Below, piece by piece: positions 1 through 24,000 of a DNA stretch of 24,000 nucleotides. The position numbers and the translations under genes were made by a program. Source of the stretch: Candidatus Omnitrophota bacterium (lineage in GTDB: Bacteria > Omnitrophota > Gorgyraeia > Velamenicoccales > Velamenicoccaceae); the NCBI GenBank assembly GCA_016235185.1, contig JACRLT010000042.1, positions 37,917 through 61,916 of the forward strand, given 5' to 3'. Numbering within the stretch: position 1 is the stretch's first letter; the number at the start of each line of letters is the position of its first letter. The notes beneath the pieces are model-generated. The model ran no database searches, was not told the DNA's origin, and saw only the letters and a program-made list of their open reading frames with translations.

Positions 1-960
1 CTCATGGTCCATATAGTGGACATTACTGCGGAAGACCTCTGTGATCCGTGTCGCAAGCGGACTATCCACGTAAATCGGGATAGGCGCAATAGAACCCTCT
101 TTTAAAAGCTCGCTTATAAAATACACAACTTCCTGTGTGCGTTCCAGGGCAAACGAAGGAATGATGATCTTCCCTTTTCTTGCCACTGTACGGTTGATCG
201 CCTCGCGCAGCTTACCTTTTGCATCAGAGATAGGCGTGTGCAGCCTCCCGCCGTAGGTCGACTCTAAGATAAGATAATCCAGGCCAGTCAAAATAGTGGG
301 ATTATTCAGCAAAGGCAGCTGTTTGCGGCCCAGATCCACTGCATAGCCTAAACGCAGGACCTTATGCTGCATCCTGATCTCAAGGAATACGACGCTCGCG
401 CCAAGGATATGGCCCGCATCGTAAAATGTCAAAGTCACATCATTGGTTATTTTGAATTTTTGTCCGTAGTGGAGCGGCCTAAAATGCGAGATCGAACGGA
501 TCGCTTCATGCTCTGTATACAACGGCCCGCGTATCATAACAGGTTCGGGCCGTCTTCGGCCCCTGGGCCTGCCCTTGGACCTCGAGGCTATTTTTCTTAA
601 ATAACGGAAGTCTTCGGCCTGCACACGGCCCGAATCAGCCAACATAAGTTTGCATAGGTCGCGAGTGGCAGAAGTAGTGTAGATCTTGGAATGTAGGCCG
701 TGCTTTAACAGCGTAGGTATGTTGCCGCAATGGTCTATATGGGCGTGCGATAAGATGAGGGCATTTATGCGCTGCGGTTGGTAAGCAAAAGTCGTATTGA
801 CTTCAAAAAACTCTTCACGCCTGCCGTAAAAAAGGCCCGCATCGATCAAGATCTTAGATTTCGGCGTAGTGAGCAAATGGCTTGAACCGGTTACCGTCCG
901 GACACCGCCCAAAAATTGAAGTTTGACTAAGCCGTGGTGGCTTATCTTATGTTTTTTCAT
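1..960 (-). CDS. MBL-fold beta-CASP (RNA-metabolising metallo-beta-lactamase) hydrolase; N-terminal 320 codons, C-terminus beyond the window edge
   Basis: Own translation of the minus strand from ATG 960-958: MKKHKISHHGLVKLQFLGGVRTVTGSSHLL...ALILSHAHIDHCGNIPTLL...LILESTYGGR...IIPSFALERTQEV...VHYMDHE. It carries the HxHxDH zinc motif and beta-CASP-like motifs. The frame is open to position 1. It is absent from the ORF track because no stop lies in the window. Confidence 0.85.
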   Translation of the reverse strand, partial: MKKHKISHHGLVKLQFLGGVRTVTGSSHLLTTPKSKILIDAGLFYGRREEFFEVNTTFAYQPQRINALILSHAHIDHCGNIPTLLKHGLHSKIYTTSATRDLCKLMLADSGRVQAEDFRYLRKIASRSKGRPRGRRRPEPVMIRGPLYTEHEAIRSISHFRPLHYGQKFKITNDVTLTFYDAGHILGASVVFLEIRMQHKVLRLGYAVDLGRKQLPLLNNPTILTGLDYLILESTYGGRLHTPISDAKGKLREAINRTVARKGKIIIPSFALERTQEVVYFISELLKEGSIAPIPIYVDSPLATRITEVFRSNVHYMDHE

Positions 961-1083
961 TAATTTTGACTTTTCGGATTTTATTTCCCTTCAAAATTAA
1001 CTCCGAAGCTTACCCCCACTGTTTCGTTTTGCTTTCGCAAAGCGAAACAAAACGGTGGGGGTGTTTAAGCAAGGAGTCTTACC
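961..1083 (-). repeat. Modular intercistronic element, family 1, copy 1 (left box, CCCCCAC hairpin, right box with 10-bp stem)
   Basis: Minus-strand reading: GGTAAGACTCCTTGCTTAAACA, then the 49-nt hairpin, then TAAGCTTCGGAGTTAATTTTGA..TCAAAATTA, then ATG. Positions 999-1076 are identical over 78 nt to 22151-22228. Stem 960-969/991-1000. Confidence 0.8.
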
Positions 1084-1092
1084 TCTGTCCTT

Positions 1093-1722
1093 TTACTTCT
1101 CACGTATCTCCCTGCCCAGGCGCGGCTGCCGTCCGGATTCTTCCAAAAGGGCCTCAAGCATAACCTGCATATCGCCAAAGCTGTAAAAACCGCTATACGA
1201 GCCGCGGATATATCCGTCCCTATCGATCAGGTAAAAAGACGGCCAGGTCGTGCTATCGTAGGCATCACGTATGGAAGAATCATCGTCTACGACTACCGGA
1301 AATAAGATCTCCAGCTTATCGATCTTCTTAAAGAGCTCGCTTTCGGACCTGTTGAATTCCCATTCCGGCGTATGGACGCCCACGATCTCAAGCCCTTTGT
1401 TCCTGTACCGGAAATACCACTGGTTAAGGTTGGCTGCCGCGCTCTCGCAATTCGGGTCGTTCAAGGTCCAGAAAAACACAATGACGACCTTGCCGATCAT
1501 GGCCTTTAGAGCCGGGGCCTTTTTGTAAGGCGAGGCATTAAACCAGACCTTGCCCTTTATTTCAGGTGCCCTGCGCTGCTCCTGCGCCGACGATACGCCC
1601 GCGCATGCCAAAAACATCATGATCAACGAAAGATTTACGGCCTTTGAAATACCATTATTATGGAAGAACGCAGAAGTAATGGAAGATTCTTTAAGCGCAC
1701 AATCAGGGATTTTTTGGCACAT
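1093..1722 (-). CDS. Secreted thioredoxin-like (redoxin/DipZ C-terminal-like) protein with a degenerate active site; start uncertain (ATG 1722 or 1620)
   Basis: The C-terminal 170 aa of ORF 1093..1953 has a thioredoxin-fold signature: KVVIVFFWTLNDPNCESAA...GLEIVGVHTPEWEF...WPSFYLIDRDGYIR. A signal-like segment AVNLSLIMMFLACAGVSSA is present. ATG 1722 is preceded by GAAGGAC. The upstream 77 codons of the tracked ORF lie over structured non-coding sequence. Confidence 0.65.
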   Translation of the reverse strand: MCQKIPDCALKESSITSAFFHNNGISKAVNLSLIMMFLACAGVSSAQEQRRAPEIKGKVWFNASPYKKAPALKAMIGKVVIVFFWTLNDPNCESAAANLNQWYFRYRNKGLEIVGVHTPEWEFNRSESELFKKIDKLEILFPVVVDDDSSIRDAYDSTTWPSFYLIDRDGYIRGSYSGFYSFGDMQVMLEALLEESGRQPRLGREIREK

Positions 1723-1860
1723 TCGACTACGTCCTTCGACAAGCCGAAGGACTCCGCTCAGTGCCAATGGTGAGCGAAGTCGAATCCATTGGCAAGGGTC
1801 TGCAAGGGATTGTATTTTAGCTGTAGCGACACGTTCTTTGGAGCGTAACAGCGAAAATAC
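1720..1860 (-). promoter_or_regulatory. Highly structured leader: pseudoknot-capable helices covering the RBS and start codon, plus a long hairpin
   Basis: Perfect complementarities are seen at 1721-1728/1778-1785, 1731-1738/1745-1752 and 1762-1770/1786-1794. The first and third cross. A further hairpin has ends 1812-1818/1854-1860. Confidence 0.4.
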
Positions 1861-1890
1861 AAACCGTAGCAGACGGCAAAAAATACCGTG

Positions 1891-1930
1891 CGCAAAGAAG
1901 CTTCCATCACTTTTGCGTAAGTCAACTATA
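1891..1930 (+). repeat. Short hairpin repeat, family 3, copy A
   Basis: CGCAAAGAAGCTTCCAT-CAC-TTTTGCGTAAGTCAA matches the reverse complement of 9552-9586 except for the central 3 nt. Confidence 0.7.
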
Positions 1931-2461
1931 CTTCGAGGGCCTATTGAGATCATGGCAGAGAGAATTGACTTCTGTTTTTAGTTTCTCGATCAGGGTCTCG
2001 TACTGCTGCTTGATATCTTCGTGATACCGGACAGCTTTTAAAAGCGCCCGGAAAGACTCTCTCTCCCTCTGCTTGACTACGTTCTTGACCGTCACATCTA
2101 TGCCGACGGCAAAACTGCCTACCGGTTCTCCCTTTTTATTTTTCATTACGATCGCCGACCACGAGATGCTTTTCTTATCGCCGTACTTGGTCACCAGGGT
2201 AAACTCTACATTCTTATAATTCTCCTTGAATGCCGCGCCTATGCTATTTAAGACTTCTTTCCTGTATTCGCCGTCGGGATATAGGAACTCCATTATCTTC
2301 TTATTGCATATCGCTTCTTTTTTAGTATATCCGGTGATCTCCTCTGCCGCCTTGTTCCAAATAAGGATGTTGCCTTCTATGTCAAAGGCAGTAAGGAGAA
2401 CATTAGCGCTGTCAATAAGCTGTTTATAAAGCTCGATATCTTTGTCCAGTAATTTACGCAT
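1922..2461 (-). CDS. Stand-alone PAS-domain protein with a C-terminal coiled-coil tail
   Basis: 179-aa ORF with a PAS S-box-like sequence (LLTAFDIEGNILIWNKAAEEITGYTKKEAI...SWSAIVMKNKKGEPVGSFAVGIDVT). ATG at 2461 is preceded by AAGGTG. Confidence 0.8.
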   Translation of the reverse strand: MRKLLDKDIELYKQLIDSANVLLTAFDIEGNILIWNKAAEEITGYTKKEAICNKKIMEFLYPDGEYRKEVLNSIGAAFKENYKNVEFTLVTKYGDKKSISWSAIVMKNKKGEPVGSFAVGIDVTVKNVVKQRERESFRALLKAVRYHEDIKQQYETLIEKLKTEVNSLCHDLNRPSKYS

Positions 2462-2572
2462 TGAGCACCTTAATTTTGCATATTTTAGGTGGTTTTTTCC
2501 TACAAAATTAACTCCGCAGCCTACCTCAAAATTATCGAAGAGAATTTTGAGGTGTCAAGGCAAGGAGCGACC
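2462..2572 (-). repeat. Modular intercistronic element, family 1, copy 2 (different central hairpin)
   Basis: Minus-strand reading: GGTCGCTCCTTGCCTTGACA, then CCTCAAAATT-loop-AATTTTGAGG, then TAGGCTGCGGAGTTAATTTTG..CAAAATTAAGGTGCTCA, then ATG. Stem 2470-2478/2503-2511. Central hairpin 2524-2552. Confidence 0.8.
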
Positions 2573-2601
2573 TTTTATCATTTTAGCGAAACCCCTATAG
2601 T

Positions 2602-3120
2602 TTAGAGCGCCAGTTTTGATTTGATCCCACCGCTGGAGCTGATCTCCACGATCTCAATGACCTTGACCTTTAAAATTGCGAACTTTTCCGGCAAAGAGAA
2701 CTCCAAAGGCGAAGCCTTCTCTCCTGTGCGCAGGTTAAAAAGGATGCGCTCCACCGTGAATTTTGTCTTTATATCCTGGAACTCATCGGAAAGTTTTTTA
2801 AACTCCTCGCCCTTCTCTAGAATATCTACGGTGCCGTTAAGCTGGTAACCGGTCAAAGTGCGGTCATCGATAAAAGAAACAGAAATGCGAGGATTCTCCG
2901 ATAAGTTGGAAAACGTCTTGCCCATGACATAATCAACGAGATAAATAATATTGCTGTGCACCTTGGCGATAAGCTTGGGCGCGACATTCGGCATGCGCTC
3001 GCAACTGCATGTCGCAACATTCACGAATTTTCCCGTAGACAGGTACGGCAATAGGCCGTGGAGAAAATTCTCCTTTTCGGCAGGCGTTACTTTTTCAACA
3101 ACTCTTTTTCTCTTTTCCAT
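2602..3120 (-). CDS. Pyridoxamine 5'-phosphate oxidase-like (FMN-binding split-barrel) family protein
   Basis: 172-aa ORF. Its size and pattern (NVATCS..MPNVAPK..IYLVDYVMGKTFSNLSENPRISVSFID..TGYQLNGTVDIL) resemble PNPOx-class proteins. Called by eye only. Confidence 0.6.
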   Translation of the reverse strand: MEKRKRVVEKVTPAEKENFLHGLLPYLSTGKFVNVATCSCERMPNVAPKLIAKVHSNIIYLVDYVMGKTFSNLSENPRISVSFIDDRTLTGYQLNGTVDILEKGEEFKKLSDEFQDIKTKFTVERILFNLRTGEKASPLEFSLPEKFAILKVKVIEIVEISSSGGIKSKLAL

Positions 3121-3129
3121 GTCAAGCCG

Positions 3130-3813
3130 TCATTGGTGATAAAATCTTTTCTTGGACCCTTCCCTTACAAGGAATTGGGTAAGGTCCACCCTTTCTGGGT
3201 TGGATGGGCAAATGCCTTGCAAAATACACTCAAGACACTTAGGTTTTTTGGCAACGCAGGTTTGGCGGCCGTGCCAGATAAGCCTCAAAGTAAAATCCCC
3301 CCATTCTTTTCTATCCAACTGCTTGGCGAGGTCCTGCTCTATTTTTACCGGATCGCTGTTCTTCGTCAGGCCCAGCCGTTGGCTTACACGGTTGACATGC
3401 GTATCTACCGCTATGCCCTCATTCTTACCAAAGGCGTTATATAAGACTACGTTTGCTGTCTTTCTGGCCACGCCAGGTAATGTCAACAGGCCATCCATGT
3501 TATCCGGCACTTTTCCGTTAAAATCTTTTAAGATCATATTGGCGCAGGCAATAATATTTTTTGCCTTGTTGCGGTAAAATCCGGTGGATCGGATCTCCTG
3601 CTCGAATGCACTTAGGTCAGCCTTGGCATAATCCCTTATATCCTTGTATTTCTTAAAAAGGCCTCCTGTCACGATATTGACCCGGGCATCTGTGCACTGG
3701 GCCGAAAGGATAGTCGATACAAGCAACTGCCACGGATTTGCGGATTTTAAAGCTATCCTCGGCCTGGGATACTTTTTTTTAAGAAGCGCAACAACTTCCT
3801 TTATGCCTGTCAT
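3130..3813 (-). CDS. nth: Endonuclease III (HhH-GPD DNA glycosylase/AP lyase with a 4Fe-4S loop)
   Basis: WQLLVSTILSAQCTDARVN, LPGVARKTANVVL and HVNRVSQRLGL, plus the C-terminal Cys cluster CVAKKPKCLECILQGIC. ATGA overlap with the upstream ogg stop. Confidence 0.92.
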   Translation of the reverse strand: MTGIKEVVALLKKKYPRPRIALKSANPWQLLVSTILSAQCTDARVNIVTGGLFKKYKDIRDYAKADLSAFEQEIRSTGFYRNKAKNIIACANMILKDFNGKVPDNMDGLLTLPGVARKTANVVLYNAFGKNEGIAVDTHVNRVSQRLGLTKNSDPVKIEQDLAKQLDRKEWGDFTLRLIWHGRQTCVAKKPKCLECILQGICPSNPERVDLTQFLVREGSKKRFYHQ

Positions 3814-4457
3814 TTACAGTATTTTACAGGTTTGCCCGTCGCTGAACTAAAAAATAAAAGATCCATGTGGCCTATCGGGATATTGATACGTTTTGAAAAT
3901 TGCAACATCTTCTGTTCTATTTCAAGGTACTTCTTTGGAGTCAGGCTCTTCGGTAACTCTTCTATTGCGCTCAATTCTTTCAGGCGCCTCAAAATATGAC
4001 GGTCAAGGATCGCGAGTTTCTCGCCCTGCCCTACATTCCTTAAAAAATGGCTTGCCTCTTTATATCCCAAGCCTGAAACATTTTTCACCAGCCACTCCCG
4101 CACCGAAGAAGGATCGCCGCAAAAAACTTTTTCTTTTATCCTCAAATCCTTGGCACGGGAAAAAAACTTCCGGGCAGCCACCAGGCGGCATGCCTTCTGA
4201 TTGTAAAACCGCGCATACTTTAAAAAAGGGCCCAACTGACGCCTGTTACCTTCAAGTAAAAGTTTTTTCCCTTTAAGGCGGGTTATGATCTTTTTGCAAT
4301 TTTCAGCATTCGCCCCGGCCGTCAGCAAACAAAAACACAACTCTTCAAAAATACGGCTCTGTGCGGCAACGCGCAGCTTCCGGAAATCCAAAAGCCTTTT
4401 TTCGATTTCCCTTCTTTTTGACCTATAGGACTTCTTTAATTCGAGAATAGGATCCAT
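3810..4457 (-). CDS. ogg: N-glycosylase/DNA lyase, archaeal-type (Ogg2-like) 8-oxoguanine glycosylase
   Basis: EELCFCLLTAGANA, GLGYKEASHFLRNVG and LAILDRHIL are typical of the Ogg2 family. The start shares one nucleotide with the response-regulator stop (TGATG). Confidence 0.8.
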   Translation of the reverse strand: MDPILELKKSYRSKRREIEKRLLDFRKLRVAAQSRIFEELCFCLLTAGANAENCKKIITRLKGKKLLLEGNRRQLGPFLKYARFYNQKACRLVAARKFFSRAKDLRIKEKVFCGDPSSVREWLVKNVSGLGYKEASHFLRNVGQGEKLAILDRHILRRLKELSAIEELPKSLTPKKYLEIEQKMLQFSKRINIPIGHMDLLFFSSATGKPVKYCK

Positions 4458-4882
4458 CAGGCGGCAGGTTGACTTTCGGGTTTACCGCCTTCGGGCTGCA
4501 ATTTTTTGTGGGTCCTAAGGGTTACCTGTATCATCTGGACCAGTTGGTCAAAGGTATAATTCTTGGCGAAAAACCCGGAGATGCCCAATTCCTTGGCGCG
4601 GGTGATCTTTTCGTCGTGGCCGTAGGCGGCTGTAACCATGATAATAGGCAATTCCTTATTAAATTCACGTATGTTCTTTAATGCCTCCAGGCCATCCATG
4701 ACAGGCATGTTGATATCCATGAACATTATATCGGGTGCGCCTGCTTTAACGCGCTCAACCGCCTCCTTGCCGTTACGGCAAGTAGCCACAGAGTACCCTC
4801 GAGATTTTAACCAAAAGGCAATGGGTTCTATAAAATCATTTTCATCGTCTACCAACAAAACGCCGATCTCTTTATTCTCCAT
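4457..4882 (-). CDS. Single-domain response regulator (CheY-like receiver) with a short Pro/Gly-rich tail
   Basis: VLLVDDE...DIMFMDINMPVMDGLEAL...PIIMVTA...AKELGISGFFAKN. Confidence 0.9.
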   Translation of the reverse strand: MENKEIGVLLVDDENDFIEPIAFWLKSRGYSVATCRNGKEAVERVKAGAPDIMFMDINMPVMDGLEALKNIREFNKELPIIMVTAAYGHDEKITRAKELGISGFFAKNYTFDQLVQMIQVTLRTHKKLQPEGGKPESQPAA

Positions 4883-4889
4883 GGACTCT

Positions 4890-6377
4890 TTATATTCCTT
4901 TCCTCTTAACAGGCAGCGTGAAGATAAATCTGGCGCCTTGCCCCTTTTCGCTTTCCGCCCGGATCACGCCGGAATGAAGTTCTACGATCTCCTTGGCTAT
5001 AGAAAGGCCTAATCCTGTGCCGCTGATATCCGTCTGCCTGCGTTCGCCTACCTGTAAAAATCTTTCGAAAACCTTTTCCAGGTCTTCTTTGGCAATGCCG
5101 ATGCCTGTATCCTGGACGCTGACCTCGACATCTGTGCCGCCATTTGTTGACTTAGCCTCGACGATCACGCAGCCGCCCTTAGGTGTGAATTTCAAAGCGT
5201 TGCCTATCAGATTATTAAGTATCTGGATGATCCTGTTCGGGTCAATATGCAGCACTGGCAGGCCGGGCTCAACCTTGCGCTCCAAACCTATCTCTTTAGA
5301 ATTAGCCCAACTGCTTAGACCTTCACAGGCATCCTGCACCACACGGCCGATCTCGGCATCTACCATCTCCAATTTCATCTTTCCTGCTTCAAGCTTGGAA
5401 AAATCCAAAATATCATTGATAAGCCTGCCCAATCTATCAAGATTGCGCTTGGCAATATCCAAAAACCGCGCCTGGTCTTCTGTCAACGAGCCTGCCGAAC
5501 GATCCCCTATTACCTCTAAAGCCTTTTGCGTCGCAACAATAGGCGTGCGCAATTCGTGCGTAACGGTCGAAACAAATTGAGATTTTAAACGATCCAACTC
5601 CTTTTGCTTAGTGACATCCGTCAGCACAGAGACCATGCCGACAGTCTGGCCGTTTTCATTTTCAACGAGCGCGCTGGAAGAGCGGATTATCTTTTTCGTC
5701 TCCTGCTGCATGGTATTAAGTTCTACTACCTTTTCGCCCTTGCCTGCTGTATCGCTGACAATAGAAACTATCTCTTCGTCTTTCAAATCTTCTGTAAGTT
5801 GATGGCCTATCTTCTGCTGTTTAGTAACTCCAAGAAGCTTTTCTGCCGCGGGATTCATCATAACAACTTCACCCTTGGCGTTAACTACGACAAGCCCTTC
5901 GGCCAGGCTCTGGACTATGGCCTCCGTCTGGTTCTTCTCGGTTACGACATTCTTGTATTTTAAATGGGTGATCTCGTTTTCCTTATCTTTTTCTGCGATG
6001 ACGGTTTCATACCTGCTCTTCATCTGTGCAGTGGCTTCGGTCACTTTATGCTCTACCTTCTGCGCCACCGCCGCGGTGAGTTGCCGCGCAATCTCCCCGC
6101 TTTTATCTTTTAAACCGACGACAGAAGCCAATTGCCGCTCTATAGTATTTTCCAGATCTCTATCATAGGCCCTGGGAGCAACAACGCCTGAAACTTCGAC
6201 TTTCTTATTTGCACGCGCCATGCGCGTCAATATAATGGATACGATGACACCGATAACAATGGCTATTATATAAAACGGCCCCGGAGTAATTGTGACCACC
6301 TGGTCCGCCTCCTCGGCATATGCGGCTTGCGCAAAAACCAAAAAACCTATAAAAAGCGATCCTGAAAACTTCTTCAT
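4890..6377 (-). CDS. Membrane sensor histidine kinase (signal/TM, coiled coil, PAS, HisKA, HATPase_c)
   Basis: H-box FVSTVTHELRTP, N-box NLIGNALKFTP and G-boxes DTGIGI / GTGLGLSI. ATGA overlap with the upstream lipoprotein gene. Confidence 0.9.
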   Translation of the reverse strand: MKKFSGSLFIGFLVFAQAAYAEEADQVVTITPGPFYIIAIVIGVIVSIILTRMARANKKVEVSGVVAPRAYDRDLENTIERQLASVVGLKDKSGEIARQLTAAVAQKVEHKVTEATAQMKSRYETVIAEKDKENEITHLKYKNVVTEKNQTEAIVQSLAEGLVVVNAKGEVVMMNPAAEKLLGVTKQQKIGHQLTEDLKDEEIVSIVSDTAGKGEKVVELNTMQQETKKIIRSSSALVENENGQTVGMVSVLTDVTKQKELDRLKSQFVSTVTHELRTPIVATQKALEVIGDRSAGSLTEDQARFLDIAKRNLDRLGRLINDILDFSKLEAGKMKLEMVDAEIGRVVQDACEGLSSWANSKEIGLERKVEPGLPVLHIDPNRIIQILNNLIGNALKFTPKGGCVIVEAKSTNGGTDVEVSVQDTGIGIAKEDLEKVFERFLQVGERRQTDISGTGLGLSIAKEIVELHSGVIRAESEKGQGARFIFTLPVKRKGI

Positions 6378-6790
6378 TTTTTGTCCATCTGCCCTGTCGG
6401 CGGGGTGAATACCACTGTCTTGCCTGTGGCGGTCATATTCCTTTTAGTAGAAAGAAGCTTACCGCACAAAGGCATATCATTTCCCTTATCCTCGATATAC
6501 TGAATATCGATAATAGCATCAGCCCCTGCAGCCCTGGCCCTCTTTATGAGCTCCTTATTAAAGGCCTCCTTTGAAGTACCGTGCTGCGCCATTACCTTGA
6601 CCGAACCGATCTCAAAATAAGGCCTGCCGACTTCCTGGCCTTCGGTGTAGATCTCGATAGGAGCGTCTTCGGGCTTAGGCGACAAAACACTGCCCGTTAT
6701 ATCATAATATTCTGAATGGATAAGAAGACATCTGGAACACCCCGCAATAGCCATAAACATAAAAATACCTAAAATAATTTTTTTCATCAT
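6374..6790 (-). CDS. Hypothetical lipoprotein
   Basis: 138-aa ORF. N-terminus MMKKIILGIFMFMAIAGCS carries a lipobox (IAGC). GAAAGGAATCCA precedes the ATG. Confidence 0.6.
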   Translation of the reverse strand: MMKKIILGIFMFMAIAGCSRCLLIHSEYYDITGSVLSPKPEDAPIEIYTEGQEVGRPYFEIGSVKVMAQHGTSKEAFNKELIKRARAAGADAIIDIQYIEDKGNDMPLCGKLLSTKRNMTATGKTVVFTPPTGQMDKK

Positions 6791-6816
6791 TGGATTCCTT
6801 TCGTTGATCTATATAA

Positions 6817-6950
6817 CTATTTATACATCCGCGGCCTAAAACCGCGCCCTTTAAGGGCGCGAATGGTTGTGGCCGCTTGAGTATTCCGCCCAAAGCTTGC
6901 CCTCCTAAAGGAGGGGAACCCCGGGCTTTAGCCCGGATGGGCTCCATTAT
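6817..6950 (-). repeat. Leader repeat, family 2, copy X (long form with two extra hairpins)
   Basis: Read toward the lipoprotein gene: TAATGGAGCCC, then CCGGGC-TAAA-GCCCGG, then CCCTCC-TTTA-GGAGGG, then GGCGGAATACTCAAGCGGCCACAACCATTCGCGCCCTTAAAGGGCGCGGTTTTAGGCCGCGGATGTATAAATAG. This aligns with plus-strand 20775-20870. Confidence 0.7.
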
Positions 6951-6982
6951 ATAGGGAATTGCGCAAAATCGGAAGATTTTTT

Positions 6983-8089
6983 TCAAATCAGGCGGGAACA
7001 GATCTCATCTAAAACAACCATGCCAGATAGGGTCGCTTTCAAGCGAAGCTTCTCTTGGCTCAATAACCCGTGTTCAATAAGATCGTAAATAACCGCTTTC
7101 TTCTCTTTAGGCAATATGACTTCAAACCTTTGCTCCAGATCGGAGACATCCACTCCTTCGGCCAACCTTAGGCCTATGAGCAGTGTCTCCATAAAACGCT
7201 CTTCTTGCGTCAATTTCTCCTGGCCCTCCATAGCCCGGGGCTTTTCTTTCATCATATCAAGGTAGGTTTCTATCGTAGCACCATTCCAATATCTATGGCC
7301 GTTTAAGTGTGAGTGGGCTGCAACGCCCATGCCTATATAATTTCCGCCCCTCCAATAATTAATGTTATGCCTGCATGGATACCCCTGTTTGGCAAAATTG
7401 CTTACCTCGTAATGAAAAAAACCGTGACGCTCTAACGATTGCGAAACAAAAAGATACTCATCCCCCTGTTTTACATTAGTAGGCGGTTCTATGTTGCGAA
7501 GGTAAAATTGAGAACCTTCACAAATAGAGAGCGTATAAAGCGAGATGTGCTCGCTGCCAAAAGACGCAAGGCCAAAAACATCCTCTTCTATTTCTTTTCT
7601 CGTCTGGCCCGGCAAGGAATAGATAAGGTCCAGGTTAATATTTTTAAACCCTGCATCCCTTAAGGCCTCAAAAGAAGAAAGGGCCTGCGTTCTGGTGTGC
7701 GGCCTGCCCAAAAATTCCAAATACTTGTCATTAAGCGACTGTACCCCGAGGCTCATGCGGTTGGCTCCTGAATCAAAGATCGTTTTAGCCTTCTGTGCAT
7801 CAAACGTAGCAGGATTAGCCTCCATAGTTATTTCGGCTCCGTCTTCGATCACAAAATTAGACCGTATGATCTCAAATAGCGTTCTTATGTCAAGAACGCT
7901 TAAATACGTCGGCGTCCCGCCGCCTATATAGACAGTGCTGACACTTTGGCCTTTATAGCCTGAAGCCTCTTTATCCAAGGCATCCAGATACGGCCCTATC
8001 AGATCATCTTTTTTCTCAAACGAAGAGAACGAACAATAGAAACACTTGGACTGACAAAATGGGATGTGGATGTATAAGGAAGGGTTCAT
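6983..8089 (-). CDS. hemW: Radical SAM heme chaperone HemW (HemN-like, oxygen-independent coproporphyrinogen oxidase family)
   Basis: LYIHIPFCQSKCFYCSF radical-SAM CxxxCxxC motif, GGGTP, 368 aa. Confidence 0.9.
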   Translation of the reverse strand: MNPSLYIHIPFCQSKCFYCSFSSFEKKDDLIGPYLDALDKEASGYKGQSVSTVYIGGGTPTYLSVLDIRTLFEIIRSNFVIEDGAEITMEANPATFDAQKAKTIFDSGANRMSLGVQSLNDKYLEFLGRPHTRTQALSSFEALRDAGFKNINLDLIYSLPGQTRKEIEEDVFGLASFGSEHISLYTLSICEGSQFYLRNIEPPTNVKQGDEYLFVSQSLERHGFFHYEVSNFAKQGYPCRHNINYWRGGNYIGMGVAAHSHLNGHRYWNGATIETYLDMMKEKPRAMEGQEKLTQEERFMETLLIGLRLAEGVDVSDLEQRFEVILPKEKKAVIYDLIEHGLLSQEKLRLKATLSGMVVLDEICSRLI

Positions 8090-8120
8090 ACCGTGAAATA
8101 GACGCTAAGAATTAATTTAT

Positions 8121-8177
8121 CCCGCTTCGCAAAATGTGTTAAAATTCTCTACGATAATTTTAACACGCTTACGCGGG
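8121..8177. repeat. Hairpin module related to the central hairpin of family-1 copy 2, in inverted orientation
   Basis: 8138-8164 is GTTAAAATT-CTCTACGAT-AATTTTAAC. Its reverse complement differs from 2524-2552 by one loop base plus compensatory stem changes. It is flanked by CCCGC (8121-8125) and GCGGG (8173-8177). Confidence 0.6.
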
Positions 8178-8204
8178 ATTTCGCTGGAATAGGCATCAAT
8201 GTGC

Positions 8205-8591
8205 TCAAAATGATCTGAAATTCTTGACGTATTCGGCGAGAAACTGCTTTGTGCTTTGGTCGATCTCGGTAAATTCCAAGCCAACCCGATAAGTCGCTGA
8301 ATCACCCTGCGAAGAACAATATCGCACTATTCCTTTGGCATGGATCTTAACATCCCCCTCCTCTTTTGTAGGGAGGTCAAAAGCAATGTCCAATTCGGTA
8401 TTTCGCGGTAACATTACCTCGGAGATAAAACCAATACCACCCTCGCCCAGATCGACCAGGCAGACGGTTTCGCTGCTGCCCCCGAGCTTCATTTTTACTT
8501 CAGGAGGATGTTCAACAGAATAAAAGAGGTCTGTCTTTAAAAGCGCCCTTTCGGATTTACGCCTATCAACCCCCCAGAATGAATCGTCCAT
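8205..8591 (-). CDS. PilZ-domain protein (putative c-di-GMP receptor)
   Basis: RRKSER (RxxxR) and DLGEGGIGF (D/NxSxxG-like) motifs. 128 aa. Confidence 0.75.
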   Translation of the reverse strand: MDDSFWGVDRRKSERALLKTDLFYSVEHPPEVKMKLGGSSETVCLVDLGEGGIGFISEVMLPRNTELDIAFDLPTKEEGDVKIHAKGIVRYCSSQGDSATYRVGLEFTEIDQSTKQFLAEYVKNFRSF

Positions 8592-8621
8592 ATTTTCACC
8601 TTCCGTTGCCTGCTTTAAAAC

Positions 8622-9206
8622 TTAATCACCCATATCTGTCAGCATATCCCCCATATCCGGCATGCCAAGTGACATCTTCTGATAACCGGCAGGGATCTCG
8701 AATAATCCCTGATCTTGTGCGCCGGTCTGGATATTCTTGAACTCGCTCGACCAGCTACCGTCTATAGCAGCGGTCTTTACCGGGATATGCGTACTATCAT
8801 CGATCCACTGGAAGACCGCCTCACGCCTGCCTTGCGCCTGGAAAGTCACGCGGTACTTAGTCGTGGCCATGCCATTGACCGTCTCTTTACCTTCAACGAT
8901 ACGTTCGATCTCTCCGGCCACCTTCTCCTGTGTCCCGGCGGCCGAGCGCGCGTCGATCGGCTGTTCCATATACATCGACTCACTCGGCATAAGCACCCAC
9001 GCTACCATCTTATCCATGCGGCTTATAGTCGTAGCTTCCGGCATATCCATCCGCGACTTCTGGCCCGAAACATAAATTTTTGCCGTAAAAGTCCCATCTG
9101 AAGAAGAACTCACCATATCCGCGCTAAAATCCTCCGCGTAACTAGTGCCTGCCAATAACGCCATCCCAAACACTAAAAATATCGAATAAAACGCAACCTT
9201 CCGCAT
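8622..9206 (-). CDS. Secreted hypothetical protein
   Basis: 194-aa ORF with signal peptide MRKVAFYSIFLVFGMALLAGTSYA. GGAGG lies 5 nt upstream of the ATG. No family confidently recognised. Confidence 0.6.
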   Translation of the reverse strand: MRKVAFYSIFLVFGMALLAGTSYAEDFSADMVSSSSDGTFTAKIYVSGQKSRMDMPEATTISRMDKMVAWVLMPSESMYMEQPIDARSAAGTQEKVAGEIERIVEGKETVNGMATTKYRVTFQAQGRREAVFQWIDDSTHIPVKTAAIDGSWSSEFKNIQTGAQDQGLFEIPAGYQKMSLGMPDMGDMLTDMGD

Positions 9207-9232
9207 ACCCGCCTCCGCAATGGTTTCTGTCC

Positions 9233-9541
9233 CTATTTTTTTCCGCTTGCCTGATATCCGTATAACCCTATTTTCTTCCTATTGGATTGCGGCCTGAAAT
9301 GCACAAAAATGCGGCCGTAATTCTTGTCATCCTTCTCTACCCTATGGTAGAGCTGCTTTATCTTCGGCTGTGCCAAAAAACGCAGTACATGTTTTTTTAG
9401 TTCCCCGCTCCCTTTACCGGCGATGATCTCCACTAAAGCGATCCTTTTAGTGACAGCCTCATCGACAACCCGATTAAGCTCGATATCGATCAGGTTCCCT
9501 TTATTAAAAATATCGTGCAGATCCAACTTTATTCTGGCCAT
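9233..9541 (-). CDS. Smr-domain (MutS2 C-terminal-like) small protein
   Basis: 102 aa. LDLHD...VEIIAGKGSGELKKHVLRFL resembles the Smr core (LDLHG...HGKG...L). Called by eye only. Confidence 0.6.
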   Translation of the reverse strand: MARIKLDLHDIFNKGNLIDIELNRVVDEAVTKRIALVEIIAGKGSGELKKHVLRFLAQPKIKQLYHRVEKDDKNYGRIFVHFRPQSNRKKIGLYGYQASGKK

Positions 9542-9547
9542 GGCCTT

Positions 9548-9586
9548 ATTATTGACTTACGCAAAACCAATGGAAGCTTCTTTGCG
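9548..9586 (-). repeat. Short hairpin repeat, family 3, copy B (immediately upstream of the Smr start)
   Basis: Minus-strand reading: CGCAAAGAAGCTTCCAT-TGG-TTTTGCGTAAGTCAATAATAAGGCC, then ATG. It matches plus-strand 1891-1925. Confidence 0.7.
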
Positions 9587-9602
9587 TTCCTCTATAATTA
9601 TG

Positions 9603-10235
9603 CTAGTTGTCTAGGACTGTAAATTCATGGATATATTTTTTTATAGATTCGCCTATTGTCAGGAAATCTTTTTTGGCAAGCAGCTCTTTTTTAAAGACGC
9701 TTGCGCCGAAGCTGACGGCAGAAGCGCCATTCGCAAAATATGTCCTCAAGTTTTGGGGCGTCACACCGCCGCACGCCAAAAGCTCAACATCACCAAACGG
9801 CCTTTTTATCTCCTTGAAATATTCAGGCCCGAAAAAATTAGACGGGAAGACCTTGACCATAGTCGCGCCGCTCTTCCAGGCGTTCCAGATTTCCTGGGGG
9901 GTCAGCGCCCCGGGGAACGCGGGTATATTATTTTTGACGCAATACTCCATGACGTCCTGGACAAGCGCAGGCATGACGATAAATGTTGCGCCGGCATCAA
10001 GCGCGCTTTTTAGACTCTCTAGATCCAATACTGTGCCGGCCCCGATCGTCAGGCGCTTTTTTGATAGCGCAACGGCTTTACGGATCAATTCGGCAGCGCC
10101 CTTGGTATTCATGGTTATCTCTATTGTTTTTAATCCTGCGGACTCGATGGTGGCGACCAAAGGTTCAAGCGTCTCGGCTCCTATGCCGCGCAAGATGCCG
10201 AGGATCGGCAATTGTTTAAATTTCGCGACTTCCAC
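9603..10235 (-). CDS. eda: KDPG/KHG aldolase (2-dehydro-3-deoxyphosphogluconate / 4-hydroxy-2-oxoglutarate aldolase)
   Basis: LPILGILRG...IEITMNT...IGAGTVL...GATFIVMP...PGALTPQEI...VKVFP. 210 aa. Confidence 0.85.
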   Translation of the reverse strand: MEVAKFKQLPILGILRGIGAETLEPLVATIESAGLKTIEITMNTKGAAELIRKAVALSKKRLTIGAGTVLDLESLKSALDAGATFIVMPALVQDVMEYCVKNNIPAFPGALTPQEIWNAWKSGATMVKVFPSNFFGPEYFKEIKRPFGDVELLACGGVTPQNLRTYFANGASAVSFGASVFKKELLAKKDFLTIGESIKKYIHEFTVLDN

Positions 10236-10236
10236 C

Positions 10237-11187
10237 CTATTCCTCCACTTCCCCGACTAAGCTGTCATAAAATTCCCGGTAATTCTCCTTCTTGTCACTG
10301 CTTCGCAAAGCTATAGCAGCCCTGGGATGCTCATCAAGGATGCCGGTGATAGCATAGGGAATAATATATCCCCACTCCATCTTTTCCCGTAACGGGATAA
10401 ACTCCTTAGAGATAAGATCAAGGACAGGCCTTATGTCGAATTTCGGATTTTTTAAAAATCCCAGCACAAGTTCCAACGGGCAGTTCCCCGCTGCACGGCC
10501 CAACCCATAAACAGTGGCATCCACATAATTGGCATCATGGATTATCGCCTCAATAGTGTTGCTAAAAGCAAGCTGCTGGTTGTTATGCGCATGTATCCCA
10601 ACTTCTTTGGATTTCAGTATGCTTTTTGCTTTTTTTATGAGGAACTCCGTTGTCTCCTGATACAAAGCACCAAAACTATCGACGATATAGATGACGCCCG
10701 CCTTGCACTCAAGTTCCAGCTGTTGCAGGCATTCGGTCAATTCATTATCCAATGCCCGCGATATAGCCATGATATTGACCGTGGTTTCATAACCTTTGTC
10801 GGCAAAATGGTTCACCAGATATATGGCCTTATCGATATCCTTTACATAAGATGCCACACGCATCATTGCAACCGGGCTGTCTTTGCGCGGTACGATATCA
10901 TCAACATCCACCCTGTCCACGTCCACCATACAAGAGATCTTGGTCTTTGACTCTATACCGTCAGTGACTTTTTTTATGTCCTCTTCATCGCAGAATTTCC
11001 ATCTTCCGAAGTCCTTGGGTGAAAACAGTTTCTTGGAATTCTTGTAACCTATCTCCATGTAATCTACGCCGGCCAATGAAAGCGCCTTATAGACCTCGCG
11101 GACAAACCGGATATCAAAATCGTGGTTATTGATAAGCCCGCCGTCCCTTATCGTGCAATCCAATACTTTTATCTTCTCTCGAAACAT
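10237..11187 (-). CDS. HMGL-like (DRE-TIM metallolyase / pyruvate carboxyltransferase-domain) aldolase family protein
   Basis: VLDCTIRDGG near the N-terminus and VGIHAHNNQQLAFSN (HxH metal site). 316 aa. AAGGGAG RBS. Confidence 0.8.
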   Translation of the reverse strand: MFREKIKVLDCTIRDGGLINNHDFDIRFVREVYKALSLAGVDYMEIGYKNSKKLFSPKDFGRWKFCDEEDIKKVTDGIESKTKISCMVDVDRVDVDDIVPRKDSPVAMMRVASYVKDIDKAIYLVNHFADKGYETTVNIMAISRALDNELTECLQQLELECKAGVIYIVDSFGALYQETTEFLIKKAKSILKSKEVGIHAHNNQQLAFSNTIEAIIHDANYVDATVYGLGRAAGNCPLELVLGFLKNPKFDIRPVLDLISKEFIPLREKMEWGYIIPYAITGILDEHPRAAIALRSSDKKENYREFYDSLVGEVEE

Positions 11188-11236
11188 ATTTACTCCCTTT
11201 TGTTAGACGTTATGGATCCTGCTGAAACTGCGCTTC

Positions 11237-11242
11237 ATTATA
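11237..11242 (-). promoter_or_regulatory. Candidate -10 box (TATAAT) for the aldolase-eda operon
   Basis: The minus strand reads GGGTATAATG about 50 nt upstream of ATG 11187, just downstream of the terminator T-tract. No good -35 was found. Confidence 0.4.
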
Positions 11243-11266
11243 CCCTGCAGACCTTAGGTGGGCTAC

Positions 11267-11300
11267 AAAAAAAATACAAAAAAACCTGCCAAAAGGCAGG
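11267..11300 (-). terminator. Rho-independent terminator
   Basis: Minus strand: CCTGCC-TTTT-GGCAGG followed by TTTTTTTGTATTTTTTTT. Confidence 0.7.
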
Positions 11301-11310
11301 CAAAAGTAAA

Positions 11311-11418
11311 GGGGCAAGCGTGGGGACATACCATTTTTCACGGGCATATCCTGCCCTCTAGATGTCCGGCCGCTTGCCCTTAAAGCTTGATGCTTGAAAC
11401 TTACTGCATGTTTCAACC
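11311..11418 (-). ncRNA. Candidate structured RNA (tmRNA 3' trailer, sRNA or leader); function unknown
   Basis: Nested helices: 11312-11320/11371-11379 (9 bp), 11324-11329/11362-11367 and 11342-11346/11352-11356. A separate hairpin lies at 11394-11400/11410-11416. The terminator follows. Confidence 0.35.
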
Positions 11419-11540
11419 TTAATTAAAATGTAACACATCAAATATAATTTTCAAGGGGGATAAAAAAATTATTTTCCCCGCGTTTTGAGATACTTTCGCG
11501 CCCTGCTCGGCTTACCGCCTCGCTACGGTCGCTCAAGTAT

Positions 11541-11576
11541 CCACCATCTTTTTCCGATACAGGAAAAAGATGGTGG
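11541..11576 (-). terminator. 15-bp perfect hairpin that includes the tmRNA 3' CCACCA (processing or termination hairpin)
   Basis: CCACCATCTTTTTCC (11541-11555), a 6-nt loop, then GGAAAAAGATGGTGG (11562-11576). No U-tract follows on the minus strand. Confidence 0.45.
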
Positions 11577-12043
11577 AGGTGGGCGGAATCGAACCGCCGT
11601 CCTTAAATTATCCGATAGAAAGCACTACATGTTTAGCCTATTTATTAATTTAACCTGTTTTACTCCAGTAGGCAGGATTAAAACAGGCTGTCCTTTTTTA
11701 GATTTAATCCCGACAACTAAAGGAATGTTGTTGGAACGAGCCTGTTTCCGGCACCTATACGCTTCCAGGCAAAACGCATAAGTGGTCCCGCTTAATGAGC
11801 GAGAGCTAACGCTGGAGTTGCAGGAGCAGCTGTCAATCCAGGATTGGTAGCCTCAGTGGAGAACAAACTTACTGTTTCCTCTGATGTAGCCGCCATACTT
11901 GGACCATTGGCAATTGCTTCAGCTTCTCTGATCAGACTTTCGTCTTTTGCGTTTATATTGTGCAAGGTGTTTAAAGAGGCCTCCTCGCAACCTCTACATG
12001 CTCCATCTACCAGTAAAACCTAAGTCGAGCCCTTTTCACCCCC
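11571..12043 (-). ncRNA. ssrA: tmRNA (SsrA), 473 nt
   Basis: The 5' end GGGGGTGAAAAGGGCTCGACTTAGG pairs with the 3' end ...GGCGGTTCGATTCCGCCCACCTCCACCA. The acceptor stem has a G3:U pair and a T-arm GGTTCGATTCC. PK1: AGAGG/CCTCT plus TGCGAGG/CCTTGCA. The resume region AAAC-GCA AAA GAC GAA parallels E. coli GCA AAC GAC GAA. Confidence 0.93.
11792..11950 (-). other. tmRNA tag-encoding reading frame (52 codons plus TAA)
   Basis: From GCA at 11950: AKDESLIREAEAIANGPSMAATSEETVSLFSTEATNPGLTAAPATPALALAH*. Translated by hand; no in-frame stop before 11794-11792. Confidence 0.55.
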
Positions 12044-12081
12044 AGGCATACCTCAAAGAACAATGGATCAACTGCCATCAT

Positions 12082-13002
12082 TTAAAACGCTGGCCTTCTT
12101 CTAACCCCTTTTCCTGTAAAGTGTTTTATCGCTTCAGGAGGATATTCCAGGAAATATTTATCTTCTCCCAGGAATGAAGAATCCTTGAAGAAGAACTTCT
12201 CAAACTCATTAAAATTATAAGCCATAATGACTGTTTTTACAATGCTAATTATCGCATCTTTTTTCTCATCAGCCGTTAAGTCAAAGGGCGTTGTATTATA
12301 CTCAAGAGCGAAACGTTTGTAAATACGCCACTTAATCTGCTTTTCAACAAACTCCTGCATAGTCACGTCATGGTAATTGACATGTGTTCCTTCTATATCC
12401 CGATAAGATGAGGATGTTTTATTGCCATCAAGGTCAACTTGTTCTTCTATCTTCTCCAGGTCCCAAGACAGCCGGCTAAAGCCCTCACCCGAAAAATCAA
12501 CGCCAACATTATAATTCTTTAAATCGTCAATAAAACCCATATAATATTCATCAACAGTATTATTTGGATCTTCAATATTCGTAACAACAAGCACAAAAAA
12601 CGTATAGGGCTGCGTACATCTAAGTTCGAGATCGCGCATCAGTCTCACTACTTTCTGCGAGATGTATCTTAATTCAGGAGGGTCCTGCTTTCTGAACGGG
12701 TTGAAAGAGGCAATGTTATATTCAAGATTAAAAGCATTATCATTTTTTATCTTAGTCCCTGCAAGCCCTTTCCTTCCTGACGAATAAGGCATATATACCC
12801 ATAGGGTGTCATTGGCAGCCCTGCAGGTGACGCGCGCCTGGTAGCGGTTCTTGCAAATCACGGGAAGAACTCCCAGGAGCTCTTCCCGTGACATCTTAAA
12901 AGAATTCTCACACGACGTCAGAAGAACCATCAATGAACATAATAAAAAAAATCTCACAGATACCCGCGCCGGCAACATTATCTTATTTGTATTATTTTCC
13001 AT
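12082..13002 (-). CDS. Hypothetical lipoprotein encoded between the tandem FtsH gene and ssrA
   Basis: Start at ATG 13002 with GGGAG 9 nt upstream, 4 nt after the FtsH stop. MENNTNKIMLPARVSVRFFLLCSLMVLLTSCEN carries a lipobox (LTSC). The tracked longer ORF (to 13185) overlaps the ftsH-like gene. Confidence 0.65.
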   Translation of the reverse strand: MENNTNKIMLPARVSVRFFLLCSLMVLLTSCENSFKMSREELLGVLPVICKNRYQARVTCRAANDTLWVYMPYSSGRKGLAGTKIKNDNAFNLEYNIASFNPFRKQDPPELRYISQKVVRLMRDLELRCTQPYTFFVLVVTNIEDPNNTVDEYYMGFIDDLKNYNVGVDFSGEGFSRLSWDLEKIEEQVDLDGNKTSSSYRDIEGTHVNYHDVTMQEFVEKQIKWRIYKRFALEYNTTPFDLTADEKKDAIISIVKTVIMAYNFNEFEKFFFKDSSFLGEDKYFLEYPPEAIKHFTGKGVRRRPAF

Positions 13003-13006
13003 AAGC

Positions 13007-16000
13007 CTAAACTCCCGGCCTTGCTTTACCGAAAGATTTAAAAATCTCTTCCATCTGGTCATAATCCAATTCTTCTTTTTCAAGAAGTGACTGCGCGAAT
13101 TTATCAAGCAGCGCTCTTTCCTGCGAAAGTATCTTTTCAACGTCGCTGCGGCATTCGCCGATGATCTTTTGCACGTCGCTATCAAGTTTTGCCTTCATCT
13201 CTTCAGACATCCTAGATTCAGCCGGTTGGTTGCCGAAAGCAAGGGCTGAAAAGTTTCCGCTCATCCCGCTTTCACCCATGCCCCACTCATAAACCATGCT
13301 ATAGGCGACCCGCATGACATTTTTTAGATCTGCGGATACGCCTGCGGTTGTATAGCCATATTTTGTTTTTTCTGCCACATACCCTCCGAGAGATGTCTTG
13401 ATATTTGCCAGCGCCTGTTTTTGGTCAAATGCCAGGGTCTCCTCTGTGGCATGAGACCAGCTTACCCCTGCTGAGCTCTTGCGCGGAATAATACTCACCT
13501 TGAAAACATCTCTTTTGGGCTGAAGCAAATAAGTCATAATAGCGTGCCCTGCCTCATGATACGCCGTGGCTTCTTTTTCCTGACGCGACAACTGGACACG
13601 CTGCCGTAATCCCAGCTCAATACGCTCCATTGCCTCGCTTATTTCATCCATTGTAATAAAGTCTTTTTTATTCCTCACCACAAGTATGGCTGCCTCGTGG
13701 ACCATATTGGCTATATCCGCCGGAGAATAACCAACACTGATACGCGCAAGTTTATCTGTACGCACTGAATTTTTATCATAGCTGACATTGGAAAGGTAAT
13801 ATTCAAAAAGCTTTTGCCTATCTTCCAGATTGGGAAGATAGATATATAATTTACGGTCAAAACGGCCCGGGCGCAAAAGAGCCGGGTCAAAATGATCTTC
13901 GGGCATATTAGTCGCGCCAACCACCACAATATTAAACTCCGCATCTTTTTCCTTAAGGCCGTCCATCTCTACTAGAAATTGATTGAGGGTCTGATTATGC
14001 TCTCTCTGCCCTCCGAGACCCATATCAACGGCGCGCCTGGCTCCAAGTGCGTCAATTTCATCAATAAATAAAATACATCCGCCGTGAATCTGGGCCAATT
14101 CTTTAGCTTCTATGAACATACGCCGTATGCGCATAGCGCCCACTCCAACAAACATCTCAACAAATTCTGAGCCGGATTTATACAAAAACGGCAGATTAAA
14201 CTCTGTGGCCATAGCGCTGCCCAGATATGTCTTGCCGCAGCCAGGAGGCCCGAACATGAGAAGTCCCTTGATAATTTTTCCTCCGACTCTCTGCAAGCGA
14301 GCCCTGTCCTTTATCAATTCCACTACCTCACGCGCTTCCTGCTTTGTTTCATCCATGCCTATAACATCATCCCAAGTAACGCCTGTTTTTATGATGCGGG
14401 CTTCCTGGACCATTACAGCTTCTCTTGCAGGCCGCTCTTTATCGGATTCCTTAAAAATCTGCTCAATCTCATCATAATTAAGCTCTTCTTTTTCCTCTAA
14501 TTCCTTCGCCAGCTTTTCAACTATTTTCCACTCCTGTCTTAAAAGAGTATTGATCTGCCGATAACAGTGCTCGATCATCTCCTGGGCATCTTTGTCCAAA
14601 TCCTCCTGAATTAGATTAGACACGCCTGCACCTTCAAAATTGCCTATGTGTCCTGACTTACCCATCCCCCAGCGCCATACCATATTATGAGCAAGCTCCG
14701 TCGCTTTACGCAAGTCGCTTTCAGCCACATTTGAGGTCACGCCGAATTTTATCTTTTCAGAGACAAAACCTGCCAGTGATATTTTTATATCCGCCTGGAC
14801 CAGGTTTTTATCGCGGCTTAAAACCTCCTCTTTTTCAGTCAAAAGAGAAGATACAATATCTTTACCCCTGGGAATGATAGTTGCTTTAAAAACATCTTTG
14901 GTCGGAACCAACAGATATGTAACCAGGATATGGCCTGCCTCATAAAAAGAAAGCCGCGCCTTCTCTTCCTGCGTCATTCTAAAATGGCGCTTTATACCTA
15001 GCGATATCCTTTCGCGGGCCTCTTTCATTTCTTTCATAGTAATAGCAGGTTTTTTATTGCGCTGCGTTATAACCAGTGCCTCCTGAACCATATTCGCTAT
15101 TTCCGCAGGAGAAGCGCCTACGGTAATACGCGCCAAGCTCTCAATATCTGCTGAGTTTTTATCATAAGAAGTCTTTCCCAAATAATACTCAAAAAGTTTT
15201 TTGCGGTCATACGCATCAGGCAAGTCTACCACTATCTTGCGGTCAAACCTACCGGGGCGAAGAAAGGCCGGATCGAGAAATTTTTCTGACATGTTGGTAG
15301 CGCCAAATACTACTATATTATCGGCCTTACTTCTTAAGCCGTCCATTTCAACAAGCAATTGGTTTAAGGTGGTGTTGTGTTCTGTCGTGCCGCCAAAACC
15401 TTCAAACGTTCCCCTTGACATACCCATCGCATCAATCTCATCGATAAAGATAACGCACCCGCCTTCCAGGGCAGCTAATTCTCTGGCTTGCTTAAACAAC
15501 TTGCGTACCCGGCTGGCGCCGACTCCGACGAACACCTCTACAAATTCAGAACCCGACAACGATAAAAACGGAAGCTTGGTCTCGGTGGCTATAGCTTTGA
15601 CGAGATAAGTCTTACCGCAACCCGGAGGGCCCAATAATAATACTCCTTTTAATATTTTTGAGCCGCTTTTTTCAAGCTCTACCCTGTCTGTTATAAGCTG
15701 CACAACCTCTCTTGCCTCTTTCTTCGACTCCTCCATCCCGATGACATCTTCCCAGCGCACACCGATATCTGCGCCTCTGATATAAGACTTGCCTATTCGA
15801 GTAAAAGCCCTGGCTGCATCGCCGCGCATAATAAACACCCACATCAATCCAAAAATTACCGATTGAATAACCGCAAAATAAAGCTGGAACGGAAACCCCC
15901 CTATCGTACGCTGCTTAGTCACAAAATCTACACTGGACCACTCCGAAATTCCACGATAAAGAAGGATACCCACCGAGATAACCATAACTAAAGACACAAC

Positions 16001-16060
16001 AACCATAATTATTTTGATCCAGTGCAATTTGAAAAATATTTTCATTCTTTTGTTATCCAT
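13007..16060 (-). CDS. Tandem-duplicated FtsH-like AAA+ metalloprotease: 2 TM helices, then [AAA+ and M41-like] twice
   Basis: Walker A GPPGCGKT is at aa 144-151 and 604-611. Walker B IFIDEID is at aa 204-210 and 664-670. Pore loops are FVEVFVGVGA and FVEMFVGVGA. The SRH LRPGRFDRK occurs twice. The protease motif is YEAGH at aa 373-377 (nt 14930-14944) and HEAGH at aa 835-839 (nt 13544-13558). AAGGAG RBS. Confidence 0.9.
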   Translation of the reverse strand: MDNKRMKIFFKLHWIKIIMVVVSLVMVISVGILLYRGISEWSSVDFVTKQRTIGGFPFQLYFAVIQSVIFGLMWVFIMRGDAARAFTRIGKSYIRGADIGVRWEDVIGMEESKKEAREVVQLITDRVELEKSGSKILKGVLLLGPPGCGKTYLVKAIATETKLPFLSLSGSEFVEVFVGVGASRVRKLFKQARELAALEGGCVIFIDEIDAMGMSRGTFEGFGGTTEHNTTLNQLLVEMDGLRSKADNIVVFGATNMSEKFLDPAFLRPGRFDRKIVVDLPDAYDRKKLFEYYLGKTSYDKNSADIESLARITVGASPAEIANMVQEALVITQRNKKPAITMKEMKEARERISLGIKRHFRMTQEEKARLSFYEAGHILVTYLLVPTKDVFKATIIPRGKDIVSSLLTEKEEVLSRDKNLVQADIKISLAGFVSEKIKFGVTSNVAESDLRKATELAHNMVWRWGMGKSGHIGNFEGAGVSNLIQEDLDKDAQEMIEHCYRQINTLLRQEWKIVEKLAKELEEKEELNYDEIEQIFKESDKERPAREAVMVQEARIIKTGVTWDDVIGMDETKQEAREVVELIKDRARLQRVGGKIIKGLLMFGPPGCGKTYLGSAMATEFNLPFLYKSGSEFVEMFVGVGAMRIRRMFIEAKELAQIHGGCILFIDEIDALGARRAVDMGLGGQREHNQTLNQFLVEMDGLKEKDAEFNIVVVGATNMPEDHFDPALLRPGRFDRKLYIYLPNLEDRQKLFEYYLSNVSYDKNSVRTDKLARISVGYSPADIANMVHEAAILVVRNKKDFITMDEISEAMERIELGLRQRVQLSRQEKEATAYHEAGHAIMTYLLQPKRDVFKVSIIPRKSSAGVSWSHATEETLAFDQKQALANIKTSLGGYVAEKTKYGYTTAGVSADLKNVMRVAYSMVYEWGMGESGMSGNFSALAFGNQPAESRMSEEMKAKLDSDVQKIIGECRSDVEKILSQERALLDKFAQSLLEKEELDYDQMEEIFKSFGKARPGV

Positions 16061-16075
16061 ACGTCAAGCTCCTTA

Positions 16076-16528
16076 TCACTTGTTCTTAAGCATTCTCTTC
16101 ATTGCCAAATTCGCTTCTCGGCGTCTTATATCTTGGCGCCTATCATATGTTTTTTTACCCTTGGCTAAAGATAGGGCCACCTTAACAAAACCTCTCGCGT
16201 TAAAATACATCTTCATCGGCACAAGCGTAAAACCACGCTGAGAAACCTTGCCTATTAATTTTTTTATCTGTGCGTGATGCAAGAGAAGACGCCTGGGCCT
16301 TGTGGCCTCTTCCTTAAAATAGCTGGCCTTTTCGTATGGGGTTATATGGCAGTTATGTAGATATATTTCGTTGCCTTCAATGCGGGCAAAGGCATCGTCG
16401 ATATTTGCCTTGTGGTCCCTAAGCGACTTGACTTCACTGCCCTTTAGCTCAAGACCGCACTCCAGGGTCTCTAAAACCTCATAATCCCTGAACAATTTGC
16501 GGTTTGTGGCTATGACCTTTTCGTCCAT
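16076..16528 (-). CDS. smpB: SsrA-binding protein SmpB
   Basis: IATNRKLFRDYEVLETLECGLELKGSEVKSLR...LHNCHITPYE...RPRRLLLH..EI.KL...KGFTLVPMKMYF..G.VKV.L.LAKGKK.YDRR. Confidence 0.95.
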   Translation of the reverse strand: MDEKVIATNRKLFRDYEVLETLECGLELKGSEVKSLRDHKANIDDAFARIEGNEIYLHNCHITPYEKASYFKEEATRPRRLLLHHAQIKKLIGKVSQRGFTLVPMKMYFNARGFVKVALSLAKGKKTYDRRQDIRRREANLAMKRMLKNK

Positions 16529-16542
16529 AAATTATATCATAT

Positions 16543-17511
16543 TTAAAATGATTTTCCAGCCAGCGCCCAGTAAATGGCCAGGAATAACGGGATGGTCAAA
16601 ATGCTCAAAATGTGGCCGTAAAAGACGGCCTGATTTATCAGCCGGCCTGCCTGGTTATGGTTTTTTGTTATCACAGACAAAAGCGCTGCCGGCGGCATGG
16701 CAGCCTGCAGGAGGATCAAAAGCCCTACAAGAGGTTTAGGTTTGGCAAGGATGACAAACCCCAAAAAAAGCAAAGGTATAATAACAAGCTTTATCGAAAG
16801 CGAAAAACTGACAGGTTTTATATCCGTGCCGCCTTGTGTCTTTAACGACGCTAAATTGCCTCCGACAACAAGAATAGACAAAGGAATGGCGCAACGGCCC
16901 AGGATATCAACAGGCCGCGCAACAAACTGCGGCAGGATCGTTTTGATATTAAAAAATACGAATGCCAAAGCCAATAGCGTTGCAATGACCGGCGCGTTGA
17001 ACATGTGCCTGTAATCGAACCTCTGTCCTTTTTTAGGCGCCAATATCATGACGCCGAAAGAAAATATCGTCATGTTAAAACCTATCAAAAATAAGAATAT
17101 TAGAATAAACATCTCTTGCGCTGCCGCGGCAGGCAGCAAAGCCGCAACCAAAGGCAGGGGCAGGTAACCGGAATTCTGGAACGAAGTTATACCCAAAAAC
17201 TCCCCGGCGTTCTTTGCCAGTGTCTTATCAACTGCCAAAACAAGCGCCCCGCATGCATAGCCGACAAGGGTGATGAATATGCTGTAAAGCGGGAATATCC
17301 ACCAATCAGGATAAATGCTGAAACTGAAGCGCTCGACTATCTGGGAAAACATAAAACACGGCAAGAAAAGCCCGATGACAAGATCGCTTAAGACCCTTAC
17401 CCCTTCATCGCGGATGATATTGCGACGGACAATGAAAAATCCTACTGCCCCCAAAAGGACCAGTTCTAAAATAGAACCGAATGTCGTCTTAAACGCATCA
17501 ATAAACATCAT
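16543..17511 (-). CDS. AEC (auxin efflux carrier) family permease
   Basis: 322-aa polytopic membrane protein with an AEC-like pattern at the N-terminus and C-terminal half. ATGA overlap with the thermonuclease stop. Confidence 0.8.
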   Translation of the reverse strand: MMFIDAFKTTFGSILELVLLGAVGFFIVRRNIIRDEGVRVLSDLVIGLFLPCFMFSQIVERFSFSIYPDWWIFPLYSIFITLVGYACGALVLAVDKTLAKNAGEFLGITSFQNSGYLPLPLVAALLPAAAAQEMFILIFLFLIGFNMTIFSFGVMILAPKKGQRFDYRHMFNAPVIATLLALAFVFFNIKTILPQFVARPVDILGRCAIPLSILVVGGNLASLKTQGGTDIKPVSFSLSIKLVIIPLLFLGFVILAKPKPLVGLLILLQAAMPPAALLSVITKNHNQAGRLINQAVFYGHILSILTIPLFLAIYWALAGKSF

Positions 17512-18299
17512 GGAATAACCTCTATCTGCCAGGGGTGTGATACGATGATCTCGGGCTCTCCTTTATACTCTTTGATCAATCCGAATACCTGCGCTTTCTT
17601 GCCTTTATAAAAAGACGCGGGGCTGATGCCTTTGTTTAAAAAAAGCTCGAGGTCGTTTTTAAATATGACCAAGGCCAGGCCATCCATTGACAGGCGCACC
17701 AGCTTCTCCATTGAGCGCGTTTTTTTGATCTCGCCTGTGACGATCTTTCTCTGGCCCACAAAATGCGCGGCATCTTGGGAAGAGATGTCCAGGTCCTGCG
17801 ACCATATGCCACGCCGATTCTCTTTTGCCTCTTTTAAAGCGCTGACAAGCGTATCCACATATTTTACATTCGGCACAAATGTGTAAAGATAAGCCAGGCC
17901 GTTCCTTAATATTTCAGCCTGGGCCAGGACTTCTTTGCCGCCGTCTTTGACGAACAAATAGACTAGCAGCCTTTTGTATTTATCCTGGCGCACGATATCA
18001 AACTCCAGGCGCGCGGCCTTTCCTGATACAAGTTCCTCATTAAAACGCCTTGCCTCCTCTCCAAAAGGTTCAGAGACGTTTTTCCAGCCGCTCGCAGTCT
18101 TTTTGTGCGTCTCGGGAGTATCAATACCTATATAACGCGCCATCTCCCCATTCTTTAACTCAACTGTGTCACCGTCTACAACGGACTTTATCTCAACATT
18201 GCCATAATCAACAGGCGTATTCTTAAAACCGACGGCAAGAACAATGATGAGCGCAGACAGAACTGCAGCAAATATGAATATATACCGGTTTATTTTCAT
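17508..18299 (-). CDS. Secreted thermonuclease (staphylococcal nuclease/SNc homologue) with a C-terminal extension
   Basis: Signal/TM segment, then VVDGDTVEL..GEMARYIGIDTPET...FGEEA..FN...RLEFD...DKY.RLL.Y. Confidence 0.85.
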   Translation of the reverse strand: MKINRYIFIFAAVLSALIIVLAVGFKNTPVDYGNVEIKSVVDGDTVELKNGEMARYIGIDTPETHKKTASGWKNVSEPFGEEARRFNEELVSGKAARLEFDIVRQDKYKRLLVYLFVKDGGKEVLAQAEILRNGLAYLYTFVPNVKYVDTLVSALKEAKENRRGIWSQDLDISSQDAAHFVGQRKIVTGEIKKTRSMEKLVRLSMDGLALVIFKNDLELFLNKGISPASFYKGKKAQVFGLIKEYKGEPEIIVSHPWQIEVIP

Positions 18300-18364
18300 A
18301 GATGATCCGGTGGCGGGGTATCTGGGCTACTTTATCAACTGTTTCCAACAATTGCAGGGAGAGG

Positions 18365-18757
18365 CTATTTTATCAATTGTTGGACTATCTTGACGAAAAC
18401 TTTTTCAGCAGTTGCCACGCGTGGAAAAAGGCCTTTTCTGGCCTTGACCTTTACGCGTATGGCTTCCGGCGTAAGCTGGGTTATCTCAACTTTGACTTTT
18501 GCCTTATCTATAAGGGCTTCCATAGTGCCTTTTGTCGAATCACGATTTGAAATAGCTCCGAGCATATTGCAGGTATCCAGCGCTGCCTTCCAGGCAGCCG
18601 CATATTTGGCATCATATTCGCCCTGGATAGTATCGCGAGTGATCGCATATCCGCCTAAAGCGCCTACGCTGCTGGCTATCAGAAAGAAACAACCGCTCAA
18701 AGATATAAGACAGATAAAAATTACCGCGAACAAACTTATCTTTTTTAAATTCATCAT
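18365..18757 (-). CDS. Hypothetical lipoprotein
   Basis: MMNLKKISLFAVIFICLISLSGC carries a lipobox. AAGAGG precedes ATG 18757/18754. The tracked ORF start at 18793 is less likely. Confidence 0.6.
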   Translation of the reverse strand: MMNLKKISLFAVIFICLISLSGCFFLIASSVGALGGYAITRDTIQGEYDAKYAAAWKAALDTCNMLGAISNRDSTKGTMEALIDKAKVKVEITQLTPEAIRVKVKARKGLFPRVATAEKVFVKIVQQLIK

Positions 18758-18851
18758 TTGACCTCTTAAATGACGGCATACTTTACGGAACAAAGTAAAC
18801 GTAAAGTATACGCCGGAATTTATCCCGCACCCAAAGGGTGTCGGGATCTAT

Positions 18852-18959
18852 TTAGGTAATTGTCCCCTTTTTAGAGAATATCTTATAAAAACAAAAGACG
18901 GCAAGGCCTATAATACCGAGCCATGATATACCTAAAAAAAACCAGCCAAAAAAATTCAT
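18852..18959 (-). CDS. 35-aa single-TM small protein, translationally coupled to the NSS transporter (possible MetS-like small subunit)
   Basis: ATGA overlap with the transporter stop (18956-18959). MNFFGWFFLGISWLGIIGLAVFCFYKIFSKKGTIT*. Below the ORF-track size cutoff; found by hand. Confidence 0.5.
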   Translation of the reverse strand: MNFFGWFFLGISWLGIIGLAVFCFYKIFSKKGTIT

Positions 18960-20527
18960 AGCAGTTTTTTCTCCTCTTCTCTGGCGCGCCTGCGCCAGGC
19001 GATCTTTACCAATACAGCAAGCGCAGTAAATAGCCCAATGAGGCCTATCCTCGTCCAGAAAATATATGGTTTATCCGCATCGGATGCCCCCTTCAAAAAC
19101 AGCACAGGCAAACCCTCCTGGTATATCCAGAAACCCAGGATGGTCAATAAGAAAAGCGGCGTAATGAACTTAATGATAAACTTATATATTTTAGGAACGC
19201 GCATATCAGCGCCGTGATGTATCTCCTCCCACGCGCGATCCATGCCAAATACCCAGGCAAAAAGAATGGTTTCGATCGTCGCAAAAAGCACAAGGCAAAA
19301 CGTGCCTCCCCAAAAATCAAGCTCGTTAACAACGCCCCTGCCCAAAAAGAAAATAGCAGGCTGGCACAAGAAAAAGCTTACCACGCCAAATATCTTGACC
19401 GATCTCTGGCGCGTAATGTCAAACTCATCCTCCAGGAAGGCTATGGCAGGCTGGGCCAACGAAACGCTTGAAGTAATGCCTGCCAAAAACAAAAGCCCAA
19501 ACCATAAAAAACCGAATACAGGGGCCAAGGGAAACTTACCCAAAACAAGAGGCATTGTCACGAACCCTAGGTCAAATGCGCCTTGCTTGGCTATTGCCTG
19601 GATCTCGCCGGGCCCAAAAAAAACAAATGCCGCAGGGATAATAATACAGCCGCCTAATATTACTTCAGCCGCCTCATTGACGCTTGCGGCTGTGAGGCCT
19701 GAAAGCACCACATCATCCCCTTTTTTCAAATAGCTGGCATACGTCAGAATAACGCCGATCCCTACGGAAAGAGTAAAAAGTATCTGACCCGAAGCAGCCA
19801 ACCATACCTTGGCGGACTTAAGCGCGCTAAAATCGGGATTCCATAAAAAACCTAAACCGTTATTTAAGTTCCAATCCGGCCTCGCAGGATCAGGCGTACC
19901 CAATGACAAAACCCTGATAGCCAAGATAATACCGAAGAAGAACAGAACAGGCATCGTAATATTGCAGAGTATCTCAATGCCGCCTTTGATGCCGTGGCGC
20001 AGGACTATCATATTCAAAACAAAAGTTATAAAAAAAAATATATAGGCAGGCCAAAGATCATGGAAAAAAGCATTGCTCTCTAAACCCTGATACCCCTTAA
20101 GGAATGCCTGCATGGAAGGCTGATCCACAACCGCAAACAGGCCTTTAACACTATAGAAACTATATCCTAAAGTCCACGATTCTATAAAAAGATAATATAT
20201 GAATATTACAAGAGGGCCAAAGATACCGATAACGCCGAAGTATTTTATAAAGCGGTTCTTTTTCCATATGCTGTGGAAGATGCCCGGGGCTGTGCCATGC
20301 TCAAAACCTCCGCCAAAACGGCCCAGGGTCCATTCTATCCACATAAGCGGTATCCCCAATAACAACAAGGAGATAAAATAAGGTATCATGAACGCGCCGC
20401 CGCCATTGCCTGCTGCCTGGACAGGAAACCTTAAAAAATTACCGAGCCCTACGGCAGAGCCTGCGACAGCAAGGATGATGCCGAGCCTGGAACCCCACGT
20501 ATCACGCTTATGTTTTAGCTGTCTCAT
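18956..20527 (-). CDS. Sodium-dependent transporter, NSS/SNF family
   Basis: WGSRLGIILAVAGSAVGLGNFLRFPVQAAGNGGGAFMIPYFISLLLLGIPLMWIEWTLGR is the hallmark NSS TM1 region. 523 aa. Confidence 0.93.
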   Translation of the reverse strand: MRQLKHKRDTWGSRLGIILAVAGSAVGLGNFLRFPVQAAGNGGGAFMIPYFISLLLLGIPLMWIEWTLGRFGGGFEHGTAPGIFHSIWKKNRFIKYFGVIGIFGPLVIFIYYLFIESWTLGYSFYSVKGLFAVVDQPSMQAFLKGYQGLESNAFFHDLWPAYIFFFITFVLNMIVLRHGIKGGIEILCNITMPVLFFFGIILAIRVLSLGTPDPARPDWNLNNGLGFLWNPDFSALKSAKVWLAASGQILFTLSVGIGVILTYASYLKKGDDVVLSGLTAASVNEAAEVILGGCIIIPAAFVFFGPGEIQAIAKQGAFDLGFVTMPLVLGKFPLAPVFGFLWFGLLFLAGITSSVSLAQPAIAFLEDEFDITRQRSVKIFGVVSFFLCQPAIFFLGRGVVNELDFWGGTFCLVLFATIETILFAWVFGMDRAWEEIHHGADMRVPKIYKFIIKFITPLFLLTILGFWIYQEGLPVLFLKGASDADKPYIFWTRIGLIGLFTALAVLVKIAWRRRAREEEKKLL

Positions 20528-20580
20528 ATGCTGGTATCCGCCGAAGGCGGATTTCGCTGGATCGTTACATAGATGTGCTT

Positions 20581-20609
20581 ATTATATACGGCGGGCTTTT
20601 ACTTTTCAA
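20581..20609 (-). promoter_or_regulatory. Consensus sigma70-type promoter for the NSS transporter operon
   Basis: Minus strand: TTGAAA (20609-20604), a 17-nt spacer, then TATAAT (20586-20581), about 55 nt upstream of ATG 20527. The leader contains hairpin ATCCGCC-TTC-GGCGGAT. Confidence 0.6.
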
Positions 20610-20699
20610 CTTTTTAATGCGCAGACACTTTATGGAACATTAGTGAACATAAAGTGTAGGCCTCGCCTGCCTCCGGCAGGCAGGGCAGTCTGCGAATTA

Positions 20700-20748
20700 C
20701 CCCCACTGATTCGTTTTGCATTCGCAAAGCGAATCAAAACGGTGGGGG
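20700..20748 (+). repeat. 49-nt CCCCCAC...GTGGGGG three-helix hairpin module, variant copy
   Basis: It differs from the copies at 1013-1061 and 22165-22213 at 3 positions. Two of them (module positions 21 and 35) are a compensatory T:A to A:T swap. Confidence 0.75.
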
Positions 20749-20774
20749 TAAATTCCGCCCAATAACTTACGTCG

Positions 20775-20870
20775 TAAATGGAGCCCGGTGTTCCTTTGGC
20801 GGAATACTTGAAGCGGCCGCAACCATACGCAGCCTAAAGGGCACGGTTTTAGGCCACGAAAGTATAAGTG
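20775..20870 (+). repeat. Leader repeat, family 2, copy Y (short form)
   Basis: TAAATGGAGCCCGG...TTTGGCGGAATACTTGAAGCGGCCGCAACCATACGCAGCCTAAAGGGCACGGTTTTAGGCCACGAAAGTATAAGTGG, directly upstream of the DedA/YqaA-like gene. It aligns with the reverse complement of 6817-6950. Confidence 0.7.
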
Positions 20871-20894
20871 GATTGTGGATATTTTCTTGTTATA

Positions 20895-21524
20895 ATGAAG
20901 AAAATTATGAAGACGCTAATCTACATACTCAAGGCGCCGCTACGATGGTTTAGGAATATGTACAAGTGGACCATCCATTGGTCCAAGAAAAAAGAAGCTC
21001 CGTATGCGCTCTTCTCAATAGCCTTCGCCGAAAGCTCCTTCTTCCCTGTCCCGCCGGATGTGCTTTTGATCGCGATGGTATTGGCGCAAAGAAAAAAGTG
21101 GTTTGTCTACGCGGGTATTTGCACACTCGGCTCTGTATGCGGGGCTTTACTTGGGTATTTTATCGGGTGGGGGCTTTATGAGACTGTGGGTAAATTAATA
21201 GTATCTACCTATCACCTTGAGTCTGTGGTCGAGCTTATCGGCCAAAAATACCAGGCCAACGCGTTCCTTACGGTATTTACCGCAGCATTCACACCTATCC
21301 CCTACAAAGCGATCACTATCACCGCAGGGCTTTTTAAGATATCACTCGGTGTGCTTGTAGCGGCCTCGATCATCGGCCGCGCCGGAAGGTTTTTCCTTGT
21401 GGCTGTTTCTTTGAGGATATTCGGCAAGAAAATAGAAGATTCGATAGAAAAATACTTCGATATCTTCTCTCTTGTCCTGGTAGGATTATTGATACTTGGT
21501 ATTCTCGCCTTAAAATATCTATAG
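20895..21524 (+). CDS. VTT-domain (DedA/YqaA-family) inner-membrane protein
   Basis: YALFSIAFAESSFFPVPPDVLLIAMVL...GSVCGALLGYFIGWG. ATG 20895 is preferred over the tracked GTG at 20868; ATG 20907 is also possible. It is the only plus-strand gene. Confidence 0.85.
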   Translation: MKKIMKTLIYILKAPLRWFRNMYKWTIHWSKKKEAPYALFSIAFAESSFFPVPPDVLLIAMVLAQRKKWFVYAGICTLGSVCGALLGYFIGWGLYETVGKLIVSTYHLESVVELIGQKYQANAFLTVFTAAFTPIPYKAITITAGLFKISLGVLVAASIIGRAGRFFLVAVSLRIFGKKIEDSIEKYFDIFSLVLVGLLILGILALKYL

Positions 21525-21525
21525 G

Positions 21526-21675
21526 CTATTTCTTTTTAATCTCGTCTAATATCCTGTCGAGCTTAGTCTCGATACGCAGCAATATCTCCATCTTCTTCTG
21601 TTCCATCTTCGCCTGGCTATCCTGCAATTCCTTGGCTGCCTGGGCCATCTTCGCCATATCCGGTAAATTAAACAT
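21526..21675 (-). CDS. 49-aa predicted coiled-coil small protein (not in the ORF track)
   Basis: AAGGAG lies 7 nt upstream of ATG 21675. MFNLPDMAKMAQAAKELQDSQAKMEQKKMEILLRIETKLDRILDEIKKK*. It is preceded by family-1 copy 3. Confidence 0.45.
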   Translation of the reverse strand: MFNLPDMAKMAQAAKELQDSQAKMEQKKMEILLRIETKLDRILDEIKKK

Positions 21676-21805
21676 CAATTTACTCTCCTTAATTTTGCAT
21701 TTTCTGGGTATTTTTCTTCACAAAATTAACTCCGAAGCCAGCGATGGAATTTCGTGCCGGAGAACCCTGGCACGAAATTACGAGCGCTTTGGCAAGGAGT
21801 CTACC
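21676..21805 (-). repeat. Modular intercistronic element, family 1, copy 3 (third type of central hairpin)
   Basis: Minus-strand reading: GGTAGACTCCTTGCCAAAGCG.., then AATTTCGTGCC-loop-GGCACGAAATT (21748-21779), then ..CGCTGGCTTCGGAGTTAATTTTG..CAAAATTAAGGAGAGTAAATTG, then ATG. Stem 21689-21697/21721-21729. Confidence 0.8.
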
Positions 21806-22098
21806 TAGAATTTTTTCCCGTGCCTGTATGGACGGCTCTTGTTTTTTTCGGCTTTCTTCTTCAGCGCTGCCTCAAGGTCTATTCCGCGGGCGCCGCAATA
21901 ATCAAAGATCCTGATACAGCAATCCGCGAGCTCCTCGGCAACATCATCTTTGCCTAAGTCATTGCGCATAGCCTCTAACGCCTCCGATAACTCCGAATGC
22001 ATGAGTGCGATGAGCTCGCCATCGGAGCGTTCAAAATCCCACCACCCTTTTTCCTTGGCGGTCTTGTAACATAATTCGATCCAACTATTAATAGTCAT
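21805..22098 (-). CDS. MazG-like nucleotide pyrophosphohydrolase family protein (small all-alpha NTP-PPase)
   Basis: 97 aa. LMHSELSEALEA...AEELADCCIRIFD is an E/D-rich metal-binding helix pair. The C-terminal NKSRPYRHGKKF is typical of the MazG-like family. Confidence 0.75.
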   Translation of the reverse strand: MTINSWIELCYKTAKEKGWWDFERSDGELIALMHSELSEALEAMRNDLGKDDVAEELADCCIRIFDYCGARGIDLEAALKKKAEKNKSRPYRHGKKF

Positions 22099-22233
22099 TG
22101 TTTTGCTCCTTGATTTTGCCTATATTTAGGTATTTTTACTTTACAAAATCAACTCCGAAGCTTACCCCCACTGTTTCGTTTTGCTTTCGCAAAGCGAAAC
22201 AAAACGGTGGGGGTGTTTAAGCAAGGAGCTAAC
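22099..22233 (-). repeat. Modular intercistronic element, family 1, copy 4
   Basis: Minus-strand reading: GTTAGCTCCTTGCTTAAACA, then the 49-nt hairpin, then TAAGCTTCGGAGTTGATTTTG..CAAAATCAAGGAGCAAAACA, then ATG. The 5' end overlaps the trpF stop (22229-22231). Stem 22110-22118/22144-22152 covaries with the other copies. Confidence 0.8.
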
Positions 22234-22894
22234 TTTTTACATTTTTGATGAATTTTTTGATCAATTGATGGTCTTTCTTGCCGGGCGCCTTCTCCACACC
22301 GCTTGATACATCAACGGCAAAAGGCCCTATCCTTCTGACCAGCTCGCTCGCGTTATCCGGCGTCAAACCGCCTGAAACAAAAAAAGGAGTTTTTGTCTTC
22401 TTTAAAGGCTTTAAAATATCCCAGTCAAACGCTTGGCCAGTGCCGCCAAAGGCGCCTTTCTGATAAGTGTCAAAAAGAAAATAATCGGCATTATACGACT
22501 TTAAAGTTTCCGCGCTGACTTTGTCTTTTATTCTCAACGCCTTGATAACAGAATAGCCCTTAAAAGCAGCTAAATAACCCGGGGGTTCATCACCGTGGAA
22601 CTGCAGAAGGTCAAGGCCGCAGATATCGGCGATCTTTTTAACCCTTTCCTCTTTCTCATTAACAAAAACGCCGGCTTTTAAAATACCCTTTGGCAGTCTT
22701 TTAATGATAGCGCGCGCTTTCAAAGGCGTAATGTAGCGCAAGCTCCTCTTATAAAAAATAAAACCTATGAAGAAGGCGCCGTTAGAAACAGAAAAAGCGG
22801 CATCCGGGTAATTCGTGATGCCGCATATTTTGATCCTGCACCCAGTCCCAGAATGCGGGACGGGCAGGACTCCGCTTTGCTTTGCCTTAGTCAT
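22229..22894 (-). CDS. trpF: Phosphoribosylanthranilate isomerase
   Basis: RIKICGIT...FIGFIF...SLRYI...LLQFHGDE...FLFD...GGTGQAFDW...PFFVSGGL.P.N. ATGA overlap with trpC. Confidence 0.9.
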   Translation of the reverse strand: MTKAKQSGVLPVPHSGTGCRIKICGITNYPDAAFSVSNGAFFIGFIFYKRSLRYITPLKARAIIKRLPKGILKAGVFVNEKEERVKKIADICGLDLLQFHGDEPPGYLAAFKGYSVIKALRIKDKVSAETLKSYNADYFLFDTYQKGAFGGTGQAFDWDILKPLKKTKTPFFVSGGLTPDNASELVRRIGPFAVDVSSGVEKAPGKKDHQLIKKFIKNVKS

Positions 22895-23676
22895 GACTTC
22901 AGGCGTTTTACAAATTCCCGTGTCAAAGCTTGGATATCTTTGGCGCGCATAAGCGCTTCACCCACCAACACACCTTTGACTCCGGACTTCTTTACCGCAT
23001 CGAGGTCAGAAACGGATTTAATCCCGCTTTCACAGACCACGATCTTATCCTCGGGTATTTTTTCCATAAGCCTTGGCAAAATATCGAGATCAATGGTGAA
23101 ATCTTTTAAGTTTCGCGTGTTGATGCCTATAATGGACGCTCCGCAATCAAGCGCCATTTTAAGCTCATCTTCGCTGTGCGCTTCCACAAGCGCATCGAGT
23201 TGCACCTCTTTAGCGGCTTTCAACAGGTCTTTTAAACCCTTTTCTTTTAAAATAGAAACTATCAGAAGGACCGCATCCGCATGGTGTACCTTTGATTCAT
23301 AGATATGGTATTCGTCTATCAGAAAATCCTTTCGAAGTATCGGCAGCTGCACTGCTAAAGCAACTGCGTTCAAATGAGACAGGCTGCCTTTGAAGAACTT
23401 ATCTTCTGTCAGGATAGATAAACAGCCGGCTCCCCCTGCCTCATAGGCAAGGGCTATATCCCTGGCATCAAAATTCTCCCTGATGATACCAGCGGATGGC
23501 GATGCCTTTTTGATCTCTGCAATGAGGTGGACACCATCCTCTTCTATTTTTCTGCGGAATTTTGCAGAGGGCAAAGACTTATCCAGCGCTTTGACAAATT
23601 CCAAAAAAGGAGTTACGGACTTCTGTTTCTTTAATTGTTCTTTTTTATACGCTACGATCTCGTCTAAAATATTCAT
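22891..23676 (-). CDS. trpC: Indole-3-glycerol-phosphate synthase
   Basis: LIAEIKKASPS.G.I...A.AYE.GGA..LS.LT....F.GS...L......LP.LRKDF..D.YHIYE......DA.LLI...L...........LD.LVE.H...E......GA..IGINTRNL..F..D. Confidence 0.93.
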   Translation of the reverse strand: MNILDEIVAYKKEQLKKQKSVTPFLEFVKALDKSLPSAKFRRKIEEDGVHLIAEIKKASPSAGIIRENFDARDIALAYEAGGAGCLSILTEDKFFKGSLSHLNAVALAVQLPILRKDFLIDEYHIYESKVHHADAVLLIVSILKEKGLKDLLKAAKEVQLDALVEAHSEDELKMALDCGASIIGINTRNLKDFTIDLDILPRLMEKIPEDKIVVCESGIKSVSDLDAVKKSGVKGVLVGEALMRAKDIQALTREFVKRLKS

Positions 23677-24000
23677 AAATTGGTATACTCGATAAGCTTA
23701 TTCAACTTCTTGATAGCGGCGCCGGAATCGATCGCCTCGGCGGCTAAATTCATTCCGTCTTTTATGGTATTTGCGCGGCCAGAAAGATAAATACAACAGC
23801 CGGCATTTAAAACCACTATATCTCGGCTGGGCCCTTCCATGCCTTTTAAAACATTGGAGGCGATCTGTCTATTCGTCTCTACGTCGCCACCTTTTATATC
23901 TTTGAGCTCAACACGCGCCAATCCCATCTTTTCAGGTTCAAGAACATACTCTTTTATATGGCCTTCATTTAGTTCAATGGCAGACCCCATTTCACAGACA
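23673..24000 (-). CDS. trpD: Anthranilate phosphoribosyltransferase, C-terminal part (N-terminus beyond the window edge)
   Basis: ...GGDVETNRQIASNVLKG.EGP.RDIVVLNAGCCIYLSGRA.TIKDG...A.EAIDSGAA..KL. ATGA overlap with trpC. The frame continues past 24000. Confidence 0.88.
   Translation of the reverse strand, partial: VCEMGSAIELNEGHIKEYVLEPEKMGLARVELKDIKGGDVETNRQIASNVLKGMEGPSRDIVVLNAGCCIYLSGRANTIKDGMNLAAEAIDSGAAIKKLNKLIEYTNL

Follow-up and report, generated by a model that had tools for sequence, protein, structure and literature searches.

The window analyzed here is a stretch of 24,000 nucleotides from a member of the Omnitrophota, a phylum of ultra-small and partly predatory bacteria that has hardly been cultured. 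To our knowledge, nothing is known of the gene-expression signals of this phylum. An initial annotation of the window reported four copies of an intercistronic element. All four were present on the minus strand where it had placed them. Each is built from a left box, a central hairpin, a right box and a further hairpin, and ends in an SD or ATG. The right box, CGGAGTTRATTTTG, had four exact matches in the window (992-1005, 2503-2516, 21721-21734 and 22144-22157), against 0.5 expected by chance; none of 100 shuffles reached four matches. In every copy, CTCCTTGC lies upstream of the right box and CAAAATYAAGGAG lies 23-25 nt downstream of it. The fold runs in the order P1 (ACUCC/GGAGU), P1b, a variable central hairpin and P2 (UAAUUUUG/CAAAAUUA). 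Each copy folded better than its own shuffles, with z values of -5.5, -2.9, -2.7 and -5.6 for copies 1 to 4, respectively. A covariance model run over the window found no copies beyond these four.

Copy 1 (961-1077, minus strand; 89.9 bits with the covariance model) lies between a Trx-like gene (stop codon 1093-1095) and a beta-CASP gene (ATG 958-960). Its P1 pairs 1073-1077 with 1000-1004, and P1b pairs 1067-1070 with 1008-1011, enclosing a nested 51-nt palindrome at about 1013-1064. P2 pairs 992-999 with 961-968 around a loop at 969-991. No SD follows P2, and an ancestral SD-like GAGG is located 5' of the unit at 1082-1085. Copy 2 (2466-2568, minus strand; 94.8 bits) lies between a PNPOx-like gene (stop codon 2602-2604) and a PAS gene (ATG 2459-2461). 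Its P1 pairs 2564-2568 (GCUCC) with 2511-2515, P1b pairs 2558-2561 with 2519-2522, and the central hairpin is short (about 2524-2552). P2 pairs 2503-2510 with 2471-2478 around a loop at 2479-2502 and is followed by an SD-like AGGUG at 2466-2470. The AAGGAG ending assigned to the element by the initial annotation thus held only in part. Copy 1 has no AAGGAG but CAAAATTA-ATG, its second hairpin adjoining the ATG, and copy 2 reads AAGGTG.

Copy 3 (21685-21800, minus strand) was the best match of the family model in the window, with 127 bits. It lies between a MazG-like gene (stop codon 21805-21807) and a 50-codon ORF (TTG 21676-21678, ATG 21673-21675). P1 pairs 21796-21800 with 21729-21733 and encloses a central hairpin of type A, the form typical of the family. 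P2 pairs 21721-21728 with 21690-21697 around a loop at 21698-21720, and an SD, AGGAG, occupies 21685-21689. Copy 4 (22106-22229, minus strand; 106 bits) lies between trpF and the MazG-like gene (ATG 22096-22098), and the trpF stop codon TAG (22229-22231) overlaps the first base of its left box. P1 pairs 22225-22229 with 22152-22156, P2 pairs 22144-22151 (UGAUUUUG) with 22111-22118 (CAAAAUCA) around a loop at 22119-22143, and the SD is at 22106-22110. A Logan contig from the same organism stops inside copy 4.

Three unrelated central hairpins were described among the four copies, and this was borne out. Copies 2 and 3 each have their own type, and those of copies 1 and 4 are identical, both being the same nested palindrome. 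Over 96 nt, copies 1 and 4 have 94% identity, and an identical 78-nt left half recurs in these copies 21 kb apart. A third copy of the central palindrome stands free at 20699-20749, with neither a left nor a right box. This free-standing copy shows that the swappable hairpin is an independent palindromic module nested into the units. The palindrome was absent from all 124 loci retrieved.

Covariation was assessed on more copies. In a MAFFT alignment, 95.5% of cells were paired; shuffles gave 88.6% and slid partners 37-60%. Two-sided changes were found at 15 pairs versus 6.4 in shuffles, and 0/500 shuffles reached 15. In a larger alignment fitted to the model, both sides changed at 25/28 pairs, and these compensatory changes upheld the covarying stems claimed from the window. 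The complementarities ACTCC/GGAGT and GCTTA/TAAGC, the latter becoming GCCT/AGGC, are real, covarying pairs in the wider family, as is the double change from TTAATTTTG/CAAAATTAA to TTGATTTTG/CAAAATCAA. P2 also occurs as TTCATTTTG/CAAAATGAA, TTGGTTTTG/CAAAACCAA, TTAACTTTG/CAAAGTTAA, TTAATCTCG/CGAGATTAA, TTAATTCCG/CGGAATTAA and TTGTTCCCG/CGGGAACAA. These data demonstrated the fold and its covariation. Stem sequences were conserved far beyond the requirements of pairing, which implies a sequence-specific partner that would recognize the stems. In the model-fitted alignment of related copies, G-U pairs outnumbered A-C on the sense strand of the consensus helices (35 vs 12, p = 5e-4). Whole-unit folding energies gave no strand preference (23/52 units more stable in sense; G-U 124 vs 117), which is compatible with a hairpin at the DNA level. 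In a type B subtype, the A-rich P2 loop is swapped for a 7-nt loop. The P2 loop (CCUAA..UAUAGG) was also considered as a GAAA tetraloop receptor, a reading that was rejected because the CG1_02_44_16 lineage does not conserve the motif.

The family was searched for by exact pattern and by covariance model. The exact pattern gave 34 sites in nine Omnitrophota genomes, one of them the complete Ca. Velamenicoccus archaeovorus genome, and the covariance model gave 56 units at E<=0.01 (287 kb, nine genomes). Membership in a family that extends beyond the window was thereby established. Six of the 40 genome matches of the exact pattern (Brevibacillus, Salegentibacter, Thermoplasmata and Ignavibacterium) were chance matches in which the architecture was missing. 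The single exact-pattern match in viral contigs, within coding sequence, was also due to chance. With Rfam 15 at the gathering threshold, the window contained only a tmRNA, and the four copies scored nowhere near gathering. E-value scans of copies 3 and 4 and one tandem array gave only microRNA-hairpin noise (<=30 bits vs thresholds of 90-249). A literature search (Velamenicoccus, Omnitrophota repeats, stem-loops) turned up no description of the repeat, so it was right that the initial annotation had not recognized the element as a described RNA family. The copies are members of a previously undescribed repeat family, mosaic and structured, whose units are dispersed in some Omnitrophota lineages.

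Unit length is about 100-170 nt in the family and about 100-120 nt in the four window copies. Units have stop codons in all frames and are often tandem, forming head-to-tail arrays. Every unit examined was co-oriented with its flanking genes. In most units, the left box begins 0-30 nt past a co-directional stop codon, and P2 is followed within 0-14 nt by a start codon or otherwise by the next unit. Orientation and position were thus fixed by observation, and units span the interval from a stop codon to the next RBS or ATG, in agreement with the claim that the element ends at the RBS or start. Several units have no SD after P2, and in several genes the ATG adjoins P2. The genes downstream have varied housekeeping functions (S11, L19, L31, LysS, PheT, NrdR, ACP, ClpP and rubredoxin), and units are present within conserved operons such as rpsM/rpsK. 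One Velamenicoccus array, of 3.5 units, separates an ordinary terminator and promoter (TTGACT-17-TATAGT) from a gene and so falls inside a 5' UTR.

The junctions occupied by copies 1 and 2 were compared with those of relatives. Copy 1 was missing in 13 syntenic relatives (including L045 and L049), which have an overlapping ATGA or a 4-nt spacer at the junction. Copy 2 was missing in all seven of these 13 that have the PAS gene, with a spacer of 7-17 nt. Because relatives with conserved synteny hold spacers of 0-17 nt, sequence comparison shows copies 1 and 2 to be insertions relative to them. Together with the swapping of modules, this supported the description of a portable, modular intercistronic element. 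In copy 1, the inserted sequence begins at the first base of P1 and closes at the last base of P2, leaving the ancestral SD upstream and the ATG adjoining P2. pheT and nrdR have the same geometry (AAGGA, 10 nt, unit, AUG). No clear target-site duplication and no TA termini were seen in the two filled/empty comparisons; an AAGGT-GCTC similarity that flanks copy 2 is ambiguous as a duplication. The terminal inverted repeat is 6 bp (CTCCTT/AAGGAG), the same bases as the SD. The distribution is patchy, with one match in 640 kb of relatives vs four in the 24-kb window. In 7/7 orthologous pairs, conservation of the unit exceeded that of 4-fold degenerate sites in the neighboring gene (0.81 vs 0.37 at rpsM/rpsK). 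Since the units outlast such sites, the alignments show them to be under purifying constraint.

The reading that we favor, tentatively and at somewhat less than even likelihood, is that the units are a mobile, transcribed, mosaic repeat of the BOX/ERIC/Correia/BIME kind that folds itself out of the mRNA, so that the RBS behind it stays exposed. A unit would insert between a stop codon and the next start along the direction of transcription, and transcription would run through it together with its neighbors. In the RNA, the left and right boxes would form P1 and P1b, enclosing the variable hairpin, and the AU-rich P2 would follow with zero unpaired bases between. With no unpaired base before P2, the 5' entry and 3' exit would meet at one helix junction, so that an insert of about 100-170 nt would fold out of the message. 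Immediately 3' of P2, the downstream SD or AUG would remain single-stranded, and where a unit lies between SD and AUG, folding would rejoin the two. The downstream RBS may thus be insulated from upstream sequence. The long hairpin would probably serve as a segment-stability or processing signal as well, and we infer that the units also have a means of spread. The predicted unpaired probability of the SD was 0.46 with the native unit vs 0.38 with a shuffled unit (p = 0.003), a modest gain, and its predicted accessibility without any upstream sequence was 0.69, above that with the native unit. Counting against this fold-out reading are the conservation of stem sequences beyond pairing, the lack of a strand preference in whole-unit folding, the short terminal inverted repeat with no clear target-site duplication, and the terminator-like, U-rich tract UUAAUUUUG that follows P1.

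That tract would have a role if the unit were a punctuation cassette, which we consider improbable. The long hairpin and UUAAUUUUG would terminate the upstream transcript, an internal promoter, located either in the left box (TTGACT, 17 nt, TAAATT) or in the P2 loop, would restart transcription, and P2 would be a 5'-UTR hairpin. Just behind the strong hairpin, 6-7 of 9 nt are U, and an ATG adjoining P2 in several genes would suit leaderless mRNAs. A -35/-10-like pair in fixed register in the left part has at least 9/12 matches in 8/33 units vs 1.1 in shuffles. Copy 2 carries TTGACA-16-GATAAT (2558-2531, in its central hairpin), the top sigma70-like match of the window, and the first, degenerate unit of the Velamenicoccus array contains the near-consensus promoter TTGACT-17-TATAGT. 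However, copies 1 and 4, with the strongest hairpins, have no promoter-like site (best 5-6/12), so the genes behind them would be silenced. The left-part pair, the weaker signal, found in those 8/33 units and missing in copies 1 and 4, does not amount to a sigma70-type promoter. The right-box promoter suggested in the initial annotation was not borne out either, with at least 9/12 matches in 3/41 units vs 1.2 with shuffled loops. P2 loops are not promoter-like, as the hexamer distance varies and the type B loop has 7 nt. In addition, selection on P2 pairing needs transcripts that extend past the U tract, uninterrupted U7 runs mark the genuine terminators of these genomes, and units lie within conserved operons. 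Intrinsic termination alone was rejected because the tail, UUAAUUUUG in type A or UUAAUCUCG in type B, is the 5' arm of a covarying helix, units sit inside operons and genuine terminators nearby have U7; partial termination may occur. A sigma54 -24/-12 reading of CGGAGTTRATTTTGCA, made by eye, was set aside, as the -12 GC is often GT and the bases are within a covarying stem. An SD-sequestering switch, in which the left box CUCCUU would pair with the right-box GGAG (on) or the downstream SD (off), is very improbable. The complementarity between left box and SD is present, the centroid fold of copy 4 joins the two, and the predicted SD is only ~46% unpaired. Left-box variants, however, covary with the right box rather than with the SD: ACCCC/GGGGU occurs three times and ACUUC/GAAGU once, following the right-box GGAG, and the SD stays AAGGAG, which speaks against the mutually exclusive pairings originally proposed. 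Furthermore, an SD is missing behind P2 in several units, the downstream genes are unrelated in function, and a conserved junction resembling a ligand pocket is absent.

A stronger competitor, still unlikely in our view, is that the units are selfish, palindromic DNA elements (REP, PATE or MITE kind) whose hairpins would be read by a transposase or recombinase in single-stranded or cruciform DNA. Their position and orientation would reflect a preference for targets beside SD-like AAGGAG/CTCCTT, and the RNA fold would only make insertion harmless. As in bacterial MITEs, the units are <200 bp, non-coding, dispersed and base-paired, with filled and empty sites (56 units, 287 kb, nine genomes). 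The insertion of copies 1 and 2, the patchy distribution, the tandem arrays and the inverted-repeat termini are consistent with selfish DNA, as are the identical left halves 21 kb apart with a palindrome nested into them, stem sequences kept beyond pairing and the lack of a strand preference in whole-unit folding. On the other hand, a Pfam search of the window found no transposase, and target-site duplication and TA termini were not evident. All examined units run in the direction of their neighboring genes and stop at the RBS, and G-U exceeds A-C on the sense strand of the helices. The persistence of orthologous units though synonymous sites are saturated is hard to explain for a pure parasite. 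Among specific DNA elements, REP/BIME was rejected because arrays are head-to-tail and the GTAG motif is absent, and an integron attC because the unit ends (GTTAATT or GTTGATT) depart from the RYYYAAC ... GTTRRRY core and the flanking genes are housekeeping operon genes.

The family provides a ready covariance model for annotating Omnitrophota intergenic regions, and it also accounts for some assembly breaks. It is a natural case of inserts of about 100-170 nt in tightly coupled operons, including rpsM/rpsK, that did not destroy those operons, and across lineages its constraint exceeds that on synonymous sites. If the fold-out, split-RBS reading is true, it would show a route by which mobile repeats enter operon interiors and offer a natural design for an RBS insulator. 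If the units are selfish DNA, they would point to a hairpin-recognizing mobilization system in Omnitrophota. A bolder version of the fold-out reading, which we regard as speculative and rather doubtful, is a mobile element that is 'translationally transparent' and specialized for operon interiors. Such an element would enter at or inside an RBS, which would be restored by P1/P2 stacking that rejoins SD and AUG or by the unit's own SD. A dedicated, sequence-specific factor would recognize the unit, and the host could use the family as genome-wide post-transcriptional punctuation for processing, stability or ribosome loading. Such a mode of RBS organization would be undescribed for any repeat family.

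Several known systems resemble parts of this picture. In phage T4 genes 38 and 25, a hairpin between SD and AUG sets the working distance, and a hairpin would likewise bridge SD to AUG in the inferred geometry of copy 1, pheT and nrdR. The T4 cases are single-gene features, whereas the Omnitrophota units are a dispersed repeat with two stacked helices and a bridged insert of ~100-140 nt. The MIRU of Mycobacterium tuberculosis are intercistronic, tandem and directed along the operon, adjoining flanking stop and start codons, all of which is true of the Omnitrophota units. MIRU contain short ORFs overlapping the flanking genes; such mini-ORFs were rejected here because stop codons occur in every frame, and any action of the units would be through folding. 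E. coli BIMEs act as mRNA 3'-end stabilizers or attenuators. REP/BIME and the Omnitrophota units are both mosaics of palindromic units and linker motifs, extragenic and within transcription units. BIMEs differ in their alternating unit orientation, usual site 3' of genes, GTAG-type motif and RAYT link, none of which was seen in the Omnitrophota units.

The initial comparison with BOX, ERIC and Correia elements was apt. The long stem-loop RNA of Correia/NEMIS elements of Neisseria has been suggested as a substrate of RNase III, and some of the copies give rise to promoters (PMC2229807). These elements share with the Omnitrophota units a length of 100-160 nt, many intergenic copies and filled and empty sites among relatives. 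Correia elements have terminal inverted repeats of 24-26 bp, TA termini and a TA duplication, whereas the Omnitrophota repeats are 6 bp, with no duplication seen and an orientation fixed by the gene. Enterobacterial ERIC/IRU affect the stability of flanking mRNA segments in an orientation-dependent way (PMC2229807). Like the Omnitrophota units, they are co-transcribed, imperfect palindromes (~127 nt) within operons, but ERIC occur in either orientation and are not positioned at the RBS, and the sequences are unrelated and from different phyla. The BOX elements of Streptococcus pneumoniae (boxA-boxB(n)-boxC) are composite, modular intergenic repeats that are predicted, like the Omnitrophota units, to fold tightly when transcribed and affect co-transcribed genes (PMC3049150). 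In both BOX and the Omnitrophota units, the ends pair and an internal module varies in number or kind with the fold undisturbed. BOX has an unrelated sequence, both orientations and no RBS anchor, whereas the Omnitrophota units are co-directional, end at an SD or ATG and form head-to-tail arrays of whole units.

Four gaps between co-directional genes on the minus strand of the window shared one common layout (copies 1 to 4, at 961-1077, 2466-2568, 21685-21800 and 22106-22229, respectively). From 5' to 3' it consisted of CTCCTTGC (left box), a strong hairpin, GC..CGGAGTTRATTTTG (right box), an A-rich segment of 23-25 nt and CAAAATYAA. AGGAG came next, with the start codon 4-9 nt on, except in copy 1, in which the ATG directly adjoined. 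Exact matches to the right box occurred four times in the window, compared with 0.5 expected, and 0 of 100 shuffles reached four. Every copy folded better than its own shuffles (z -2.7 to -5.6). Copies 1 and 4 had identical left halves and were 94% identical over 96 nt. By Pfam, the flanking pairs were PNPOx and PAS, AhpC/thioredoxin-like and metallo-beta-lactamase/beta-CASP, PRAI and MazG, and MazG and a small ORF; the flanking genes named in the initial annotation agreed with these. The four copies it had reported were confirmed, and its main interpretation, a modular intercistronic element, was supported; our confidence in what the element is is high.

Species-representative genomes, a set that does not include the source genome, were scanned with the pattern CGGAGTTRATTTTG-N18-30-CAAAATYAA, which gave 40 loci. 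The full architecture was present in 34 of them, from nine Omnitrophota records (three labelled 'uncultured Planctomycetia'); eight of the 34 came from Ca. Velamenicoccus archaeovorus LiM, a member of the phylum Omnitrophota and the only cultured host, whose genome is complete. The remaining six were chance matches without the architecture. A covariance model built from 33 units detected 56 units across 287 kb at E<=0.01, and its window hits were solely the four known copies (127, 106, 95 and 90 bits). Logan contigs of SRR12113394 and SRR12113397 carried genes identical to the window's and terminated within copy 4 and within another repeat-bearing spacer. Rfam 15 contained no family matching the unit, and no description of the family was found in the literature on the phylum Omnitrophota.

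The sense-strand consensus was (AAGGA)AUAAGCGUUG-ACUCC-UU-GCUUA-[central hairpin]-UAAGC-UG-CGGAGU-UAAUUUUG-[loop]-CAAAAUUA-AGGAG-N4-9-AUG. Helices P1 (ACUCC/GGAGU) and P1b (GCUU/AAGC) enclosed the variable central region. The hairpin P2 (UAAUUUUG/CAAAAUUA) followed directly after P1, with zero unpaired bases between them. Type A units had the central hairpin CGCUUGUAAAUUUU..GCCAGG-(variable tip)-CCGGC..AAAAUUUACGGCG and the P2 loop YAAGGAA.A..ACCY...UAUAGR. Type B units, from UBA6210, LiM, DeMMO3_19 and one metagenome relative, had a different central hairpin and the P2 UUAAUCUCG-CCAGAGG-CGAGAUUAA. Additional hairpins were inserted at tips, behind the central hairpin or within the P2 loop. Whole units also formed head-to-tail arrays with a period of 126-172 nt, in which the following unit began 10 nt past the AAGGA of the preceding one.

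In the window, copy 3 had a type A hairpin, copy 2 had a short hairpin resembling one in CG1_02_44_16, and copies 1 and 4 had a 51-nt palindrome as the central hairpin. The same palindrome stood free at 20699-20749. There it lay within the divergent spacer 20528-20867, with an ordinary promoter-like signal (TTGAAA-17-TATAAT, 20609-20581) on its downstream side; none of 124 fetched loci contained the palindrome. The hairpin called swappable in the initial annotation is therefore a palindromic module in its own right that has nested in the unit. A further recurring module, GGTAGGCCTCCGCATTCCACATAGCGGAGGGYCTAAT followed by the hairpin TTCCGCC-NNNN-GGCGGAAGGATTA, was located before or after family-1 units in four fetched loci (L027:2255-2325, L034:~900-940, L009:~4185-4225 and L035:~6855-6900), so the four window copies do not represent every module type of the mosaic. 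A second repeat family was also observed in the window, as two inverted, intergenic 74-nt copies with 84% identity (6821-6893 and 20795-20867). Related sequence was found in metagenome loci L059, L060 and L088.

In a MAFFT alignment, 95.5% of cells were paired, compared with 88.6% after shuffling and 37-60% with slid partners. Both sides changed in 15 pairs, compared with 6.4 in shuffles, and 0 of 500 shuffles reached 15. In a larger alignment, which leans towards structure because it was fitted to the model, both sides changed in 25 of 28 pairs, including 7 of 8 in P2. Direct reading of the sequences gave seven distinct compensated versions of P2. The left and right boxes varied jointly (ACCCC/GGGGU three times, ACUUC/GAAGU once), and the Shine-Dalgarno (SD) sequence remained AAGGAG. 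These results indicated that the conserved pairing is between the left and right boxes, not between the left box and the SD, and the proposed anti-SD:SD switch was not supported. As to the strand or molecule that folds, the picture was less clear. In the consensus helices, G-U pairs outnumbered A-C pairs on the sense strand (35 vs 12, p = 5e-4; 21 vs 7 in the MAFFT alignment). Whole-unit folding energies gave no sense-strand preference.

Every unit examined was co-directional with its flanking genes. The left box of most units began 0-30 nt past a co-directional ORF's stop codon; that of copy 4 was overlapped by the stop codon TAG. P2 was followed by another unit, by an immediate ATG, or by AGGAG, in which case the start codon lay 9-14 nt from the P2 end. 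The immediate ATG was seen at pheT (three times), nrdR (twice), rubredoxin and the beta-CASP gene of the window. The downstream genes were unrelated housekeeping genes (S11, L19, L31, LysS, PheT, NrdR, ACP, ClpP, rubredoxin and others). A unit occupied the rpsM/rpsK junction in both CG1_02_44_16 and LiM; upstream of lysS, pheT and nrdR, too, the same junction bore a unit in different genomes.

A metagenome search with the beta-CASP protein yielded 80 loci totalling 640 kb, in which the covariance model found a single unit, of type B with a fully compensated P2. The window gene order was kept partly or wholly in 13 of the 80 loci, up to HK-RR-Ogg-HhH-GPD-PNPOx-PAS-Trx-betaCASP, with 67-82% amino-acid identity to the window's beta-CASP protein. 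In these 13 loci the Trx stop and beta-CASP start overlapped (ATGA) or were 4 nt apart, and the PNPOx/PAS spacer was 7-17 nt in most, indicating that copies 1 and 2 were inserted in the lineage of the window. The segment inserted as copy 1 ran from the P1 start to the P2 end, leaving the ancestral ..CAGAGGT..AAGA SD region 5' of the insert and the ATG 3' of it. In 7 of 7 pairs tested, conservation was higher in the orthologous units than at 4-fold degenerate sites of the neighbouring gene (0.95/0.71, 0.95/0.80, 0.89/0.67, 0.86/0.78, 0.79/0.72, 0.92/0.81 and, for rpsM/rpsK, 0.81/0.37). The family spreads and at the same time stays under constraint.

Other inserts were observed. Two G+C-rich relatives (L055:4590-4675 and L058:4745-4842) had a different hairpin insert of ~100 nt (..GCCGCGGGCATGCCCGCGGGGC..) at PNPOx/PAS, the junction of copy 2, apparently a hot spot of structured insertion. 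The PAS/Trx spacer of the window (1621-1921, minus strand) was 301 nt, compared with 66-108 nt in syntenic relatives, and folded at -110.8 kcal/mol; 95 nt of it were 85% identical to L043:1797-1891 (CG1_02_44_16). The spacer probably holds a further structured insert. ORF 1093-1953 as listed was over-extended, the start of the Trx-like gene by homology being the ATG at 1620. The listed minus-strand ORFs 12082-13185 and 13007-16060 overlapped by 179 nt, and the upstream TTG start of the 367-codon ORF was probably mis-called.

The initial annotation had also considered an internal promoter in the right box. This reading was not supported: 9/12 matches in the P2 region occurred in 3 of 41 units, compared with 1.2 with shuffled loops, the distance of the candidate hexamers varied by several bases, and type B units lack the loop. 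A weaker -35/-10-like pair in the left part (left box TTGACT, 17 nt, TAAATT in the hairpin arm) was present in 8 of 33 units and absent from copies 1 and 4. Ordinary signals were present in these genomes: in LiM, a classical terminator and a TTGACT-17-TATAGT site preceded a four-unit array, which places the array within a 5' UTR. Its first unit (L015:6700-6790, minus strand) was degenerate and had lost the central hairpin; the left part of this unit read as a near-consensus promoter (TTGACT-17-TATAGT), right after the terminator. This hints that left halves of units can become promoters or derive from them.

As for termination, copies 1 and 4 had the strongest hairpins, with the same U-rich tail. 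An efficient terminator there would silence the conserved genes behind them, and selection for P2 pairing requires RNA reading through the U-rich tail. Elsewhere in the window, a terminator-like hairpin of canonical form, with a U7 run, was located at 11284-11301, farther downstream of the tmRNA gene (11571-12043, minus strand; Rfam RF00023, 170 bits, full length). A smpB-like ORF was found at 16076-16528.

How the structured intercistronic unit works can be proposed with moderate to low confidence. The unit and its neighbouring genes would be on one transcript. As P1 and P2 abut, the RNA would enter and exit the fold at a single junction with the insert looped out. A weak AU-rich helix would be followed immediately on its 3' side by the SD or AUG in single-stranded form. 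For copy 1, pheT and nrdR, with the unit inserted between the SD and the AUG, folding would give back an SD-AUG distance of ~5-10 nt. The predicted SD unpaired probability was 0.46 with the native unit, 0.38 with shuffled units (p = 0.003) and 0.69 with no upstream RNA, so any insulation is a modest, computed effect. By analogy, the long near-perfect hairpin would suit an exonuclease barrier or an RNase III-type processing site, roles reported for REP, ERIC and Correia elements (PMC2229807, PMC3049150). The stem sequence was conserved well past pairing needs, which points to a putative sequence-specific partner, either an RNA-binding factor or an element-mobilising enzyme.

Like MITEs, the units were small and non-coding, folded strongly, occurred in many dispersed copies and showed both filled and empty sites. 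The inverted repeat was only 6 bp, no target-site duplication was established, and TA termini were not seen at the two filled/empty junctions. The way the family works resembles that of the small structured intergenic repeats known from other bacteria: BOX has modules with a variable middle, ERIC has orientation-dependent effects inside operons, Correia has filled/empty sites and RNase III, and BIME is a palindrome mosaic. Unlike these four, the present family is fixed in the direction of transcription, stops at the RBS or start codon, and is arrayed head-to-tail as whole units. An intercistronic, co-directional and tandem habit is common to the family and MIRUs, but MIRUs act via mini-ORFs.

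Follow-up and report, generated by a model that had tools for sequence, protein, structure and literature searches.

Trans-translation is universal in bacteria; to our knowledge, the tag-reading protease has been identified in no more than a few model organisms, and we know of no tagging RNA reported together with its protease as one genetic unit. Here, a 24,000-nt stretch of Candidatus Omnitrophota bacterium (GCA_016235185.1, contig JACRLT010000042.1, positions 37,917 to 61,916; hereafter the window, to which all coordinates refer) was analyzed, in which genes for a tandem FtsH protease and a lipoprotein lie between smpB and ssrA.

In Escherichia coli, ssrA-tagged proteins are degraded by ClpXP (together with SspB), ClpAP, Lon, and FtsH (PMC3985003, where Herman et al. 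1998 is cited for FtsH as a protease of tagged proteins). As in E. coli, smpB and ssrA are neighbors in Omnitrophota, and the tmRNA has a canonical tRNA-like domain, a GCA resume codon that follows a stretch rich in A, and a tag whose end is hydrophobic. Unlike in E. coli, the tag encoded in the window consists of 52 aa rather than 11 and ends in LALAH rather than ALAA, the gene of a protease and that of its partner are located inside the smpB-ssrA unit, and many relatives leave no space for an ssrA promoter of its own. The tag of Mycoplasma is 27 aa long. Mycoplasma tags without a C-terminal ALAA accompany the absence of ClpXP (PMC3985003), and the long tag, which ends in AFA, is read mainly by Lon (PMC8403727; PMC3985003). 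This provides a precedent for unusually long tags as well as for a tag that varies together with whichever protease is available; however, in Mycoplasma the tag has about half the length of the one described here, its protease is the cytosolic Lon, and linkage between the protease gene and ssrA is absent.

With respect to the protease, partial products of E. coli FtsH keep tails of ~28 and ~39 residues, the shorter of which was assigned by the authors to the channel or the protease chamber (PMC9601784). PaFtsH2 is a horizontally acquired accessory FtsH encoded on the PACGI-1/tLST island of Pseudomonas aeruginosa clone C (PMC6629908; PMC10850787; PMC8290217). PaFtsH2 is a paralogue that travels within a quality-control block, is narrower in its substrates, and is no substitute for the core FtsH; the Omnitrophota FtsH gene likewise moves laterally as part of a gene block. 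In contrast to the Omnitrophota block, the island carries chaperones and proteases and no tmRNA, PaFtsH2 has a single module, and it is an island that is transferred, whereas in Omnitrophota one allele replaces another at a fixed site. Hetero-hexameric FtsH complexes include the mitochondrial m-AAA protease Yta10/Yta12, the cyanobacterial and chloroplast type A/B FtsH, and those with protease-dead FtsHi subunits. The tandem FtsH resembles these in that two diverged modules presumably alternate in one ring, one of them without a zinc site as in FtsHi, but differs in that both modules belong to the same polypeptide chain and share one membrane anchor. Finally, HflK/HflC and other membrane modulators act on FtsH (PMC12048511). 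The Omnitrophota protease, too, has an extracytoplasmic or membrane partner encoded beside it or working with it, but this partner is a ~300-aa lipoprotein without a Band_7 domain. In one relative (L022), Band_7 genes are encoded separately, 5' of the FtsH gene.

Gene order and transcription

The gene for MemT, a membrane transporter, is the first of a conserved unit, MemT-smpB-(FtsH-lipoprotein)-ssrA (Table 1), and is found directly 5' of smpB in essentially all related loci, with a 4-nt overlap between the two in most relatives. It was missing from the cluster outlined in the initial annotation. ARAGORN, Rfam, Pfam, and NCBIfam agree with that annotation on the positions and minus strand of its four features, smpB, FtsH, lipoprotein, and ssrA, and the short spacers (smpB-FtsH, 15 nt; FtsH-lipoprotein, 4 nt; lipoprotein to tmRNA 5' end, 38 nt) and the ribosome-binding site before FtsH were matched in the sequence. 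The conservation of gene order that it proposed as a check was borne out in every surveyed relative with a long enough contig: the order transporter-smpB-tandem FtsH-lipoprotein-tmRNA also occurs, in independent assemblies, in loci L001-L004, L006, L008, L011-L016, L027, and L096, in each of which smpB, or the tmRNA, is present wherever the contig extends to it. This recurring gene order is not due to chance.

Table 1. Features of the Omnitrophota locus, in window coordinates
Feature	Position	Strand	Evidence or detail
MemT, AEC/auxin-efflux-carrier type membrane transporter	16543..17511	-	Pfam PF03547, E 2.5e-38
smpB, tmRNA-binding protein	16076..16528	-	Pfam PF01668, E 1.8e-54, profile 1-143 of 143
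Shine-Dalgarno AAGGAG, 8 nt 5' of FtsH ATG, within the 15-nt smpB-FtsH spacer	16069..16074	-	sequence reading
Tandem FtsH (FtsH2x), 1017 aa	13007..16060	-	2 AAA and 2 Peptidase_M41 Pfam matches; TIGR01241
Degenerate module-1 zinc motif YEAGH for HEXXH, aa 373-377	14930..14944	-	
Intact module-2 zinc motif HEAGH, aa 835-839	13544..13558	-	
Lipoprotein, 306 aa	12082..13002	-	lipobox LTSC; family without Pfam or NCBIfam model
ssrA (tmRNA), 473 nt, intron-free	11571..12043	-	ARAGORN; Rfam RF00023
Tag reading frame, 52 codons	11792..11950	-	GCA resume 11950-11948, TAA stop 11794-11792
16-bp hairpin, 3' trailer paired with tmRNA 3' end (CCACCA...)	11540..11577	-	folding, conservation

No convincing internal terminator was found within the cluster. 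At its 3' end, the hairpin has a fold energy of -36.8 kcal/mol (z -5.9), and in many relatives, FtsH-bearing and FtsH-less alike, it persists through changes in the trailer that are compensatory; it is probably a terminator or a 3'-processing element that closes the transcription unit. The start of ssrA lies between -7 and +20 nt relative to the smpB stop codon in 18 of the 70 gaps listed for relatives, all of which are FtsH-less except one, the FtsH-bearing L096 with a gap of 4544 nt. Judged by this spacing, co-transcription of ssrA with the upstream genes looks like the norm in the phylum, and the suggested polycistronic origin with release by RNase P is plausible: RNase P would most likely cut the tmRNA of the resident unit from the polycistronic RNA at its 5' end, and processing at the conserved hairpin would form its 3' end. 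By contrast, the candidate promoter put forward initially, TTGATC-15-TATGCC, had to be discarded because it stops 1 nt short of the mature 5' end and therefore cannot yield a complete tmRNA.

The tag, the tandem FtsH, and the lipoprotein

The tmRNA matches the Rfam model RF00023 over all of its 374 positions (1-374) and scores 170.3 bits (gathering score, 47; E 5e-68). The resume codon GCA is at tmRNA position 94 and opens a frame of 52 codons followed by TAA, for which the predicted tag peptide is AKDESLIREAEAIANGPSMAATSEETVSLFSTEATNPGLTAAPATPALALAH. In all 13 loci with FtsH-lipoprotein, the tag is 51-55 aa long, compared with 24-38 aa in all 62 loci without the pair. The predicted tag frame behaves as a coding sequence: the canonical resume frame is open in 13 of 13 cassette tmRNAs, whereas the other two frames contain stops in 12 of the 13 (the exception, L016, has no stop in frame +2); within the tag frame, third codon positions differ more often than the others (0.48, versus 0.34 and 0.29); and changes in tag length are multiples of three. 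The greater length comes with an acidic Ser/Gly/Glu-rich spacer of ~20 residues, confined to cassette tmRNAs and placed between a conserved N-terminal segment and the hydrophobic C-terminus (PALALAx), whose last residue, H in the window, is H, P, Q, R, or I in relatives. The result is a tag about five times the length of that of E. coli, with a clear three-part design. Wherever FtsH-lipoprotein lies next to ssrA, the tmRNA belongs to a separate lineage, with a tag longer by ~20 residues. The tags of FtsH-less relatives are themselves already unusually long, with no linked protease. Separately, LAGLIDADG group I introns occupy the T-loop of many Omnitrophota tmRNA genes.

TIGR01241 matches the tandem FtsH in two stretches with 880.7 bits (cutoff, 600), and its best solved relative is FtsH 7tdo (E 7e-151), with residues 57-293 and 560-1008 aligned to solved FtsH. 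The protein consists of two N-terminal hydrophobic helices, an AAA+lid+M41 module (module 1), a disordered linker of ~13-20 residues, and a second AAA+lid+M41 module (module 2), the two modules being ~52% identical to one another. In the AF2 model of the monomer (pTM 0.48; linker residues 546-558, pLDDT <50), the hydrophobic helices span residues 3-43 and 56-79 with a loop of ~20 residues between them, and the periplasmic domain that in the usual FtsH fills ~70 residues between two transmembrane helices is not seen. Both modules carry GPPGCGKT, FIDEID, FVGVG, and RPGRFD (Walker A, Walker B, pore loop, and SRH, respectively), and these ATPase motifs are invariant across 52 tandem FtsH sequences, as are H835, E836, G838, and H839 of the module-2 zinc site. 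In module 1, the first His of the motif is Tyr in 36 of 36 cassette-type FtsH (YEAGH in 26, YEAGR in 7, others in 3), whereas HEAGH is kept in 18 of 20 tandem FtsH of a more distant group at 47-52% identity, in which the gene context was examined for two members, both encoded away from ssrA. The cassette FtsH is thus a diverged subfamily with one predicted live and one predicted dead protease module. A type II double-ring AAA+ architecture (ClpA, ClpB, p97) was considered and rejected since the two ATPase modules have a complete protease domain between them. A literature search for "tandem FtsH" returned no published description of such a protein; this natural single-chain FtsH "dimer" with one predicted dead site is the kind of construct that engineers build to dissect AAA+ rings.

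The signal peptide of the lipoprotein, MENNTNKIMLPARVSVRFFLLCSLMVLLTSC, ends in the lipobox LTSC, which fits [LVI][ASTVI][GAS]C and whose Cys31 is shared by at least 90% of family members. The protein matched no Pfam or NCBIfam model, and its AF2 model (pLDDT 83.7) had no fold match in the PDB. It has 34 close homologues and 316 representative clusters at E ≤ 1e-3. Where FtsH is not linked to ssrA, too, homologues are encoded 3' of it (family HMM E 1e-15 to 1e-22), and distant homologues beside other FtsH genes also have lipobox-like signal peptides. Pairing of FtsH with the lipoprotein is found throughout Omnitrophota, with single-module, tandem, and 4xAAA FtsH, and the pair is usually far from ssrA; in most of the phylum it works elsewhere in the genome. 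Therefore, the lipoprotein is to be regarded as a partner of FtsH and not, as proposed initially, as an accessory of trans-translation. This new lipoprotein family is tied across the phylum to an FtsH from which the usual periplasmic domain appears to be missing.

History of the cassette

The ancestral and far more common arrangement is transporter-smpB-ssrA. In neighbor-joining trees, the only type built, monophyly of the FtsH-bearing loci has 0/100 bootstrap support on MemT, SmpB, MemT+SmpB, and the downstream Amidase_3. Instead, FtsH-bearing and FtsH-less loci are sisters: L004+L102 (98-99% on MemT and MemT+SmpB; 52% on SmpB alone), L003+L097+L083 (100%; 91% on SmpB alone), and L011+L100 (98-100%), and the window groups with L028 and L038 (100% on MemT and MemT+SmpB; 0% on SmpB alone). 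For example, L003 and L083 are collinear on either side, and their sole differences are the 4-kb insert and the tag region. Conversely, the tmRNA body stripped of the tag groups all FtsH-bearing loci at 88% bootstrap; the signal comes from the 130 nt following the stop codon (82%), and neither the first 93 nt nor the final 110 nt recover the cassette clade (0-3%), which blurs the limits of the block. Since the flank trees scatter the FtsH-bearing loci and the tmRNA body unites them, FtsH-lipoprotein-ssrA is a laterally exchanged cassette, one that has replaced the ordinary ssrA in several lineages. The distance matrices give the same division, with a Spearman correlation of 0.90 between MemT and SmpB, 0.16-0.40 between cassette genes and flanks, and 0.16-0.38 between SmpB and FtsH, lipoprotein, or tmRNA. 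The co-evolved set proposed in the initial annotation is accordingly reduced: FtsH, lipoprotein, and ssrA share a history unlike that of the flanks, but smpB follows MemT. With plain ssrA and FtsH-lipoprotein-ssrA as alternative alleles that differ in tag length, the locus amounts to a natural experiment. All cassette tmRNAs form one clade, so that the long tag, the dead module 1, and the linkage arose together once and count as a single evolutionary observation. Furthermore, co-transfer is expected from proximity alone because the three genes lie within 4.5 kb and the lipoprotein-ssrA gap is 16-215 nt.

Possible functions of the linkage

The reading we favor, with our confidence evenly balanced, is that of two nested units, a resident transporter-smpB-ssrA unit and an FtsH-lipoprotein-variant ssrA cassette that acts as a tag/protease system. 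The constant presence of a ~52-residue tag with the conserved block suggests that tag and protease are matched. In one set of Omnitrophota, a ~4.5-kb block has taken the place of plain ssrA and is inherited and laterally exchanged whole at the same chromosomal site. SmpB-tmRNA would put a long flexible tag on stalled chains, and the membrane-anchored tandem FtsH would assemble as a trimer of two-module chains, that is, a pseudo-hexamer with six ATPase sites in which three of the protease sites are live. The lipoprotein may replace the apparently missing periplasmic domain or give the complex some other organization on the outer side of the membrane. As the cognate protease, FtsH would engage the tagged product via the tag and degrade it, and the ~50-residue tail could, with no unfolding beforehand, reach from the pore as far as the proteolytic chamber. 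Such a dedicated module is plausible, resting on one evolutionary origin and tight physical linkage; given the same two circumstances, the tag-protease association is weak as statistical evidence of function. Were the coupling real, it would allow direct tests of how tag and protease co-evolve and of how substrates are delivered to a membrane AAA+ protease, and it would supply an orthogonal degron/protease pair. A more far-reaching version, which taken as a whole we consider rather unlikely, is that of a self-contained, horizontally spreading "tag-and-destroy" block. The variant tmRNA would write an orthogonal ~52-residue degron that is read only by the co-transferred membrane machine, a natural covalent FtsH pseudo-hexamer with alternating live and dead protease sites plus the new-fold lipoprotein; the tagger and the protease would then have to move together because no other machine reads the degron. 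Spread of the block might be driven by homing of LAGLIDADG group I introns, with co-conversion of the upstream exon and neighboring genes.

A serious competitor, which we hold to be possible if somewhat doubtful, is linkage without substrate coupling: an ordinary membrane quality-control FtsH-lipoprotein pair, housekeeping or accessory, would have landed once between smpB and ssrA, ssrA would hitchhike on every recombinational exchange of the block, and the longer tag would be an unrelated trait of that tmRNA lineage. The phylum-wide occurrence of the pair away from ssrA, the single origin of the cassette (88% tmRNA clade), and the existence of 24- to 38-aa tags without a linked protease are all in line with this account, and across the 16- to 215-nt lipoprotein-ssrA spacer, recombination would seldom part the two genes. 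However, the cassette is intact across several independent replacements, even where the transporter proteins are just 40-44% identical, and among ~75 loci there are zero decoupled cases; moreover, the cassette FtsH is specifically diverged, with the module-1 site dead by prediction in 36 of 36, and the tag change is a discrete spacer restricted to cassette tmRNAs. Coupling might instead be purely regulatory, the protease being co-expressed with ribosome rescue, for example under translation or membrane stress, and FtsH not acting on the tag. Although the operon-like spacing, with overlaps in relatives, the lack of an internal terminator in the cluster, and the apparent phylum-wide co-transcription of ssrA with upstream genes fit this explanation, it leaves unaccounted for both the different tag at every cassette locus and the loss of one FtsH protease site, and we regard it as improbable.

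Finally, tmRNA genes are classical integration sites of genomic islands, and all the sequences come from metagenome assemblies, so that an integrase-type island at ssrA or an assembly or binning artefact had to be considered. Both are effectively refuted. The island was rejected because the insert lies 5' of ssrA and not at its 3' end, an integrase is absent from all flanks examined, and an nhmmer search detected no duplicated tmRNA fragment. As for an artefact, the same architecture is repeated in more than 13 assemblies from NCBI, ENA, JGI, and Logan, with 41-89% protein identity between them.

Gene order and probable lateral exchange at the smpB-ssrA locus

The cluster described in the initial annotation, in which smpB, a tandem FtsH gene, a lipoprotein gene and ssrA follow one another on the minus strand, is correct by coordinates, domain matches and spacers. 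All four of the features listed there stand; left out was the gene for an AEC-type transporter (MemT) that belongs to the same conserved unit. In the window, which derives from a Candidatus Omnitrophota MAG, spacers of 15 nt, 4 nt and 38 nt separate smpB from the FtsH gene, the FtsH gene from the lipoprotein gene and the lipoprotein gene from the tmRNA, respectively, and an AAGGAG lies within the first of these, 8 nt upstream of the FtsH ATG. The smpB ATG of the window lies 2 nt past the end of an extended -10-like TGnTATAAT that has TGGAAA 16 nt upstream, and no Shine-Dalgarno sequence is visible there. Most relatives differ in having a 4-nt overlap of smpB with the transporter gene.

Features of the cluster and its surroundings (window numbering)
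Feature	Position	Strand	Evidence or remark
SNF-family transporter, DUF3568 lipoprotein-like protein, staphylococcal-nuclease homolog	17508-20527	minus	upstream of the transporter-smpB unit
AEC-type transporter	16543-17511	minus	
Extended -10-like element	16531-16558	minus	
smpB	16076-16528	minus	PF01668, E = 1.8e-54
Tandem FtsH, 1017 aa, two AAA and two Peptidase_M41	13007-16060	minus	TIGR01241, 880 bits; MBI5873976.1
Lipoprotein, 306 aa, signal MENN...LLTSC	12082-13002	minus	HZB36_07570, MBI5873975.1
Rejected promoter candidate TTTACA-17-TATAAT	12323-12295		within lipoprotein codons
tmRNA, 473 nt	11571-12043	minus	Rfam, 170 bits over the complete model; ARAGORN concurs
Reverse-strand self-match region of the tmRNA	~11810-11930		nhmmer
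Hairpin of 3' trailer and tmRNA 3' end	11540-11577	minus	perfect, 16 bp

Related loci on other contigs and assemblies (L numbers) were collected from the contigs of 34 lipoprotein homologs (45 to 60% identity) and from an FtsH scan of GTDB genomes, which, owing to highly specific peptide patterns, yielded just 7 tandem loci. Conservation of the gene order, a check proposed in the initial annotation, holds in all loci with enough sequence: the order transporter, smpB, tandem FtsH, lipoprotein is found in every sufficiently long locus (L001 to L004, L006, L008 and L011 to L016). The FtsH and lipoprotein genes of the relatives overlap or lie at most 72 nt apart, a spacing typical of operon partners, and in all loci that reach that far the tmRNA begins 16 to 215 nt past the lipoprotein stop, as located with Rfam. 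MAGs with the cassette include, besides that of the window (locus tag HZB36), GCA_020052645.1, GCA_041643315.1 and GCA_964354795.1. ARAGORN detected the tmRNA in one of five relatives; Rfam and an nhmmer profile were used for the others. The common arrangement is transporter-smpB-ssrA. A scan of metagenome contigs with the SmpB alignment recovered 80 loci, with SmpB 57 to 79% identical to that of the window; ssrA directly follows smpB in the great majority, and FtsH lies between the two in five (L026, L027, L089, L096 and L097).

Neighbor-joining trees (100 bootstraps) were computed from the transporter, from SmpB, from both together and from the downstream amidase. The FtsH-bearing loci form one group in 0% of the replicates in all four; in the flank trees, each pairs with an FtsH-less sister. 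Thus, L004 joins L102 (98 to 99% on MemT and MemT plus SmpB; 52% on SmpB alone), L003 joins L097 and L083 (100%, or 91% on SmpB alone; L003 and L083 join at 100% on the amidase), the window joins L028 and L038 (100% on MemT and MemT plus SmpB; 0% on SmpB alone), and L011 joins L100 (98 to 100%). L003 and L083 are collinear on both sides at 73 to 77% nucleotide identity, and their sole differences are a 4-kb insert and the tag region. Within one sub-clade, synteny extends to the genes that precede the transporter-smpB unit, both in loci with FtsH (L001, L002, L016 and L027) and without it (L029, L032, L034, L035 and L038), which helped to show that the cassette (the block of FtsH, lipoprotein and ssrA genes) is not clade bound. 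The tmRNA without its tag frame groups all FtsH-bearing loci (88%). This grouping is carried by the 130 nt that follow the stop codon (82%) and is not recovered by the short conserved segments at the two ends of the tmRNA.

The simplest reading of these patterns is that the locus has two alleles, plain ssrA and FtsH-lipoprotein-ssrA, that would have been swapped laterally by homologous replacement several times. We consider the cassette and its lateral exchange probable. An integrase-borne island was considered and rejected, with no integrase in the flanks and no second tmRNA fragment, as was an assembly artifact, given that the architecture recurs across assemblies. The distance matrices of the transporter and SmpB are closely correlated (Spearman 0.90), whereas FtsH, the lipoprotein and the tmRNA correlate with the flanks at 0.16 to 0.40. 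The co-evolved set of tagging and proteolysis genes proposed initially therefore has to be narrowed: the genes inherited together are those for ssrA, the tandem FtsH and the lipoprotein, with cassette-specific changes in both tag and protease, and smpB tracks the flank.

Among Omnitrophota tmRNA genes, several have a group I intron at a single T-loop site, whether or not they belong to a cassette; a LAGLIDADG gene often accompanies the intron. The site reads GGTTCGAT^...GTG^TCCCGCCACCTCCACCA, and intron lengths range from 252 to 676 nt. Introns are present in L008, L015, L048, L081, L101 and L105 and probably in L016, L038, L046 and L059; the window tmRNA has none. In L008, the intron (2727 to 3362) is given as 639 nt, and the 3' exon resumes at 3363 to 3379. 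The LAGLIDADG ORF found in several introns (PF14528, E = 5e-6) has homologs in six other loci (63 to 74% identity); against Rfam Intron_gpI, the match reaches just 20.9 bits, under the gathering score. Homing of the intron, with co-conversion of the exon upstream of it, could plausibly drive the replacement of ssrA alleles, a suggestion offered as a lead only.

The tandem FtsH and its lipoprotein partner

The Walker A/B motifs, pore loop and arginine-finger region are retained in both ATPase modules of the tandem FtsH and do not vary among 52 sequences. Module 2 retains the zinc motif HEAGH; in module 1, the motif is YEAGH, YEAGR, YEAGQ or similar in 36 of 36 cassette-type proteins, compared with HEAGH in 18 of 20 tandem FtsH proteins of a more distant group. 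By sequence, the cassette FtsH proteins form a diverged subfamily. In the AF2 model of the whole protein, the domains are confident and the linker between the modules is disordered; at a pTM of 0.48, the model is silent on module packing. As each pair of modules has a single membrane anchor and is joined by a disordered linker, the natural expectation is that the chains would trimerize into a ring with six motors and three live protease sites. In a comparison of NCBI accession ranges with MBI5873975/6, aimed at a second FtsH, none of 20 proteins, mostly Omnitrophota FtsH-like, came from the MAG of the window.

The FtsH search returned a close group of Omnitrophota tandem proteins (65 to 82% identical to the window FtsH, about 1015 to 1027 aa), a second tandem group (47 to 52% identity), forms with additional AAA modules (1100 to 1110 aa, and about 1366 aa), and 560-aa forms with a single module. 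None of the four distant FtsH genes that were looked up (L022 to L025, of which L025 has a single module) is adjacent to smpB or ssrA, and downstream of all four comes a lipoprotein gene with a match to the window lipoprotein family profile (E = 1e-15 to 1e-22). The canonical setting of the pair reads enolase-DivIC|FtsH-lipoprotein|formyltransferase. An exhaustive profile search placed 316 representative clusters in this family, just 10 of them of the close, cassette type. The FtsH-lipoprotein pair is thus phylum-wide and independent of ssrA and, because its homologs pair with FtsH genes away from smpB and ssrA, the lipoprotein is an FtsH partner, not a trans-translation factor. The window lipoprotein has no Pfam or NCBIfam match, and its confident AF2 model (pLDDT 83.7) matched nothing in the PDB. 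Since only ~20 residues separate the two N-terminal helices in these FtsH proteins, the lipoprotein may substitute for the absent FtsH periplasmic domain.

Several variants of the pair were observed. The L024 protein (6001 to 10101; P0079, 1366 aa) has four AAA modules and, after them, a single M41, and that of L096 (551 to 4198; about 1216 aa, compare P0038) is a tandem FtsH with an extra M41-like segment; a lipoprotein homolog comes after each. In L022, two Band_7 (HflK/HflC-like) genes (3876 to 5829) lie divergently upstream of a tandem FtsH unlinked to ssrA, so that Omnitrophota may combine HflK/C-type modulators with a lipoprotein partner.

The cassette tag and its possible protease

Read from the canonical resume codon by a resume-motif rule, the tag comprises 51 to 55 residues in 13 of 13 FtsH-bearing loci and 24 to 38 in 62 of 62 FtsH-less loci. 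The long frame is open in all 13 cassette loci, and both other frames contain stops in 12 (L016 has none in +2). Cassette tag lengths differ by whole codons, and differences in the tag frame are most frequent at third positions (0.48 versus 0.34 and 0.29); by these measures, the long frame behaves as a coding sequence. The tag consists of an N-terminal ANENTRLLAAANAIV or AKDESLIREAEAIANG, which occurs in some FtsH-less relatives too, a cassette-specific acidic spacer of ~20 residues rich in Ser, Gly, Glu and Ala, and a C terminus, GLAVAPxTPALALA, with one additional variable residue (H, P, Q, R or I). Cassette tags never end in ALAA, the tag end that is a ClpX/ClpA determinant (PMC3985003). 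The tags of FtsH-less Omnitrophota, themselves unusually long, do not end in ALAA either; their last residues are N, H, P, R, Q and the like. The whole phylum probably does without the canonical ClpX degron. Most cassette tmRNAs gave nhmmer reverse-strand self-matches at profile positions 117 to 234, which points to a partly, imperfectly palindromic tag frame that may fold as a long hairpin; the insert may double as coding sequence and structure.

The chance that the long tag has the tandem FtsH as its cognate protease is put at somewhat under even. In favor of such a matched pair, FtsH is a known protease for ssrA tags (PMC3985003). Partial products of E. coli FtsH keep tails of ~28 and ~39 residues, and the authors placed the ~28-residue tail in the channel or protease chamber (PMC9601784); by analogy, a 52-residue tag would reach from pore to chamber unaided. 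On the other side, the link between tag and protease has one origin, co-transfer would follow from physical proximity alone, and FtsH-less relatives have long tags too. In the literature searched, we found no relevant work on Omnitrophota together with tmRNA or FtsH, no paper about a tandem FtsH, and no description of a fused two-module FtsH, a lipoprotein partner of FtsH, a tag of 51 to 55 residues or a genetic union of tagger and protease. The cassette can be said to work like the tag-protease systems of E. coli and Mycoplasma. It is also similar to the accessory FtsH2 that P. aeruginosa clone C acquired laterally and to FtsH assemblies that are hetero-hexameric or protease-dead.

Transcription and processing of the tmRNA

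Among 70 listed smpB-tmRNA gaps, which include one FtsH-bearing locus (L096, 4544 nt), the tmRNA 5' end lies at -7 to +20 nt of the smpB stop in 18. This leaves no room for a promoter and makes co-transcription with RNase P release of the tmRNA the likely norm in the phylum, with which the polycistronic maturation suggested initially is consistent. The ssrA promoter proposed alongside it, TTGATC-15-TATGCC, does not hold: it stops 1 nt short of the mature 5' G, and transcripts from it would begin within the acceptor stem and yield no complete tmRNA. The best consensus match, TTTACA-17-TATAAT, was also rejected; it falls in the lipoprotein codons IYK...EYN, and its synonymous sites are unconserved in relatives. 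At the other end of the gene, the 3' trailer and the tmRNA 3' end, including CCACCA, form a hairpin of -36.8 kcal/mol (z = -5.9). Throughout the phylum, trailers with compensatory changes preserve this design, which suggests a conserved terminator or a 3'-processing signal that would mask the CCA end in the precursor.

Follow-up and report, generated by a model that had tools for sequence, protein, structure and literature searches.

The tandem gene and its product

To our knowledge, no AAA+ protease other than FtsH is anchored in the membrane. Nearly all bacteria have FtsH, and E. coli cannot live without it; engineered covalent multimers and point mutants have been used to study how many live motor and protease subunits its rings need and how the subunits coordinate. 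One gene in the window (the whole 24,000-nt stretch analysed here, from a Candidatus Omnitrophota contig) appears to join two FtsH units in a single chain, the first with an altered zinc motif, which raises two questions: what such a protein is, and how its chains would assemble. We conclude, with a probability of about 95%, that it is a genuine single-chain tandem FtsH that goes back to a single, ancient internal duplication of the short-loop Omnitrophota AAA+M41 unit, with both ATPases predicted to work, M41 domain 1 a conserved pseudo-protease, and M41 domain 2 the predicted sole catalytic protease. The second question can be answered only more tentatively. The features of the gene are:

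13007–16060, minus strand: tandem ftsH gene, 1017 aa in one uninterrupted reading frame (TM hairpin–AAA1–M41-1–linker–AAA2–M41-2)
15824–16021, minus strand: N-terminal membrane hairpin from hydropathy peaks (TM1 ≈ 14–36, TM2 ≈ 57–79, loop of ≈ 20 residues)
14996–15763, minus strand: AAA module 1 (residues ≈ 100–355; Walker A at 144–151, FVGVG, IFIDEIDA, GATN, RPGRFDR)
14432–14983, minus strand: M41 domain 1, the conserved pseudo-protease (residues ≈ 360–543; Pfam M41 stretch)
14930–14944, minus strand: degenerate zinc motif YEAGH (residues 373–377)
14384–14431, minus strand: inter-unit linker (residues ≈ 544–559; pLDDT below 50 at 548–556)
13610–14383, minus strand: AAA module 2 (residues ≈ 560–817)
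13031–13597, minus strand: M41 domain 2, with complete catalytic residues (residues ≈ 822–1010; Pfam M41)
13544–13558, minus strand: intact zinc motif HEAGH (residues 835–839)

The ATG start has AAGGAG just before it, and the NCBI entry MBI5873976.1 is the identical protein. The preliminary description of this DNA had claimed that the entire cytoplasmic FtsH unit is repeated head to tail within one covalent chain and had proposed a Pfam search for a doubled AAA+M41 architecture; that search finds AAA (PF00004), AAA_lid_3, and Peptidase_M41 twice each in the single reading frame. NCBIfam FtsH_fam (TIGR01241) scores 880.7 bits over two stretches, against a cut-off of 600, which places the protein in the FtsH/M41 family, where one AAA and one M41 domain per polypeptide are the rule; here there are two of each per chain. 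The halves align with each other at 57% identity over 360 residues (E = 9e-151). The Walker A motif GPPGCGKT begins at residues 144 and 604, a spacing of 460 that agrees with the unit offset given earlier, and the further motifs listed then are likewise present in both units: Walker B (IFIDEIDA in unit 1, LFIDEIDA in unit 2), the FVGVG pore loop with its aromatic residue, and RPGRFDR with the SRH arginines, to which the sensor-1 GATN can be added. Both modules are thus classical AAA modules with intact ATPase motifs and are predicted to be active. AAA module 2 is the best-conserved region of the whole protein.

The anchor is that of an FtsH in having two transmembrane segments, seen both in the hydropathy profile and as a helical hairpin at the N-terminus of the AlphaFold2 model (H3–41 and H46–87); unit 2 has no transmembrane segment of its own. 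A very short loop in place of the periplasmic domain had been singled out as a feature of this protein. The loop is indeed only ≈ 20 residues long, and Pfam gives no match to FtsH_ext (PF06480) anywhere in the tandem protein, but the tandem shares this feature with the single-unit FtsH (≈ 560 aa) of Omnitrophota, whose inter-TM loop is just as short.

The two M41 domains

The third zinc ligand, an aspartate, is present in both units (D449 in unit 1, D911 in unit 2), each 71 residues past the second histidine. In unit 2, H835, E836, H839, and D911 are invariant across 56 sequences, so that the HEXXH-plus-Asp site is complete. Unit 1 instead reads YEAGH, and the zinc site is therefore not complete in every M41 domain. 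Both motifs lie exactly where the preliminary description had put them, and the finding that would have told against it, a complete metal site in the first M41 region, did not emerge on alignment: tyrosine occupies the position of the first zinc histidine of unit 1 in 36/36 clade-A proteins (see below). Some of these have decayed further, with YEAGR accompanied by a change of the aspartate to histidine or asparagine, or with YQAGT. Decay is confined to the internal M41 and took place at least twice independently, once in clade A and once, as HEAGK, in protein P0065; the terminal M41 is intact in all 60 doubles that were compared.

The exchange of the first HEXXH histidine for tyrosine is the standard engineered change that makes FtsH protease-dead. 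The E. coli mutant H417Y is termed “catalytically inactive” (PMC13039401), the T. maritima TmFtsH H423Y “protease deficient” and “zinc-binding-deficient” (PMC8943139), and the sequence of PDB entry 7tdo has YEAGH. Unit 1 has the hallmarks of an FtsHi-type pseudo-protease, in that the M41 fold and the ATPase motifs are kept and the zinc motif is lost. Judged by sequence, this dead M41-1 is conserved as well as the live M41-2, with mean pairwise identities in clade A of 0.70 versus 0.65.

Family and history of the duplication

At least 56 distinct full-length doubles, nearly all labelled Omnitrophota, align end to end with one another (NCBI, JGI, ENA, and Logan assemblies). Clade A comprises 36 doubles, always with tyrosine in unit 1, while its sister clade B keeps both protease sites. 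A scan of genome contigs returned seven close tandem loci, all in GTDB species representatives and all with conserved flanking genes. Among the NCBI accessions, no single-unit FtsH is placed in the same MAG as a tandem.

These homologues also dispose of the trivial explanation, that two neighbouring paralogous ftsH genes were joined by an error of sequencing or assembly. The reading frame runs through without a break, in line with the single open reading frame reported earlier; the architecture recurs from end to end in 56 independent sequences drawn from four data sources; unit 2 lacks a transmembrane segment of its own; and the flanks are conserved in seven species representatives. We found no point in favour of such an artefact and regard it as refuted for practical purposes.

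A phylogeny of the two halves, suggested in the preliminary description, was calculated by neighbour joining (NJ). It points to one duplication, older than the split between clades A and B: D2 monophyly has 87% bootstrap support, and a grouping of a clade's own two units with each other has 0%, in A as in B. D1 monophyly has only 7% support on whole units and is recovered in the M41-only tree, where the M41-1 domains of clades A and B group together. In NJ trees of the AAA modules the unit-1 clades are fast-evolving and unstable in position, and what we rely on is group monophyly, the D2 monophyly at 87%, and the lack of within-clade pairing of the two units.

The doubles are not the only related forms in Omnitrophota. 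Besides the single-unit FtsH there are TM-3×AAA-M41 and TM-4×AAA-M41 proteins, which form a lineage separate from the doubles, and an AAA-M41-M41-AAA-M41 form in two lineages, whose copies are only 65–67% identical, so that these duplications are old. The tandem had been presented as unusual, and this holds insofar as our search of the literature found no published description of a tandem, fused, or duplicated FtsH, nor of an Omnitrophota (Omnitrophica) FtsH; it does not hold in the sense of a one-off, since the family counts 56 or more sequence clusters and includes a sister clade with two live sites. The architecture with a dead first protease, not found described, is a variant within the known FtsH family.

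Genomic neighbourhood

Three genes next to the tandem are on the same strand:

16076–16528, minus strand: smpB, 15 nt upstream of the tandem ftsH (Pfam SmpB, 1.8e-54)
12082–13002, minus strand: lipoprotein-like partner gene, 306 aa, lipobox LLTSC, beginning 4 nt past the ftsH stop
11571–12043, minus strand: tmRNA (ssrA), tag APATPALALAH (ARAGORN; Rfam RF00023, 170 bits)

The smpB gene adjoins the tandem gene in 7/7 related loci, tmRNA is found in the same place at loci L001, L002, L004, L006, and L007, and the order smpB–ftsH–lipoprotein–tmRNA recurs in all five related loci long enough to show it. Since the clade-A gene is embedded in this order, tmRNA-tagged proteins are likely to be one substrate class of the clade-A tandem, a suggestion that is drawn from gene order alone and extends to this clade only. 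Single-unit, 3×AAA, and 4×AAA forms and clade-B doubles occupy a different locus (eno/divIC – ftsH variant, lipoprotein – Formyl_trans_N), outside which clade A sits; the lipoprotein is the only common element, and its homologue lies directly downstream of single, double, 3×AAA, and 4×AAA variants. The lipoprotein has no match in Pfam and no fold match in the PDB, despite an AlphaFold2 pLDDT of 82.8. Because the partner gene of the single-unit FtsH is retained, the tandem is probably the FtsH of this lineage and not an accessory enzyme.

The linker and the arrangement of the chains

Any arrangement must accommodate the linker, which across the doubles is 21–27 residues long. In clade A the spacing from F536 to W563 is 26 residues in 34 of the 35 aligned proteins (25 in P0037) and linker identity is 0.66, versus 0.27 in clade B, where the shortest linkers have 21 residues and are Lys/Glu-rich and variable. 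Independent translation of unit 2 from an internal start was considered and rejected, as Met550 is not conserved in clade A. In the AlphaFold2 model of the full-chain monomer, calculated from the 56-sequence alignment, the domains fold well (pLDDT 77.9) with a pTM of 0.48; no confident packing of unit 1 against unit 2 is predicted, and the model favours neither ring arrangement.

We slightly favour coaxially stacked hexameric tiers over a trimer of tandems in one plane, although we would put the stack at somewhat short of even odds. Six chains would stack coaxially to give four rings under the membrane (AAA1, the dead M41-1, AAA2, and the live M41-2), with all six membrane hairpins retained as in an ordinary FtsH. 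AAA1 would grip and pull the substrate at the membrane, the dead M41-1 ring would serve as a hexamerisation platform and conduit, and AAA2 would pass the polypeptide on to the terminal M41-2 chamber for cutting. The arrangement put forward in the preliminary description is an in-plane pseudo-hexamer, in which a single AAA ring and a single M41 ring are built from three chains with units 1 and 2 alternating, to give three live and three dead sites and three hairpins: a hard-wired counterpart of the FtsH heterohexamers with alternating subunits in mitochondria, chloroplasts, and cyanobacteria. We consider this a serious contender that is nevertheless rather doubtful.

Both are geometrically possible by the AFG3L2 preprint (10.1101/551085), and the linker itself can be read either way. 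At 21–27 residues it could plausibly reach the AAA N-terminus of a neighbour, and its fixed length and conserved sequence in clade A are what one would expect of a surface-bound strap that leads up the outer face of one ring, yet the 21-residue linkers of clade B would be at their limit for a span that we put at ≈ 55–70 Å from the same preprint. There, too, the C-terminal end of the M41 fold lies at the base of the protease ring, where a chain toward a lower ring would begin, but the centre of the M41 ring of AFG3L2 is tightly packed with a charged central channel (10.1101/551085), and an unfolded chain may or may not be able to leave through the base. The low pTM counts against both readings, with units not confidently packed for the one and a low-confidence linker for the other.

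It is the wider family that inclines us toward the stack. The 3×AAA-M41 and 4×AAA-M41 relatives, at the locus of the single-unit and clade-B genes, cannot close in a plane as six AAA and six M41 domains, and the in-plane ring accounts neither for these nor for the old AAA-M41-M41-AAA-M41 duplications in two lineages, which tiers would accommodate; the 3×AAA and 4×AAA proteins are, however, a separate lineage, and their mode of assembly need not transfer to the doubles. That only the internal M41 decays would suit the stack, whereas the sister clade, with catalytic residues in both protease rings, is awkward for strict pass-through, since no substrate would get past the first chamber uncut; in a plane, that clade would simply be a normal hexamer. 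An in-plane ring would also halve the membrane hairpins relative to the single-unit form, though the TM region and the lipoprotein partner are common to the family. In its favour, mixed rings are formed by diverged paralogues such as type A/B FtsH or Yta10/Yta12, and units 1 and 2 (57% identity) are diverged paralogues too; a loss of half of the protease sites is reportedly tolerated in m-AAA heterohexamers (Arlt et al. 1998). We know of no natural chain whose two classical AAA modules lie side by side in one plane, which weighs against this reading, while there is precedent for the stack: known tandem classical AAA proteins form stacked double rings (PMC5447069).

Finally, the chain could be a polyprotein that is cleaved in the linker, either autocatalytically or by a different protease, into an anchored protease-dead unfoldase and a soluble active FtsH. 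E. coli FtsH trims its own C-terminus (PMC13039401), and the linker is predicted to be disordered; on the other hand, neither a conserved internal start nor a conserved cleavage motif is known, and the fusion is kept in at least 56 sequences with a clade-A linker of fixed length and conserved sequence, which suggests that the covalent link serves a purpose. Cleavage therefore seems improbable to us.

Extending the stacked tiers to the whole family gives a bolder and, as a whole, unlikely picture, in which Omnitrophota FtsH would be a modular ring stack with a lineage-specific number of tiers (AAA-M41; AAA-M41-AAA-M41; AAA-M41-M41-AAA-M41; 3×AAA-M41; 4×AAA-M41) and a homologous lipoprotein encoded downstream. 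The tandem would then be a four-tier machine with a dead protease ring as the conduit between two motors, and it would be expressed together with SmpB and tmRNA to dispose of tagged proteins.

A natural covalent tandem with the exact H-to-Y “trap” change in one unit amounts to a natural experiment on FtsH stoichiometry, kept under purifying selection and with the two-live-site sister clade as an internal control. If the trimer of tandems is true, alternation is hard-wired into the ring and the membrane anchors are down to half the usual number; if the stacked hexamer is true, it is a new class of multi-tier AAA+ protease, and with the modular stack, motor and protease tiers in series would be seen for the first time in a natural AAA+ protease. 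The series from one to four motors, the lipoprotein partner, and the smpB/ssrA setting offer testable starting points for work on proteostasis in an uncultured phylum of small cells. The current annotation of tandem proteins is “AAA family ATPase” only, and this could be improved.

Comparison with known systems

The closest likeness is to canonical FtsH (E. coli, T. maritima; MEROPS M41), with which the tandem shares the two-helix N-terminal anchor, the classical AAA module, the Asp-zincin HEXXH...D site in unit 2, 38–44% identity to solved FtsH structures, and an FtsH/AFG3L2-like fold; it differs by the doubled AAA+M41, the dead first zinc site, the lack of FtsH_ext, and the downstream lipoprotein gene. 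The engineered H417Y of E. coli and H423Y of T. maritima (PDB 7tdo) carry the identical change of the first HEXXH histidine to tyrosine, but in the tandem the change is natural, clade-wide, and limited to one of two M41 domains, with other ligands lost in some lineages.

Plant FtsHi, in the Ycf2–FtsHi chloroplast import motor (PDB 8xku), resembles unit 1 in keeping the ATPase and losing the zinc site while a partner subunit keeps its own, and the predicted tandem model has a structural match to 8xku_E. FtsHi1–5 are the only M41 pseudo-peptidases listed in a 2024 review (PMC11266112). They are, however, separate polypeptides, belong to a eukaryotic organelle, and have lost most of their active-site residues, whereas the dead domain of the tandem is bacterial, is fused to a live unit instead of belonging to a plastid motor, and in most members keeps the glutamate, the second histidine, and the aspartate. 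The alternating heterohexamers (Yta10/Yta12, AFG3L2/paraplegin, cyanobacterial FtsH2/3, plant type A/B) likewise combine two diverged FtsH paralogues, but from separate genes. With the type II AAA+ proteins (p97/Cdc48, NSF, ClpB/Hsp104, Pex1/6), which form stacked double rings, the tandem shares two classical AAA modules per chain, and AAA1 and AAA2 both match the CDC48 family model; its predicted model does not superpose on p97 D1–D2 (TM about 0.3), and unlike these proteins it has a full M41 domain between its AAA modules and a protease at the end of the chain.

A tandem FtsH in a single chain

The preliminary description read the minus-strand ORF as one uninterrupted frame encoding two complete FtsH units behind two N-terminal membrane segments, and its sequence observation is fully confirmed throughout. 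The frame runs unbroken for 1017 aa from an ATG with a good Shine-Dalgarno sequence (AAGGAG) 5' of it; Pfam places AAA, AAA_lid_3 and Peptidase_M41 on it twice each, and TIGR01241, the NCBIfam FtsH equivalog, matches in two stretches at 880.7 bits (cut-off 600 bits). Units 1 and 2 (the first and second AAA+M41 halves) are 57% identical (E = 9e-151). Walker A (GPPGCGKT) recurs with the described offset, at residues 144 and 604, and each unit also has RPGRFDR, the sensor-1 GATN, Walker B and the FVGVG pore loop. The zinc motif is indeed degenerate in unit 1 (YEAGH, residues 373-377, nt 14930-14944) and intact in unit 2 (HEAGH, residues 835-839, nt 13544-13558); the third ligand, an aspartate 71 residues after the second histidine, is retained in both (D449, D911). 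The membrane segments are hydrophobic stretches at ~14-36 and ~57-79, modelled by AlphaFold2 as a helical hairpin, and Pfam detected no FtsH_ext domain in the protein. Sequence and fold make this protein a member of the FtsH family, but one that departs from three FtsH norms: its chain carries two AAA+M41 units where one is usual, one of its M41 domains has an incomplete zinc site, and the periplasmic domain is missing.

The same protein is deposited as MBI5873976.1 (100% match, from a MAG of Candidatus Omnitrophica/Omnitrophota), annotated just "AAA family ATPase"; public tandem FtsH sequences bear generic labels only. Homology searches returned dozens of full-length proteins with both units ("doubles"; 998-1041 aa, 47-82% identity to the window protein) from NCBI, JGI, ENA and Logan assemblies, those with names being nearly all from Omnitrophota. 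As 56 doubles from these sources align end to end, creation of the tandem gene by a frameshift or mis-join can safely be dismissed. The design is phylogenetically narrow, since among 50%-identity representatives it is found in essentially one cluster, represented by P0012. Unrelated to this cluster is P0129 (1428 aa), which resembles two complete FtsH proteins, FtsH_ext included, fused head to tail.

The first protease site

The doubles fall into clade A (the window protein and doubles at least 64% identical to it) and its sister clade B (24 doubles at 47-57% identity, 21 of them aligned). Unit-2 catalytic residues are complete in all 60 doubles examined. In clade A, the first histidine of the unit-1 motif is tyrosine in 36/36, and a subset shows further unit-1 decay (YEAGR or YEAGQ with the aspartate replaced by His or Asn; also YQAGT). 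Clade B retains HExGH and the aspartate in both units, the one exception being HEAGK in unit 1. The natural substitution is the same H-to-Y change as in engineered protease-dead FtsH: T. maritima FtsH H423Y is described as "protease deficient" and "zinc-binding-deficient" (PMC8943139), and the top PDB sequence match, 7tdo, also reads YEAGH. The unit-1 M41 is nevertheless not decaying as a whole domain: within clade A M41-1 matches M41-2 in conservation (mean pairwise identity 0.70 vs 0.65), AAA2 being the best-conserved module. YEAGH and the conservation of M41-1 together show that unit 1 holds a conserved pseudo-protease domain beside an apparently live ATPase.

Five clade-B proteins (P0040, P0044, P0046, P0047, P0051) have a unit-1 pore loop without the aromatic (IIVGLG or ILVGLG), which unit 2 retains; some type II AAA+ proteins have similarly degenerate pore loops in D1.

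Origin of the duplication

In a neighbor-joining tree with 100 bootstraps, each group alone (single-unit proteins, units 1 and 2 of either clade as A1, A2, B1 and B2, and the 3xAAA proteins) was recovered at 94-100% and unit 2 of clades A and B together at 87%, while pairing of units 1 and 2 inside clade A, or inside clade B, received 0%. In an M41-only tree, M41-1 of clade A clusters with M41-1 of clade B. These groupings place a single duplication before the A/B split. Unit 1 evolved faster thereafter, and the H-to-Y change arose on the clade-A stem. A long branch separates all Omnitrophota short-loop modules from T. maritima FtsH and PDB 7zbh.

Genomic context in clade A

In the window, the tandem gene lies among the following features:

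16076-16528, minus strand: smpB, 15-nt gap to tandem ftsH
13007-16060, minus strand: tandem ftsH, single ORF
12082-13002, minus strand: 306-aa lipoprotein-like ORF, 4-nt gap after ftsH, lipobox LLTSC
11571-12043, minus strand: tmRNA, Rfam 170 bits

A promoter-like site lies 5' of smpB, and a simple scan gave no terminator-like sites in the 15-nt and 4-nt gaps. Its minus-strand matches within coding sequence (~nt 15456-15473 and 14793-14805 in ftsH, 12955-12968 in the lipoprotein gene) are probably due to chance, as 8 terminator-like sites were found against 5.8 expected. Among related GTDB loci, smpB adjoins the tandem gene in 7/7 and tmRNA is present in all five that are long enough, with the gene order of the window, the remaining two contigs stopping within the lipoprotein gene. 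This embedding suggests, by association only, that tmRNA-tagged proteins may be one substrate class. Herman and colleagues are said to have found in 1998 that E. coli FtsH degrades such proteins.

As in the window, tmRNA directly follows the ftsH-lipoprotein pair at loci L001 (8175-8646), L002 (7545-8057), L004 (7002-7483), L006 (6381-6834) and L007 (8107-8561). ARAGORN overlooked it in four loci, all detected by Rfam. The usual ...LAA tag end is replaced by a hydrophobic stretch and a variable last residue (ALALAH, ALALAP, ALVPAR, ALVLVR, ALALAI, ALALVQ). The neighbouring genes (1-11200 and 16543-23676) look ordinary: a thioredoxin-like protein, PAS proteins, a histidine kinase, a response regulator, EndoIII and Ogg glycosylases, a HemN-like radical SAM protein, PilZ, an HMGL-like protein, a Mem_trans permease, an SNase-like nuclease, an SNF symporter, trpF and trpC; no Pfam family matches the ORF at 6374-6790.

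The common locus and its lipoprotein

Four FtsH architectures outside clade A share one locus, distinct from that of clade A: eno and divIC (opposite strand), the ftsH variant, a 277-359-aa lipoprotein and Formyl_trans_N (opposite strand). It holds a single-unit FtsH (P0087, 560 aa), clade-B doubles (P0066, P0053), a 3xAAA+M41 protein (P0075) and a 4xAAA+M41 protein (P0045). The lipoprotein of the window has homologues 3' of the single-unit, clade-B and 3xAAA genes (blastp, E = 1e-9 to 1e-13); the 359-aa ORF after the 4xAAA gene (L018, 10101-11180) has no Pfam match and is assigned by position alone. With that qualification for L018, all short-loop FtsH variants of Omnitrophota that were examined have a lipoprotein-like gene immediately 3' (L014, 6631-7521; L016, 9095-9928; L017, 9313-10200; L013, N-terminal part of 8014-10065). 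One locus and one partner make the architectural variants look like lineage-specific versions of a single housekeeping gene, and the ftsH-lipoprotein pair appears to have moved into the trans-translation locus in clade A.

The lipoprotein has a lipobox cysteine and no Pfam match; its AlphaFold2 model is confident (pLDDT 82.8, pTM 0.77) and has no significant fold match in the PDB. Possibly it is a periplasm-side partner standing in for the missing FtsH periplasmic domain. Two divergent Band_7 (HflK/HflC-like) genes adjoin the clade-B tandem FtsH, itself without a periplasmic domain, in L013 (2876-4829); they are absent at the other clade-B locus, L016.

Other multi-module variants

Some Omnitrophota FtsH proteins have three (~1100 aa; P0068-P0084, P0092, P0095, P0115, P0117; locus L017) or four (~1367 aa; P0039, P0043, P0045, P0062; locus L018) consecutive AAA followed by one intact terminal M41, with the TM hairpin of the other variants and the locus of the single-unit gene. 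To our knowledge, neither form has been described. In P0004 (1217 aa) and P0114 (869 aa, N-terminally truncated) the internal M41 is doubled again, giving AAA-M41-M41-AAA-M41; the copies are just 65-67% identical, so these duplications are old and not assembly repeats. The representative library also holds many clusters of 2xAAA+M41 proteins (~770-940 aa) and, without taxonomy, proteins with four to six classical AAA and no M41 (P0148, P0186, P0227, P0229, P0232, P0178, P0248), of which P0148 (2124 aa, six AAA stretches by Pfam) may be a single-chain ring.

Arrangement of the tandem chains

We firmly infer that tandem FtsH would be a membrane-anchored ATP-dependent protease, each chain being predicted to carry two live motors, a dead but conserved M41 and a live terminal M41. 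AlphaFold2 gives well-folded domains (mean pLDDT 77.9) with an overall pTM of only 0.48 and a low-confidence linker, and Foldseek matched the model to AFG3L2, FtsH, YME1 and Ycf2-FtsHi chains. In AFG3L2 the protease-ring base is where the conserved M41 fold terminates, and a 30-residue extension can climb the ring exterior to the membrane-proximal ATPase face (10.1101/551085). With this geometry, the 21-27-residue linker of the doubles allows both an in-plane neighbour and a ring stacked below.

We slightly favour coaxial stacking of six chains in ring tiers (probability about 0.45) over the in-plane trimer of tandems of the preliminary description, in which units 1 and 2 alternate in one ring. 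The latter has the analogy of alternating FtsH heterohexamers, accords with the conserved clade-A linker of fixed length, and would make clade B an ordinary hexamer, and is a somewhat less likely reading; however, the 3xAAA+M41 and 4xAAA+M41 proteins at the single-unit/clade-B locus cannot close such a ring, and this we count for stacking. Double rings, one stacked on the other, are the known arrangement of tandem classical AAA proteins (PMC5447069), which also speaks for stacking. Further arguments for stacking are that two lineages have AAA-M41-M41-AAA-M41 with copies 65-67% identical, that decay hits the internal M41 only, the terminal one being always intact, and that six membrane hairpins, hence the partner stoichiometry, would stay constant across the family. 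Cleavage of the chain at its linker we regard as improbable.

Comparison with known systems

Our literature search for tandem FtsH, or for FtsH in Omnitrophota/Omnitrophica, found no description, and a multi-tier arrangement, if true, would raise the interest of the protein. The plant FtsHi pseudo-proteases, the sole M41 pseudo-peptidases that a 2024 review lists (PMC11266112), are its closest functional analogues; type II AAA+ proteins and the FtsH heterohexamers with alternating subunits are others.

Follow-up and report, generated by a model that had tools for sequence, protein, structure and literature searches.

The window analysed here, a 24,000-nt stretch of a contig from a Candidatus Omnitrophota bacterium, carries trpC and trpF on its minus strand, followed by a MazG-like gene and a 49-aa ORF for which a Pfam search returned no match. 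Both junctions downstream of trpF are filled by a copy of a repeat built from two hairpin modules, here termed P1 and P2. In all, the window holds four full copies and a degenerate fifth, every one on the minus strand between co-directional genes. The features are as follows.

Positions 22891-23676, minus strand: trpC, identified by domain search.
Positions 22229-22894, minus strand: trpF (PRAI, 5.6e-45).
Positions 22153-22229, minus strand: P1 module of copy 4 (model R1, 54.1 bits, E=6e-14; fold), with the 5' box CTCCTTGC at 22228-22221, a 49-nt inner hairpin at 22213-22165, and GCTTCGGAG at 22161-22153.
Positions 22110-22152, minus strand: P2 hairpin of copy 4, consisting of TTGATTTTG (22152-22144), a 25-nt loop, and CAAAATCAA (22118-22110).
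Positions 22096-22109, minus strand: start region belonging to the MazG-like gene itself (native Shine-Dalgarno GGAG, spacer CAAAACA, ATG), outside the element and identical in the element-free locus L186.
Positions 21805-22098, minus strand: MazG-like gene of 97 aa (PF03819, 24.2 bits against a cutoff of 22), with synteny kept in relatives.
Positions 21730-21800, minus strand: P1 module of copy 3 (R1, 58.1 bits, E=4e-15; family alignment), with the box CTCCTTGC at 21799-21792, its own inner hairpin, GCTTCGGAG, and the P1b variant GCCA/UGGC.
Positions 21689-21729, minus strand: P2 hairpin of copy 3, consisting of TTAATTTTG, a loop, and CAAAATTAA (21697-21689).
Positions 21526-21675, minus strand: ORF of 49 aa, conserved in synteny and sequence in relatives.
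Positions 20699-20747, no strand assigned: solo 49-nt inner hairpin in the divergent region between SNF transporter and VTT genes.
Positions 8114-8184, minus strand: degenerate fifth P1 module of the UCCC/GGGA type (R1, 18.3 bits, E=0.0027, filters off).
Positions 2470-2568, minus strand: P1 and P2 of copy 2, between PNPOx and PAS genes (R1, 66.7 bits).
Positions 960-1077, minus strand: P1 and P2 of copy 1 (R1, 56.5 bits), the P1 being identical to that of copy 4.

The original prediction, made from this DNA alone, reported a 78-nt identity between copies 1 and 4, a complete filling of the intercistronic space, the loss of AAGGAG in copy 1, and a compensatory change in the second stem, and each of these holds. 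The match is exact (999-1076 against 22151-22228), cannot be extended by a single base at either end, and is the source of all exact 25-mer repeats that the window contains. The trpF stop TAG (22231-22229) immediately adjoins CTCCTTGC, and the outermost P1 pair of copy 4 includes the G of that stop codon; GTAGA separates the MazG-like stop TAG (21807-21805) from CTCCTTGC of copy 3. In copy 1 no GGAG follows the second stem, and the last base of the P2 3' arm, CAAAATTAA (968-960), doubles as the A of the ATG (960-958) with which an MBL/beta-CASP gene begins. The stem pairs TTGATTTTG/CAAAATCAA and TTAATTTTG/CAAAATTAA both occur among the copies, and the G-C variant at the third pair of the copy 4 P2 is seen again in other genomes. 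On the 3' side of copy 3 lie GGAG (21688-21685) and an ATG at 21675, and on that of copy 2 lie GGTG (2469-2466), likewise native, and an ATG at 2461. The relic at 8114-8184 has neither a P2 nor an adjoining Shine-Dalgarno and sits between PilZ (8205-8591) and radical-SAM/HemN (6983-8089) genes. Two motifs recur beyond expectation: CGGAGTTRATTTTG occurs four times, on the minus strand only (0.5 expected), and CTCCTTGC five times (0.98 expected), four of the five inside elements.

Copies gathered from Omnitrophota genomes and metagenomes define the unit as P1 followed directly by P2, spanning about 110-135 nt. P1 is a long irregular hairpin with a 5-bp closing helix, (A)CUCC/GGAG(U). Inward from this helix come an invariant UU/U(G/U)C internal loop, a 4-bp GCUU/AAGC helix (P1b), a 5' bulge AANC, and a variable, exchangeable apical hairpin. 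P2 is a hairpin with the base UUAAU/AUUAA and a variable top. Across 59 diverse copies, P1 and P1b are 99.4% paired, as against 28-65% in slid controls, with double-sided changes at five of the nine pairs. The closing helix varies among CUCC/GGAG, UCCC/GGGA, and CCCC/GGGG and P1b among GCUU/AAGC, GCCU/AGGC, and GCGU/ACGC, and one pair further in, 29 copies have G-C and 27 have A-U. Anchoring on the Shine-Dalgarno set the P2 3' arm independently of complementarity; energy heuristics mis-assigned long spans and were dropped. So anchored, the P2 arms show perfect 9/9 complementarity in 43 of 75 copies and a mean pairing of 7.37 against 6.39 (sd 0.11) with shuffled partners, with AT/GC/CG and TA/CG alternatives. 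Compensatory changes in over 130 copies support the predicted folding of both modules.

The two modules do not share one history. Copies 1 and 4 are identical in P1 and agree at only 32 of 43 positions in P2. The 49-nt inner hairpin is found in P1, alone at 20699-20747, and within the P2 of L154 and L161; the solo version has three differences from that of copies 1 and 4, two of them compensating each other within one pair. Throughout the family, inner hairpins and P2 tops are exchanged between otherwise conserved boxes, and tandem and composite arrays occur. Inverted pairs are confined to the Ga0210019 lineage, in which modules also lie antisense to genes; elsewhere the orientation is direct. 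A shared P1 with differing P2 points to module shuffling or gene conversion. By this comparison, the 78-nt identity represents a recently copied P1 joined to P2 modules of other history, and the behavior of the elements is that of mobile or mosaic DNA, in keeping with the earlier suggestion that a module had been copied or exchanged rather than drifting vertically.

Did the small genes and the repeat arrive together? The original prediction took the MazG-like gene and the 49-aa ORF for additions to the end of a core operon. Relatives with TrpF identities of 83%, 69%, and 64% keep the order aroA-trpG-trpD-trpC-trpF-97 aa-49 aa; in them the element is absent and the trpF|97-aa junction is an 11-nt overlap or a gap of 3 or 26 nt. 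Because these relatives keep the same gene order, the two genes are not add-ons. None of the four junctions occupied by copies 1-4 has a family copy in the relatives, whose loci gave no match to the R1 model at those positions, and three are tight, ranging from an overlap to 49 nt. The redoxin|MBL junction of copy 1 is elsewhere a 6-nt gap or a 4-nt overlap, the empty site in L191 reading ...cccgTTAGggagttATG, and the PNPOx|PAS junction of copy 2 has gaps of 49, 13, and 12 nt. The reverse case is found between aroA and trpG, where L189 and L190 carry an element and L186 and L187 have a 2-nt gap.

What follows the element also occurs without it. The Shine-Dalgarno, spacer, and start after copy 4, GGAGCAAAACAATG, are unchanged in the element-free syntenic L186, and GGTGCT(T/C)AATG after copy 2 is also found in element-free L191, which indicates that the Shine-Dalgarno 3' of the element is the gene's own. 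At the copy 2 junction, the closest relative, L191, has about 40 extra nt with AGGTGC duplicated, and loss of an element there is conceivable. No convincing target-site duplication was seen at the copy 2, copy 4, or aroA|trpG junctions. The C-terminal tail and stop codon of trpF are unlike those of its relatives at the syntenic loci because the element was inserted there. The elements entered this genome's lineage recently, between the upstream stop and the downstream gene's own Shine-Dalgarno or start; these insertions altered the C-terminal tails of TrpF and redoxin, and that of copy 1 removed the native Shine-Dalgarno.

The family extends well beyond this locus. A loose regular expression for P1 variants returned mostly noise, and the covariance model R1 was used instead. 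In the window it found five copies, and across 0.62 Mb of Omnitrophota loci it gave 133 matches at E<1e-3; the loci were fetched with element-derived patterns, which biases copy counts and box conservation upward. In 0.59 Mb of unrelated loci there was one marginal match. The core is kept across lineages whose TrpF identity is only about 50-64%. The downstream gene lies on the same strand as the element in 103 cases against about 18, and about 85-90% of copies share the orientation of the genes. An SD-like 4-mer directly follows P2, with a start codon 3-11 nt further on, in 55 of 94 copies, and in another form the start codon lies right at the end of the P2 stem (12/94). AUG-ending stems of this form occur at various unrelated genes (window copy 1, pheT loci, L104, L160, L177, and L181). 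Copies also stand ahead of tRNA genes, pheT, and further housekeeping genes, which removes the tie to accessory genes drawn by the original prediction; these names were read from N-terminal translations and are provisional for all but the tRNAs. At the gathering threshold, Rfam 15 recognized only a tmRNA in the whole window and holds no family for the element. A permissive Rfam scan of 21500-22400 gave only far sub-threshold matches to miRNA hairpins, on the 49-nt palindrome. Searches of phage, plasmid, and IMG/VR collections yielded no match to the element, and the literature searched on Omnitrophota or Velamenicoccus makes no mention of such repeats. We consider it probable that these copies form a previously undescribed family of modular, hairpin-forming interspersed repeats spread across the Omnitrophota.

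What kind of repeat is this? We favor, with a probability of roughly 0.6, a modular repeat akin to REP, BIME, and MITE elements that has recently been inserted immediately 5' of Shine-Dalgarno or start sites and whose modules are reshuffled. The units would be non-autonomous and propagated in trans, mobilized by an enzyme that would use the conserved loop and bulge to recognize the single strand in its folded form. The 5' side of GGNG may be the actual target of insertion, or insertions elsewhere may simply be lost, since those 5' of GGNG leave the spacing from Shine-Dalgarno to start intact. The elements would be co-transcribed with the operon, with only a secondary role for any influence on translational coupling or on mRNA processing and stability. 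A search for the trappings of mobility turned up neither a transposase nor a target-site duplication, and no long terminal inverted repeats. The ends share only the complementarity CTCCTT/AAGGAG, in which the AAGGAG side is native gene sequence, so the element lacks the terminal inverted repeats and target-site duplication of a MITE. A tblastn search for a Y1 HUH transposase, the class to which RAYT belongs, in 1.3 Mb of loci with IS200 and IS608 TnpA queries returned nothing.

Among known systems, the enterobacterial REP/BIME and the Pseudomonas REPIN-RAYT repeats are likewise short, high-copy, extragenic, and hairpin-forming. The element shares with them imperfect palindromes in many extragenic copies (the 133 matches coming from a retrieval-biased sample), mosaics of alternating palindromic units and linkers, lineage-specific concerted types, insertion polymorphism among close relatives, persistence over a large clade, and, in one lineage, inverted pairs. 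Unlike REP and REPIN sequences, it has no GTAG head and no 20-40-nt inverted pairs, its unit is about 110-135 nt with two distinct modules rather than 20-40 nt, and it is 85-90% co-oriented with genes, 5' of the Shine-Dalgarno and start rather than after 3' ends. MIRUs are direct tandem units of 40-100 bp with small ORFs for translational coupling. Those of Mycobacterium tuberculosis, reportedly described by Supply and colleagues in 1997, are also intercistronic in operons, gene-oriented, and often tandem, and they overlap flanking stop and start signals; the present element, by contrast, is characterized by two covarying hairpins, lacks any ORF, and is dissimilar in sequence. BOX (Streptococcus pneumoniae), ERIC/IRU, and Correia (nemis) elements are modular or folded repeats near start or stop codons with variable module content that are transcribed in mRNAs and can alter the expression or processing of their neighbors. 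They differ from the element in sequence and host phylum; in addition, the terminal inverted repeats of ERIC and Correia elements are long, and a TA duplication marks the Correia type. To our knowledge, none of the three has been reported immediately 5' of Shine-Dalgarno sequences as a rule. IS200/IS605-derived PATEs offer a lead, since they too combine subterminal hairpins carrying conserved bulges with strand-specific behavior and insert at a fixed tetranucleotide without target duplication, the pattern also seen for copies 2 and 4, 5' of GGTG and GGAG. In contrast to PATEs, the element has no TnpA gene or related autonomous element in the 1.3 Mb of loci, and its target rule has exceptions, in that 12 of the 94 copies end at ATG and the antisense ones have no GGAG.

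Could the host instead have selected the element as a cis-acting RNA? On this reading, duplication is merely how the element spreads, and a protein or RNase recognizes the UU/UKC loop and AANC bulge of the folded P1 and P2 in operon mRNAs, affecting processing, stability, or translational coupling. In SD-less copies, P2 would place the internal GGAG beside AUG, an arrangement akin to that in phage T4 genes 38 and 25, whose ribosome-binding sites are split. The conserved core, helices that covary across the phylum, the prevailing orientation of copies with the downstream gene (about 85-90%), the direct contact of P2 with the Shine-Dalgarno or start codon, and the AUG-ending stem at unrelated genes all fit such a role, as does the highly expressed look of many downstream genes, named from N-terminal translations except for the tRNAs. 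Against it, orthologous junctions of close relatives work without the element, and copies are not conserved at orthologous positions. The antisense fold is the more stable in 96 of 122 modules, to which constant loops and the relatedness of copies may contribute, and the ratio of G.U to A.C is 25:25 in the sense and 51:7 in the antisense direction among copies that are related and hence not independent; a sense-strand excess of G.U, expected of a cis-regulatory RNA, is thus not found. The predicted unpaired probability of the Shine-Dalgarno is only 0.40 in the element context, and one lineage has modules antisense to genes and in inverted pairs. We regard this explanation as unlikely, though worth keeping in view.

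More speculative, and in our estimate rather improbable, is that the element represents something new: a target-guided, single-strand hairpin element whose CUCC box pairs with the GGAG of Shine-Dalgarno sites or tRNA 5' ends and guides the element to a position just 5' of these sites, an RNA module domesticated between cistrons in which a dedicated Omnitrophota protein reads the UU/UKC loop and AANC bulge and cuts or insulates operon mRNAs, or both. The CUCC box in P1 would normally be paired to the internal GGAG. Either version would define a repeat class that specifically colonizes translation-initiation regions.

A related candidate, in which the CUCC box mimics 16S rRNA as an anti-Shine-Dalgarno and either switches by pairing with the Shine-Dalgarno or shields it, was set aside, as it is weakened by the covariation of P1 to UCCC/GGGA and CCCC/GGGG; the predicted accessibility of the Shine-Dalgarno is intermediate (0.40). 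Self-cleaving ribozyme and riboswitch readings were also considered; Rfam offers no match.

Supply of expression signals, as the original prediction had it, is not supported. The ribosome-binding sites occur in L186 and L191 without the element, and neither copy 3 nor copy 4 contains a sigma-70-like site. In its fullest form, the inner hairpin would terminate the upstream transcript and P2 would start a short-leader mRNA from TTGATT/TTAATT and, 17-19 nt further on, a TAnAAT-like hexamer within the loop of P2. Such a promoter looked attractive in the first genome matches, where several copies have a -10-like hexamer at a constant distance of 3 nt before CAAAAT (TATAAT in L002, TACAAT in L031, TAAAAT in window copy 2), and elements before tRNA genes would suit it. 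It was dropped once 3-nt P2 loops (e.g. UUAAUUCGCCggaGGCGAAUUAA), long insertions between the "-35" and "-10", and the promoter scan came to light: the 16-19-nt spacing is destroyed in many members, the P2 halves covary as a helix, and no T-run of the terminator type lies 3' of the hairpins. We consider a terminator-promoter cassette very unlikely.

Still more remote is a reading of the elements as integron attC-like or cassette recombination sites that mark the MazG-like and 49-aa genes as mobile cassettes. Each small gene does have its own folded imperfect palindrome, and elements occur in arrays; synteny already contradicts the idea, since relatives have the same genes in the same order with the elements absent, and housekeeping and tRNA genes are flanked by elements too. 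GTTRRRY/RYYYAAC core sites are absent on reading the sequence, and no integrase was found in the window.

The chance that an assembly error, whether a chimeric join or a collapsed repeat, produced the 78-nt identity is negligible: the source is a metagenome-assembled genome and an independent k-mer assembly (Logan, L194) breaks 30 nt into the repeat, but both flanks of every copy are syntenic neighbors in several other genomes, related copies number hundreds in other assemblies, and that Logan assembly, reported from three samples, carries the identical trpF|element junction.

The Omnitrophota are uncultured, ultra-small, partly predatory bacteria with compact genomes. Here a repeat family separates overlapping genes, rewrites the C-terminal tails of upstream proteins, and sometimes deletes a Shine-Dalgarno; in reshaping junctions in this way it is a visible force in Omnitrophota genome evolution. 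In metagenome-assembled genomes, such repeats cause contig breaks and mis-called gene ends. The structural core is well defined, covariation-supported, and absent from Rfam, and the strict placement at ribosome-binding sites offers a tractable system for studying how hairpin repeats choose targets and how they are tolerated or exploited in operon mRNAs. Core conservation across lineages, together with the highly regular position and orientation, would fit a host function too. Other palindrome families are found at the same junctions in relatives.

Comparison with related loci indicates that a hairpin repeat family recently invaded four gene junctions in this 24-kb window, three of which are tight in relatives. 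The element consists of a long irregular hairpin module (P1) and a second hairpin (P2). Nearly all genes in the window lie on the minus strand, as do the four full copies, and the conserved boxes are much commoner than shuffled sequence would give.

Copies of the element and adjoining features (window positions)
22231-22229, minus strand: trpF stop codon TAG, directly before copy 4
22229-22110, minus strand: copy 4, between trpF and the MazG-like gene
22098-21805, minus strand: MazG-like 97-aa gene, preceded by GGAG-CAAAACA-ATG
21800-21689, minus strand: copy 3, beginning five nt past the MazG-like gene and followed by GGAG
21526-21675, minus strand: 49-aa ORF with its ATG at 21675, after copy 3 and GGAG
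20699-20747: solo 49-nt inner hairpin, with a compensatory difference from copies 1 and 4
8114-8184, minus strand: degenerate fifth P1 module of UCCC/GGGA type, matched by the P1 covariance model R1, between PilZ and radical-SAM/HemN genes
2568-2470, minus strand: copy 2, between the PNPOx and PAS genes
1077-960, minus strand: copy 1, between the redoxin and MBL/beta-CASP genes

All four copies share a common fold. P1 opens with a helix pairing (A/G)CUCC with GGAG(U), followed by an internal loop of UU opposite U(G/U)C and, further inward, by helix P1b (GCUU/AAGC or a compensated variant), a 5' bulge AANC and a variable hairpin. P2, UURAUUUUG ... CAAAAUYAA, immediately follows GGAG. In copies 2, 3 and 4 it is followed by GGAG or GGTG with ATG 4-9 nt beyond, while in copy 1 the end of the P2 stem is the A of ATG.

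Are these helices real? Covariation shows that they are. Among 59 diverse P1 modules, 99.4% of P1 and P1b cells are paired, against 28-65% in slid controls, and five of nine pairs show double-sided changes. P1 alternates among CUCC/GGAG, UCCC/GGGA and CCCC/GGGG, and P1b among GCUU/AAGC, GCCU/AGGC and GCGU/ACGC, with GCCA/UGGC in window copy 3; the inner hairpin opens with a G-C pair in 29 sequences and an A-U pair in 27. The 3' arm of P2 was defined by position, with no use of complementarity: the 9 nt preceding the Shine-Dalgarno of the first ORF downstream. Of 75 such arms, 43 match the 9 nt after GGAG perfectly over 9 bp, and mean complementarity is 7.37 versus 6.39 (sd 0.11) for shuffled partners, with pair alternatives AT/GC/CG, TA/CG and GC/CG. 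The compensatory TTGATTTTG/CAAAATCAA pair of the original prediction is thus borne out as one case of a general rule. The top of P2 can be as small as a 3-nt loop or can carry long inserted hairpins, a range that excludes a conserved promoter spacing in P2.

The element appears to be a recent arrival among old neighbors. Relatives with TrpF at 83%, 69% and 64% identity all have the order aroA-trpG-trpD-trpC-trpF-97 aa-49 aa, after which VTT comes on the opposite strand. The 97-aa and 49-aa genes are therefore old members of the locus, and not, as had been proposed, accessory genes appended behind a core operon.

Junctions in relatives and in the window
trpF / 97 aa: 11-nt overlap, or 3- and 26-nt gaps, in relatives; 130 nt in the window (copy 4)
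97 aa / 49 aa: 165-, 53- and 105-nt gaps with no P1 module in relatives; 126 nt in the window (copy 3)
PNPOx / PAS: 49-, 13- and 12-nt gaps in relatives; 140 nt in the window (copy 2)
redoxin / MBL: 6-nt gap or 4-nt overlap in relatives; 132 nt in the window (copy 1)

In both loci of the closest relative, no P1 module was detected at any position. The reverse case occurs in CG1_02_44_16, where an element separates aroA from trpG, genes that are 2 nt apart in the other relatives. By parsimony, we infer that the copies in the window were inserted recently and within this lineage. Two observations rule out an assembly artefact: the flanks are syntenic, and the trpF/element junction recurs in an independent assembly, which then breaks off inside the repeat. 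The 49-aa ORF (MFNLPDMAKMAQAAKELQ...) has no Pfam family; its sequence and position are kept in relatives down to 64% TrpF identity, and it is likely a real small protein.

Loci lacking the element delimit it. L186 reads ...GGAGCAAAACAATGACC, identical to the sequence following copy 4, and L191 reads ...AAAGGTGCTTAATGCG where the window has CG[element]GGTGCTCAATGCG. Shine-Dalgarno, spacer and start are therefore native parts of the genes, and the suggestion that the element supplies expression signals did not hold. The element's ends lie at about CTCC on one side and at the final base of the P2 stem on the other. Where copy 1 sits, native ...cccgTTAGggagttATG has been replaced, ATG no longer has a Shine-Dalgarno in front of it and the redoxin ends in a different tail; the TrpF tail and stop codon are unlike those of all relatives. 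No target-site duplication is evident at the junctions compared. In the closest relative (L191, 2895-2925), AGGTGC is duplicated (TTAAGGTGCGAAAGGTGCTT) exactly at the position of copy 2; this may be the footprint of an excision or a duplication that was already there.

What sets the family apart is that its copies sit immediately 5' of ribosome-binding sites. Family-wide, 55 of 94 copies have a Shine-Dalgarno-like 4-mer abutting P2 with zero spacing, 12 of 94 have a start codon closing the stem, and three copies adjoin the first base of tRNA genes beginning GGAG or GGAC. This regularity suggests either that insertion is targeted 5' of GGNG or that only insertions preserving the Shine-Dalgarno-to-start spacing survive. 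Since 103 copies are co-oriented with the downstream gene versus about 18 that are not (several of these being short-gene artefacts), a role at the mRNA level looked attractive. Strand energy, G.U versus A.C counts and Shine-Dalgarno accessibility gave no positive sign of selection on the mRNA fold. Folding energy is lower on the antisense strand in 96 of 122 distinct modules, G.U pairs versus A.C mismatches number 25:25 in sense and 51:7 in antisense, and the predicted unpaired probability of the Shine-Dalgarno is only 0.40, all of these measures being confounded by constant loops and copy relatedness.

How widespread is the element? A scan of one genome per species with an 18-mer taken from the P1/P2 junction gave mostly chance matches. 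Those with the rest of the element were all in Omnitrophota (including Ca. Velamenicoccus archaeovorus LiM, CG1_02_44_16 and UBA6210), apart from two MAGs labelled Planctomycetia, whose pheS-pheT region is close to the Velamenicoccus locus by eye. A P1-anchored pattern yielded 90 metagenome loci. R1 scores the four window copies at 54-67 bits and gives 133 matches at E<1e-3 in 0.62 Mb of Omnitrophota loci, compared with one marginal match in 0.59 Mb of unrelated loci containing the 18-mer by chance. The element had no match in Rfam or among phages, plasmids and IMG/VR, and the literature searched makes no mention of it. Judged by these sequence matches, it represents a large, previously undescribed modular hairpin repeat family that occurs across Omnitrophota and is restricted to them. 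In its behavior it resembles interspersed repeats of the REP/BIME, MIRU, BOX or ERIC type but fits the defining features of none of these classes.

The modules behave as a mosaic. The predicted identity between 999-1076 and 22151-22228 is exact over 78 nt, cannot be extended and is the sole exact repeat of at least 25 nt in the window; copies 1 and 4 are identical in P1 and match at only 32 of 43 positions in P2, which supports the proposed recent copying or gene conversion of a module. The inner hairpin of these two copies also serves as P1 insert in some ten metagenome copies and lies within P2 of L154 and L161. Elsewhere, tandem units without ORFs (L091, L101, L127), P2-linker-P1-P2 arrays (pheS-pheT loci), composites joining a UCCC/GGGA unit to a CUCC/GGAG unit and, in one lineage, inverted pairs antisense to flanking genes were found. 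The module at 8114-8184 lacks P2 and has the appearance of a decaying relic.

Unrelated palindromes occupy the same gene junctions in relatives, GCCTGCCTGCCGGCAGGCAGG inside the trpF 3' end of L186 and AATGAGACAAATC...GATTTGTCTCATT in L190, so several hairpin repeat families appear to compete for stop/start junctions. These other palindromic families, at 4612-4635 in L186 and at 4670-4705 and 5270-5305 in L190, reach into the trpF 3' end. The divergent SNF transporter/VTT region of the window (20660-20800) holds the solo hairpin, a GC palindrome (ctgcctgccggaggcagg) resembling the one inside trpF of L186, and a AATAACTTACG motif typical of another P2 type.

Redoxin homologues are 171-185 aa long, so the 286-aa ORF at 1093-1953 (minus strand) is over-extended at its 5' end and its true start lies further downstream. 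The tmRNA gene at 11571-12043 (minus strand; Rfam, 170 bits) has an insertion of ~100 nt relative to the model, past the resume-codon region, and a tag peptide of APATPALALAH (ARAGORN); smpB lies nearby at 16076-16528 (minus strand). An FtsH-like protein of 1017 aa (13007-16060, minus strand) has two AAA domains and two M41 peptidase matches, and its gene contains an internal duplication (13691-13780 versus 15077-15166, 73% identity); it thus appears to be a tandemly duplicated FtsH.
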